From Tubulanus polymorphus (lineage: Eukaryota; Animalia; Nemertea), in the NCBI RefSeq assembly GCF_964204645.1, contig NC_134031.1:2852001-2916000 (forward strand): 64,000 nt of DNA. The letters are read 5' to 3'. This document shows positions 1-64,000 of this stretch, one piece after another. The notes under the pieces are model-generated. The model saw only the letters and a program-made list of their open reading frames with translations, was not told the DNA's origin and made no database searches. Made by a program: the position numbers and the translations under genes. Numbering within the stretch: position 1 is the first letter of the stretch; every line of letters starts with the position of its first letter.

Positions 1-334
1 CAAATTGTTCAGGCAATCGGTTTGGCAAGAGGACACTGGTACGCGTGTCCAAACGGTAACTATATTGAATGTAAAATTTTGCATAAAAACAGTATACATG
101 TGTATAATGTGAGCTTTTTTCGCTCCTTTATTTACTCAAACAGGCCATGTGTATGCTATTGGTGAATGTGGTGGTGCCTCACAACTCGGTAAATGCCCAG
201 AGTGTGGCTCTGCAATTGGAGGTACTCGACACACGTTAACTGCTGGAAATCGACATTATGGTCTAATGGATGGTTCTAGTTACGCCGCATGGTCTGATCA
301 GGCTAACATGGCGAATTATGAATTGAATTTCTAA
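1..334 (+). CDS. ZNFX1: NFX1-type zinc finger-containing protein 1-like, last two coding exons (1-55, 144-334), RZ-type zinc finger C-terminus
   Basis: Spliced translation QIVQAIGLARGHWYACPNG/HVYAIGECGG...CPECGSAIGGTRH...MDGSSYAAWSDQAN matches the recalled ZNFX1 C-terminus (GHW.C.NGH.Y.IG.CGG...MDGAQHAAWSD). GT-AG intron 56-143; AATAAA at 822-827. Confidence 0.85.
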
Positions 335-644
335 CATGAAGCTTGAATAGGTAGGTCCATATTCATTCGTTTTTTCCAAACACTTTCGAAATTAAAAAAA
401 TTAAGTGTATGTCCTTTTTATATTTAGCTGTTCGGGGGAACGTAATTCAACAAGGTGATTGAATATTCTGTCGTGTGTAGCTCACTGGAGGATCATGATT
501 CTACGCGTTTTAAAAGAACTTGAGCTAGTGTTCGACATTTCGATGATTTTAAATAGAATACATGATATTGGTTCTTCTCTATTTATTCAATTAGTATTAT
601 ATGTTAATCTTATTATTATCATTATGCTTAATCAAATAAATATA

Positions 645-794
645 CGGTGGAACCTCGTTATATCGACCTCAGATATAACATCGGTTATTACCAACCTAGA
701 ATGTTGTCCCAAATAGGACAATTATTATTCGCACTGCACATATAACGAGCAGATTTTCTGGTCTCCTGAAGTTCGTTGTAACGAGGTTTCACTG
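645..794. mobile_element. Tc1/mariner(pogo/Tigger)-like MITE
   Basis: TIRs CGGTGGAACCTCGTTA / TAACGAGGTTTCACTG flanked by TA on both sides; related copy at ~3960-4245. Confidence 0.7.
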
Positions 795-3700
795 TATATC
801 CATGTACGTGTACTTTATTGGAATAAATGTGGATTGTGATCAGTGTGAGATTTTTATTCTTATGTACATGGTTTGGGAATTTTCACATTGTCCTTTGGTT
901 TTGGGGCCGATTGCATTCGGTAAGCATTTATTTTAGAAAATGAAGAAGCGCATAACACGAACAGTTTGAGGGGTCCTTGGAGCTCGGCTACATGTAGTCC
1001 CATTGATCGTCGGTGTGTAATGATAATGATTTCAATCTATTCTCGGGATCGTTATGCCAGTTTGTGAAGGAAAAATAAACGCACACCAAGCATAATTATG
1101 AAATATCGTTTATTGCAACAAGACTGACCATCAATAGTGAATAATAAAATATACACGACAGGTACATAGTTTATCATGGCAACTGGTGGTCAATATGGCC
1201 GAATATACTTGAGGCAAAAAAACGAGTCAACATATTACAATAAACTCTTAAATATAGAGAGCAAAACAGATCTATAGTTCCCAAACATTAACAAAATGAA
1301 TTATTCACTGGTTCGTAAAAATGTACATGATCCAAGTTAAATCGTGGATAAGATTATTTCATAGCTCCGAATAACTATTGTTTCCTTTCATAAATACATG
1401 TCAGAAATACAACAATTCCTATGATAAACTTCGGACTACATGTAATTCAAAATGTGTGCAATTTAAACTATGTAACAGCAGAGTGCAGATGGATTTTCTG
1501 ATATCCCAGATTCCATTAGGTTTAAAAGATTGAGGATAGGACTATACGGTTATGTACGTCGGCGCAGAAAAGAAATATCATTGTAATCTTCGGTATATTC
1601 AATGGTTATAGGCTACCTTAATTTTTTTCTGGATCAGATCTTATTGACAAACGAAGGGTAATCATTTATCGGATATACTGAGGTTGTAAAGATAAGCTTG
1701 ACTAGTCAAATTAAGACTGGGAAAATTTCCATTTACTGCTTTCATGGATGTATTTTATATTCTAACGTCCGTGAATTCATAAATGCGCGGGAAACAGTGA
1801 CAAAATTAACAATTAAACAGGTGACTAGTGAATACCTCAGTGACTAAAGAATAACGAACACATATATATCTAGTGAACAGCTTTTCGTAAATGCTTGCAA
1901 GTAGTAAAGATACCGATAACGTATAGTACACGTAACGTACATATACTGTATATGCAATTTAACCCGGGTATATTATTATTATTATTATACATGTACGATG
2001 GAAAAAATATTGAAAACTATTTTCGCGACAGTTGGAGAAAACGAATGCATACGAGTTTTAAGCACGGGACGGATATACATGTATAGTATCACAAAGTTTG
2101 GCGATGTTTATATAGTTTCATGGGTGTTACTGAAGCGATGCTGGCCCCCAGTCCAGCGAAAGATAGCTTCACATAGTTCGGTACCGTTGGTCCCCATTCA
2201 GTGCATTGCTTCTCAACGTTAGGCGTAACTAGTCTCACTAGTTACCGAAGGATGGCAAAGCGGGTAGCACAGGCCCCACCCAGTCCAACCATGGACTCTT
2301 CGTTTTAGACCTCAAGGTCCAACGAAGGATGGCTTTGGAAAATCCAAACAGATAATTCACTAATTCTCTAGGTATTGAGTACCCATTGAAAGATTTGGAA
2401 TGGTAAAATATCGACCAATTTTGTTTAGAGAACTGCGGTTTTAATACATGTATACTTATAAGTGGCAGCAGCTAAATTCAAACATGGTTTTAGTAATTCT
2501 TTCTCGATATTTCTCTCCTGGAAAAATGACTAGGACCGATAAATATATATATATATATATATATTAAATCGTATAAGAAAAATATACAACAATTCTAACA
2601 ATATCGATTGCTTGCAGTAAATGAATCATCGAGAAAAACTGAGTTTGATAAATACTGCGTATTATATATATGTGTATATAAAACCTTATCATTCACGTAG
2701 ATATACAAGTCTTATTGTAAGGACAGAGTTCCTATAATTCGTATTTCGAGATCAAATTATGATATCAACCGGTTTTATGGATTGGTTTTTAATAGATAAG
2801 AATTATAGGACACAGGACGTCTAGACATACACGCAAGAACACTGAAAATAAAGTCGTCTGCTTAATGTATAGACTTCGTATATGTTTACACAGATTTCCG
2901 AGGTCGTTCAGGTACCCCAACCATTAACCTGAGTGACCGACTAGACCCAGGAGATTGATTTTAATTCCCCATGATAAGCTTGACACGATCTAGACCGCTC
3001 TATTCTTTACACATTACCGATCATTTTGGCTGAAATTTCGGTTCCTTGTCGGTTTCACTAGCTACGACACCAACCACCCCGTAGCAAATAATGAAATGAC
3101 TGATCGTCTTCCTGAACATCGACAATGAACTTAATTTTGGCTTTTGGTAATTCAAAATTTTGGCGGAAACTGAGTTTGGCAGATAATTGACGGTCGACAT
3201 GTAGGGCCTAGTCTATTTCACAGTTAACTTGGCAACAAACAACAATTCTGAATCGGGTTTGAGTTAAATCTATCTCACTTGAATACAATTATTTACACGA
3301 ATTCTGATATATCATTGACAATGGTACATTTTTAGAAATTGGAAAGTACAAACTTTACAAAGACATTCAAATCACGTAGATAAACACATGCATTTACATT
3401 CAAACGTAGGAGTCAATTCTGCAGCTGTTAGTTAAGAATTCACTGTTTACAAAAAATATTCAATCATCATTCAGTTTAAACGTAAATACAATGCTCGTTA
3501 CACGTATTTGAACATGTATACTTGAAATTCGAACTGAAAATAACCTCACAACTGCGGAACTCTTACATAGAAACCGATAGTCTGTCCTAGACGATCTCAC
3601 AGACGAATCAAGTTTCCTATTTGGGATGATAAAAAGCTGACTGGAAGAAGAAAATTACTTTTTATAAACCCTTCAACCGCGAGTTACAAAATGTTGTCGG

Positions 3701-3959
3701 AATCTACGGGTTTTTAGACTGCGAATAATTATGATGATGAACGTGTGTTTTAATTTACAAATGAACGATGAAAATAATAATGAGTCACCAGGTTTACGCA
3801 GATCGGCAGAAAAGTACAAACCAGACGACCCGGTTCAAAAGTTCCGACACTCAAGATTCTTAAATTCGACTCTTAAGAGAGTTAACTTATTGAAATGGAC
3901 TCAGTTGTGTGATTTGCCCACGGAAATGAACCACAGTCGAACTCGCTTAAGTTGTCATA

Positions 3960-4245
3960 GGGTAGAACCTCGTTATAACAATTATGGATATAGCGATTTA
4001 TCGGTTATTACAAACCTAGGTCCGGTTTTATAGACTGGTATTACCTTTAACCCGGGGGCTAACTCAGTTGAATATGAATTGAGTTAGCCCCAGGATTAAA
4101 GGTAATATCCGACTATAGAACCAGCCCCTAGAATTTTGTCCCGAAATATCACAATTTCAGTTAATCCATACTGGATATAACGAACTATCAGGTAAAACAA
4201 ATAGTTTTTTAGTCCCCTGAAGTTCGTTGTAACGAGGTTCCGCTG
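3960..4245. mobile_element. Second copy of the TA-flanked MITE, carrying a nested palindromic MITE (4020-4128, TAG duplication)
   Basis: Ends GGTAGAACCTCGTTATAAC...GTTGTAACGAGGTTCCGCTG. Aligning to 645-794 shows an insertion at CCTAG^AAT; the insert is a near-perfect hairpin. Confidence 0.7.
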
Positions 4246-4591
4246 TAGTTGGGAAGATTATTATGATTTCGACTTATCCAAATTCCGACGTACACTTATA
4301 GTCGATTGAATTGAAAATAAAAATTAAGACTCATAAATCAGCCATGTGACGACTTTAAAGCAAGTTTTGCTGTAATATCAAATGTAGTGTCTTTACAAAA
4401 ACTGTTGAACTGGGGCCTGGAGCCCGTTCTAGAGTCATGGCTTTGTCTTAAGACATCAACTTAGTATTATAGTCGATTTAACAACTTCAGATTTAAGACC
4501 ACTTTGGTAAGTCTTGACTGGAACAGGCCCCTGGGTCGTTGTTTAGCTGCTCGGATGACTGTTGTATAATATACGGTGTAGAAGGCTTGTT

Positions 4592-6241
4592 TTATTTAAC
4601 GACTGCTAGCGATGATTTCGCGTCGGCGACGAGAAGTTCCATGCTGTCGGTGTCTCGACGTTTGAACGCTTCCGCGATCACTCGAGCCGCGTCGCGATGT
4701 TCGAGGTTCTTCAACGATTTACCGTTGACCTCCAGAAGAACGTGGCCGACTTTCAATCCGCCGGACTCGTGCGCCGATCCGCCGGGCTACAAGAGAAAAA
4801 TAGATTACTCGGTTTAAAATGAAATCTCGGTAATCGCGATATCGTTTAACTAAACACTACCATTTTCACTTCATGTTTTACATCCAATATTTACGTCCAA
4901 AGTAAATCTACCTCCAAAAATATTACACCAAAGATAACGTTCCAAAATTGTTGTGCTTTGAAATTTTATTTTAATTTTTGAATATCGACAAATTTTGAAT
5001 TACAATTTTTTTTATAAAATCTCCTCACTCGACGCTACGATTTAAATCTCAAAAACCTGTCCAAGGTGTACCTTTAACCATAAGAAGATAAGTATGTCGA
5101 GAGAAGATGAAAGAAACTGAAAACAAGATGTACGTAGAACAACCGAGGAACATCGTGGGGACACAATACGTAACATTAAAGGAAAGCTATAACGCCCCAG
5201 AGAACACGAAAAGCTCTTCCCAGTAAAAACACATCATCAATAAAAGGAGGTCATTCATTTGAAACGATTGATCATGGATTGATCATGGATTGATCATGGA
5301 TTGATCATGGATTGATCATGGATGCAGGAATGTTATACTTGAATGGTGGGTTTTGCCATCCCCTCCTAAATTCATGATCCACTCTGTTTTTGCCTCATAA
5401 ATGAATGACCTCGAGTTAGGAATGACTTTCGAAGGAATCTTTTCCAGAAGGGGTCGACATGAACCATTCACCAAAACGAAGCAGCCTGTTGTCACCTGAA
5501 CACTATACGTATACCGGCACCGCAGTTTATTAGCGTGCGAATATATACCTCGATTTCGACCACTTTAGGAATGGGCTCGCGAGATTTAGCACCTCCGGTT
5601 ATCGCGATGCCCAACGTCGTTCGACATTTTTTAATGATAACTTTCTGCGAAATAAATATATATTTCATAATTCAAAGAAGAACAGAAATCAACTTTTTTC
5701 GGCGCAGTGGAAAGTAATGATTGATATAAATAGAGTTGCTGAGAGATGCGAATGTCTGAATCGGAGATGCATAGAAGAACGTACATAGAGGAGGAGGTCC
5801 CAAATGCTTTTACTAATAGGCAACAACTGACTAATATCAAGAGGAACTAAGCAATATAATGTTTCATGGACCTTGATGATAATTTCTAACGTCATGAGAA
5901 ATAATCAGGGTCTGAGATTCTGACTTTCCATATCAGACTTCGCGTACGAACAATCAGCAACTCTGGATTCAGTTTTTTATATAATATACCGAGTCTTGTC
6001 AGAACAAGCCAGACAGATATACTACTAGAGAATAGAGAATGCGCCCGTGGCGTCTGCGCGAGTTTAATGTTACCTGTATGTTGATAATTCTGGGAAGCGG
6101 TTGACGAGTGTTAGCTCCACCTTCGATCGCGATTCCCAGCGTCGGCTTAGTTTTATACACGTTGACGATGCTACCCTCGTCCGTCTGACAGCTATCATCC
6201 ACCGTGTTTAATGGTTGCTGCAATAATCATTGTTAGTAATG

Positions 6242-6280
<39 letters not shown>

Positions 6281-9200
6281 GTAATAGTAATAGATTTCAT
6301 TATATAGTGCAGATTTAGTAAGATAATCGCTGCACTTCACCTTCACAATAAAAAACAGTATAGAGAAAATGTTAAAATTACCAATCAGGCATTATGAAAT
6401 ATTCTAAAAGTAGGTTTGGCTAAAAAGATATGTCTTAAGATAACGTTTGAAAATATGAATGGATGTTCTCTTAGAGATTATGGCAGTTTGTTCTAGAGGA
6501 TTGGACTAAAAAAATATTTTGCTAACAATCAATCAATTAGCTCAGACTTGATCCCAATGAAGTTTAATGGCTTGTACAGTGTTGATTCAGTACTATCAGG
6601 ATTGAAACATATTTTACCTGTGACGCCTGTTGTTTTTTCTCCTCTTCAGGAATAATAGGATTGAAATTTGGCTGAAAATAGAGAACGAAATGTTACATAA
6701 AGCATAGTAATACTATCTTAACTTACGAGACAATGTTCATAATGTAAGGGGCGGCAAAACACATTATTAAATCAGACAATAAATCCAAACTAAATTTGGA
6801 AAAAAAATAACGTCTGCGTTTAACCCATCCCTGTGCTAGGTAACTTCAGATTCTAATGCGCTCAATAAAACTGACTCAGTTCTTAATGATTAACGAATCC
6901 ATTGATGACAATCCCAGTTTTGATAACTTAATTCAGATAAATTTCAATCGAAAAGATTTAACACTATATATACAACACTAGCAACAAATAAACGAGTTGA
7001 ACAACACTTATTCTGATTCTATTCGGAGAGATAAGATACGGCGCCGCTTTCTCTGAGAGTCTAACATTTCAGAATTATTAAAAATGACAGAATCGAGGAC
7101 AGAAACAACTCAAGTGCTCATATGGAATATTCATCGGAAAGACACAGAAATAGAGACAGATTTCCAATAAAAGTCTGAGAGGTTTTGTTTTTGCTTTATG
7201 AGTGTTCGATTGCGCTGAATAACTTCATCATCTGCGTAGAGAAATATTGCGTAATATGAATCATGACCACGTGTTGATTCAGATTGTAGATTCTTACAGA
7301 TCAGAGAATCCATAATTCCCTGACATTTCCCTGATTTGTCCTGACCTTTGACCAAAAATCCCTCCGATTAAATTTGAAAATATCCTCAGTGGGGACTGTT
7401 TCTATTCAAGAAGTTCCTTGTGCTACTCGTCACCAGCAAGAACAACAAAACTACAAAATTCAATTTCCCTGACTTTTTCTTGATTCTCAAGAAACTGATT
7501 CCCTGATTTTCCTACACAGGTAAAAAATAAAATCTGAAATTCCATGAATTCCCCTGATCTGTAAGAACCCTGGACACAAGACGATGAAAAGTGATTTTCA
7601 CAAGAATTCTAGAGCGACACGTTTGTGCATATTTACACCAAATACTCTGACGGGAGACAAACCTACATCGGTCTCACGGATAACCGATATTTCGCCGTCG
7701 GGGTACACCAGGGGGCGTGGTATTCGAAACGGAGTGTTCGATAAAACGCTATCCATCGCCTCGGCGGAAGAGCTATGAACGATGAGGAAATAAAATAGAA
7801 ATTTTACCCGAAAACCAAAAAAAAGGTGATCTAAAACACAACAATTTGAATTTACATAAACGATCTTCAAAAAAAAATCGCACTCTAGTGAAAAAGTTTG
7901 AAATAAATTCTTTTCATGAAATCGCTACCAAACATACGTGTTTGACATGCTGGTACCCTAACGAAAATTTTACAAGAAAAAATTTCGTAAATTTCAAAAT
8001 TCAACTGAAAATTTCATCACCAATAAGATAACTGCTATTATGTTCCTAGAAATTTCGAGTCTAAATGTTTTGAAAAATATTGCAATGAAAATATTCCGAG
8101 TAAACTTCGAGGTTAACAACTGAAAACGAATGTCAAATATTCAACATAGACAAAATGAATAAAAGTAAAAAAAACGCACAATTAGGAAACTGTACAAACT
8201 ATGAACACACAGAGTCGACAAATCCTCTTATATCTCTGTCTCTCGTATGATTTGAAGTGTTTGACATCAATTGCCGATGATAATACGCTGCAAGTTTTAT
8301 AGGTTACAGCAACTGATGAGAGAGGGTGGAGTACCATGTTGCTAGGCAACGTATGTAAGTTAATGGATGCTTCGATTGCATTCTCTAACGTAGATCAGTA
8401 GAGCTATTCGCGCGACTAATGCAAGGCTCGATTTATTTCATTTGTAGAAAGTATCCTTCATTTTCGGTTTGAAATTATGTTTCTAATCGAGGAAACGCGG
8501 GAAACAACTGAATCAAACATCTTTTAATTGTGAAACCAGAAATTTCTTTTATCAGAGTGCCGCCACTTTCTGCCCATTTACAAATTCCCATGATTTTTCC
8601 ATGTTACAACAAAAATTTCCCTGAGTGAATCAGAGGAATTTGTAGGTTTAAAATATTACTATTTATTCAATTTTTATGAATCCTGTATTACTGAAGAGAT
8701 AAGTGGTCGATAACGTTATCTCTGAAAAATTCCCGGTTAAATTCCCTGAATTTTCCCTGATTTTTTAGGTTTTCTAATTGCCAGAGTTTTCCAGGTTTTC
8801 TAGGTCAGTGATCAACCTGTCTATCGTGTCAAGATATTTTCATTCCAATTATCGGTATCCCAACAAGAAATCGACAACCCTCAGGATACAGAAATTACGC
8901 CAAAATTGAGTTATGATACAGAAAACTCACTCAGCTAAGCGCGTTCATGTACATGCATTCTCAATTCAATTACCAGGGTAGTAACTAATTAGTAACAAAT
9001 ATAGTATAGTTAATAATTAACAAATGGGTTTAATTTACCATAATTGATATTGGATATTTGATGATAACTGAGTGGATCGTCAATAGCGCTGGGAATACAA
9101 CAACTTAAAAGTTTCATTAGCATAATTGCAAACGATGAAATGGAAACAGACTTGACGAGGGAAGAACCTGGTTATAGTAAGAATGGTTAAGTTGAAAGGA

Positions 9201-12200
9201 TCCAAGTTGAGTGGAGTCTTCTGTACTTACAAGTACAGGGCTTAGGGTATGTTTTGTCAGTGAGTTCAATAGTCATCCTACAATATTATAACTTTGGAAA
9301 GAAATTCATATCTCTTACCTGGACCTTGTTGTAGTTACGAATTTCATTGCTGAAAAAAAAGGAGAAAAGTTATGAAATCGAAATTGAAAACGAGAATTTT
9401 CATTGAAACGCTTGAATGCGATGTTTTACCTCGGTAAATGTTTATCAGAGTTACCGTTTAACTCAACCCCACTATCTTCACTCGGGCTCCTACCCTGACC
9501 CTACAAATAAAACATACATATACGATGTTCAATTTGGAGCCGGGCTTATAGCGCATCAAATACAGTCGACTCTGATAGGCCACTCCTGTACACCGAGACA
9601 GTCATGTTGAGAATCACGGAAAGAGTAGTTTATCTTTTCAAGTTGACTGGTACAAAGTCAAGGAGATATTCATCAGTTAACTCAGGTAACACATTTAATC
9701 GTTATTTACCTTCGGTTGAGCCTGTGATTGAGAATGCACCTCAGCAGCGACCAACACATTTTCGCCGGGTTGACTTTTTCTACCCGCGCCACCGTTTATG
9801 TGTCGCTGAAACAGTTAGTAACAATCTAATGTACTAGATGTCGATCAAGGGGCAATCCTTTAGTAAGTAGCCGGCCTTGAAGGGTCGGAATGCTGGCTTC
9901 AAATAAGGGATAAATTAGACAGATAATCTGATGTATACCCAGTGTGGAAGATAATGAATGATCTTACAAATGATGATATCAAAAGTTTATTTTTCTGACA
10001 GTTAGTGTTTCTATGAAAACCGTCAGTTTAATAAACTCAGGTTTTGTACCATTTGTAGTCATCGATTTTCAATACCTTTTCCAGTGGTAAATATCTAAAT
10101 ACCCATAGCTACTGAATGTGATATGAGTTTATATTTACTACGACAGAATTGAAAGTTTACGTAGACAAATACTAGAACCACAGTTAATTGAATCCACAAG
10201 AAAATTAATCCAAACCAAATCCCGAGCCTTGAAAAAATAACTTCTAATATCCATAACTGTTCCAGGATTATAAGGACTCGCGCGAACCCGTAAAGTTTTA
10301 TGATCATCGTTCTTAGGGGTTTTTCATTAACTGATGAATTTGTCTGTTAATGCGCGAGAAAAATATACATCGGATTCCTCGGCAAATTGATCTGGATCAT
10401 TAGGACGAGCAGTTTTGACTTACCATCGGTTCACCACCGAAATAATCGGGTACCCCGTCTGTATCGTCGTATATATGATCAATAGCTACCTTCAACGGGT
10501 CAGATCTAACATTATGATGACGAGGACCCTGCAAAATATACACGTACACCCATTAGACAGTTCGCTGATATTATTGGATTACCACGTCGCCTAACTTAGA
10601 AACGCTCGGGTGAAAATAGCGTAAGCAACCACGCCTCAGACAGGATCAAGGTCGAGTGGACACTTTCTAACTGAAATATTGATCGTAAATAATTTGTATT
10701 CGGGTCAACTTTCCTTATATGCGTCAGCTGCGATGATAAATATATTGAGTATTGTCTGTACGTGCTGCAATTTGACAATTAGCGTAAATACATTCACGAC
10801 ACAGGCTACATATTTATGATCAGGCTAGGTATTTATGATCAGCCTACGTATCTATGACCAGGCTATGTATTTATGACCAGGCTATGTATTTATGACCAGG
10901 CTATGTATTTATGACCAGGCTATGTATTTATGACCAGGCTACGTATTTATGATCAGGCTACGTATCTATGACCAGGCTATGTATTTATGACCAGGCTATG
11001 TATTTATGACCAGGCTATGTATTTATGACCAGGCTATGTATTTATGATCAGCCTACGTATCTATGACCAGGCTATGTATTTATGACCAGGCTATGTATCT
11101 ATAATCAGGCAAATTATTGTCATTCGGAAGATGCGTCAGTATCAATGGGATAATGAAATGTGAATCATAAAACTCAACTACCAACACCCTGATCCAAGTC
11201 TAATCCTGCACCCAGTGTTCTCTGCCTTCTGCCAAATCGAGCTTAATTCAATAGAATTTATTACTTAAGAACCACAGGGACCAGTGCACATTTACCAGCG
11301 ACATTCAGTGCCTATGCCGATAACTGATCTAACTTCGATTTCGGAACTTGTCGGGTGACTGAGTTTACAAACAGTAACTGTGGAATCGGTGGCCCAATAT
11401 CTGATCGTGTAATATTGAATAATTTCGCTGAAAAGGAATGACCTGTCAACAAGTGACCAAAAACCTGAAAATCAAGCCACCACAATCTGTGCAAAAACTA
11501 AATCAGAATCCAGTTCCAACGAGTTAGATTAAATTCCTAAGTCGAATTAAGTGCATTTTCAAATACATCCAACTACAGACTGGAACCGGCTCTTTCGTGT
11601 TCAGAAATCTATCGAAAAACCTTTCACCCTCGTGGCTAAAACAAACTATGAATCCGTGAGAGGAGCCGAAACTAACCTTCTTCGAATGCGGGGGTAATGA
11701 CTGATTCATATTAGTCATCATATTGAATTTCAGATTGAAATCATCGAGAGACTCAGAATCCTGTAAGTATGTAAACAGATTCTGCAGTCACCTAAATCAC
11801 TTCTTCATTACAATTGTACTGTCAAAACCTCGTGCCTAACATGACATTTATGAGATTACTGGGGTCAAATTGATGAATTCAGGTATTAAACATCTTTGTA
11901 ACATCCTTACAATGGCTTCTTTTCACATTTTTTACAACAAAATACCAAGATTTTTCTAGATTATTCACATTTTTCTACATCAAGGTACAATATCATAAGT
12001 CATAAGTGACCACGATCTGGAGGGATTAAAATATAATTTCTTTAACCTTAACACAGCTTGTGCATACATTTTGAGCTCCACAGTTAAAGGTACAAAAAGA
12101 GGATCAAAATATTCGGACAGACATTTTTCTTGAATTTTTCACACATTTTCATGATTTTTCACTGATTTTTCAATTTTTCATTTTGCAAGCAGACATCCAT

Positions 12201-15200
12201 TTTTTAACAATTTTTCACATCAGTCTCACCCCCTGACTGATTAACATTTTCATAGAAGTGGTTGTATACGGTACCTGATCGTGTGAACTGCCGCTGCCGG
12301 TAGCGCGACTAGCCGCCGAACCGTGACTGTCAAACGATAAATCAGAAATATTGTCCGGAAAATAGGTCACATACTGCGTCTGCCTGGCCTGTAAATATAA
12401 CAACAACGATGACAATGAAGCAATTCGCGACCGATATCGAGAAATTTAATCCGAACAAATCGTTAATCGTACCTTCATAGTTTCCACGTCACGTTTCAAA
12501 ACGAGAGAATCGAATTTATCCAGATCTTTCGGCATGATAACAGTACGAACTTCTGAGAACAACGACGACTTTAATCATAAAACAAACAGAGAATCTGAAC
12601 TCATAACTGTGAAATAGGTCCTGAATATTAGATTATTAGTCAAATATTTTTTGACTTGAGTGGGTACCGGTAAGTGCATTCCGGACTGAGCTCAAATCGG
12701 ATCTTTTGGTACCGTCAAAATTTGTCGTAATAGAGACTGTGAGAACCGAGTTTCATGGTAAGTAGACTCCATTCGGAGTAGCTGATCGTTTATTTTATTC
12801 ACTGTTGGATATTTGCACTCTGGCAATTGGAACTGACTTCATAATAACTCTATATTTGCCAACTACTGATAGTAGCAACTGGGAAGAAACATGTCAACCC
12901 CTGATTGAAAACTGTTTGAATATTTACCTTCGCGTGTGTATTTAAAAGTTCGAACAGCGCTAACATTAACGAATCAATTGTAACGTGTTCTCTTTGATAT
13001 TCGGTTAAATAGTAACGCAGCGTATCGCGTTCCGTCTCGTTCAGAAGCTGCTGAGCCTGCGCGTCGATCATCGCCCATTGGCTACTCTTCGCGTTGTACA
13101 CCAACTGGGAACCGGCCCCTTTGGTAAATACGGGCTGGAAATATACGAAGCACGAATGAAATAATGTCCCCCAATTAAAAATGAACAAAATCCTGGTTTT
13201 GGAAACTTTAAATCTGTGAATAATATTTCATTCATCTGTAAATTGAGACTGCAATGTCTTGTCAGCAATTACTAGTATTGGTTATTTACTATTTCCTAAG
13301 TCCCTCAGTCATAAATATTAGGACCTTGTTCAACTTCCATCGGGCTACTACGAACAGATACATCTATTATTCATAACCAGAAACGAAACTCTGTCTCACC
13401 TCAGGAGCCATACTCTTTACATGATTCCTATCCAGGGAGCTATAACCATTCAGCCACCTATAAAACAGCCAACACATTTCATTTATTACCACTAAATTAC
13501 TGACATCTCAGAACTTACTACCATGAACCCTGGTAGCCCCAGTAGTAAGGCCAAGGCAAAGTCAGCACTTTAATGTACTTGAAGATGACTATTAGGATAT
13601 ACATGTAGTTGAAACGTCGAATTGATAAATTATTAGCTTGAAGGAAACTTTTCGGACTTCATCTTTCTCGTTTTATTAGTGTGGGATTCTCTATATATTC
13701 TAAAGCACTTTTTGATAGTAATAGTAAACACTTTTTAAGCACTTATGTAAGGCAAAAGTGACACTTTTCTCATCATTTAAGACCATGGTGGTCCTGGTCC
13801 TAATTGACCTCGTCCATAGCGCATTTGTTTTGAGCAGGACTCAAACCCACTTGCCACTCAGCACTGATAGTGGATGCTACAGCATCACACTATATCTCAC
13901 TGAACTACGGCGGCATTAAGCACTTCAGAAACTCACTATGAACCCTGTTGGGGTAATTATCTTGGCAATTACCCCAAGTTATTGGTAAACTCAATGAGTC
14001 GCAAGAAAAAGTAAGATGCTCTATTTCTCAAACCTTAGCTCTCCGACTTACATAGCTTTGCCGGCAGTTTTCACGGGTAGCTGCTCTTTCGGAATCCACT
14101 GAGTTTGATCGTACGTCGTACGAGCGTATGGCAGACGACCGACGTCTTTAATCGTCAGCATCATGTGTTTCGACGATTTGAGAACTTGCACGGCTTCGCT
14201 GTGGGAAATATCGAGAAAACTGCGACCGTTTACATCCAATATCTGATCACCGACCTACAACAAATGCAAATATATACCATTATCCAGCATTTATAAAAGT
14301 ACAGGGTACGGAATAAGTACAGTGAAATATTAAGGGACTCAAATTTTTTTGTTTAAATGAAATTTCTAGATTCAACAACATTTCTCGATTTTCAAATTTT
14401 TCAAATTTCGTTTGAAATCACAAGATCAAAAAGTAAAATTCCAACAAAAAGTTTTCCTCACAAAATTTATAATCTTTCTTTTTTAATTGGTGCAATTTTC
14501 ATGTCAAAATTACAAGAAAATTTTTTTCTGGATATTGGATCAGATTTTCTGGGATTTTCAACTAACCTTTAATCCGGCATTTTCCGTCACCGAAAACGGA
14601 TCAACGCCGGTGATGTAAACGCCTAAACCAAACTCATTACCGCCTCGGATCATCAGACCCAAACTATACCCATCTTTAACTACCACATTCACCTAGAAAC
14701 GATATCGAAATATCACGCTACGATTTTCAGACACACGCAGAGACCGAAAAAGAACGAGATAATCAGGAATTTGTCACGAAAAAATCAACCATTTAAAAAA
14801 CGATCGCAGACATTTCGCAGATGTTGCTGATATGAATGAAAGATCGATTACCCTGGATATGAGTGGACAGGTAATCAATACACAGATAGCTATAAACTGT
14901 ATCTCAATTATATCTCAATATACCATCAGTAAGGTGAAGCAAGTTTCATTTTCAAAATCTGACATTCTAAGATCTTCATTATTCGCACTCATGGGTCGTT
15001 ATAACGTAATTCTTAATGAAACCAACGTTTTCCTGGGAAAATACATCATTAAAACACCGTGTTGTCTATTCTTGGGAACCCAACAGCGGTGATATCAGAC
15101 TTGGAGTTTGACTGTACATAGAACCTTGCAGGGGCAGATTTAGGGTCTGCTTTAGGGAGGGGTGCATCCCCAAATAAAAAAGGGCCTTTCATATAATTAA

Positions 15201-18200
15201 AAGGGCACCAGGAAAAAAAAACTCAGCAGAATACATTTTTTGGAAATATAGAGAACAAAGAATTTAAACTTTTTTGGTATCAGTTTGATATTTCTTACTT
15301 TTCCCGTAAAATTTCTGGGCAACTTGACATTTCTAGGAGGTGCACATCCCCTGCACTGTCCCTTGGATACACGCCTGCCTTACATAGGCTACTTAAAGGT
15401 TTCAAAAGTCACCTAAATATTAGTTGTTTTAGTAGCTCTTCATAGCAACCGCCATGAATAGAACAAGTAAGAGATATCAGGACTCAAGAGCCAACTTGAA
15501 TAGTGGGCAATTGGGGTCTACCCAGATTATGAATTTTCCATACCCCTAAGTTACACTTATCGCAAATCTAGAACAGGCCAATGTAGGCCTGTTCAAAGTA
15601 AGTAAATGCCTATTATCAAAAGTTTCCAGGGTCTGCAAAAAATATTCCCATTTTCAAAGACTTTCCCAAGACCCACAAGAACCCTGTTATCCCGATTGTA
15701 ACTGACTGCGGCAGATATAGGGTCTGATTTTGGGAGGGGTGCATCCTCAAAAATAGGGCATATATAATATATAAAAACAACTCATTTTCACAACACATTA
15801 ATCGCAATTAAACACATCGCAAACTTTGAACAGGCCAATGTAGGCCCATTCAAAGTAAAGTAAATGCCTATTCAATAGCTTTTCCAGTACGGGCAAAAAA
15901 TGTTCACATTTTCAAAAACTTTCCCAAGACCCACAAGAACCCTGTTATCCTGATCTGTAACTGACCGCGGCGTTACCTTTCGTTCGTCGCTGTCTTTCAG
16001 CAGCATTAAACCACTTTTACGTTCGCCCTTCGATTCGTATCGCGACGTCTTATCGATTTCGGGCGGCGGCGGCACCGCGCGACCTTGAGGGTCGACCCAC
16101 GTGTACGTCTGGTGTACGGTGAACGAACCGGGAATTCGACCGACGCTTTTCACGACCAAATCCAAACGATTCGCCGATTTTATTATCTGTGTAGAAAAAT
16201 GAGAAATATGATTCGCTTCAGCGGGCGAATTTCACGAAGTTTTAGCCTCGGATCTCGAAGCGGTGCTTGAAGGGGCTGCATTCATTGTGAAGTATATGAC
16301 ATATGACATCGTTGCTGCTGAAGTGCTTATATAAGAGTATATTTTGGTGTTATCTTCTATTGCTACATTAGCTCGATATATTTCAAAGCAATTATCGGCA
16401 TTCATAGAATAGCCACACCGGTAGGGGGAGATTTTTTATAAGGGGTGGTTGATTTTCTGAGGGCGTGGACATAAAAATGAAAGGGGTAGTAGCCCCTCGA
16501 AAACCCCTCGTGGAGAACACTGACTTGAACCCGTAAATTTTCCTGGAAGGAAGCCTTGATTCTGGGGCAGATAGAGGCCTGATCATGGCAGTATCTCAGT
16601 ATTCTGAATTTGGTCGATTTTTTGCCGAGATAGGCCTATCAAAAATTGAAAAATGAAACTATCCCCGATTTATGAAAGAAATTGTTTAATTCATTTCTTT
16701 CTTGATGTTTCTTGATTAGAAACTTAAATCAAAGGTAAACTAATCGACGAACAACTGTTCAGTCGATAGAATGGATATCAGTACACAATACAAAAATCAC
16801 TTGAAATGAAATCTATTGTTTATCGGTAAAATATACCGCGATAATTCACAATGATATTTCCTTGTTCTTGTTTCTTTTTAATTGCACGCGGCAGCACTTT
16901 AAATAATTCATCCTAATTCAAATAGCTATGAATTCAATTCTTTCGAATATGTACCGGTAATTGCATCGCACGGAAGTAGCGTGTCACAGGCTAAAACCAG
17001 TTCTCATCAATTATTCATTAATGTATTATAACTCATGAAATAGCTTGAGATATATGTACATATATATGTTCGTATTTCGTATTTCCAAGGCCGCAGATAT
17101 AGTGTTCAGCGAAAAAATAATATTAACAAAAAAAAATCTTTTGAAAAAATGTATCATAAACAGAAACGAAACCCCCCAAAAAATAATTTTAACACATGAA
17201 AACTATGATTTAACTTCATTCTATAAAATTTTTCCCAAACTTCTCCCCGACTTTTTATTTAGCTTGTTTTACAAAATTCACCGCCTTTTAAATAAAAAGA
17301 AGAGAAATTCTCTGATTTTCACCCTGGCTAGTGTCACGGAGAGCGGTTTAGAAATTGAATTTAATCAGAAATTCAAACATATGAATATAATCATAATCAC
17401 AGGCAAAGGTATCAGCTGGTGTCTTTGACCTATCAGCCTAAATTCATCGCTCAATTCAAATTGATTTATCGCAGCACCGGTTTAGACCTCTCTATATCGG
17501 ATCAAACCAGGTGGCAATTTAAACTGCATTTATACCGAACAAATTACTCAATAAAAAGGAATTTTAATTTGTAATTTAAATTTTTCAAGAGTGCACCATA
17601 TTTTTAGCTTATATCATCAAAGTGTACGTGATTTATTTAGCATATATATGATTTTAGAAATGAATTTCAAATACTCTAATATGCTAAACTATGACATACT
17701 TCATAAGATGGCCTCAGGCCTATGCAAAATTCCTATTCATTTATTCTATCTATTTTAACTACTGCCACACTGCTATAGTTTTAACGCCTTTCGCGACTGA
17801 AATAATGTTGACAAATTTTCAAGGACGTTTACGTAGAGCTTCGAAATATTTCCGAGGAGCCATCTATAACCGGACTGCCGTTCAAATAAATGTGTCGATA
17901 ACAATTGATTCGTAATTGACTCCGTATAAAAATGTGGCTCAAACTACGACAACAAGGTATACACAGAGAATCCCTAGTGCGTGCCTGTGTATCACATCTG
18001 CTCCACGCGAAAATATGCCAGAGAGATCGATACAAGATATATTATAAATATATGTGTCGAGGCAGATGGTGAAATATTTTGCTTTGTGCGCGGAGTCGTG
18101 AGAATAATTCATTTTTCGAAAACAAAATATACATAAAACACGCGTTAGGAATTGGGAGTTAGCATTCGACGAAGGAACCAAAAAAAATAGAAAATTGCTT

Positions 18201-20454
18201 TTCAGTTTCACTGTCCCAATATTCAATATGGTGAAAATTAAAATAACTTAAAAACTGCCTTTCACTTTCACTGTCCCAATATTCAATAACGTGAAAATCA
18301 AAATAACTTTAAAATTGCCTTTCACTTTCACTGTCCCTATATTCAATATCGCGAAAATCAAAATATCTTTGTGATATGGTGTCTTTTGTTTATAGTTTTT
18401 ATTGTACGTTTTATTGAAACGCAGTGAATTGCAGTATCAAGAATGAAACGTGTTTAAGCGAAACTCTAAATTCAGATAACACCAAAATCAAAATAACTTT
18501 CCTCTAAACACGGCATCTAAATGCAGTCCAGTTTCATAAGAATGGGCCAATATTGTTCATCATCATCAGAGTAGCTACTTTTCCTGACTATTTCCTGACA
18601 TGCACACGTTGTTTTCCCCGACTTGACCTGCTAAGAATCCAATCAATTACCACTAGTCAAATACGTAAGACAGACGGATACTGTCTGATTTTATGCACGA
18701 TCTTATCTAGCAACTCAACAAATTTCCCTGACTTTACAGCTTTACAACAGCTTTTGCCTGAATTGACAAAATTCCCTGGCTATTTCCTGACTTTTTTTAA
18801 GAAAAGAAAATCCAACACTTTTCCCTGATTTCTAGGTATTAGTGGCCACCCTGGTCATTATTATGATTAGTTTGACATCGATCTGAAAATATTTCAAATC
18901 GAATTATCAATTCATCCGCTGATGACAGTTAATCTCTATAGATGTAGAATCCACTGGCTAACTGCCAATTACTGTGAAGTGTGTGAACTGGGCGTTGGAG
19001 GCATTATTGCGTATTATAGTATGAACAATATTTAATCAGAAGTAAACACAGAGAGAATGGAAATTAAATTGTCGAGTGTGGATTTTATATCATTTGCACC
19101 TGTTATCATCGCACAGTACATCTAGCATTCGTTAACGCAATCGTATTCATATATATCCTAGACCTATAGGCCTTTACATAGGCAACAAGAACATCTTCAT
19201 TCTACAAGTGAACATTCGAAAATATGCCAAAATATGCCAAACGCCCTTAAAACATTTTGTCATCTCAATGATTATTTTTTTTTGAAGTTCGTTCTTCAAT
19301 ATTTCTTCTAGAATTCTAACGTTGAAAATGAATTATTTTCACAGCTCGATCGGCCGAACATTTTTTCAACATAAGTTTTCCTTTTTTTTCTACAGTAGAC
19401 TCCTCCTAAATCGGTAATGTTTTAAACCATCGATTCAGTGGTTTTGTTTAAACGAATTTTTATCGTTTACGAAACCAAATGCGGATTCGAATTCGAAAAC
19501 CACCAAAATTTAAAGGAAAAACCTGGTCCCAACTGTATTGATTTAGGTGTCGTGTACTGTACAACTAAAAACTGCCTATTTCTCATTGAAAGAGTTTGAA
19601 AGGAGTTTTGGGCATTTTGCTAAAATCAAAGGGAATTTCATTCATTTTGAAGGAGTTTTTAAGGAATGAAGGAGTCGTAGGGACTCCGTAGATTGACTCA
19701 CCTTAGCGGCTTCATCATGCGTGATATTATCGAATGGAATATCGTTTAAAACGATAATTTGATCACCGGACGCGAGTCCTTGTCGATACGCTAAACCGTC
19801 CGTATCGACGATTGATACGTAGATACCGATACCGTGTTCGGCGCCGCCGCGGATACTGAACCCTAACGACTCTGACTTTTTCGGTCGAATTTCGACGCAC
19901 TTGATTTCGGCGTCCTCGGCGCCCTGTAAACTGGGTGGGTGTTGTTTCGGTTTTTGTCGCGCGCGGTATTTCGACGGCAGCGTGCGCGAGTGGTTGTTCG
20001 GCGCGGGTCGCGCGCGCCCGCGCGTCGGTAACGTCGACGCACCGCCGCCGCGAGGTGGCGCCGCCTGCTTGCGCGGTAACGACTGGTATAAATCGTCGTA
20101 TAAATCCTCATCGACGACGTGTTTATCGAACGAGGCGATGTCGCCGGTCGGGATGACTTTCCTCAATAACGCGATCAGACGTTTTTTCGCCGGCGTGTCC
20201 AGTAAAATCTTCAACATTTGCACGAACTCGTAAACGTTGCGTCGCGCGCGATACTCGTTTAACGAATCGATGAAATCCAATCGATCGCGTTCGTTGAATA
20301 GATTATTAACGGCTTCCTGTAGCTGTTGGACGTTCGACGACAGACCACGCGGCGATGATTTCTGTCCCGCGCTGCGAGAACCGCTAGTCCCCGCGCCGCC
20401 GGAGTTACTCCCGCCGTAAGATGAAGATAGATGAGACATTTCTATCCGATCCAT
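4592..20454 (-). CDS. WHRN: Whirlin/PDZD7-family scaffold (HHD1-PDZ1-PDZ2-HHD2-PDZ3), multi-exon. Exons include 19702-20454, 15977-16186, 14567-14692, 14052-14254, ~13400-13457, ~12928-13135, ~12472-12570, ~12272-12389, several at 9.3-11.8 kb, ~6618-6671, 6074-6217 or 5549-5644, and 4592-4786
   Basis: PDZ1 SLGFSIRGGAEHGIGIYVS; VGRIPG..TYTWVDPQGR linker; PDZ2 LGLMIRGGNEFGLGVYITGVD; HHD2 LFELLNTHAK; PDZ3 PTLGIAIEGGANTRQPLPRII.IQ/PGGSAH.SGGLKVGHVLLEVNG. All are whirlin hallmarks, and the junctions I checked are phase-consistent GT-AG. Confidence 0.9.
5246..5413. mobile_element. Small MITE with GAGGTCATTCATTT termini, containing an 11-bp tandem repeat (ATTGATCATGG x5)
   Basis: Inverted ends GAGGTCATTCATTT / AAATGAATGACCTC; a related element lies at ~32850-33006. 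Confidence 0.55.
5549..5644 (-). CDS. WHRN: Alternative (duplicated) whirlin PDZ3 N-half exon KVIIKKCRTTLGIAITGGAKSREPIPKVVEIE
   Basis: 96-nt phase 0/0 exon (tttcgcag|...GAG|gtatat) homologous to exon 6074-6217. Confidence 0.75.
6243..6293. repeat. (AAT)n microsatellite
   Basis: Direct reading of the sequence. Confidence 0.95.
8295..8350 (-). promoter_or_regulatory. RFX X-box (GTTGCTAGGCAAC, 8338-8350), X-box-like site (8303-8313) and TATAAAA (8295-8301, minus strand): candidate internal whirlin promoter
   Basis: Near-perfect palindromic X-box, followed on the minus strand by a TATA box and then an ATG-bearing exon (~7666-7772). Confidence 0.5.
10805..11110. repeat. 20-bp minisatellite (CAGGCTATGTATTTATGAC[C/T]), ~15 copies
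   Basis: Direct tandem repeats in a whirlin intron. Confidence 0.95.
15560..15972. repeat. Local direct duplication of ~155 bp (15560-15712 / 15817-15972)
   Basis: ATCGCAAA...GAACAGGCCAATGTAGGCC...CCCACAAGAACCCTGTTATCC...GTAACTGAC.GCGGC occurs twice. Confidence 0.8.
18190..18365. repeat. ~60-bp tandem repeat x3
   Basis: TTTCACTGTCCCAATATTCAATA...GAAAATCAAAATAACTT repeated at a 60-bp period. Confidence 0.85.
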
Positions 20455-21222
20455 ATTATCATTCTGAGCGTTGGATGAAAATGTCCTGGCATTCTTTAAG
20501 CGGCCGTCCTAAATACTTATACACCTAAAATAATAAGAAAACTTCTTTTAGTTTCAGCAGGCAAAGCTCATAACCTGGCTGTCTACAATAGAACTAGTTC
20601 TCTGAATCCCGCATCATAGCTTAAGACTTATTATCCTGGTTTTTATATAGGCCTACCAATCCTATGGCGTGGTTCGTGAAAATACTGGTTATTTAAATCT
20701 GGTCATTATTGTCTAATGTCTATTTCACCTTTGCTCGGTTAAAAAATCAATGCGTTAGCTCAACTGCCCATCTGTACTGGTCCTTTTTAGACGGAACCTA
20801 TTTAGGTACGTACTAATACTAAGACTGAGGAGCCAGCGTCCAGGGAGGCCACCCGATGTCCTCTCAAAAGCATTGTTGAAATAAACATCAGTCGTTAGTA
20901 CTAAAAGTACCATATAAGATCATCTAGCTCATCTTGAATTCAAATAACCTTGGATTAAAGCAACTGAAAATATAGGATCGCTAAAAATCCAATCAGGTCA
21001 GCGGTTACATCGTTTTCTTTCGGTACTTAGTACAATCGAGAGAAATGTCAAGTTGAGTTGTTCTCAGTTTGAGACCCGATTCACTCGTATCTCAATGGTT
21101 TTAAATCGTGATCCTAAATATATCGGATAGAAAATAACACGAATCTTACACTCACTCGTAGAAACAGTTCGAATAGGTGAATTCCGGGTCGTAAAAACGA
21201 TTCCACAAATAATGCTGTCATT

Positions 21223-21266
21223 GCAAAAGGTTGAAAGCCTGTTTTGGTCGATGGCTAGTGACGTCA
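21223..21266 (+). repeat. Left TIR of the MULE, ending in CRE palindrome TGACGTCA
   Basis: Reverse complement of 30914-30957 with one mismatch. Confidence 0.95.
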
Positions 21267-22892
21267 TCAAGATCGCCTTTTTGTTACTCCCACAGCTAAA
21301 CAACTCACTTTTAACGGTTAACCGCTGAATTTGAATTTGCTGTCAAGTGTATTCTTGCTGGCTGTCGATTAAAAGATTGTGAATCATGTTTTCCGAACGT
21401 GTTAAGCTTGTCTCCGGACCAGTTGGTGGGAATATTGGTTTGAAAAAAGAGGTAGATTGCAAGATTATAAAAAACTCACTGGGTAACACTGGTGAACGCC
21501 GCGAGCATCGTGCACGGTGGTGCAGGCGAGGCGTCGCGACCGCGCGGCGGCAGGGCTTTTTAATTTTGGCTTTTGCCAGTTTTGGAGTCTTGTTATTGCC
21601 ACCACGGCCACGTTACCACCACACTCACATTGTCGCTAGGCCTACTGTACTGCCACTACTTTACTTGCTACTTACTCGGCTAAATTAATTTGTCTTCATC
21701 CACGCTTACTTCCCCCCTCCCCCCCCCCATGTTAACAAGTAATTTCTGCCAACCGAACCACCAGTCGCAGTAGCCGTAGGCAGTATACTATAGTGCAGTA
21801 GTGGGTACCCAGTGGCATGCCATTGCCATGCCACTGGGTATAGGCCTATGTTGCCCGTACACAGTCACCACCTAGTACTAGGCCTTAAATATTCCAACAA
21901 CCATTCCAAATCCAGCAACAAAAAATAAACAATAAATTTTAAGGCCTCGAAACAGAAGAATGGTAGTTCCCTGTATTCAGAGTCAATGAAAATGTATTTC
22001 TTGTTGCAGATAGATAGCCTAACCAATTTCAGGATAAGTACTTTTCATTCCTTTATTTATATACGTAGCCTAACTGTTTAATCCTGGCCCTGGCCACTGA
22101 GGGTGTATGCATTAGGTCTGGTCCCAGTTTCACTGAGCTAGTTAGCCAACAATTAAGCTGAGAAATTTTGTTAAGTGGCAATTCAGGGGCAGATCAGGAG
22201 AGTATACAGGGGTGTACACCCCTTAAAACTTTTAAGTTGCACTGAAATTTAAAGGGAAAATTAAAAATATCAACAAGTATTTTTAAAAAGCTTATATTCC
22301 AAAACATGTTCTCTGTAGGCCTACTTCCAAAATATAGGTATTATGTTTTCTGATGATCTGGTGCCCTTTTGATTTTTAATTATATATGATACTGATACCT
22401 ATGCCCTATTTTGGGCTGCACCCCTCCCTGAATCAGTCTGCCTGCAATTAAGAGGATGTTTATAGATAATTTGATTTAGAGGAATCTTTTAATTTAGTGC
22501 CTGATGTTAGGCCTTCCACAGCCTGGTAGAGGTGGTTTAGGTGAACAAGTTAGTCTTTACACTGCAGGACTTTTAGGTGAAGGTGAAACTGGCCCTTGTT
22601 TATGCATAGGCTACTGTGTGTGCACGCTTATCTTTATGCTTATTCAATTAGAATACCCATGTAGCTACCAAATAAGCACCGCTTCAGAGGATTTTAGAAA
22701 TTTTCACTTCAATAACACTGTGTTCTATTTTTGGGCACTAGCTACTATTATGCACAATTTTTTCAATCAATTCTATCACATTGATATACATATATGTGTC
22801 ACTTCTTTTGCATATAGTAGGGTCTTACCAGTGTGCTCTCTCACACCTCCCTGTGATATTGGCCTGAGACTGACAAATAATCTTTTTTGTAG

Positions 22893-25773
22893 CGTATTGG
22901 TCTCGTAGCAGACAGCATTTTAAAGTATGCTGGGCTAGATGGTGTAGGCTTATTTGAATGGACAAGGATCGTGTGCCCCGGAGGAACCATTGAAACATTG
23001 ATGGAAGGTAATTTCTCGGTTCAGTACTGATTTATATTGTTCATTTTCATTGGGTTACTGATTAGTTGTATATTACAGAATTGAAAAAGGTGAAGATGCT
23101 GAATGTGGAACAACTAATCGTCCATGTTGGAACAAATAATATGACGCGTGATGTCCCGCTTGAGATTGTTCTGCGAAGACACGTTGAATTAATTCGATTG
23201 TTGCTCTATAAATGTACTGGGACCATCATTGTACCAGCTCTTTTTCCTCGATGTGATGAGTAAGTATCAAGAATAGATTTTTCTTGAAGTACTATATTTA
23301 TGATCGATGTAATGATTTTTAAATTTCTTTCTTTTTTAAAGTTTCGATGCTGACACAAAGATATTTCATTACAATGAAATGCTGCACCGCGAATGCTTTA
23401 CACTTGGTGTAAAGTTCGTTGATTTTCACTTCTCAAGAGATCTCCTTTCACCGTAAGTAATCGTTTAATTTTAATAAGCCCAGTAGGTTATGTGCATTTT
23501 TTCGCGATTTAAACTAACTTGTTTTTTTCTAAATTTTGTGATCTAGGACTGACTTGTTACACCCCAGCCGTAAGGGAAATCAGTTCATAAATAACAGGAT
23601 AATGGAACTACTGCTATTGAAAAATGAAGATGAAATGTACGTAGAATTGCATTATTTTATCCAATTACCAGGTATGCAAACTACATAAATTTTATGATTG
23701 TACTGGAAATAATGAATGATTCTTAATCAGGTGCCCTCAATACTTTCCATATGAGATTGAAAAGATGCAAAGAAGTAGAGCAGTCCATCGACGAAAGGTA
23801 ATCATTTAGCATTGATATCCTAGAAAATGAATGATTTGCAATTAGTTTTTATAACTTGAATACGAAACCACTTTATTCAAAATCCTTGCATTGAATTAAT
23901 GAATCATATTGATAGCTGATAGCAAAAAACAAATTGAAGGATGATCAAGCAAGAGCATGGGATGATTCAACAATAGTGGTAAAGTTGTTTTCCTAAGTGA
24001 TTTGTACGTGATTTATCTTTATAAAGTTAGATATATTTTAACAGTTTTTTGTATCCTTCAATCCAGTATAGCAGTTTTGACGTTGCACATCATACGAGGA
24101 AACAATTCTGTTGTGAAGATCAAAGAGCCTTTTTCACATTCGACCAGGTACATATCATCTCAAGAACTTATGATTTAATATTAGTTTGGTCACTTTTATT
24201 TCACAATTACCTAAAGGCTGTGCATGCACAAATCTGTCTTTTTTTCCAGTACATGACTAAAATTGATGTGGCTGGTGTTGCTATTTGTTTAAAGCCTAAA
24301 TTATTTACTCCTTTTTATCAGACTAAGAACGTGAGTAATATGTTTCTCGAAATGAAATTATAGAAATTCATTGGTATTGGTATGATTTATGCTGTAAAGC
24401 TTTGTTTTTATATTCAGGGATGCTACAATAGAAGTTGTCACAATACTAAAAGATTTAACAGAAAAAGGAAGTCAGTGGAACATGTAAGTTTGATGCCCTT
24501 TCTGCGAGACGCGGGTTCATTTTTGTTATTTTTGCTTAGATGTTGAAGCAAAAACAGATTAATGTGCTCTTCCACATTAGGTTATTCATCCACAGACGGA
24601 TCCTGCTGACTCGACATGTTTTTGCGGAGTTGAATTCACCAATTGGAAAGATCTTCTAGACCATGTTAGTTTAAACCATACTGAAATGTAAGTACAACAT
24701 AATTCAATTATTTTAGTACCTACAAATCTAAATGACTTAATGCAAATGACTCAGAGATACCCATGTTTTATGTTAGGCCTATATGGGTAATTTCATACTC
24801 TATCTATTGATATGTCTAAAAAAAGTGAGTTGATAATGTGTATTTCAGGCGGACAATGGAGGAAGAAGGAAAGGACGCGGCTTGTGACAATTTCTCGGAA
24901 GGAACGATAGAGGAAGCAGAAAAGATGCAGGAAGATAGTTCGAAAGAAAGGATAGAAAGATTAAAGATGCAGGAAGATAGCTGGATGGAAAACAAAAAAC
25001 AGCTAAGTATCACAGGTGGTGGAGGTATCGAACCAATCATAATTGATGATAGTGATGAGAATGATTCTGATGATGAACATGTATGTAGAAGAAATTTTAG
25101 TTACAATCCAACAGAAATGTGCCTCAATGACTATCAGTTTTTGAAAATTCCTCCTGTTATGCCATCAAAGGTCACGTCATTCAGAATTTGTGACATGTCT
25201 AATTCATGTCATTTGGCTGATGATGCCCCCACTATGCCCCACAAAAATCAGTTGGAGGACATAAAAGCACAGATGCAGTCAAGGATTGTCCGTGACCCTT
25301 CCATTAATATCCATGTGAGACTCGATACAGGCTGCTATTCTATTGATCAGATTAATAGGTTTCTTTTCTTACATTATGCTAAAACCAAACAACAAGATCT
25401 TTTTGCCATGAATCTTTGGGTAAATAGTAAGCCTTTAAGCCCCACTGATTCAGTCGATTGGGAACAGATTCAAGCATTTTCAAATATGCTCTTTTCCTTA
25501 AAACCCTCTCAACAATTTCCAGTTGGTAATAATAATAGCGTATCTGTATCAGAACTTCAGACGATGACTAATCAAAAATGGTTTGAAGGATCTGTGTTAA
25601 ATGCTTTTGCATCTATGATAAATGATCCAATACACCATGTAAAGACGAAAAATGTAATCATCCATCTGAATTCTATATATTTAATGATGGCAATGGTTTT
25701 TTCAGAATCAAGCCATGTTCATCAACATCTAGATTTTGTCCTTTTGTACAACATGATAAAGATGCAAGTCTAA
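22893..25773 (+). CDS. Transposon-borne spliced ORF, 5' part: SGNH/GDSL hydrolase, C2H2 finger, acidic linker, start of Ulp1/C48-like protease. Exons 22893-23007, 23079-23259, 23342-23452, 23547-23636, 23731-23797, 23916-23978, 24067-24147, 24250-24330, 24418-24483, 24581-24687, 24849-(25625/25773). Tentative upstream exons from ATG 21386
   Basis: Ten consecutive GT-AG introns keep one stop-free frame. Motifs: LVADSI (block I Ser), CPGGTI (block II Gly), VHVGTNN (block III Asn), TDLLHP (block V DxxH); CFCGVEF...LLDHVSLNH; SVSELQTMTNQKWFEGSVLNAF (Ulp1-like L..L....WL....IN). Confidence 0.78.
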
Positions 25774-28043
25774 AGCAAGGAGCATCTGACAATAATCTTA
25801 AATCAGTACTATGTAATTTTCATGTCCTGCAGTGTATTCGTCGCTTCATGAATGAAAATCAAGAACTTCGCTTATTTTGCAAGCCTCTAGAAACTGGTTT
25901 CAAATGCATTATGAGATCATGGGATGCTTCCTCTAGAACTGATATAGCCAATTCATTTATTAGTTTTATTGAGAATGATATTTCTTTGGACCTTATGTCG
26001 CAAGATACAAAAACATTATTTATTGATTACCTAAAGAAGAATTGGTTTAATTCCCAAATTTGGTCTGATGCATTCAATGCTGAATCAATTTATCAGTCAG
26101 ACCAATCTAACAGAAATAACCCTTTGCTATTAACTGATAATATTACTGAGCGCAAATTCAAACAAATAGATGATGTCTACTTAAGTGGACACCTAAATAA
26201 ACTGATATCATCTTTTGTACGATTACTGTTTGAAAATGTTTTTAATGATGAGATCAAAGCGACAAATATGAACAATCTCCAATTTAAGCAACTTGACCAA
26301 CGAGTTAAGAATATACGTCACCTTGAAAAGATAGAAAAGTGTTGCAAAAGAGCCTTTGATTTATTACAGAATAATGAGATTTTAAAATATGATGAAGAAA
26401 CTAATTGGTTTGTTGTGAAGAGTTCTTCACGAAAGAACTTAAATAGGTTAGAAGATAATGATAATTTTTTCAATGGTGATACTCAATATACATTCAATCA
26501 GCTTGATGTTTTAGAAGAAAGATTCCCCGATAAAGTATCAATATCCGAGGAACATTCATATGACATTTCAAAAAAATGCCGAAGGTACATAGGAAATTTA
26601 GATTCAATATCCAGTCGTATCTTATTCAATTACGTTATTACAATCGTTCCTGAAAATTGTCTTTCATACGTAGATGGTAATTGCCATTTAATCAATTTGA
26701 AACTAGGTATATGTACTTGTGAAGCTTTTATAATGATTGGACAACCATATTTTTGCAAACATCTTTTTGCCTGTTTTGCCCAAAAAAACAATATAACCAC
26801 AACGAAGGCTTTAATTGATGCATATAAATTCCACATTGTGGAGCCTCTGCCAACTTACAATTTTACTCGACAAAATAGTTCTGTTTCATCTACCCTCATT
26901 GATAAGTTAAAAGATCATTCCCACATTGCTAGCTCGAATGATATCAATGCTGCTCGGAAAGGGCACATTCTAAGTATTTTACATAATGAAAGCCACTGTG
27001 GAATTAAGTTAATAAGCGGACGACCTGCCAAACGACAACCTCACAATATGGCTCATAGGCGTGCTGAGGGTCCAATCAAGGACAATCAGGTTGCCATAAA
27101 CCTTCCTGAACTTGAAGTGATAGACCCTTACTGCCCTAAGGTTACAATGCCTAAAGATGCTGAGAATGCAAGACACGGAGGGCGAAAGATAATTAGACCT
27201 GCTAACAGAGGTGTATCCTTTTCTGCTATGGTTGAAAATGCTGCTATCAAACTAGGTAAACAAGCTAAAATATCAGAAATTGAAACCATAGACTCCACTG
27301 ATCCAGATCCTGGCAATGATATCGAATTTTCAGCAGATATTTTAAGTCAGAATAAATCATCCTTACCGAAAAAATCAAAAGATACCAAACCAAAAGATAT
27401 TAAGTCAATACCAGTTGTTAAAAATGACTCGAAGTCTGTTTTATTTGAAAAAAGTATTGTCTGTTCCTTTTGTATTAAAGACAAAATAAATCCTCCATAT
27501 CTTTGTTCATGTCGCAGGGAACTAGATAGGCACATATCCACTTCTCATTCATCTTTGAAACCTATCTCATGTGCTATTTGTTGGGCAGATGGGGTTATTA
27601 ATTCATATGCAAGTGAAACATTCCTTCAAAAGCACATTCGTATTGAACATAATCATCATAAGAAAAAATCTATTGTAATCGATTATAATAATAGAGATGA
27701 TTATCTCAACAGTTCTCCTATTACAGAAATCAATAATTCCAAATCTGAAAAAGAATTAGAAATTCTTATAGATCAACCTGGAAATGCAGGCCTCCAAAAC
27801 CTAGCAAAATTGAAACTAGATAATCTTTTGCCATCAAAAGTTGAAAAAACCCCTTCTCAGTTAGTTGCTGAAACCTGCCCTGTCTGCCACAAAAACTGCA
27901 ATGCTAATCCTAAGAAAAAGTCCACATTCTCAATTGAATGTGATAATTGCCATAGATGGTATCATTGGAAATGTGCTCCAATCAATGAGGCTCCTCCTGA
28001 ACATATCAGGTGGTTTTGTTTTCATTGTGACCCGATTTCCTAA
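25626..28043 (+). CDS. MULE transposase C-terminal part: DDE core (2nd D, CxxH, E), SWIM, 2x C2H2, PHD; N-terminus missing/out of frame with the upstream ORF
   Basis: The frame of ORF 25848-28043 is open back to 25626 and adds VQHDKDASLKQGA...SVLCNFHVLQ. Further motifs: YLKKNWF, LTDNITERKFKQI (E), SWIM CTCEAF...FCKHLFAC, and C-terminal PHD CPVC...ECDNCHRWYHWKC...WFCFHC. Confidence 0.85.
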   Translation, partial: SNTPCKDEKCNHPSEFYIFNDGNGFFRIKPCSSTSRFCPFVQHDKDASLKQGASDNNLKSVLCNFHVLQCIRRFMNENQELRLFCKPLETGFKCIMRSWDASSRTDIANSFISFIENDISLDLMSQDTKTLFIDYLKKNWFNSQIWSDAFNAESIYQSDQSNRNNPLLLTDNITERKFKQIDDVYLSGHLNKLISSFVRLLFENVFNDEIKATNMNNLQFKQLDQRVKNIRHLEKIEKCCKRAFDLLQNNEILKYDEETNWFVVKSSSRKNLNRLEDNDNFFNGDTQYTFNQLDVLEERFPDKVSISEEHSYDISKKCRRYIGNLDSISSRILFNYVITIVPENCLSYVDGNCHLINLKLGICTCEAFIMIGQPYFCKHLFACFAQKNNITTTKALIDAYKFHIVEPLPTYNFTRQNSSVSSTLIDKLKDHSHIASSNDINAARKGHILSILHNESHCGIKLISGRPAKRQPHNMAHRRAEGPIKDNQVAINLPELEVIDPYCPKVTMPKDAENARHGGRKIIRPANRGVSFSAMVENAAIKLGKQAKISEIETIDSTDPDPGNDIEFSADILSQNKSSLPKKSKDTKPKDIKSIPVVKNDSKSVLFEKSIVCSFCIKDKINPPYLCSCRRELDRHISTSHSSLKPISCAICWADGVINSYASETFLQKHIRIEHNHHKKKSIVIDYNNRDDYLNSSPITEINNSKSEKELEILIDQPGNAGLQNLAKLKLDNLLPSKVEKTPSQLVAETCPVCHKNCNANPKKKSTFSIECDNCHRWYHWKCAPINEAPPEHIRWFCFHCDPIS

Positions 28044-28819
28044 ATAGTTTGTATTGAATATTATTGATCGGGTTTCGAATGAATCCCTGACGTTAGAAAT
28101 ATTTTCATTTCCCATGGTGAACGTAGAAGCCTATAATGACCGTCACTTAGTCACCTATATATTTACTCGATTATATATAAGGTTAAGAAGCGATGTATAT
28201 GCACTGGTGTTTATAGTGCTCTATTTCAGGTTTTTTCTTTCAGGAAAATATATTTTGTGAATAGATTACCGCTTGATTTTTTATGTTACAGGTTACTGCA
28301 AAATCATCAGTTATTGTGATGCGTGCCGATGTCTCTGGATGATTCTGACCATGTCTAGAACTTCAACATCCTTGACTTATCATCAATTGGCAGCAGTATA
28401 CATACATGCATGTTCAGAGAGTGTATGAAGAGAGTGTATGGACACATCAACCTCGGTTCAAGGCTGTCCCTGATTAAATTGTATAATCCATATATAATAT
28501 ATATAGATTGGTCCCATTTTAACTTACTCAACTGCTTGAATGTCTTGTTTGTTATTCGTAAATTTTCACTTATTCATTGATTGTTTCTGTAGAATTTTAT
28601 ATGTGATATATAAACGTGGAAACCAGGGCCCATTGCACTATGAAAGACACTTGACATTTTTTTGGGACAGATCTTTCTATATGTTTATGTCCTCGAGGCA
28701 TCTGAACTTAAGAAAATTCCCTTTGAAAACTGGAAATGACATAATGAAATAAGTTGTGGAATGTTTAAATTCGACAAAATGAATGTATTTTGCATTCCTA
28801 AGGCCCTATATATTTACTG

Positions 28820-29880
28820 CAGTTAGTCCTGTATGTCTTTTTTATCGCAATTTACTGTGGTTTATTCCTGTTTGTCCTGTATGTCTTTGTGATCGCGATC
28901 GCAATTCATTGGTTGCATTGTTTACTGTTAATTCTGTATGTCTATCGCAATTAAGTTAGTCCTGTATGTCCTGTATGTCTTAGTTAATCGCAATTCATTG
29001 GTTGAATTGTCTACTGTTGGTCCTGTATGTCCTGTATGTCTTAGTTAATCGCAATTCATTGATTGAATTGTCTACTGTTAGTCCTGTATGTCTATCGCAA
29101 TTAAGTTAGTCCTGTATGTCCTGTATGTCTTAGTTAATCGCAATTCATTGGTTGAATTGTCTACTGTTAGTCCTGTATGTCTATCGCAATTAAGTTAGTC
29201 CTGTATGTCCTGTATGTCTTAGTTAATCGCAATTCATTGGTTGAATTGTCTACTGTTAGTCCTGTATATTCTGTATGTCTATCGCAATTAAGTTAGTCCT
29301 GTATGTCCTGTGGTTTAGTCCTGTATGTCTTAGTTAATCGCAATTCATCGGTTGAATTGTCTACTGTTAGTCCTGTATGTCCTGTGGTTTTATCCTGTAT
29401 GTCTTTGTGATCGCGATCGCAATTCATTGGTTGCACTGTTTACTGTTAGTCCTGTATGTCTATCGCAATTAAGTTAGTCCTGTATGTCCTGTATGTCTTA
29501 GTTAATCGCAATTCATTGGTTGTTGAATTGTCTACTGTTAGTCCTGTATGTCCTGTGGTTTAGTCCTGTATGTCTTAGTTAATCGCAATTCGTTGGTTGA
29601 ATTGTCTACTGTTAATCCTGTATGTCCTGTATGTCTATCGCAATTAAGTTAGTCCTGTTTGTCCTGTATGTCTTAGCTACGAGCAATTATCAAACTTGAT
29701 AATTGCCTTGTAGGTCTTAGTTAATCGCAATTCATTGGTTGCATTGTTTACTGTTAAAGCTGTATGTTCTGTATCTCTATCGCAATTTCATTGGTTGCAT
29801 TGTTTACTGTTAAAGCTGTATGTTCTGTATCTCTATCGCAATTTCATTGGTTGAATTGTTAACAGTCCTCTGTATGTACA
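28820..29880. repeat. Complex satellite inside the MULE (modules GTCCTGTAT, ATCGCAATT, CATTGGTTGAATTGTCTACTGTTA)
   Basis: Direct reading; variable-length higher-order units. Confidence 0.9.
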
Positions 29881-30010
29881 TGTAAAAATAAATAAGGTTC
29901 TGACAACAGGTTTGTAAAGTAATCAGCTATCTGTTTTGTCTATCGTTGCTTAAATTGTTAACTGTTGTTTTAGAGTTCTGTATGTCTTTGTCGATCATTT
30001 TGTCTGCACT

Positions 30011-30254
30011 CAGGGGCGGATCCAGCATTTTGAAGGGGGGGGGGGGGCAAATGAAAGCAACAACAGATGGCTGTAAGCCATTCCAGAGCAAGCACCGATA
30101 ACGCGAAGACCCTCCCTAAAAGATTTTTGGAAAAATAGATGCAAGCAGGTGCATTCTGAGCATTACTTAATAGAAAGATTTCATTCGGTTTTTACTCAGT
30201 AACGCATAGATTTGCGGCTACATCGGTAAAAATAGAGGGGTGGATCCGCCACTG
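30011..30254. mobile_element. Small non-autonomous TIR element (CAGGGGCGGATCCA...TGGATCCGCCACTG) nested in the MULE; related copies at ~15130-15378 and ~22184-22444
   Basis: 13/14-bp terminal inverted repeat; similar CAGGGGC(A/G)GAT starts occur elsewhere in the window. Confidence 0.6.
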
Positions 30255-30913
30255 AATAGCTATTGTTTTGTGTAGGATTGTATCTGTGAATTAAGTAAAG
30301 TTACTTACTCCAGTCTGATGTTATGACTTATTGCTCGTATTTTATTGTTTTAAGTGTGCGAATACTTTTCTTAGATTTATGGAGATCAGGATGACGAGGG
30401 TTCGATTTGAACCAACAAATAAACAAAAACATTCAAACCTCAAATTAATCCGTTTACTTGTCTTTATTTTTGGGGAACATTTTTTTACCTAGTTCAGATT
30501 TGATAACACAGTAGTCGCTTGTTCCAAAGCGATGTGCCGTTGAAGACAGACCTGAAGGTCTTTGCCGATAGCGATGCTATCCAGGATTTCAAAGGATGTG
30601 AAGAAGGTGCATCTTCGACAACCATAGTTTGCAGTTTTAACAATTTAAAACAATAATAGTTTCATTAAACAACTTAAAATTTAAAGATTTAGTGGACTTA
30701 CTGTTTAACCAGGGCAGGGATTTCTCGCAACCGTACATGATATATACATACACTAGCAGTAAATACAATGTACTTCTAACCCTTATAAAACTTAAACTAT
30801 TATTAGTTATTTTACAATTATTGAACGGCAACGTTGAAATGCGATGTGCGCTCAGAGCGGCCGTAGTGATTTTGGCGTATTGTGGGATTCGAACCGCTCG
30901 GAATTTGTACTAG

Positions 30914-30957
30914 TGACGTCACTCGCCATCGACCAAAACAGGCTTTCAACCTTTTGC
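30914..30957 (-). repeat. Right TIR of the MULE
   Basis: Reverse complement of 21223-21266 with one mismatch. Confidence 0.95.
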
Positions 30958-31889
30958 GCTGTCATTGGCAGCTGCAATAACTTCCGCGTTTATCCTGCTA
31001 ATTACCAAAATAACCTCACTTGCCAGTGGAAGTGTAAACTAACTATTATCGGTAAAATCACATCCTCGTTTGCCCGTTTGCCAGGGGTCCGGTATCACTC
31101 CCGAACTAGCTTTAGCGTAGTGGGTTCGAATCCCTTGACGGGTGAAGATGGTAAAATCATAGCGGACCTTAAGATTTATAGTGAAATATACGAAAAGCCG
31201 TGAAAATAATTTTAAATAAGAAGGTTTATAGATAAGACATTATAATATAATCTGTGTCGTGTCCCAGTACTTATGACTATTTCATTTCAACCGTGCAGTT
31301 TCAGTGGCCTAGGCTACTCGAAGGGACCAGCACAGATTTTTGATCCATGGAATTGAAGGAGAGCCAAAAAACCTTCTTTGAATGAGGTTGAATTAGAGAA
31401 AAACCAAGTTAAACAGTAATAATTGTGAAATCATTTGACCTATATGATGTCATTTTTCAGAACAGAAAACCTTGTCTTTCCATTTTCACTATAAAAACAT
31501 TTGCATCGTGAATTAATGAATGAAAGATTATTTAGATGTATTTTTTCATTTATTGGCACATATATTACATTGATCTCTTCTTTAAATCATAAAAATCATT
31601 TATTACTAGGCCTCCAATTCTAGGAAGCTATTATTACATGATATTATAACATATAATAGTTCAAGACTTATAAATAAATCATTCTTTGCATTTATAGTAA
31701 ACATAACATCAGTTTGGAATTCACAATTCCGAGGGCCATCCTTAGCTATCAGACTAAATCTCTTGATAATTGATATCAATTAGACATCAGCAGCTGATAA
31801 ACCCTCAATTTTGGATGCATTCAAAATCAACCGCAATCATCACAGTTTCTTAATTTCTATTATCCGTCTTCGGTAAGTAAACCGCTTTC

Positions 31890-34638
<2,749 letters not shown>

Positions 34639-37600
34639 ATGTCAGATTATGACGGATCAAGTCAATCCCCGATGGAGCATGGAGAATTAGACCCCAGTCC
34701 GCGTCGTTTTATCAATGATGTTGAAGAAGACCCGATCACAATAGACGACAGCAGCCCAGAAAAGTAAGTTCACTTTTGCATCCCTTCTTTCCTCTTGCTT
34801 TGATCATGATCTCATCGCTTCTCATTCATTCAATCCAGTACATAATCACTCTGGAAAGTAGGCTACTTCTTTCTGAGTCCAAAAGACCCGCCTTTTGGGT
34901 CTAAAATTTGCCGAAAAGTCCTTAGTACTTCTTTTAACCCTGCTGGGCTGGCGCTTACACCATTGCAAAAATTCCAATAAGATTTAAAATCTATAATTTT
35001 TGGATAATAAACATTTATCTATAGATGAAACGAGCGTTTTTATTTGATAACTATTATTTTATGTTTTTTTTTCCAGAATCGAAGACGCTTTGAATATTCA
35101 GCCGCCTCCGGCCGGTCACACGAGTCGCAAAGATAAAAAACATAAACGCCATCGAGACAACGAGCGCCACCGCGCGGGAGTAATAATGGAGGCGGGCGGG
35201 CGTTACCACGACGACCACCGAGGCGAAAACCACCGCGGCGCGAATAAACGAGACGCTCGCGAGGTGATACGCGAGAGGGAACGCGAACGCAGAATGAGAG
35301 ACGAGGATCGCGAGGCGAAGAGAAGAGAACAGTCTCGTATGGAGAGGTATGAAAATCACTCGAGTCTGTCGGTCTGTTTTACAGCGTGGCCATTGACCTG
35401 GAAAATTCAGGGAATCAGAAAAGTCGGGCAGAAATCAGGGAAAACTTTAAGATTTTGACTGATAGATTTCACCCAAAACCTGGAAAACTCTGGATACTGC
35501 TATCGACCACGCGTTTCTTTTACAAGTTTCAATGAAAAATGAATGAATTGTAACATTTTAAACCTAGAAATTTCTTATGATTCACTTCATTTTGTGTAAT
35601 CACATGGAAAAATCAAGAGCCAGTTCAACGGTTGTGAGTTAGGGTTAACTCTTGAGTTAAAATCCGTTCATTTTCAATTAGTTAACTTTGAGTCAAATCT
35701 TAACACAGAACTGTGGAATAGGGTCCAGGGGATTTATAATTGGGTGGAAAGTTGTCACCCTGCCGACGCCCCCGGCCATGACCTGACCAATGGTTTCCCC
35801 GTTATCATTTCTGGGATGAATGTGCTGAGTAAACTGTGACGATTCTCAAATACAGTCAACCCCCGCTGTACAACCCTCCCATATACCGTCATCCCTGCCC
35901 GGTTTTCTGAATGTACACCTAAATACAAATACATAGTAAAACACCACCGATAAACCGCCATACTCTCTGCACGGATGTGGGTGATATATCAGGGGTTGAC
36001 TATTTCAGTAATTTCAATCTATTGGTAACAGAGTATACTGAGTTTTGGTAGTGTTTTTAGGGAGAGACTCGAACGTCTGGAAAGAGAAACTCATAAAGAA
36101 CGATATTCACAACAACACGACGATCAATCGACGAGACATAAACAAAAACAGGACGAACGCAAACGACGCGTCGAAAATTGGAGAGCAAGTACGTGATACC
36201 CCCCTGTCAATCTCGGAAAGTCTAGTCAGAGAATTTGAATTTATTCACATTTTTTCCTATTGTAATGTGTGTAGCACAAGGGATCTCTTGATAAGAGAAG
36301 TTGATATCTAATGATATAATCGGGAAATTTCGAATTCTTTGAAATCTATTAGAACCCTTAGTTACCTGCGTGGTATCGTCTTAACCTCTTCGCTACCATG
36401 CGCGATGTATATTTACTTCGCAAATATATTCATTTACTACAATTGCTGGTGTGGTGAGTCACTACGCCGCTAGTGTATAGACGTACTAAATGATCATCTG
36501 TTTCAATTTAATTACACTATTTACTCATAGATGGCGAATCAGTGCCTCAAATACTGAAAATATATATGAATATGGGAAAATGCTCTGGTGCGGGGCGTTA
36601 CATTACATATGGTAGCGAAGAGATTAACAGTAACAGATTTAATGCGCTGATAATTTATTTGTGTTTTTAAGCAGCTCATGAACCGGCTCCGAAAAGAGAA
36701 CGGTTCGACGTCGACGGTGGCGAAAGTTCGCAGCGACGCAGAAGCGCGAGTCCTCGTCACCAGGCGGCGCCGCACAGCAATGGTCGCGATCGTAAACGAA
36801 GGCACAGGAGGTCGCCAGCCGGTCCGAAGACTCCGCCTTCTCCTAAAAGTATGAACGATTCTGCGATGATATTCGTTTATGATGGTTGCATATTTTTCGG
36901 TTTAGTGTGATTTCCGTTGATTTTGATGTAGGTGAAGTAAAATTGCCGCAAACGCCCCCTGGTGAGCCTATTGAACATCACTCCGATGATGAACACGAGG
37001 AGGAAGAGAAGGAGAACGTATACGTGGATGATCGTCATAGCGACTCGGCCTCGGAGGCGGATGACGCTAGCGAGGCGAGTGAGGAAGGCTCCGGTACGAG
37101 TAGTGAGGATAGTGATAGCGATTCCGAGTCGGAGTCCGGAAGCAGCAGCGCCGGTTCGGCTGAAGGGAACACTGATCAGAAACAAGGTAATTATGCCATC
37201 TTGTCTCGGCACGGATTGCAATTTAAACATGATGGCATCATGAGACTGTCACTCACTGGATTAACCCCTATCCTAGTAAACCCCAGCCCTAGTAGACCAT
37301 TCATACTCAACACGGATAGCACTCTGTCATGATACAAATCCCCGCCCTAGTAGACACATCTCTCTCAGTAGCGATTTTGTAACCTGATGGCGCCAAGAGA
37401 CTCTGTCATGGTACAAACCCCTGCGCTAGTAGACAGTGACTAAAATCATGGGACTCCTAAACCCCTGCCCTGATAAACGATCAAGCGCACATTTGCTCTT
37501 GCAGCTTTTCCATATTGCAAAATGTGTAGATCCAACCAGATTTCAGGTTATATAGGCCCACTTACTCTGCTGTAGAAAAGTCGTGCAATTTCTGTCTGTC

Positions 37601-40600
37601 ATTATGATCAGTGAATTCAATAATTAAGACTCGTCTATCGTCAAATCGTTTGTTCATGAATCGCCTTCTATTTCAGCGCATAAAGTGAAATCTAAATTCG
37701 ACGATCAAAGCGAAAACGAATCGCTTCACGAAGGTGAAATAGTCGCGACGCCGGAACAAAGCGACGACGATCACAACGAGTACGACGTTCAGGAAACTCC
37801 GCCGCAATCACCCGTCGAACTCGAGGATCAACTGCCTCCGTATTTCCCGGCTATACAGGGCTGTCGCAGCGTCGAAGAGTTTCACTGTTTGAATCGAATC
37901 GAAGAGGGAACGTACGGCGTTGTTTACCGAGCCAGGGATAAAAAAACAGGTACTCTGTTATTACATGTTCCGTGTAACTTTTTAATTCCTTAAAAATTCC
38001 TTCTAAACAGAAAATATTTATAGACGAGGCGCTTGAAATTTTTTTGATTTTAGCAAAATACCCAAAACTCCTTTAAAACTTCTTGAATTTTAAGAAATAG
38101 GCAATTAGAAATTGGAAATTTGTCTAGTTAGTAGTTGTATAGTAGACTACACCTAAATCGGTAAAGTTGGGACCTGGATTTTTTTTTAAAACAAATTAGG
38201 CGGTTATTGAATTATAAATCCAAGTCTAGATAGTCACTACACTACTAGTGTAAGGATGATTTGTTAACAATACAACTGATTGGGATAAACCGTACCAATT
38301 TACGCGGACGGGGAGTCTAAAATAATTGGGATATGAAAGCGATGCTTACACTTTCTCGAAATTTGAAATTCTCTCCTTGAAATCTCCTTATATCCAGGAA
38401 TGACTGATCAGTGGGAACCTCGTATTAATTCTGATGGATAATATTTATCAGACTGCACTTGAGTCAAATATATATTAAACCATTAAGATTTAATAGCTTG
38501 AAAGTGAAATTTAGAATTGATTGAAATTGACTGTTTCGATAGAATATTCAGTGATCCTTGAAATGTGTAGGCGGTACCGGTATTTTCATTTAGAATTAAT
38601 CGACAAATTTTTTCCAAAACTTCTGGCTTTGTCCGACACTCGTTGACTCATTCTGATTATTTCCCATTTGAGCGACATTTAAAAAATAGATGTGGTTGAA
38701 CATTGCTATGAGTGATATTAAAGCATTGAGATTGTATGCGTTTGCAGATGAAATAGTCGCGCTGAAAAGGTTAAAGATGGAAAAAGAGAAAGAAGGTTTT
38801 CCGATTACGTCTCTTCGAGAAATCAACACGCTTTTAAAAGCCCAACATCCGAATATAGTCACTGTCAGGGTACGACTATAAATATTTGTTAACTGTCTGT
38901 GTATTTCAATGGATAGGGTTAGATATTTAGTGCCAGGACAATTCGAAAATATATCATTACTACTATAATATTTATCTTTCAACAGAAAAAGTTTTACGTG
39001 TATTTCATGTAAAAATGTATTACATGAACTTACTGAAAAATTAATGAAAAATTTGAAGGTTCCAAAATTGTTTAGCTTCAAATGTTCACCAATTTTGATG
39101 CAGTCTCAAGTGAATTCGAGAAGATTTTTCAATGATAACCGGATTTTAAATCTAAACATTTTTTCCGTTGCAGGAAATTGTTGTTGGTAGTAACATGGAT
39201 AAGATATATATCGTAATGGACTATGTTGAACACGATTTGAAAGCTTTAATGGAGACGATGAAACAACCGTTTTTAGTCGGTAAAGTAGTATAACATGTGT
39301 TTCATTTCACAATTCATTCTTCGCGTTTAAAACCTGGGCTCATTCGAAGCCTAAAAATTAATTATTGAATTGTACCTTAAAAAATGGCTTAAAATCGTTT
39401 TGAAAAACCTAAACTGTACATTCTATTTAGGCAGATTTTGTGTTGGTTTTTTGATATTGTCTGTTTTTCCCAGGTGAAGTAAAAACGTTAATGATTCAGT
39501 TGGTTCGCGCGGTTCAACACCTTCACGATAACTGGATTTTACACCGCGACTTAAAAACATCGAATCTGCTTCTCAGCCATAAAGGAATATTGAAGGCAAG
39601 TTTTGATTTCATGTTTTCATTTGTTCAGCGATCATTCCTTCATTATTCATTGCTGGTACAGCTGAAATGCGACCCCAACGTGATCGAGTAATAAGGAATA
39701 TACTGTTCATGTATGGAGCACGTAAATTTGCATGGCACGTCGTAATTCTTGATATCTTTTTTTAAAAATGCCAAACGAAGGTGGGAGATTTCGGACTAGC
39801 GCGTGAGTACGGGTCACCGTTGAAGCACTATACGCCGGTAGTCGTCACGTTGTGGTACAGAGCGCCGGAACTCCTGCTCGGAACGAAGGAATACTCGACA
39901 CCCGTCGATCTCTGGTCGGTCGGTTGTATATTCGCCGAGTTCCTCACGATGAAACCGCTGTTCCCCGGACAATCGGAAATCGACGAGCTCAATCGCATTT
40001 TTAAGGTAATGGCAATATTTGTAGGATCTCGTGAGGAAATGATCAAACCTCAACAGTAAGGGATTTAAGGGTCATTTTGATAGCCTATGGAGGGGCAGGC
40101 TATTCATTTACTCTACTTACCATCCCTGGATTGTTTTTTGGAACAATTTCCCTGTCGACTTAGTTACCTAATCGTTGCTGGTTAGCTTTCATGATCGAAT
40201 GGTTTAAACTATGAAAATTTCTTGTTGTGTGGTAGCGAACTTTCTGAAATCATCTGAAGCAGATTCTACGTCACTCATTTTTCACGTCTCTTTCATTCTA
40301 TTTGATTTCTCGCGACTGTATTGTAGGATCTCGGCACGCCGAGCGAGAAGATCTGGCCCGGAGTGACAGAATTATCCGGCTGGAAGAAATGCACGTTCAC
40401 GGAATATCCGTACAACACGCTGCGAAACAGATTCGGTCCCTATCTGACCGACGCCGGATTCGAAATGCTGAATAGGTAAATAACAAGCAGCCACTCACTG
40501 TCATCTTCACCCGTCAAGGGATTCGAACCCACTACGCTAAAGCTGTTCCCCGAACCCCTTGACCTCACGAGTCGTTGGAGTCGTTACTAGCCGACCAGAA

Positions 40601-42377
40601 TCCGGTCGTACCAATCACAGCGCTTGTAACAAACCGACAGTAGACTTCTGTTGGTTTTCCCGTTAAATGGACCAATCAGCGAACGTTTTACCGAACAAGG
40701 AAGTATTTCGCAAATCGATATATGACGTCACGCGCAACAGCGCCAGTAATGAAATCACGCTTCGTGAGGCCAGGGGGCTGGTGGAAGCGAGTTCGGGAGT
40801 GATACTGGACCCCTGGCAAGCGAGGATGCTCACTGTAGGCTAATAACTGTATACCTTGAAACTGCGAAGTCTTTATGATGCAAATTTAGATGATGCAAAG
40901 TTTGGCCGATTTATGTACCTATGGAGAAGTGGCCCTTTCCGTTTTCCTGAGCAAAACTAAGAAACTCTGCAGCCACTAGGATTCAAACTCATACCAGAAA
41001 GATATTCTAAGTTTCTATTATACCTGCAGGAAGGGATTTAGGGGGTGGTCTCAGGGGTCCGGACTGCCTTCCGATTTTTCTGCAAATTTGATACTCATCA
41101 TCTGGTAAATTATGAGCTATTCTTTTGCGTGTTCGCAGGTTTTTGACGTACAACCCTAAAAAGCGTATCACAAGCGAGGAAGCGTTGAAACACGAGTATT
41201 TCACCGAGGCTCCGCTGCCCGTCGACCCGTCGATGTTCCCGACGTGGCCCGCGAAAAGTGAGATGTCATCGACGCGAAAACACATCAGCAGTCCGAAACC
41301 GCCATCTGGTGGCAAAGCATATGCAAAATTACTGGTGAGTCTTTAGTTTATCTGATCACGGAAGGTTTTATAAACCGTAGATGGATATCAGTTTGATCCC
41401 GGATGTACCAGCACCCACATTGTAGACATCGTGCATCTCTCGTGTTGAAAATTCTTGTTTCAGCCATACCTGCTTAATCCGCCTGATTATGATCTTATCC
41501 GGGCATTATTCATAGTCTACCTATAAAAAAATCTATGTGAACGCTGTTATGTCTAGAATTCTCTAAAACTGGGTTAAGTACAATTTTGAAGCTAGTCTAC
41601 CTAACTACGTTCATGAGTTACCATTGCCTATTACGAGATACCTGCTGTGTCATGTTTCTTGTGTCTGCTATCATTGCCACTATGAGATACCCGCTGTCTC
41701 ATGTTTCTTGCGTCTGCTATCATTGCCACTATGAGATACCCGCTGTCTCATGTTTCTTGTGTCTGCTATCATTGCCACTACGAGATACCCGCTGTCTCAT
41801 GTTTCTTGCGTCTGCTATCATTGCCACTACGAGATACCCGCTGTCTCATGTTTCTTGCGTCTGCTATCATTGCCACTATGAGATACCCGCTATCTCATGT
41901 TTCTTGCGTCTGCTATCATTGCCACTATGAGATACCCGCTATCTCATGTTTCTTGCGTCTGCTATCATTACCGCTATGAGATATCTCGTAGTTCCAGTTC
42001 TGCCGTCAGTTTTCTCATAGCCGATCCTTCTTATTCACTGTTTGATATTTGCTCTCACTCTCGCAATTTGAATGACACAGTTCCTGATACCCATCGCTTA
42101 GTCGGTTCATTTTGAACAATGGCTATAGCTCCAATGCCAACTTAGGATATAACTCGTAGTAGCTGCCGGGGACAGCACTGTTTTATCATGGTTGCATCAA
42201 ACGTGTCAAAGCATGTATAGAATTTGCTATTTTTCTAATTCTGTTGGAAATTAAACGGCAGATTTCATTTTGATCTATTTTTAGGGAGATGATGATGTTT
42301 TCGGTGGTTTCCACATGAGTAACGCTGCTCGTCAGGGCGTGTCTGCATCCGGTCCGGGATTTAGTTTGAAGTTCTAG
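34639..42377 (+). CDS. CDK11: Cyclin-dependent kinase 11 (PITSLRE), multi-exon
   Basis: RE/RD-rich and acidic N-terminus; [24 protein letters not shown]; [20 protein letters not shown]; [11 protein letters not shown]; [12 protein letters not shown]; [12 protein letters not shown]; C-terminal GPGFSLKF* (stop 42375-42377). Confidence 0.96.
40502..40828. mobile_element. Non-autonomous repeat with imperfect TIRs (CATC.TC.C..G.CA.GGG) and an internal inverted-repeat segment; shorter related copy at ~31061-31149
   Basis: Both ends of this element align in reverse orientation to 31061-31149, which lacks the ~240-bp middle. Confidence 0.6.
41634..41980. repeat. 49-bp minisatellite, ~7 copies, in the last CDK11 intron
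   Basis: GAGATACCCGCTGTCTCATGTTTCTTGCGTCTGCTATCATTGCCACTAT in tandem. Confidence 0.95.
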
Positions 42378-43097
42378 GCTGCTCATAAACGAATAATTTT
42401 TCTGAACTTTCTTGTACCATACGTTAGAAATTCCCACAGCAAAGTAGAAGTGCGTTCTACGTATATTATGTACAATGGCTTTGTATTATTTGTATGAAAA
42501 AATCATGTGAAAACTGCATTTCTGTAAATAAAAAATATGTATTATATTTTAATCATGCAATCTCTGGTTTTTCTGGATGATCTTTGAATTGAAAAATTCT
42601 ATTGGCACAGTTTGTGGTTCTTTTCTTTAACGTATCACTCGTTTCGCGCGTCACGTCTAAAACACTGTTATTTACGCTTGGAGAAGATTAGGTCATCCAT
42701 GGACGAGATAAATTGCTCGCTACGTCGTAAGATCGGTCGACTGTGACGTTTTTCAGGTAGCCGCTCGATGACGACATAACATATCGCAGCGGTCTCCTCT
42801 CGATCAAAGCCACCATTTCGACCAAGCCCCCTGGGGCTTAGATATTTAGAATATGTAAGAAAATATACCATTATATTTATCATTCTTCGAGGATTTTGTA
42901 CGCGTTCAAGTTAATATCGAATTCTAAGAAATATTCTGATTTTGAAACACAGCAAAATTAATGCTGAAATCGAGTAATGAGTTCCGCGAGATAATTTTGG
43001 ACGAAAAGTTCATTTTATTTATCAATATTTTTACAAGAAATGGTCTTTATGACTAAATGCTATTTTTCACTTGGATGCATTTAGTCTGAGGACTTCC

Positions 43098-43667
43098 CTA
43101 CACGTAACATTCAATGCAGCCCTTGTCCTGACAGGACCGCACCGCGCTTTGTCGCAATACGTCTGCCGGATTGACCGTGTGTTGACCTTGGAAACACAAT
43201 CCCGCGTAGTAAGAATTCACGTTTTCGTCGTAGAAAAACATTTGTGGCAGTTTGAATTTCGTATTGCACGCTTCGCACATGAAAATCGCCTCGGAATCGG
43301 TGGATAGAACTTTAACGACTTTTTCATTCGGGTGCATCAGAACGCAATTCGATTTCAGTTTCGGGTTGAACTGTTTATGACAGCGGACGCAATGAGCGGC
43401 ATCGTCTGCCGGGAACTTCTGTCTGGGAAGGATTGTGCTCATGGCCACGATCAGTTTCGGATCTTTCGTCTGTAAACGCAGAAGTAACGTCTCTTTCAAC
43501 GCACCGGCGTCGAAGGTTTCTAAAATGCGCAATAGTCTGACGAATTCATTGCTCAAATGCGCGAATTTGATGAAGTTCCTCTCCTCGGATTGTCCACCGA
43601 AAGTTGCCGCGAGAGAACTTTGACTGGTGCCGCTGCTTTGACTGCTCAGATCCGACGAAGCCGACAT
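43098..43667 (-). CDS. Uncharacterised 189-aa protein with a Cys/His-rich, probably zinc-binding C-terminal domain
   Basis: Coding-like ORF just after an acceptor (tttctag|tttaagcATG). Motifs CVRCH...C..H, CEAC, CFQGQH, SCQDKGC. Confidence 0.65.
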   Translation of the reverse strand: MSASSDLSSQSSGTSQSSLAATFGGQSEERNFIKFAHLSNEFVRLLRILETFDAGALKETLLLRLQTKDPKLIVAMSTILPRQKFPADDAAHCVRCHKQFNPKLKSNCVLMHPNEKVVKVLSTDSEAIFMCEACNTKFKLPQMFFYDENVNSYYAGLCFQGQHTVNPADVLRQSAVRSCQDKGCIECYV

Positions 43668-45641
43668 GCTTAAACTAGAAAATTGAGATATTGCATTAAT
43701 GGATAGACAGAAATTGGAATTTTTTTATTATTATAAACTAACCGGTACTTACCGTACCTAACTTTGAATGATCCTTTTCCGCGGACTCAGACACCCGTTT
43801 GATAAACCCTAGAGAAGAATGCGCATTGAATACGTAACTAATAAGTGAAATTTACATATAATGAATGGAAGGTTATCGCTTAATCGAGGCCTGCCACTAG
43901 TTTGTCAATTATATAGGACTAATTGGTAGCTTGGTAATCTTTATCCGAAAAATGGCAGTTATACATTTTACATCTAAGTTTCTAGATATCATAATGGTAT
44001 ATGATATGTATGTAGGCTGCGCAGGACACTTAGAAACCCACAGCAATACAATTTGAGCATTGAACCCGATCTTTTCTTCTACCTGGAGTCACATTCAATA
44101 TATACATGAAAACGTTTTGTCGAGTTACGCGCGGTATCTTTTAAAAGTTCTATTCGAATTAAACGGAGGCATTATAGAATAGAATACACGATTATATCAA
44201 ACCGACGCTTTCTAATTATATGATCTAACCCCGAGACTCGTCGTCGTTTGAATAGTTGAACAAGACTGACAACATTTTGAATAAAAATCACATATTGTAA
44301 ACGCTTCATTGAAAATAGGCTGTGGTCGAATACAACAGTCGTTCTGGTACAGATAGATCATTGAACAGAATAATAGAATGGGGGCATCTATACCCATATA
44401 CCTTATTGTCGTAGACCTGAAGCCTCTACCTAATACAATCCGTAAAACATAGATATATTAAAGATATGAATGAAATACTGAAATTCTACACAGGCAGCAT
44501 ACACACCGTTATAATATGATCGATTATCATGCAACCCAATTATTTATAACATACCTATCTGTAATTTATAAAAGCAGCTTAATACAATTAATAAGAATCT
44601 CAGATGAGTTGATATCCTAGAAATTTACTCGTATTACCGAAAATTCCCTCGATATAACGCGATGCACACCTCGAACTCCCCCGCGCAGCTACTATCGCCG
44701 TACTGAGTCGTAACCCTAAATGCTGCTACATGCAGCGTATGACTTTCAGCATCGATCCAACACCTGACTGCCATTCAATTAAATATACTGATTACAAAGC
44801 TAAACCTAAGCGAAAAACCGATATTCCATTCAACCCCGTATGAAAGTAAAACATCCCGCGTGAATCGCTAGTTCTTGGAGGCGAAATCCTCTCTGCGTAG
44901 AAACGCATTTTCGTATATTACACGTATATATTTTTGAATATGCTCGAAATACCTGTTCAGTCCGTCTGCGTCGACTTCGAATGCCATAAAGAGGCTCGAA
45001 AATTTCATGAACAAAAAAATGTAACAATACAAAACAATAACGAACGCCATTCGCAGATGATCACGATGACCCTTGAACACGGGCAACGTGCGGGAGAGTT
45101 GTGGAATTTTTTCCGACAACGAACGAGAAGTCAAACACAAAGAATAACTTAATTTGTTACACGTACCACAACATTATGATACATATATTTTTAACGAATG
45201 TATATTCATTGAAATATTTCTCGAAATGAAAATACCGACTTTCCGGTGGTACAACATGAATAGAGTAATGTTTTTTTTTTTCATGAAGGAATTTCCGACA
45301 CAATCACTAACATTTAATTTCATTTTATACGACGAATAGAATATGTAACAATGTTAAGGCTAAAAAAAATTGATACCTTGTTTCTCCGCTCTGCTGAGCT
45401 TAAATGTTGACCCGGCCGGCCGCCTATCTACCCTATACATTACTTTTTTTAAAAATCGTGATCAATTTTACCATAACAGACCCGGCCGCTATAGAAATGA
45501 ACTGTTTACAAATTTTATAATATTTTACAAAAATGACCCGGCCGCTGTGGAGAAACAAGGTATCATTTTTGTTTAGCCTAACTTTTCATTATTATTTTAG
45601 CATCAAGAGTGTAAAGAACGTTTTTAAAATCATATAATTAC

Positions 45642-46586
45642 TCATGATTCCCGACTTATTGTGCTAGGTCCTTGTTCCTTTCGTAAGCAACAGCCGCACA
45701 CGGCGATCAGCTCTCCTCTGAACATCCGTCCGGTAAGACAGTACAGCCAGAAATTGATGGCATAATTTACGTACATCAACATGGCTGAAATAGCGTGGAC
45801 CAGAATCGAAATCTGTTCGCCTAATTGTAGCGATACGCTGAACGGAAATGACGTCACAAAGAAAGTAAAATTTGTCATCACGAGCATTAACGTGATGCTG
45901 TTGGTGACTGGTTTTTTCGAGGTGTTGTTGACGGCTGATGTCTGGGTTTGTCTGCGAGATTCGGCTCGTTTTAGAAAGTAAATGATGACGGCGTTACAGA
46001 TGAGAAGTACCGCGAATGGCGCTGCACTGGCTATAACTAGATCTATATTCAACCAATACCGGCTCCAGAAAACTGAATAGACTCCTTCACGTTCGCGGCA
46101 GAAGCCATCTTGGGTGGTACGTATTCCATAAAGAATATGCGAGTTGATGGCGAATACTAGAAAAATGACCAATAAAGAAGCGTAGATCATTCGTTTTCGG
46201 GAGCAGATTATTTTAGCGCGCATCGGAGCGACGACCGATACGCATCTTTCGATCGTGATCAAAACCAACATCCAAGGCGAAGCGTGCGCGAAGAAATGAG
46301 TAATAAATGTGTGCGCCACGCACACTATCGAGTTCCCATCACGAAAGTCGAATCTCAAACAATAATAGAAGATGGTCCAATGCCTCGCCAGACCAGTAGT
46401 TAGAAGTCCTGAGTCTGAAACTGATAAACAAATGAACAACCAAGCGTAGCTTTTATAACGAAGCCGTTTACCGCTGAATGTTATGATTATCAACGTATTT
46501 CCAACTAAACCGAATAAAAACACAAACGGCGCCCCATAAACTACGATCATCCTACCAATCTCATCAACTGCAGTTAATCCGTACAT
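45642..46586 (-). CDS. Class A (rhodopsin-type) orphan GPCR, FMRFamide-receptor/GPR139-like expanded clade, copy 1
   Basis: 7 hydrophobic segments; GLVGN (TM1), LSVSD (TM2), ERC (TM3), P in TM5/TM6, NYAINFWLY (TM7); intronless ORF. Confidence 0.9.
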   Translation of the reverse strand: MYGLTAVDEIGRMIVVYGAPFVFLFGLVGNTLIIITFSGKRLRYKSYAWLFICLSVSDSGLLTTGLARHWTIFYYCLRFDFRDGNSIVCVAHTFITHFFAHASPWMLVLITIERCVSVVAPMRAKIICSRKRMIYASLLVIFLVFAINSHILYGIRTTQDGFCREREGVYSVFWSRYWLNIDLVIASAAPFAVLLICNAVIIYFLKRAESRRQTQTSAVNNTSKKPVTNSITLMLVMTNFTFFVTSFPFSVSLQLGEQISILVHAISAMLMYVNYAINFWLYCLTGRMFRGELIAVCGCCLRKEQGPSTISRES

Positions 46587-47119
46587 TCTTTGCGCGGTTG
46601 ATATTCGTCGCTGCGTAGATTTTAATCGGACGATAACAAAATTGATATTTCAAATCGAATAAGACTAAGACGAAGGTCCTGCTCTTTCTGATCGTCTGTC
46701 GATGTGACAATCTCGTATAAACTTTCGATGCAATAACACTGTCATTGCCCTTTGACGACGCCCTTTGTGATGATATATCACTCCCATGTCTCCAGTTCAT
46801 GAAGCTTTTTCGAAGTTTGTTTTTGTATATATGAATTTATGATCGTCATCGATGCAATATGATTAATTGATTTACCGTTAAATTCTTGTCAACGAATAAA
46901 CATTGGTCCCAGAAAATCGGGCGGTAATTCTAATCTCCGGTATACATCTGCTGAAAAGTAATCATTTTCACAATTTCCATGTTTTATTCATCGAAGACGA
47001 ATCTCCGAAAGGTCGAGATATCTACGTGTGTTGTTATATTCAACTTTTGTCTATTTCATCGTTGTATCCGAAAAAGCACATAATCATGTGTTTCATTCAT
47101 AATCGTTCGTTGAATTCTG

Positions 47120-48085
47120 CTAGTTCTGGGGACTTGTAGTATTGTAAGCAGTGGGCTCCTCCTGATCCTTTCGGTGGCGACAGTCGCAACATGGACGTCT
47201 ACGGCAATCACTGCACAATTCGATCAACTCTTCTCTGAACATTCTTCCGGTGAAACAGTACAGCCAGAAATTGATGGCATAATTTACGTACATCAACATG
47301 GCTGAAATAACGTGGACCAGAATCGAAGCAGGTCTTAGTATTATGACTACGGTAAACGGGAATGACGTAACAAAGAATGTGAAATTCGTCGTCACGAGCA
47401 TTAACGTGATGTTGTTGGTGACGGCTGATGTCTGGGTTTGTCTGCGAGATTCGGCTCGTTTTAGAAAGTAGATGATGACGGCGTTACAGATGAGAAGTAC
47501 CGCGAATGGCGCTGCACTGGCTATTACTAGATGGATGGTCAACCAATACCGGCTCCAGAAATCTAAATAAACCCCTTCACGTTCGCGACAGAAGCCATCT
47601 TGGGTGATACGCATTCCATAAAACATATGCGAGTTGATGGCAAATACTAGAAAAATGACCAATAAAGAAGCGTAGATCATTCGTTTTCGGGAGCAGATTA
47701 TTTTAGCGCGCATCGGAGCGACGACCGATACGCATCTTTCCATCGTGATCAAAACCAACATCCAAGGCGAAGCGTGCGCGAAGAAATGAGCAAGGAATAG
47801 AAACGCCACGCACAATACCGAGTTTCCACCGCGGAAATCGTATTCAGAACGGTAATAGTAGTTGGTCCATCGAACAACTAAATCAATGGATAAAAGTCCT
47901 GAGTCTGAAACTGATAAACAAATGAACAACCAAGCGTAGCTTTTATAACGAAGTCGTTTACCGCTGAATGTTGTGATTATCAACGTATTTCCAACTAAAC
48001 CGAATAATAACACAAACGGCGCTCCATAAACTACGATCATCCTACCAATCTCATCAGCTGCAGTTGAATTGGTCATTTTCTCCAA
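47120..48085 (-). CDS. Class A orphan GPCR, copy 2
   Basis: Paralogue of copy 1 with the same motifs. Confidence 0.9.
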   Translation of the reverse strand: MEKMTNSTAADEIGRMIVVYGAPFVLLFGLVGNTLIITTFSGKRLRYKSYAWLFICLSVSDSGLLSIDLVVRWTNYYYRSEYDFRGGNSVLCVAFLFLAHFFAHASPWMLVLITMERCVSVVAPMRAKIICSRKRMIYASLLVIFLVFAINSHMFYGMRITQDGFCREREGVYLDFWSRYWLTIHLVIASAAPFAVLLICNAVIIYFLKRAESRRQTQTSAVTNNITLMLVTTNFTFFVTSFPFTVVIILRPASILVHVISAMLMYVNYAINFWLYCFTGRMFREELIELCSDCRRRPCCDCRHRKDQEEPTAYNTTSPQN

Positions 48086-48570
48086 GCGGTTGATATTCGT
48101 ACCTTCGTGGGTGTTTAATACAACACGTTATTCACACTTTTAAAGGTCCTACTTGTTCTGAAGTCACACTCTCGTCTGTCGATTTACTGCAATCCCGTAT
48201 AAACTTTCAATGAAATAATCAAGTTATAGTCTTTCGATGACATAGTATTCCCAGTCCTCCATTTGAAAATGAATTTTCACTTTTAATTTTGTATATATCT
48301 GTACGTTTTCAAATATATCTGACTTTATTTTAGTTCTTAGTTCAATAGTATTCCCAGTCCTCCATTTGATATAATGAATTTTCAAGAATTTTTTTTATAG
48401 AGTTTTTGATCGTTAATGTAACAACATGAAACTAATTTTCATTTTGTACATCTTAACCTATTCGAATATAACCGAATTTTATTTAGTTTATAGCTCACCA
48501 TGTTTACGAAAAATAAGACATTTAATCAAGTGTTTTTACATAATGTTTTAAAATCGTAGATTGGATTTTA

Positions 48571-49519
48571 CTAGTTCTGAAATCACGACATTATAAACAG
48601 TGGTCTCCTCCCGCTCCTTTCAGTGGCAACAGTCGCAACATGGGCGTCTGACGTGCACGGCCGCGCAATTCGATCAACTCTTCTCTGAACTTCCGTCCGG
48701 AAAGACAGTACAGCCAGAAATTGATGGCATAATTTACGTACACCAACATTGCTAAAATAGCGTAGACCAGAATCGGAACCTGTACACTTAATTGTAGACC
48801 CACAGTAAACAGGACGACGTGACGAAGAACATGAAATTTGTCGTCACAAGCATTAATGTAATGCTGTTGGTGACTAGTTTTCTGGATGTGCTTGTGACGG
48901 CTGATGTCTCTGTTTGTCTGTGAGACTCGGCTCGTTTTAGAAAGTAAATGATGGCGGTGTTACAGATGAGAAGCACCGCGAATGGCGCTGCACTGGCTAT
49001 AACTAGATCTATATTCAACCAATACCGGGTACAGAAAACGGAATAGCCGCTTTGCGTAACACGTATATAAATATATGTGAGTTGATGGCAAATACTAGAA
49101 AAATGACCAATAAAGAAGCGTAGATCATTCGTTTTCGGGAACAGATTATTTTAGCGCGCATCGGAGCGACGACCGATACGCATCTTTCGATCGTGATCAA
49201 AACCAGCATCCAGGGTGAAGCGTGCGCGAGACCAAAAAAATGTGAGCTCCACGCACACTATCGAGTTCTCGCCGCGAAAATCGTATTTCCAACGATGATA
49301 GAATGCGGCCCATCGAGCAACTAGATCAGTAGATAAAATTCCTGAGTTTTAAACTGATAAACAAATGAACAACCAAGCGTAGCTTTTATAACGAAGTCGT
49401 TTACCGCTGAATGTTACGATTATCAACGTATTTCCAACTAAACCGAATAATAACACAAACGGTGCCCCATAAACTACGACCATTATCCCTATTTCATCAA
49501 CTGCATTTAATTCGGACAT
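48571..49519 (-). pseudogene. Class A orphan GPCR pseudogene, copy 3
   Basis: Nonsense codon in TM2 (TAA at 49349-49351). Deletions and frameshifts split it into ORF fragments 49349-49576, 49015-49209, 48788-49018 and 48591-48803. Confidence 0.85.
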
Positions 49520-49983
49520 TTTACTTCTAGCGGTTTGATATTCGTGGATTAATGAGTGTTTAATACGACACGTCATTCACTGATGTCTCACTCGTGTCTG
49601 CCGATTCCCGCAATCCCATGTAAACAGTTGCTGAAATAATAACTTCATAGTTATTCGATGACGGCCTCTATTCCCAGTCCCCCATTTGATAATGAATATT
49701 CAAGTTTTTTTGTAGAGTTATAATAGCTAGTGTAGCAACCTAAAAATAATTCATTGATCGTAAAATTGTTGTCAACGTGATTGGTCCCATAGAAAAGCAG
49801 GAATTCTAAGTTCCGGTACGAAACATAATTTGTTTCACAAATCATTCATCATTAATCGACGTTCATTCTCCGGATCGAGAAATAAAATATATCATAGTTT
49901 ATACGATTCTTACGGATGAAAATATACCGGATATTGATGTAGTCTGTCCGAAAAAGGCATAGATCACGTGTGTTAAGGATGTT

Positions 49984-50955
49984 TTAGAATCGTACGGAGG
50001 ATTCTCCTAGTTCTAGACTTGTAGTATTGTAAGCAGACGGTCCCCGATCTTTTTGGAAGCAACAGCCGCATAAAACGATCAGCTCTTCTCTGAACATTTT
50101 TCCGGTGAAACAGTACAGCCAGAAATTGATTGCGTAATTCACGTACATTAACATGGCTAGAATAGCGTGGACCAGAATCGGAACCTCTTCATCATCTAGT
50201 TGCAGGCACACGCTGAACGGAAATGACGTCACGAAGAAAATGAAATTCGTCGTCACGAGCATTAACGTGATGCTGTTGGTGACTGGTTTTTTCGAGGTGT
50301 TGTTGACGGCTGATGTCTCTGTTTGTCTGAGAGACTCGGCTCGTTTTAGAAAGTAAATGATGACGGCGTTACAGATGAGAAGTACCGCGAATGGCGCTGC
50401 ACTGGCTATAACTAGATCTATATTCAACCAATACCGGGTCCAGAAAACTGAATAGACTCCTTCACGTTCGTGGCAGAAGCCATCTTGGGTGATACGTATT
50501 CCATAAAACATATGCGAGTTGACGGCAAATACTAGAAAAATGACCAATGAAGAAGCGTAGATCATTCGTTTTCGGGAGCAGATTATTTTAGCGCGCATCG
50601 GAGCGACGACCGATACGCATCTTTCCATCGTGATCAAAACCAGCATCCAGGGTGAAGCGTGCGCGAAGAAATGAGTAAGGAATGTGTGCGCCACGCACAC
50701 TATCGAGTTCTCGCCGCGAAATTCGTAGTTCAAACGATAATAGAAAAAGGTCCATCGCCTCACAAGACTGGTGGCCATAAATCCCGAGTCAGAAACTGAT
50801 AAACAAATGAACAACCAAGCGTAGCTTTTATAACGAAGTCGTTTACCGCTGAATGTTATGATTATCAACGTATTTCCAACTAAACCGAATAAAAACACAA
50901 ACGGCGCCCCATAAACTACGACCATTATCCCTATTTCTTCGGTTGAGTTTTTCAT
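49984..50955 (-). CDS. Class A orphan GPCR, copy 4
   Basis: Paralogue with intact 7TM motifs. Confidence 0.9.
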   Translation of the reverse strand: MKNSTEEIGIMVVVYGAPFVFLFGLVGNTLIIITFSGKRLRYKSYAWLFICLSVSDSGFMATSLVRRWTFFYYRLNYEFRGENSIVCVAHTFLTHFFAHASPWMLVLITMERCVSVVAPMRAKIICSRKRMIYASSLVIFLVFAVNSHMFYGIRITQDGFCHEREGVYSVFWTRYWLNIDLVIASAAPFAVLLICNAVIIYFLKRAESLRQTETSAVNNTSKKPVTNSITLMLVTTNFIFFVTSFPFSVCLQLDDEEVPILVHAILAMLMYVNYAINFWLYCFTGKMFREELIVLCGCCFQKDRGPSAYNTTSLELGESSVRF

Positions 50956-51728
50956 TTCGAGTATTTCCAGGACTAAATCTGACTCTTAAGGTGTTCAATT
51001 CAATGAATTTTTAGTCTATTACGTCGATAGATATTTCCAAGCCGTTCACTGAATATCAAACTCCGCACTTTTCCCGTTTTTTTTTCGTTGATTATTATCA
51101 CGAGTCGCACTCTCGTTTCAGCTGTGGTCTCATCGAACAATATGACAACTCATCGCCGGAAAGCTCGGTTAAAAGCGCCGATGAAAATGTTTTTTTCTGA
51201 TGCGCTTTCATTTGATAAACAAAGTAAAAACTCTCTCTTCTTGGTAACAACTTCTGATGACGCATTTTCAGTTTTTGCCAAAATCATATTCTATATGATT
51301 CGTTTTACAAATTGATTCATCGTCAAATCGTTTTTATCGCGAGCAAACAAGCGAATTATGAATACACGAATATTTGATTTGCGATGAAAATTGTTTTCAT
51401 AAATAACTAAATCACCGCATTCGTTATTCCCCTTTGACGAATCTCCGCAACAAAGATAAACAAAAAAATGAAACATTATTTTGATATTATGATTGAACGT
51501 CTAACGTGTTATTGTCGATGATAACAAATACAAAGGAGCAAAAATGGAGTAAAATGAGAGAAAATGATAAACGACTATAATAATAGACTCACGGAGCGGT
51601 GCATATATGGTAATCCGAGAGATTGGACTGAAAAATATGATGTAAAAGTACCGTAAACATTGACCAGTCCTTATGACAAGGCGATTGAACAATTAGTTAC
51701 AACTATTTAGAATTACTGATTATAATTG

Positions 51729-51923
51729 AATAGAGAATCCCACGGACTGAAATGATGAAAGATGAATTCCAAAACGTTTCCTCATAGCTAATAATTTATT
51801 GATTCGACGTTTCCACTATAACCTATAATTCATCTTCAGAAATAAATTCTTATTCATTAATTAATAGTTTAAAGGAATATTTTCGGACTTCATCTTTCTC
51901 GTTAAAAGCGCGGATTCTCTATT
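51729..51923. repeat. Inverted-repeat family (ends ATAGAGAATCC.../...GGATTCTCTAT), probably a Penelope-like terminal remnant; related copies ~13575-13695 and ~53783-53922
   Basis: Shared TTTTCGGACTTCATCTTTCTCG block and degenerate (C/T)TGAAGA...GAAACGTC motif. Confidence 0.5.
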
Positions 51924-51985
51924 TCTCGCCACAGCACGGACATACTGTTTCTTCAATGGTTACTGATTATAATCGTTTACAGATT

Positions 51986-52987
51986 TCACTTCTGCTCGTC
52001 TATGTCCTCCATGGGGCAGCACACATTATTCAGTTCCTTGCGGAATTTCCGCCCCGTTAAACAATACAGCCAGAAATTTACGGCATAATTTGAAACCGCC
52101 AACAACGTCAAAAACGAGTCCGCGATGACGTCATCGGTAACGGGTAGAAGCAGATAGATAGCCAACGGAAATGACGTCACGAGAAACACGAAATTTGTCG
52201 TCAGCAACATTCGCGTAATGCTGGTCAGTTGCTGCTTCCGGTTATCAGTCGCGCTCGCGGCCATCTTAGATTGGCTGCTTTGTGAACGGCGAATGAAGAT
52301 TATAATGACAATATTGCAGACGAACAGCGCCAGAAATGGGACAATGGAGGCGATAGCGAGGTCAACGTGTACCCAATAGTTATACCAGAAATTCTCGTAC
52401 GATTCGTCCCGTTCCCGACATCGGTACGTTATTCGCAGGCCGTAAAGAATATGCGAGTTAGCCAATAGAATTAGGCCGATGGTCAGCAGAGAAGCGTAGA
52501 TCATTCGTTTTCGGGAACAGATTATTTTAGCGCGCATCGGAGCGACGACCGATACGCATCTTTCGAACGTGATCAGAATCAACATCCAAGGCGACAGTTG
52601 CGAGAAAACGCTGGTCAAATACGAATATAAAGCGCAGATGAACCAATGTTCTACTAGGAAATCGTAGCGATAGTCGTAGAAATAGATCACCCATCTTCTG
52701 AGGAGTCCCGTACAGAGATATCCCGAATCGCTGACCGCTAAACAGGTGAACAACCACGAGTAGGATGTATTACGTAAACCCTTACGGTTGAAGACGACAA
52801 TCGTTAAAGTATTCCCGATTACTCCCAGTATGATGACGAACGGCGCTCCGTAAATAATTATTTGATGTGAAATGATTTCGCGTAGGGTTCCATTCACGCT
52901 CATCGGTGGACCCGTGACGATGTTCTCCCTTTCAAAATCACCCGATGTTTGGGATTCCGAGAGGGTTGTATCGTTTCCGCTTTGCAT
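51986..52987 (-). CDS. Class A orphan GPCR, copy 5 (second subfamily)
   Basis: GVIGN, LAVSD, ERC, NYAVNFWLY; N-glycosylation sequons in the N-terminus. Confidence 0.9.
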   Translation of the reverse strand: MQSGNDTTLSESQTSGDFERENIVTGPPMSVNGTLREIISHQIIIYGAPFVIILGVIGNTLTIVVFNRKGLRNTSYSWLFTCLAVSDSGYLCTGLLRRWVIYFYDYRYDFLVEHWFICALYSYLTSVFSQLSPWMLILITFERCVSVVAPMRAKIICSRKRMIYASLLTIGLILLANSHILYGLRITYRCRERDESYENFWYNYWVHVDLAIASIVPFLALFVCNIVIIIFIRRSQSSQSKMAASATDNRKQQLTSITRMLLTTNFVFLVTSFPLAIYLLLPVTDDVIADSFLTLLAVSNYAVNFWLYCLTGRKFRKELNNVCCPMEDIDEQK

Positions 52988-54060
52988 CTTGTGTATTCGC
53001 CTATACGTGAAATAAAGATATCAAATCAGTATACAATACTCAATTTCTCTCCCTCAATCTATGGAAACATGTCAGAATAAGATCCATTTCTCCTGGGTAC
53101 AGCGTCACAAAAATGATTCAAGCCTAAATCGATTCAAGACGATCTGAATTGATAAAGATATTTGATCGTATTAAGAATCAATCCTCTTGTGAAACTGAAC
53201 CCTGAAGTAAACGGCTGCATTATCGAACTTACCTGTATTGTCAGTGTTTTCCTGATTTTTGTTACTGTTTATCGTGGACTATCAACAACTGATCAACGCC
53301 TCTTGAACGTTTCATTCTTTTATACTATTTCCCATGTTTAACGCGACTCTCAAACGATAGATTCTAATTCATTTACTCGGTATAAAACGATTAAGTTTCG
53401 ATTGGTTACGAGCATCTTATTACACTATCAATTTAATCATAACTGAAAATGATGACGATTGTTTCCGATGTAGTTCGTTTTCGGTGATTTAGAATAATAA
53501 ATTACCCGACTATAAGTTATTACTTCACAATAATATTTCATTCAATCCCTACATTTGCTATTTGCTTTCGTCGTGCATTATTCACGGTTGGTTTTTTTTA
53601 ACCAAAGACAATCATTTCATTGTATCTCTAACTGCGTCTAATGTAATACAAATTAAGATAAACAACCGCTCTTGATACGGATGGGTATATATGAACGTTT
53701 AAAAGATGTTAAAAAGCGTTTTTTTCAAATACAAAATTATTGCAACCATTAGTAAAACACTCAGTCCGTGCTGCGATGATAATATAGAGAATCCCACACC
53801 ATAATTAAAAGGATAAAGTCCGAAATGTTTCCTTTGAGCTAATAGTTTTTTCATTTCGACCACATATCTCCTAATAATCATCTCCAGGAATACTGACTTT
53901 ATTTTCATCTGGGATTCTCTATTGACATATGTAATTATGTAAGTATTTTTAGAACAAATTTTAGAATGAGCATAATAATCTAGAATGGTTACACTACAAC
54001 AACGTTTATCGATGTTTGAGATTGGAAAATATTTCGACGCATCGAGTCGCCTGAACGGAT

Positions 54061-55161
54061 TCAGAAACGACATTCGCTGTTAGAAGATGACGTTGCCACC
54101 GATGTAGCGATCGACTGCGACGACAAGCTTCGTCGTTGCTGAGTCGCCGTTTTCTTCGGGCGACATCGGCACAATTCGTACAACTCCGTACGGAAACGCC
54201 GACCGGTGAAACAGTACAGCCAGAAATTGATGGCGTAATTCACGTAGGACAACAAACTGAAGCAGGCGTCGACCAGTTTATGTTCGAACGTCGGTAACAG
54301 TAGATAAACGCTGAACGGAAGGCTGGTGAACACGAACATGAAATTCGTCGCTACCAACATTACAGTGATGCTTTCCGTTTGATTTTGCTTTCTCGTTTTA
54401 GTAGAAGCGCCGCCGCCGCTGCTGCCCGAGCTCGTGGCGGTGTTGGTCATCGCCGCCTGCCGCATTTGAGATCGCTTGATCGATATAATGATGACCGCGT
54501 TGCACAATAGGAGTATCATAAACGGTCCGAGAGTGGTTAGAAACAGCTCGACGTGAACCCAATAATCGAACCAAAAATCGCTGTAGTCGTCGTCTTTTTC
54601 TTCGCAGCCGAACGGCAAAACGATTCGAATTCCGTAAAGCATGTGTGAATTGGCTAATAAGATTATCAGGGTCATCAAGATCGAAGCGTAGATCATTCGT
54701 TTTCGGGAACAGATTATTTTAGCGCGCATCGGAGCGACGACCGATACACATCTTTCGATCGTGATCAGAATCAACATCCAAGGCGACAGTTGCGAGAAAA
54801 CGTACGTCAGGAAATAATGCAAAGTGCAGACGAACCAATGCCACATGCGGAAGTCGTAATTACGGTAGAACACGACCCATCTTCTGACGAGTCCCGTACA
54901 GAGATATCCCGAATCGCTGACCGCTAAACAAGTGAACAACCACGAGTAGGATGTATTACGTAAACTCTTACGGTTGAAGATGACAACCGTTAAAGTATTC
55001 CCGATTATTCCGAGTAACAAGATGAACGGCGCTCCGTAAACGAATACCGACTTGGCGATCAGGGTGTATCTGATAACCTCGCGTGGAAGTACCGAATCGT
55101 CGCTAAAATTTGATTCGAAATTGTCGAGGATGGTCGACTGTAGGCTTGACGGCGTGGGCAT
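54061..55161 (-). CDS. Class A orphan GPCR, copy 6 (second subfamily; likely ATG at 55161)
   Basis: GIIGN, LAVSD, ERC, NYAINFWLY; Ser-rich C-tail. Confidence 0.9.
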   Translation of the reverse strand: MPTPSSLQSTILDNFESNFSDDSVLPREVIRYTLIAKSVFVYGAPFILLLGIIGNTLTVVIFNRKSLRNTSYSWLFTCLAVSDSGYLCTGLVRRWVVFYRNYDFRMWHWFVCTLHYFLTYVFSQLSPWMLILITIERCVSVVAPMRAKIICSRKRMIYASILMTLIILLANSHMLYGIRIVLPFGCEEKDDDYSDFWFDYWVHVELFLTTLGPFMILLLCNAVIIISIKRSQMRQAAMTNTATSSGSSGGGASTKTRKQNQTESITVMLVATNFMFVFTSLPFSVYLLLPTFEHKLVDACFSLLSYVNYAINFWLYCFTGRRFRTELYELCRCRPKKTATQQRRSLSSQSIATSVATSSSNSECRF

Positions 55162-55852
55162 CGCAGTGACCGAGCTAAAGGAAGAAATCTTCAATTAGAA
55201 TACGAATGTTTCAAATTTACCGAATATCTATTTGAAATACTCAATGGGTCCTGATTGATGTATCCATTATAACGGGTGTGTTTCGAAAAGATGGAAATTA
55301 TATTGCGCCCTCTCCCCGACCCTACTGGTTAAACCCTTTCAGGAAAAAAATTGAGGTTGATCTCAAAAATTCGAACGAACATACCTTCTATTTGAAATAT
55401 ATCAAAGAATTTCTTACGCAGCATTTAGTTTCGTTCTCATCCAGTCGTGATACTGAATTAGCGCGGTGAAGTAACCAACTGATATCATGAACAAGAAAGG
55501 AAACAAAAGCTCTGGAAACTGGTGCTCGATGATTGATGGGGCACCGCATTGACATATTGAGAGAGTGATTAACCGGACACTTGTCGGCGGTGGTGTGGTA
55601 ATTGTTTTCCCTGCGTTCGCGGTACTAATTCAATAAAAAAAACAAACCATACATCATTTTCCAATTGTGAAAACGACAAATCTGACGCAACGCCCTGTTT
55701 TGTTTTTGGTTTCAATATTGGCAATAATTCGTTGATGAATTACATCCGCTCTGATGTTTCAACTTCTGATTTAGACTGGGTGTGGTTCCCGTGCAGAGTT
55801 TTGTATCAGATAAAGTCGAAATTGTTAACATCTAGTCCGTTGATCGGAAAAT

Positions 55853-55950
55853 CTCGCGTGGAAGCGCCAAATCGTCGCTTAAATTTGAATTGAAGTTGTC
55901 GATGATGGTCGACTGTAGGCTTGATGGTGGGTGGACATCGCAGTGACCGA
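55853..55950 (-). pseudogene. Truncated duplicate of the 5' coding end of GPCR copy 6
   Basis: ~98 bp aligns to 55078-55172 (CTCGCGTGGAAG...GATGGTCGACTGTAGGCTTGA...CATCGCAGTGACCGA) with an indel. Confidence 0.75.
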
Positions 55951-56309
55951 ACTCAACAAGTGAAAATACAAAAAGCGATCTTACCCAGAGACATATTGAT
56001 TCATATAGGCCTGCAGATGTATGAAGATATGGAAGATGATTTTTGATTCAAACAGAATAATTCATTTGTGAAGAAATGTTCAGCCAGCTGATTTGCTTGA
56101 AATCAATATCGTCGTCGGCTTCGACATTTTTTCACATCGAACACGCGCCGTTTTGACATCCTAACACTTCTTCGTGATATCAATATTTTTTTAAATCATA
56201 CTTAAGCACCTGCACCGCTTTCTGCGTGTTGGTACCACACCTGTCTGCCCTATCATTAATCGTCTGAACATTATTCCTACAACATCATAACCCTCTTTCT
56301 CGCTTGACG

Positions 56310-57075
56310 ATGGAGGTATCTTCGACGAAAATCGTGTTTGCCGTTTTACGGTCGCTTGCGCTTTTCGCAATTCTCGGAATACAAGGTAAGTAGTACACTT
56401 TCCGAAGACTTGCCGTCTTCGCAAATGCAAGTCCACCAGAGAGAATTCCTACCCATAATTAACGCAAGTTAAGTCAAATTCACAATTTCTTACATTTATT
56501 CATTTATTCATATATAGTTTTGTTTACTGCTTATTGTTTATCTTGCTTCGCGTCGTATTTTGTAGTTTCGAGAGGTTGCAGCAGTCACGAGGAGATAAAA
56601 AAGAATCTCACGGTTGTGAAGGCAGCTTTTAAAACGGGAGCTGAGATATGTAAGACAGATGGGGAAGAGAATTTCAATTGTACTGTTTCTACAACAGCGT
56701 GTGTATCTGCTCGGAAAGTGGGACTCACTGGTGACAGTTTAGCCACATGTAAACGTACCTACATCGAAGTGTATTCCAGAATTTCCAATTGTTCGCAGAG
56801 CGAAAAATGTGAGAAGTGGAATTGCGTAAATAATATTTCCTTCGAGAAAAAAAGTGAATTCGGTGAGTTACTTTCAAGCCAAACCATCAATTCTGTGCCG
56901 GCTTAACACCCATAACCATTTTTGGAAGCCTTACAGGTTTACGATGTTATCGACACAAAGAATATTATGGTTTCTTGTTTTTCTAGGGTTTTCAGGAAAG
57001 AACGTTGACGAGGTTTCATGCAGCATGGTGTCGGTTTTCAAGGAAGGATTCCGTGTGAATCTTCCGAATTGCTAA
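56310..57075 (+). CDS. Secreted cysteine-rich protein, 153 aa, 3 exons (56310-56385, 56566-56862, 56987-57075)
   Basis: Exon 1 encodes a signal-peptide-like MEVSSTKIVFAVLRSLALFAILGIQ. Two phase-1 GT-AG introns keep the frame. 10 Cys in the mature part; AATAAA at 57101 and ~57118. Confidence 0.75.
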
Positions 57076-57491
57076 ACACTTATAGAATCCGGTAAAGTCA
57101 AATAAAACAAGTAATTCAATAAAATGGATAAAAGGGTATTTGAATCACTTCATATGAGTTTATAATCCCGTTGGTTCTTCTGTTAAAATAAGTTTGCGAT
57201 AATTGAAGTTACAAAAATTATATCGTACGGTGTGTAACAATTCCACGTTTCAAAATAGTCAAGAAAAATAGTTTATTCGTGTATTGTTCACATAAAATCT
57301 TGTTAGGACTGCAGGAAATAAAAAAAAGAGTACCGGTAGTGGAACGAATAAGACCGGAAAAGATCGAAAAAGAACAAAAATACTCAAGGAAACACGATCG
57401 AAGACGGCCGGGTGTCTGACGCGCGCTCGTAAAAACAGGCATCAGTCGACTTAAATCCGCGTCCACATTTTCTACATAACCAAAACCGCTT

Positions 57492-57500
57492 CGCGGGAAA
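57492..57500 (-). promoter_or_regulatory. E2F site (TTTCCCGCG) upstream of DNMT1
   Basis: Canonical E2F motif ~110 bp before the DNMT1 ATG; DNMT1 is an established E2F target in vertebrates. Confidence 0.55.
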
Positions 57501-57607
57501 ATCATTTCCGGGTTGTAGTTTTTGGGTTAGAAGTTTTTAGTTTTTTCGTTCTAATTTCCATATTTTACCACTTTCGAAACGTATTTCTAATACGACCCGT
57601 GTCTAAA

Positions 57608-60600
57608 ATGCCAGCTGCAGTGAACACTAGTCAATTTATGTCGGATCAACTAAAGAAAAGGTCGGTTTGATCAGTTTTTTAGTCGGATTTCCCGGTTCCT
57701 GGATTAAAGTTAAATCAATTTTTATTGAGACATCGAACTGCGTATTAAATTCTTTACATATATTCTGTCGTAGGTTGGAAGATTTAGATTCTGAACTTGA
57801 AGACGGAGATCTAACTGAGAAGGTGATTAATTTTCCTAATTTTTCAACTGAACCTATCCAAATACATTTTTGATTATCGATATGGTGATATTTGATATGA
57901 ATATTGTCATAATTTGTTGGATGAATATATTTTTACTTAGATAAGGATAAACCAAGTTCAGTGAACTTGTCATGATTTGGATGACCATGTTTTTAGATTA
58001 GAAGTTAAAGCAAGTTTTGTGATCTAAGACTAACATATGTTTTTTAAGGATCAATTTTTCATTCTCAAGATCACCCATTTTTCTGCCAATAGGGTTATTG
58101 GAAAAAGAAATATTCTTTGCTTGAACCAGTTTTATCGAACGAGGGAAAAAATAAACTCGCCGAATTGAAGAAGAAAAAAGATGAAGATGTAATCACCGAG
58201 GTTTGTTTCTTAATCTTAAGGTACCTTAAATCATAGTTTACCAAGATGCCAATGACGTAAAGTAAAATATACAAATAATTATCATGAAAATCAGGTTCAA
58301 ATCCCTGTGAGGGAAGATAGAATATTGGTCTGCTTGGACAGGCTGTGGTATTATGATAGTCCAGTGGCGCCATTAAGTTCGTATTCCACCTGTTCGCCAA
58401 GATTTCCATCGACAAATAATTTTATAAGATATTTTTGCAGAAAAGCTATTTCACGGAACTTCAAGAAATATTTGAATCATGCGTGAACAAGGCTAACGAT
58501 CGTTGCGAGCAAATATCTGAGCAAAACGGAACTGCGTCCGTGGATAAAGAAAATGATAAATCTTATGAAAATGGGGCAGGTACGTGTGATAGTCATGTAC
58601 TCAACCGGTCTCAAATGTTTTGCATGCAGATCATTGATGAAACACTTGTGATTATGAAAAAAGAAGTCTTCAGCATTCCTAAAGATAACTATTAGGATGT
58701 AGTTTAAATGTCAATTAAACTCAAGGAAACATTTTTGCACAGTATTTTTCATTGTGTGGGATTGTCTTATGAACTGTTTACTGTTATCTGGGACTCAAAA
58801 TCCCATCTATTAAACAAAAGTGACACTAGATTGAGGAGACGAATATCTTATAGTCTATATGAAAATACGTTACGCAATGCACATACACATTGATAACCAG
58901 CTGGGTCAATTCAACGAAAAAAAAAAAATTTTAATGAAAAAATTACGGCGGACAATTTTCTGTCATTAAAAGTAGCGAGAGGAATTCAGTGTTATAAAAG
59001 TTGATTTATTGAATTTTCGTAATTTTCATCAGCGTCGAACGGAAGTGGAGATCACGTGAATGATACGTCGATGGAGGTTGCGGAAGATGAGAAGCTGAAA
59101 ACGACGAAAAAGAAAGCTAAAAAATCTAGAAAAACCGACGAAGAAGGTATCGGATTATTTGGAGATTCATTGTACGATTAATAGGTGCTGTTTGTTAACA
59201 TTTTAATGCTCGAGAGATTCGTTCTTTTCGTAGAACCGCGTAAATCAAGATCACGTAACTCACTAAAGTCACCACCGAGTCAACCAAGTATTTCATCATT
59301 CTTTCAAAAAACGTAAGTACATAAATTGAACATTTCTATTAAATGGTATAAACTGTAAACAAAACAGTGACATTCCTGCATGGTACTTGTCTGTGTAAAC
59401 ATCAAGGATTTCTTATCCTGTTTTTCAGGCCGAAACGCAAGGCAGAAGAAGAAACTGAAGTAAAACAAAAAGAAAAACGCAGCAAATCAACAGCGACAGA
59501 TGATGGAGGAAATGAGGAAAAAAGGTACCGCGAGTTGTGAAAAGTCTTAGTTTTTGTTTTCGATCAAACATAAGTTCTTAGTTCTTATTCAGGGGGCAAC
59601 GAACCTGGAAAACTCATGGAATCAGAAAAATCTAGAAAAAATCAGGGAATTCGACAAATTTTACCAAAAACCTGGAGAACCCGGGGAATTCGGATAATGC
59701 TATTGATCATGTGTTTAAATTTGGTAGTATGTGATTCAATGAAAAATTAATGGATTGTAACATTTTATTTAAACTTAGAAATTTCTCTGATTCACGCCAA
59801 GAATTTTGTATGGAATAATCAATGAAAACTCAGGGAATTCAAAAATGGGTGAAAATGGCCGCCTTGTTATCTGAATATAGATCAGATCATCATAGATTGT
59901 GAACAGTTCGTCTGTAGTATTGTCTTACGTATTGTTCTAGTGAAGAGAAGACTGAAAGCGTTCCACTGGCGTCGATCACTAAAGATGCCCCGATTCGATG
60001 TCGCGAATGTCGTCAGTTGTTGGACGACCCGGATCTGAAAATATACATCGGCGATCCTGACGATTCGGTGAGTTTTCCAAACCACTGAACACCCCTGAAA
60101 GTGATACTACAGTAGACTCGGTTTACCCCTGGGTTGATTGCCTTGGATTATCGCGCGCTGTGACAATATACCACCCGTTTAAAAAAAAAATGAAAATGAC
60201 CCTCAAATTTGGTGATCATACCCTCAAAAGCCCCTCAAATGCCCCTAAAATTTCATATTGATGGTCCTGTTGATGGTCCTATCGATGGTCCTGTAGGAAC
60301 CCTGAAATGTCCAGTATTACAAATTTTCTTCAATTCATCATGATAACGACCCATCCTAGTGTTCACTGACCTCGGTGAGAAGTATTGGTCCCTTACTCTT
60401 ACAGTCTATGATGTTCAATGAATTTAGTTGTTATCGTCGTTGAACTGAGTTCGTGATGTATTTTTTTTTCAGGTCGATGAATTTATAGCTCTGTGCGACC
60501 CGAAATTGTCGTTATTCACAGGAGACGAGGAGGAAATCCACGACGGAGACGAACGACCTCAACATAAAATCACTAACTTCACGTACGTTCAATATGTGTA

Positions 60601-63600
60601 ATCTCTTTTTACAAAGGCTTATCATGAGATGACTGCAATTAACTGATATCTATCTCAGTGTAGAGTTAACAAATAAAAACCTACAGTTAGCTCTGTAAAA
60701 CAGTATATTTTCTTGACAGTTTCGAAACTTTAACTAAGCCCCATCATCAGAAGAACAAACACATAATAATGACTTGCAGTAATTCAAAATTATAGAGTGT
60801 ACTAAGGAAGGGAACCGAGAGCTAAAAAACAATACAAAGATATATAGTAACCTTAGTAACCTCTATAATTTTGAATTACTGTAATTCATTATTGTGTTTT
60901 TGTTCTTCTGATGATGGGGCTTAGTTAAAGCTTCGAAACTGTCAAGAAAATATACTGTTTTACAGACCTAACTGGGTTTTAATTTGTTTTAATGAGATGT
61001 TGTCATCATGAGGCTTACCGTGAGATGTTGTCATCATGAGGCTTACCGTGAGTTGTTATCATGATGAGGCTTACCGTGAGATGTTGTCATCATGAGGCTT
61101 ACCGTGAGTTGGTATCGTTGGTTGTTGTATGTATCTTTAAGATCGTATTTTTCAGCGTCTACGATAAAAGCGGGCACCTGTGTCCGTTCGACGGTGGAAT
61201 GGTCGAGAAGAATAAGGAGCTGTTTTTCAGCGGACACGTGAAGCCGATCTATGATGAAAACACGAGCGTAGAAGGTCAGATATTGATTGTGAAATAGTAT
61301 TTCTTCTAATGATTGTTTCGTGCTGTTTAATTCTTTTATATTTATCATCCGTTTTCAGGTGGAATACCGACTAAAATGCTTGGTCCTATCAATGAATGGT
61401 GGACTACGGGTTTTGATGGCGGTGAAAATGCTCTCATCGGTTTCAGTACAGGTAGGCAGAGCTCTGAGAATTTATGAGAATTTTTCATCCCGGGTGGTTC
61501 TAATTTTCAGGTGTAGAGAGGCCAGGAGTTGAAGGACGCTCTTTTGGTTAAAATCAATTGAATTCTTCACTGAGTTTTTACAGAGCAGGGAGTGCTGACT
61601 TATTGAAGATTGGGGAAAAGTCTGGGAATTTTAATTTTTGGTGTCTTGTTGTTCTTGCTGGTGACGAATGGCACGAAAAACCTCTTTTGAGAAAAAGCCC
61701 TCTCTGAGGATATCTTGTAATTTGATTCAGGAAATTTAAATCAGAACTTGGGGAAATATCGGGGAATTTTGGATTCCCTGATCTGTAAGACCTGTCAAAT
61801 GAGGCCACCAAGAACTATATAAGACCTGTTATCCCTACCTCCTGCCTGTTAAACTTACCTTAAAATGTTTGCGTTCCGTTCAAAGGTTACGCCGACTATT
61901 TTCTGATGGCGCCGAGCGAAGCCTACTCGTCGATTATGGACGCCATCAAAGAAAAGATTCACATGTCGAAAGTCGTCATCGAATTCCTGACGAACAATCA
62001 GGACGCGAATTACGAAGATTTACTGAATCAACTACAGAACACGGTTCCCCCACAGGGCTGCCAGCGTTTCACCGAGGATTCGTTATTGCGACATTCGCAG
62101 TTTATCGTTGACCAGGTAAAGTGCAAGCGTACGGTATCACTTTACTTTCTCCTCTTAACTTGAATCCTTTCAAACTGAACCGTCGTTTCACCTCAACAAA
62201 ATTAAACGATTGAGTTGTCTCTACTACCAATTCTAGGATGTTCATCTGGTGCAATCAATAATTGTAGATCAATGATCAGAATTTGAGGTATTATCTCTCA
62301 CCTATTGCTGTAGGTTGAAAGTTATGATGAATCAGCAGAAATAGACGATACATTGTTAGTAACAACCCCTTGCATGCGCGCTTTGATCAAGTTAGCTGGC
62401 GTTACCCTCGGTAAAAGGTAGGCTAAATCCCGTCTAACCAATAAGGCTCCTTCCTCGGAACCAGAATTTTGTAGTTCTTTTTGAACACTTTCTTAGTACC
62501 ATTCTGGACAGCGAACAGTGCCTACATGCCAGTCTGGGTGGACAGACAAAATTTGTTAATAGGTTTTACTGTGTTCAAGTGTTCATTTTAAACCAGTTCA
62601 TTATATCAATGTTCACAATTCATGGTTTATTACTGGGTAATTTTATTGAATAGTCATGTACGTAACATACTAATTGACTGAATGGAAAATCAATGACTTG
62701 AATGACCACAAGGTGCTTTGATGCCAAAAGTCCGAACCATTTCACAGGGAATGTATTGCCAAGAACTGATGTCAAAAGGCTTTACTGTAATTGCAAATAC
62801 AATAAATTGAGAAATCTCAAATATGGTACTCTCCTCTTTTAGGCGGCAATTGCGCAAGAACAGTCGTCCGGTAAAGGCTAAACCGAAAATGAGTCAAAGC
62901 AAGGCGACCACTACTCCGCTGGTGACTAGTATTTTCGATAGTCTATTCAAAGATCAACTGGACGATAAAGCCGGCGTTAAAAAACGTCGCTGCGGAATCT
63001 GTGAGGTAAACAAAATCGAAAATTAGCTCGTGATTTATATTTAAGTCATTACTTGATTGCAGTTGTTTAATTATTTCATTCGTAGGTTTGCCAGCAGCCG
63101 GACTGCGGTAAGTGTACAGCTTGTGCGGATATGATTAAATTCGGCGGCACGGGGCGACAGAAACAGGCGTGTCTGCTCAGACGATGTCCAAATATGGCGT
63201 TCAGAGAAGCAGAAGACGACGAACCAGAAGAAATGGCCGAGGCAGACGCAACAATTGAGGAGGCAAGTTGTATATCAATCCTAATCAGATTAAAACCAAC
63301 TACAAATGCAACTACAAATGTACAAATTTAAAAGATTAAAAATGAAAATTATTGATCTTAAGTTTAAATAATCAAAAGAAGCTTTGTTTCGGACGCCATG
63401 CTCAGATGCTCTACGTCTGAGTGTGGCTATACTACTTATACAATTCCGACTATTCCTATAGATCAAAACCTCTGAAGTCGTATCCATTTGCTAAAATATT
63501 CAGCTTCGTATTTCAGGGATCTAAAGGAGCAAAAGAAGCTATCAAAACTCACAAACTCGCCAAGAAATCAAAGGTAAAAAAATTTTAAAGATATTTGACA

Positions 63601-64000
63601 AATTCAGCTGAAGCTGAAATTCATTCCTTTATATATGATATTCATATGGATGTCTGGAAGAGTTTTCTAAATCCACCTAGTAAATTATGTCTTCAATTTC
63701 TGTCACTGCAGAGTAAGGTATCGTGGATCGGCGAGTATTTAGTTGTAAAGGACAAAAAGAAATATTTCGAAGCCGCGAAAGTGAATGAGGACGAGGTACA
63801 TTGTTTTTCTCATTTTATACTACGTGAGAGACTCAGATTCCACTCTCAAATAAGTTCATTCGGTGAAATTAAGCTCTGCGGTGCTGTTGTGTAATTTTGT
63901 GTTTCGATACTTTTAGGTTCGTATTGGTGATTGTATCTCTGTTTCAACCGAGGACCCGTCGATACCGATGTACATAGCCAGATTGGTTTTCTTTTACGAA
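57608..64000 (+). CDS. DNMT1: DNA (cytosine-5)-methyltransferase 1, 5' portion (DMAP1-binding, PIP box, RFTS, CXXC, start of BAH1); continues past the window
   Basis: [22 protein letters not shown]; [11 protein letters not shown]; [14 protein letters not shown]; RPQHKITNF; [26 protein letters not shown]; [15 protein letters not shown]; KATTTPLV; [38 protein letters not shown]. Confidence 0.96.
60684..60974. repeat. Long inverted repeat (~114-bp arms, 60684-60797 / 60861-60974) in a DNMT1 intron; each arm has a minimal hammerhead motif; Penelope-like terminus
   Basis: The arms are near-exact reverse complements. Confidence 0.85.
60903..60948 (+). ncRNA. Putative minimal type I hammerhead ribozyme (mirror copy at 60710-60755, minus strand)
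   Basis: TTCTT-CTGATGA-T-GGGGCTT-agtta-AAGCTTC-GAAA-CT-GTC-AAGAA: stem I, CUGAUGA core, stem II, GAAA, GUC cleavage triplet, vestigial stem III. Confidence 0.6.
60993..61108. repeat. ~28-bp tandem repeat x4 (TGAGATGTTGTCATCATGAGGCTTACCG)
   Basis: Direct reading. Confidence 0.9.

Follow-up and report, generated by a model that had tools for sequence, protein, structure and literature searches.

A non-autonomous, internally deleted copy of a recently mobile, Mutator-like transposon family with SGNH-hydrolase exons in the nemertean Tubulanus polymorphus

Plant Kaonashi/KI-MULEs carry Ulp1, and CR1-like ORF1 proteins reportedly pair an esterase with a PHD finger. Hallmarks of the Rehavkus group (Rehavkus-1_HR, -1_TC, -3_TC and -2_NVi in Repbase) are given by Dupeyron et al. 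(2019; PMC6446971, Table 1 and Table S1), with published ranges of 26-412 bp for the TIRs and 9.1-18.5 kb for element size. ZfL2-1 (PDB 4C1B) is the SGNH esterase domain of a LINE ORF1p of the CR1/L2/RTEX type (Schneider et al., 2013; PMC3905857), Terminons and LTR elements of bdelloids are further carriers of GDSL esterases (PMC6431247, PMC5408684), and in platyfish an SGNH gene has been captured by a Helitron (PMC4021074).

Here we analyzed a 64,000-nt stretch of T. polymorphus DNA (the window), in which a sequence-only reading had recognized a giant Mutator-like transposon at 21223-30957. We consider it very probable (roughly 85%) that this locus is a deleted, non-autonomous copy of a ~12-kb Mutator-superfamily element with Rehavkus-type hallmarks, belonging to a recently mobile family. 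Its ends proved to be as first read, with 44-bp TIRs that differ by one mismatch and a perfect 9-bp TSD, GCTGTCATT, on both flanks (Table 1). Searches of the 268-Mb T. polymorphus genome returned ~31 left ends and ~30 right ends at 93-100% identity (98-100% at the ~31 left-end loci), i.e., at least 30 copies, and 10 of the 12 paired copies checked had their own, distinct, perfect 9-bp TSD. The open exon of 1,918 codons is kept at seven loci, all of them ~12-kb copies, with only 5-7 differences per 5,754 nt between intact ORFs, while the minisatellite array ahead of the 3' TIR differs in length from copy to copy. These near-identical copies bear out the proposal of recent mobility: the element family transposed very recently in T. 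polymorphus.

The locus is not the whole element it had been taken for. Comparison with intact copies showed it to be a non-autonomous, internally deleted derivative, in which intact-ORF nt 798-3340 (residues ~545-1391 of the encoded protein, P0139) are missing. The deletion falls exactly where the "Ulp1-like start" of the sequence-only reading meets its "DDE core", and by causing a frameshift it couples the first ~60 Ulp1-like residues, out of frame, to mid-transposase; the frame arriving from the SGNH exons ends in a stop at 25771. Contigs of all three DNA/RNA runs continue into full-length sequence at 25625 and 25627. Since 2,543 bp are lost, the window copy has no first catalytic Asp, no Ulp1 His/Asp/Cys and no GATA finger.

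Table 1. Coordinates of the element copy in the window and of its gene
Feature	Position	Strand	Evidence
Left TSD, GCTGTCATT	21214..21222	.	letters equal to 30958-30966
Left TIR, 44 bp, palindrome TGACGTCA at its end	21223..21266	+	repeat pairing with right TIR
5' subterminal G+C-rich region and first leader exon (exon end 22037)	21267..22037	+	composition; GT..AG joint 22037>22498, X4 contigs
Leader exon 1b; ATG 22504; TAG at its end in frame with next exon	22498..22576	+	X4 joints, sequence
Two leader introns	22038-22497, 22577-22892		X4 spliced contigs
Exon 2: SGNH block I (ADS, Ser nucleophile), block II (CPGG); RefSeq start 23001	22893..23007	+	X4 contigs, RefSeq
Exon 3: SGNH block III (GTNN)	23079..23259	+	X4 contigs; Pfam Lipase_GDSL_2 on P0139
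Exon 4: middle part of SGNH	23342..23452	+	X4 contigs, Pfam, family 2 comparison
Exon 5: SGNH block V (DLLH, triad Asp/His)	23547..23636	+	X4 contigs, Pfam, family 2 comparison
Exons 6-10: linker without assigned fold	23731..24483	+	X4 joints, translation, P0139 and P0001
Exons 6-10 singly	23731-23797, 23916-23978, 24067-24147, 24250-24330, 24418-24483	+	X4 joints
Exon 11: C2H2 zinc finger (CFCG...HVSLNH)	24581..24687	+	X4 contigs, translation
Ten GT-AG coding introns	23008-23078, 23260-23341, 23453-23546, 23637-23730, 23798-23915, 23979-24066, 24148-24249, 24331-24417, 24484-24580, 24688-24848		X4 spliced contigs
Last large exon, first part: acidic region and first ~60 Ulp1/SENP-like residues, then cut off	24849..25625	+	100% identical to intact ORF nt 1-797
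Deletion junction	25626	+	2,543 bp of intact ORF exchanged for 1 filler base
Rest of transposase exon, 3' part, other frame; stop TAA 28041-28043	25627..28043	+	
Second Asp; CxxH; Glu	25743-25763; 25809-25832; 26139-26159	+	in 25627..28043
SWIM; two C2H2 fingers; PHD	26712-26762; 27462-27650; 27876-28028	+	in 25627..28043
Minisatellite array, units ~56-89 bp, between ORF and 3' TIR	28898..29860	.	Tandem Repeats Finder
3' subterminal non-coding region	29861..30913	.	found again at ~30 loci
Right TIR, 44 bp	30914..30957	-	pairs with left TIR at 1 mismatch
Right TSD, GCTGTCATT	30958..30966	.	perfect 9-bp match to left TSD

In intact copies the element has one 12-exon gene, in which splicing joins an intron-rich 5' module (SGNH-hydrolase fold, linker and C2H2 finger) to a 5.75-kb exon without introns. 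All 12 GT-AG joints were seen in run X4 only and were absent from the DNA-like runs X1 and X2; X4 is not recorded as RNA, its contigs and the RefSeq models are the whole transcript evidence, and such contigs cannot rule out minor isoforms. The exon chain forms one open frame identical to RefSeq XP_074643861 (P0139; 2,196 aa), and RefSeq isoform X2 begins at a Met in exon 9. Both sources confirm the ten coding introns in one frame predicted earlier, as well as the joining of the SGNH exons to the transposase gene, since the two are spliced together in them. The four SGNH blocks and C2H2 finger, and the CxxH, SWIM, two further C2H2 and PHD motifs, are likewise all present in the window copy; the exon 11 finger is kept in family 2 and aligns in the Scylla homologue.

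Lipase_GDSL_2 of Pfam matched P0139 with E 1.5e-7 over profile positions 65-177 at 32.5 bits, slightly below the curated cut-off of 32.9 and on a protein whose start lies beyond the Ser and Gly blocks. Among solved structures, the LINE esterase ZfL2-1 best matched the SGNH module profile (E 3e-4). The SGNH exons were found only in Tubulanus, in four diverged lineages there, and the same exons precede Ulp1/GATA-core sequences in family 2 (C7:9.33 Mb), a family 2 relative (C1:19.77 Mb) and family 4 (C4:9.94-9.95 Mb). Between families 1 and 2, dN of the SGNH module was 0.23-0.36, with synonymous sites saturated and catalytic motifs kept, and exon 2 had 61% amino-acid identity and dN/dS ~0.2. These sequence comparisons show that at least four diverged Tubulanus lineages descend from ancestors in which the module was a complete, selected gene part.

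The active lineage appears to have lost the start of this module. SGNH blocks I and II are encoded upstream of the annotated start codon, in an exon that an in-frame TAG precedes in the observed mRNA (X4 contigs). Leader exon 1b contains four bases, GTTA, that relic copy C3 lacks. If the C3 state is ancestral, a polarity based on a single decayed copy, insertion of these 4 bp into the first coding exon would have disconnected the original start codon. The annotated protein accordingly begins inside the SGNH domain, after the Ser and Gly blocks, and is without the Ser nucleophile, so that any esterase activity is putative. The esterase of the active lineage is probably a decapitated vestige, unless a putative alternative donor at 22548/GTTAGT restores the frame. 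That the module still works in the active family, as a four-block enzyme fused to the transposase, is possible but doubtful. Such a protein would arise through donor CAA/GTTAGT at 22548/22549 (ATG 22504 plus 15 codons) or a near-cognate start, and the very GTTA insertion that broke the old leader creates a GT.AGT donor in phase 0 with ATG 22504. In addition, exon 2 shows long-term purifying selection and is without stop or frameshift in every copy checked, and the annotated ATG is not conserved, family 2 having ATA there. However, the sole joint seen into 22893 is from donor 22576/7, bringing the in-frame TAG, and all RefSeq isoforms in the cluster begin at MEELKK or later, none having the expected ~2,247 aa. 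Considering that the copies are 98-100% identical, an intact exon 2 also tells little about selection today.

Much less credible is a reading of the SGNH exons as a functionless piece of a host gene, captured recently in the manner of Pack-MULEs and exonized by chance. MULEs are known to take up host gene fragments (PMC6431247), the SGNH module is intron-rich beside an intronless transposase exon, and homologues in other phyla are without it: the architecture C2H2-Ulp1-GATA-DDE-SWIM-C2H2-PHD occurs in Patella, Oratosquilla, Scylla/Portunus, Priapulus and Nymphon, i.e., in molluscs, crustaceans, a priapulid and a sea spider. However, every copy without a deletion there has the SGNH exons, three further lineages at only 27-64% protein identity have them too, with intron positions in common, dN is far under the saturated dS with all catalytic motifs kept, and a genome search at E <= 0.01 gave no stand-alone host SGNH paralogue. 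The SGNH-less architecture, shared with other protostome phyla, is thus not unique; for the SGNH module, no paper describing one in a cut-and-paste transposon was found in the literature searched. An esterase module is unusual in a cut-and-paste element, being otherwise known from retrotransposons.

The protein of intact copies contains, in order, SGNH, C2H2, Ulp1/SENP fold, S/T repeats, GATA finger, MULE DDE/CxxH, SWIM, two C2H2 fingers and PHD, so that the Ulp1 and PHD modules first proposed are indeed part of the element. Pfam MULE, SWIM and Peptidase_C48 gave no match to the protein itself even at E <= 1, and the MULE, SWIM and Ulp1 assignments are based on profile-profile comparison, folds and motifs. 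The Ulp1/SENP-type cysteine-protease fold has residues His607/Asp624/Gln680/Cys686 (P0139); an AlphaFold model of P0139:480-770 (pLDDT 79) had Ulp1, SENP2 and SENP1 as top Foldseek matches (E 6e-9 to 1e-7; TM 0.64-0.68 by target), and language-model features scored 0.94 against Peptidase_C48. In the aligned homologues neither the protease His and Asp nor the Gly of the Cys-Gly pair varies, and Cys686 is kept in every row except Scylla. The zinc finger ahead of the core is of GATA type (GATA1/3 fingers, E 7e-7), and the C-terminal PHD finger (Pfam 24.2 bits; TAF3 PHD E 4.7e-7) is by sequence most like PHDs reading H3K4me3.

The RNase-H-like DDE core (D1343, D1435, CxxH 1454-1457 and E1566) places the element in the Mutator superfamily on sequence and fold comparison, as first proposed. 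In hhalign, the family profile matched canonical PF10551-positive MULEs of the same genome with 96.8% probability (E 2.7e-10), with D1, D2 and CxxH in register, and language-model features of the core scored 0.96 against MULE. It is very unlikely that the element belongs instead to another superfamily with SWIM and/or Ulp1 and 8-9-bp TSDs (Zisupton/KDZ, hAT or P), even though Pfam MULE is unmatched, Ulp1 domains occur in other DNA transposon superfamilies, e.g., Ginger2 (PMC2836005), and the first PDB match of Foldseek was the hAT transposase Hermes (E 8e-4, TM 0.19). Against this, PDB matches of the core model (pLDDT 84) also include ISCth4, of the IS256 family (prokaryotic kin of Mutator), with a better TM than Hermes; MULE (PF10551) was found in all ten matches listed of the 30 nearest ESM Atlas models (one listed per set of families; TM 0.52-0.58); weak matches of distant relatives go to MULE or ZSWIM1-3; and 9-bp TSDs were seen as described above. 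Finally, an intact, autonomous window copy with a gene open from the SGNH exons to PHD, as whole TIRs and TSD and the visibility of every previously named domain in plus-strand frames might suggest, is refuted by the seven intact copies, next to which it is 2,543 bp short, with halves in different frames, an early stop in the upstream frame and D1343, the protease triad and the GATA finger lost.

For the deleted copy and its intact relatives, the transposase may bind the 44-bp TIRs, or subterminal or minisatellite repeats, and would excise the element and reinsert it by a 9-bp staggered cut; copies without D1343 and frameshifted, like that in the window, would move only with transposase supplied in trans from the at least seven intact copies. 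A plausible function of the PHD, GATA and C2H2 fingers is to direct binding towards DNA and active chromatin, and a plausible substrate of the Ulp1-like protease is SUMO or a ubiquitin-like conjugate on proteins of the host or the element. The anti-silencing, targeting or membrane-linked transfer roles proposed earlier are conceivable.

Compared by published description, the element bears structural hallmarks of the Rehavkus group: a 9-bp TSD, TIRs in the published range, one transposase gene with a PHD finger, a minisatellite directly ahead of the 3' TIR, very large size (here ~12 kb) and protostome hosts. It differs in that Nemertea is not among the listed host phyla, in SGNH, C2H2, Ulp1 and GATA modules that are absent from those parts of the published descriptions consulted, and in its first-Asp block, G-I-D-V-K-H-D as opposed to L-D-[AS]-T-G-S (PMC6446971 supplement). 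With canonical MULEs (MuDR, Phantom and FAR1/FHY3-type; PF10551 plus SWIM) it shares the RNase-H-like DDE with CxxH between second Asp and Glu, a SWIM motif downstream of the core, the 9-bp TSD and cut-and-paste anatomy; however, it is too diverged for PF10551, has a ~35-residue Cys/His-rich insert between D1 and D2 and a GATA-type finger before the core in place of the usual WRKY, FLYWCH or FAR1 DNA-binding domain, and its protein is 2-3 times longer. Like Kaonashi/KI-MULEs and Ginger2 (PMC2836005), it encodes a C48 Ulp1/SENP-like protease in a DNA transposon, but here protease and transposase are fused in one 5.75-kb exon, and the fusion is conserved across protostome phyla in an animal lineage with no sign of domestication. 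Pack-MULEs and the platyfish Helitron are also DNA transposons with SGNH or host-like gene sequence including introns; Pack-MULEs, however, are non-autonomous fragment carriers, whereas the SGNH module here is in the transposase transcript, is old and was under past purifying selection. With LINE ORF1p esterases the element shares a transposon-borne SGNH fold with the same Ser/Gly/Asn/Asp-His block pattern, but those belong to class I retroelements, as intronless ORF1 proteins acting on RNPs, whereas short introns divide the SGNH module here, which is fused to a class II DDE transposase and, in the active lineage, is probably cut off at its N-terminus.

The ends of the element (21223-30957 of the window) were confirmed in the sequence as the sequence-only reading had placed them. 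Its terminal inverted repeats (TIRs; GCAAAAGGTTGAAAGCC..., 21223-21266, against 30914-30957) are 44 bp long and inverted with one mismatch, and a perfect 9-bp target-site duplication (TSD), GCTGTCATT, occupies 21214-21222 and 30958-30966. The terminal 200 bp at either end of the element are found at ~30 places each in the 268-Mb assembly, with 93-100% identity, so these ends are not a chance arrangement. We compared 13 further copies; 12 copies, including that in the window, had both ends. Perfect 9-bp TSDs, all mutually different, flanked 10 of the 12, and one more copy carried a 9-bp duplication offset by one extra base. No target-site consensus was found among the TSDs of the compared copies, the G+C content of the insertion flanks was only slightly above the window mean, and no enrichment of GATA motifs was detected in the termini or in the minisatellite. 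The latter (28898-29860, units of 56-89 bp) lies between the ORF and the 3' TIR and differs in copy number among copies, which are 2.1 to 17 kb long and most often ~12 kb.

Several smaller features of the copies were also recorded. A perfect palindrome, TGACGTCA, forms the inner edge of both TIRs (21259-21266 and 30914-30921); it is a CRE/ATF-type site and might act as a promoter element or belong to the site that the transposase binds. A C-rich tract (21704-21730) and a G13 tract (30035-30058) form a weak long-range inverted repeat, and their lengths vary between copies. Three copies (C1:1591498-1603913, C5:22757431-22769770, and C8:10697912-10710557) carry an extra ~543 bp located ~660 bp from the left end, while the 17.3-kb copy at C2:19705419-19722669 probably has a nested insertion inside. 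Two older relics of the same lineage, ~97% identical and of like internal structure, lie 85 kb apart (C9:7400000-7409999 and C9:7492073-7492806), which suggests a segmental duplication containing a dead copy.

Comparison of the window copy with the 12-kb copies showed the two to be collinear save for one gap, with its junction at 25625/25627, where a single base stands in for 2,543 bp of the large ORF (nt 798-3340). Contigs of three sequencing runs depart from the window sequence at 25625 and return at 25627, with the full-length sequence between. The junction is also the meeting point of the Ulp1-like start (frame 24829-25770) and the DDE core (frame 25626-28040), which the sequence-only reading had joined in one gene. 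Both segments are indeed present, but they are joined across the deletion and out of frame, the upstream frame ending at 25771; the first catalytic Asp (D1) and the Ulp1 His, Asp, Cys, and Gln positions are lost. The window copy is a dead derivative rather than a coding gene, and the shorter copies elsewhere are other internal deletions. In a census based on open-frame lengths from a search of the genome sequence, an uninterrupted 1,918-codon frame was found at seven loci, and those intact ORFs that were compared differ from each other at 5-7 of 5,754 nt. Such retention and near-identity show that family 1, the element's own lineage, is young and probably still mobile. The recent mobility proposed earlier is likewise borne out by ~30 copies, distinct TSDs, and near-identical intact ORFs.

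The product of an intact element was identified by a full scan of the transposase core against 1.8 billion representative proteins, which returned a 100% identical protein in a RefSeq-named T. polymorphus cluster. The longest isoform, P0139 (2,196 aa; XP_074643861 and others), occurs at at least three loci and equals the spliced product. Contigs of four runs were compared with 21223-27222. Twelve GT..AG joints were present in contigs of run X4, which is not recorded as RNA, and absent from the DNA-like runs X1 and X2. Exon-by-exon translation in the implied phases was open throughout and reproduced P0139; the ten short introns predicted from sequence are the last ten of the twelve and also match this protein. 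No element sequence was found in run X5, the only run guessed to be RNA. One X4 contig of 2,143 nt matches 21309-21924 but begins with 1.5 kb that is unrelated, and the joint (21309) has no AG acceptor; its source may be transcript chimerism or read-through, or else a copy with a different 5' end.

Introns of the transposase gene (window positions) and domains of the intact transposase (P0139 residues)
Feature	Position	Strand	Evidence or remark
Leader introns	22038-22497, 22577-22892	+	X4 joints
Coding introns 1-5	23008-23078, 23260-23341, 23453-23546, 23637-23730, 23798-23915	+	X4 joints
Coding introns 6-10	23979-24066, 24148-24249, 24331-24417, 24484-24580, 24688-24848	+	X4 joints
SGNH part	1-125		Pfam Lipase_GDSL_2 profile 65-177, E 1.5e-7; GTNN and DLLH
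C2H2 finger	262-283
Ulp1/SENP-like domain	~500-720		AlphaFold model and Foldseek
Ser/Thr/Pro-rich repeats	790-930
GATA-type finger	1118-1144		GATA1/3 structures, E about 1e-6
DDE core	D1343, D1435 (in VQHDK), C1454xxH1457, E1566		Profile-profile comparison and family alignment
Cys/His-rich insert, ~35 residues	between D1 and D2
SWIM motif CTC...CKH	1754-1770 (window 26712-26762)		Kept in the transposase family alignment, A2
Two C2H2 fingers	2004-2066
PHD finger	2142-2192		Pfam PHD 24.2 bits (cut-off 24) on the intact ORF

Pfam searches of single ORFs or single exons gave almost nothing, with no match to MULE, SWIM, or C48. Domains named in the sequence-only reading fared unequally in Pfam searches of the intact ORF or protein: PHD passed its cut-off, Lipase_GDSL_2 stopped just below its own, and the MULE, SWIM, and Peptidase_C48 families gave no match. 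PF10551 (MULE) did not match the 1,918-aa ORF or P0139 even at E ≤ 1, and sub-threshold MULE and ZSWIM1-3 matches appeared in distant relatives only. When the family alignment (A2) was compared by hhalign with canonical PF10551-positive MULEs from the same genome (A3), the two aligned with a probability of 96.8% (E 2.7e-10, 201 columns) with D1, D2, and CxxH in register; E1566 is invariant in the family alignment. FNDGNG had been a candidate for the second-Asp site and was dropped, hhalign placing D1435 in VQHDK. The DDE-core model (pLDDT 84) was closest to MULEs: among its 30 nearest Atlas models, the ten displayed (one per family set) all carried PF10551, with TM 0.52-0.58, and its PDB matches included the IS256-family ISCth4 transposase and Hermes. 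The Mutator assignment made from sequence is supported by the 9-bp TSDs, the TIRs, and a MULE-type DDE core found both by hhalign and by fold.

The remaining domains were recognized mainly by profile or structure. Pfam SWIM had no match on the intact protein and a weak one (E 0.004) on the homologue P0007. The Ulp1-like region had no PF02902 match at E ≤ 1 (P0139:480-820) and no sequence match in the PDB. Its AlphaFold model from nine homologues (pLDDT 79, pTM 0.81) retrieved Ulp1, SENP2, and SENP1 from the PDB by Foldseek at E 6e-9 to 1e-7 (probability 1.00, TM by target 0.64-0.68), and its language-model features scored 0.94 to Peptidase_C48 clusters. H607, D624, and G687 are invariant over the 9 sequences, and Q680 and C686 are kept in most, the Cys being lost in the Scylla copy. 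The PHD finger matched that of TAF3 (E 4.7e-7), its best solved relatives being the H3K4me3 readers TAF3, BPTF, and PHF2, and it is also present in the homologues P0002, P0007, and P0017. The GATA finger went unseen in the sequence-only reading because it lies within the deleted part of the window copy.

The SGNH module occupies the 5' end of this gene. Exon 2 (22893-23007) encodes RIGLVADS...CPGG, that is, blocks I and II, in frame with and directly 5' of the P0139 Met (ATG 23001), while blocks III and V are GTNN and DLLH at P0139 20-23 and 102-105 and are kept in the diverged Tubulanus families 2 and 4. The claim that all four blocks share one frame holds insofar as they are encoded and the chain is open; however, blocks I and II stand behind an in-frame TAG and upstream of the annotated ATG. 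This TAG forms the last three bases of the leader exon 1b (22498-22576) and precedes exon 2 in frame in the observed mRNA, which has no in-frame ATG upstream of exon 2. Since RefSeq products all start at MEELKK or later, after blocks I and II, the annotated protein lacks the Ser nucleophile and the oxyanion Gly. Lipase_GDSL_2 scored 32.5 bits on P0139 against a cut-off of 32.9 (E 1.5e-7) on a protein that starts after both blocks, and PF13472 is precomputed for P0158, a 175-aa RefSeq product; exon 2 alone had no Pfam match at E ≤ 10. As a single sequence, the SGNH part reached only E 0.1-0.3 against the PDB. With a profile of the module, the nearest relative of solved structure was the zebrafish LINE ORF1p esterase 4C1B (PMC3905857) at E 3e-4, followed by a putative platelet-activating-factor entry (2hsj) and the Oskar OSK domain.

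A family 1 relic at C3:14.584 Mb, about 5% diverged in exons and introns alike, bears on how this arrangement arose. In its exon 1b, four bases (GTTA) are absent and AAG stands in place of the TAG of the active copies, so that a single open frame, MLGLPQPGTGGLGEQVFMLQYFK/CIGLVADS, begins at the first ATG and continues into exon 2. The most economical interpretation is that the now expanding lineage had its leader severed by a nonsense change together with an insertion of 4 bp, and we lean slightly toward regarding the SGNH module of the active family as a decapitated remnant. Alternatively, the full esterase could still be made there, through a new donor or a non-AUG start: the GTTA insertion also creates CAA/GTTAGT, a candidate donor in phase with ATG 22504. 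However, no joint from this donor was seen in the contigs, among which a minor isoform may go unnoticed, and the observed mRNA carries the in-frame TAG, making continued production of the full esterase rather unlikely.

Whatever its present role, the module very probably was a functional part of the ancestral gene, as its distribution among Tubulanus lineages suggests. In the large ORF, families 1 and 2 share 35-41% identity. A family 2 relic (C7:9.322-9.342 Mb) has the same exons 2-6 and C2H2 exons upstream of the Ulp1/GATA ORF, and a family 2 relative (C1:19.77 Mb) has matches to SGNH exons 2 and 3. In the more distant family 4 (C4:9.937 Mb), module exons occur with introns at the same positions, and Ulp1 and the core follow at 9.951-9.954 Mb. 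When family 1 is compared with family 2, dN over the four SGNH exons is 0.23-0.36 and synonymous sites are saturated or nearly so; for exon 2 by itself, dN/dS is about 0.2. The motifs ADS, CPGG, GTNN, and D-x-L-H have all survived. These comparisons indicate that the module is old and was under selection. The position of ATG 23001 reads ATA in family 2, and the ancestral start therefore lay upstream of 23001; because no similarity was found between families 1 and 2 upstream of exon 2, the ancestral first exon is untraceable through family 2. No stand-alone host SGNH paralogue was found in the genome at E ≤ 0.01. Membership of the Pack-MULE class was rejected, given at least seven intact transposase ORFs and SGNH exons within the transposase transcript. 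Family 3 (C6:15.73 Mb), in which a genome search detected no SGNH exon nearby, is 37-52% identical to family 1 and has an intact 1,787-codon frame (15725672-15728518, minus strand), so it may be a second autonomous element.

Other esterase and polymerase ORFs in the genome were also noted. On contig C4 of the same assembly (G000:C4:9934000-9941999, local 3839-7858), an ORF of 453 aa that has U1/C2H2-like fingers and another of 870 aa for a protein-primed family-B DNA polymerase (PF03175, E 4e-18) sit between the SGNH exons and the Ulp1/core remains of family 4; the pair is probably a nested Polinton/Maverick-like or other pPolB element. Since a protein-primed PolB adjoins it, the SGNH ORF at C4:9.937 Mb was considered as part of a Polinton-like element, a reading dropped because of the shared intron positions and exon-6 motif and because the family 4 Ulp1 and core follow on the same strand. 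A search of the whole genome with PF13472 missed the split SGNH exons, those of the element's own copies included. More than 50 intronless Lipase_GDSL_2 ORFs occur in the genome, in identical multi-copy sets with open frames of 441, 506, 509, and 722 aa; these are most likely ORF1 esterases of CR1/L2/RTEX-type LINEs, so the genome is rich in transposon-borne esterases.

The boldest reading that we consider is that, across the divergence of at least four nemertean element lineages, selection kept a LINE-ORF1p-type esterase as an integral N-terminal component of the gene for a cut-and-paste DDE transposase, and that the active family may still express the full form through the new splice donor; we give this a probability of about 0.4. 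Esterase domains have previously been tied to retroelements. Our search of the literature (8.4 million papers) on esterases or SGNH domains with DNA transposons or Mutator, with Repbase and Dfam outside it, returned no cut-and-paste transposase with an esterase module. What came back instead were esterases of LINEs, Terminons, and LTR elements, along with one SGNH gene captured by a Helitron. If the reading is true, this would be the first known class II TIR transposon to recruit an accessory enzyme taken independently by LINEs, Penelope-like Terminons, and some LTR elements, and the esterase would serve a step common to all mobile elements (membranes, nuclear envelope, germ line access, or horizontal passage) rather than RNP biology. 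A long-selected esterase, apparently cut off in an expanding lineage, also offers a natural experiment on whether it is needed for mobility. The element is a giant DNA transposon that was active recently, in a phylum whose transposons have hardly been studied; no literature on Tubulanus transposons was found. With at least seven intact copies and natural mini-elements as short as 2.1 kb, the components of a transposition assay are available.

DDE transposases bind the ends of their elements, excise them, and integrate them. The present system has TIRs, a 9-bp staggered target cut, a MULE-type DDE core, intact transcribed master copies, and deletion derivatives; by analogy with other DDE transposases, its transposase would bind the ends, excise the element, and reintegrate it. 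Deletion copies of the window type would depend on transposase supplied in trans, the only way in which the window copy could move. To judge from domain kinship, the TAF3-like PHD finger may anchor the transposase on H3K4me3-marked chromatin close to promoters, which would agree with the known promoter bias of MULEs; the GATA, C2H2, and SWIM fingers would supply DNA or protein contacts; and the Ulp1-like protease might free host or element proteins of SUMO or a similar modifier.

Homologues sharing 29-42% identity, both in the Ulp1-like region and along the whole stretch that starts at the GATA finger and ends with the PHD finger, were found in Patella caerulea (several loci), Oratosquilla oratoria, Scylla/Portunus, Priapulus caudatus, and Nymphon striatum, the Scylla homologue aligning from the N-terminal C2H2 finger as well. 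They define a protostome-wide family of transposases of 1,700-2,250 aa, in which a SUMO-protease-like domain and a GATA finger are fused to a MULE core and to a PHD finger of the H3K4me3 type; the family is a good system for studying the roles of Ulp1 and PHD modules in transposons. None of these protostome homologue proteins showed an SGNH domain, and within 10 kb of the Patella caerulea homologue no SGNH-like exons, and by BLAST no TIRs, were found. A shared-word protein homology search, whose blanks mean little, returned only Tubulanus and Patella, with no family 3 and no SGNH-bearing giant. Among known systems, the element resembles Rehavkus in its 9-bp TSD (Table 1, PMC6446971), in the PHD finger of the transposase, and in the minisatellite between the ORF and the 3' TIR. 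However, the first-Asp block of Rehavkus, L-D-[AS]-T-G-S (supplement, PMC6446971), is other than the motif of the element's family. Since the likeness is by published description and the first-Asp motif differs, we do not claim membership; the element is Rehavkus-like, within the Mutator superfamily.
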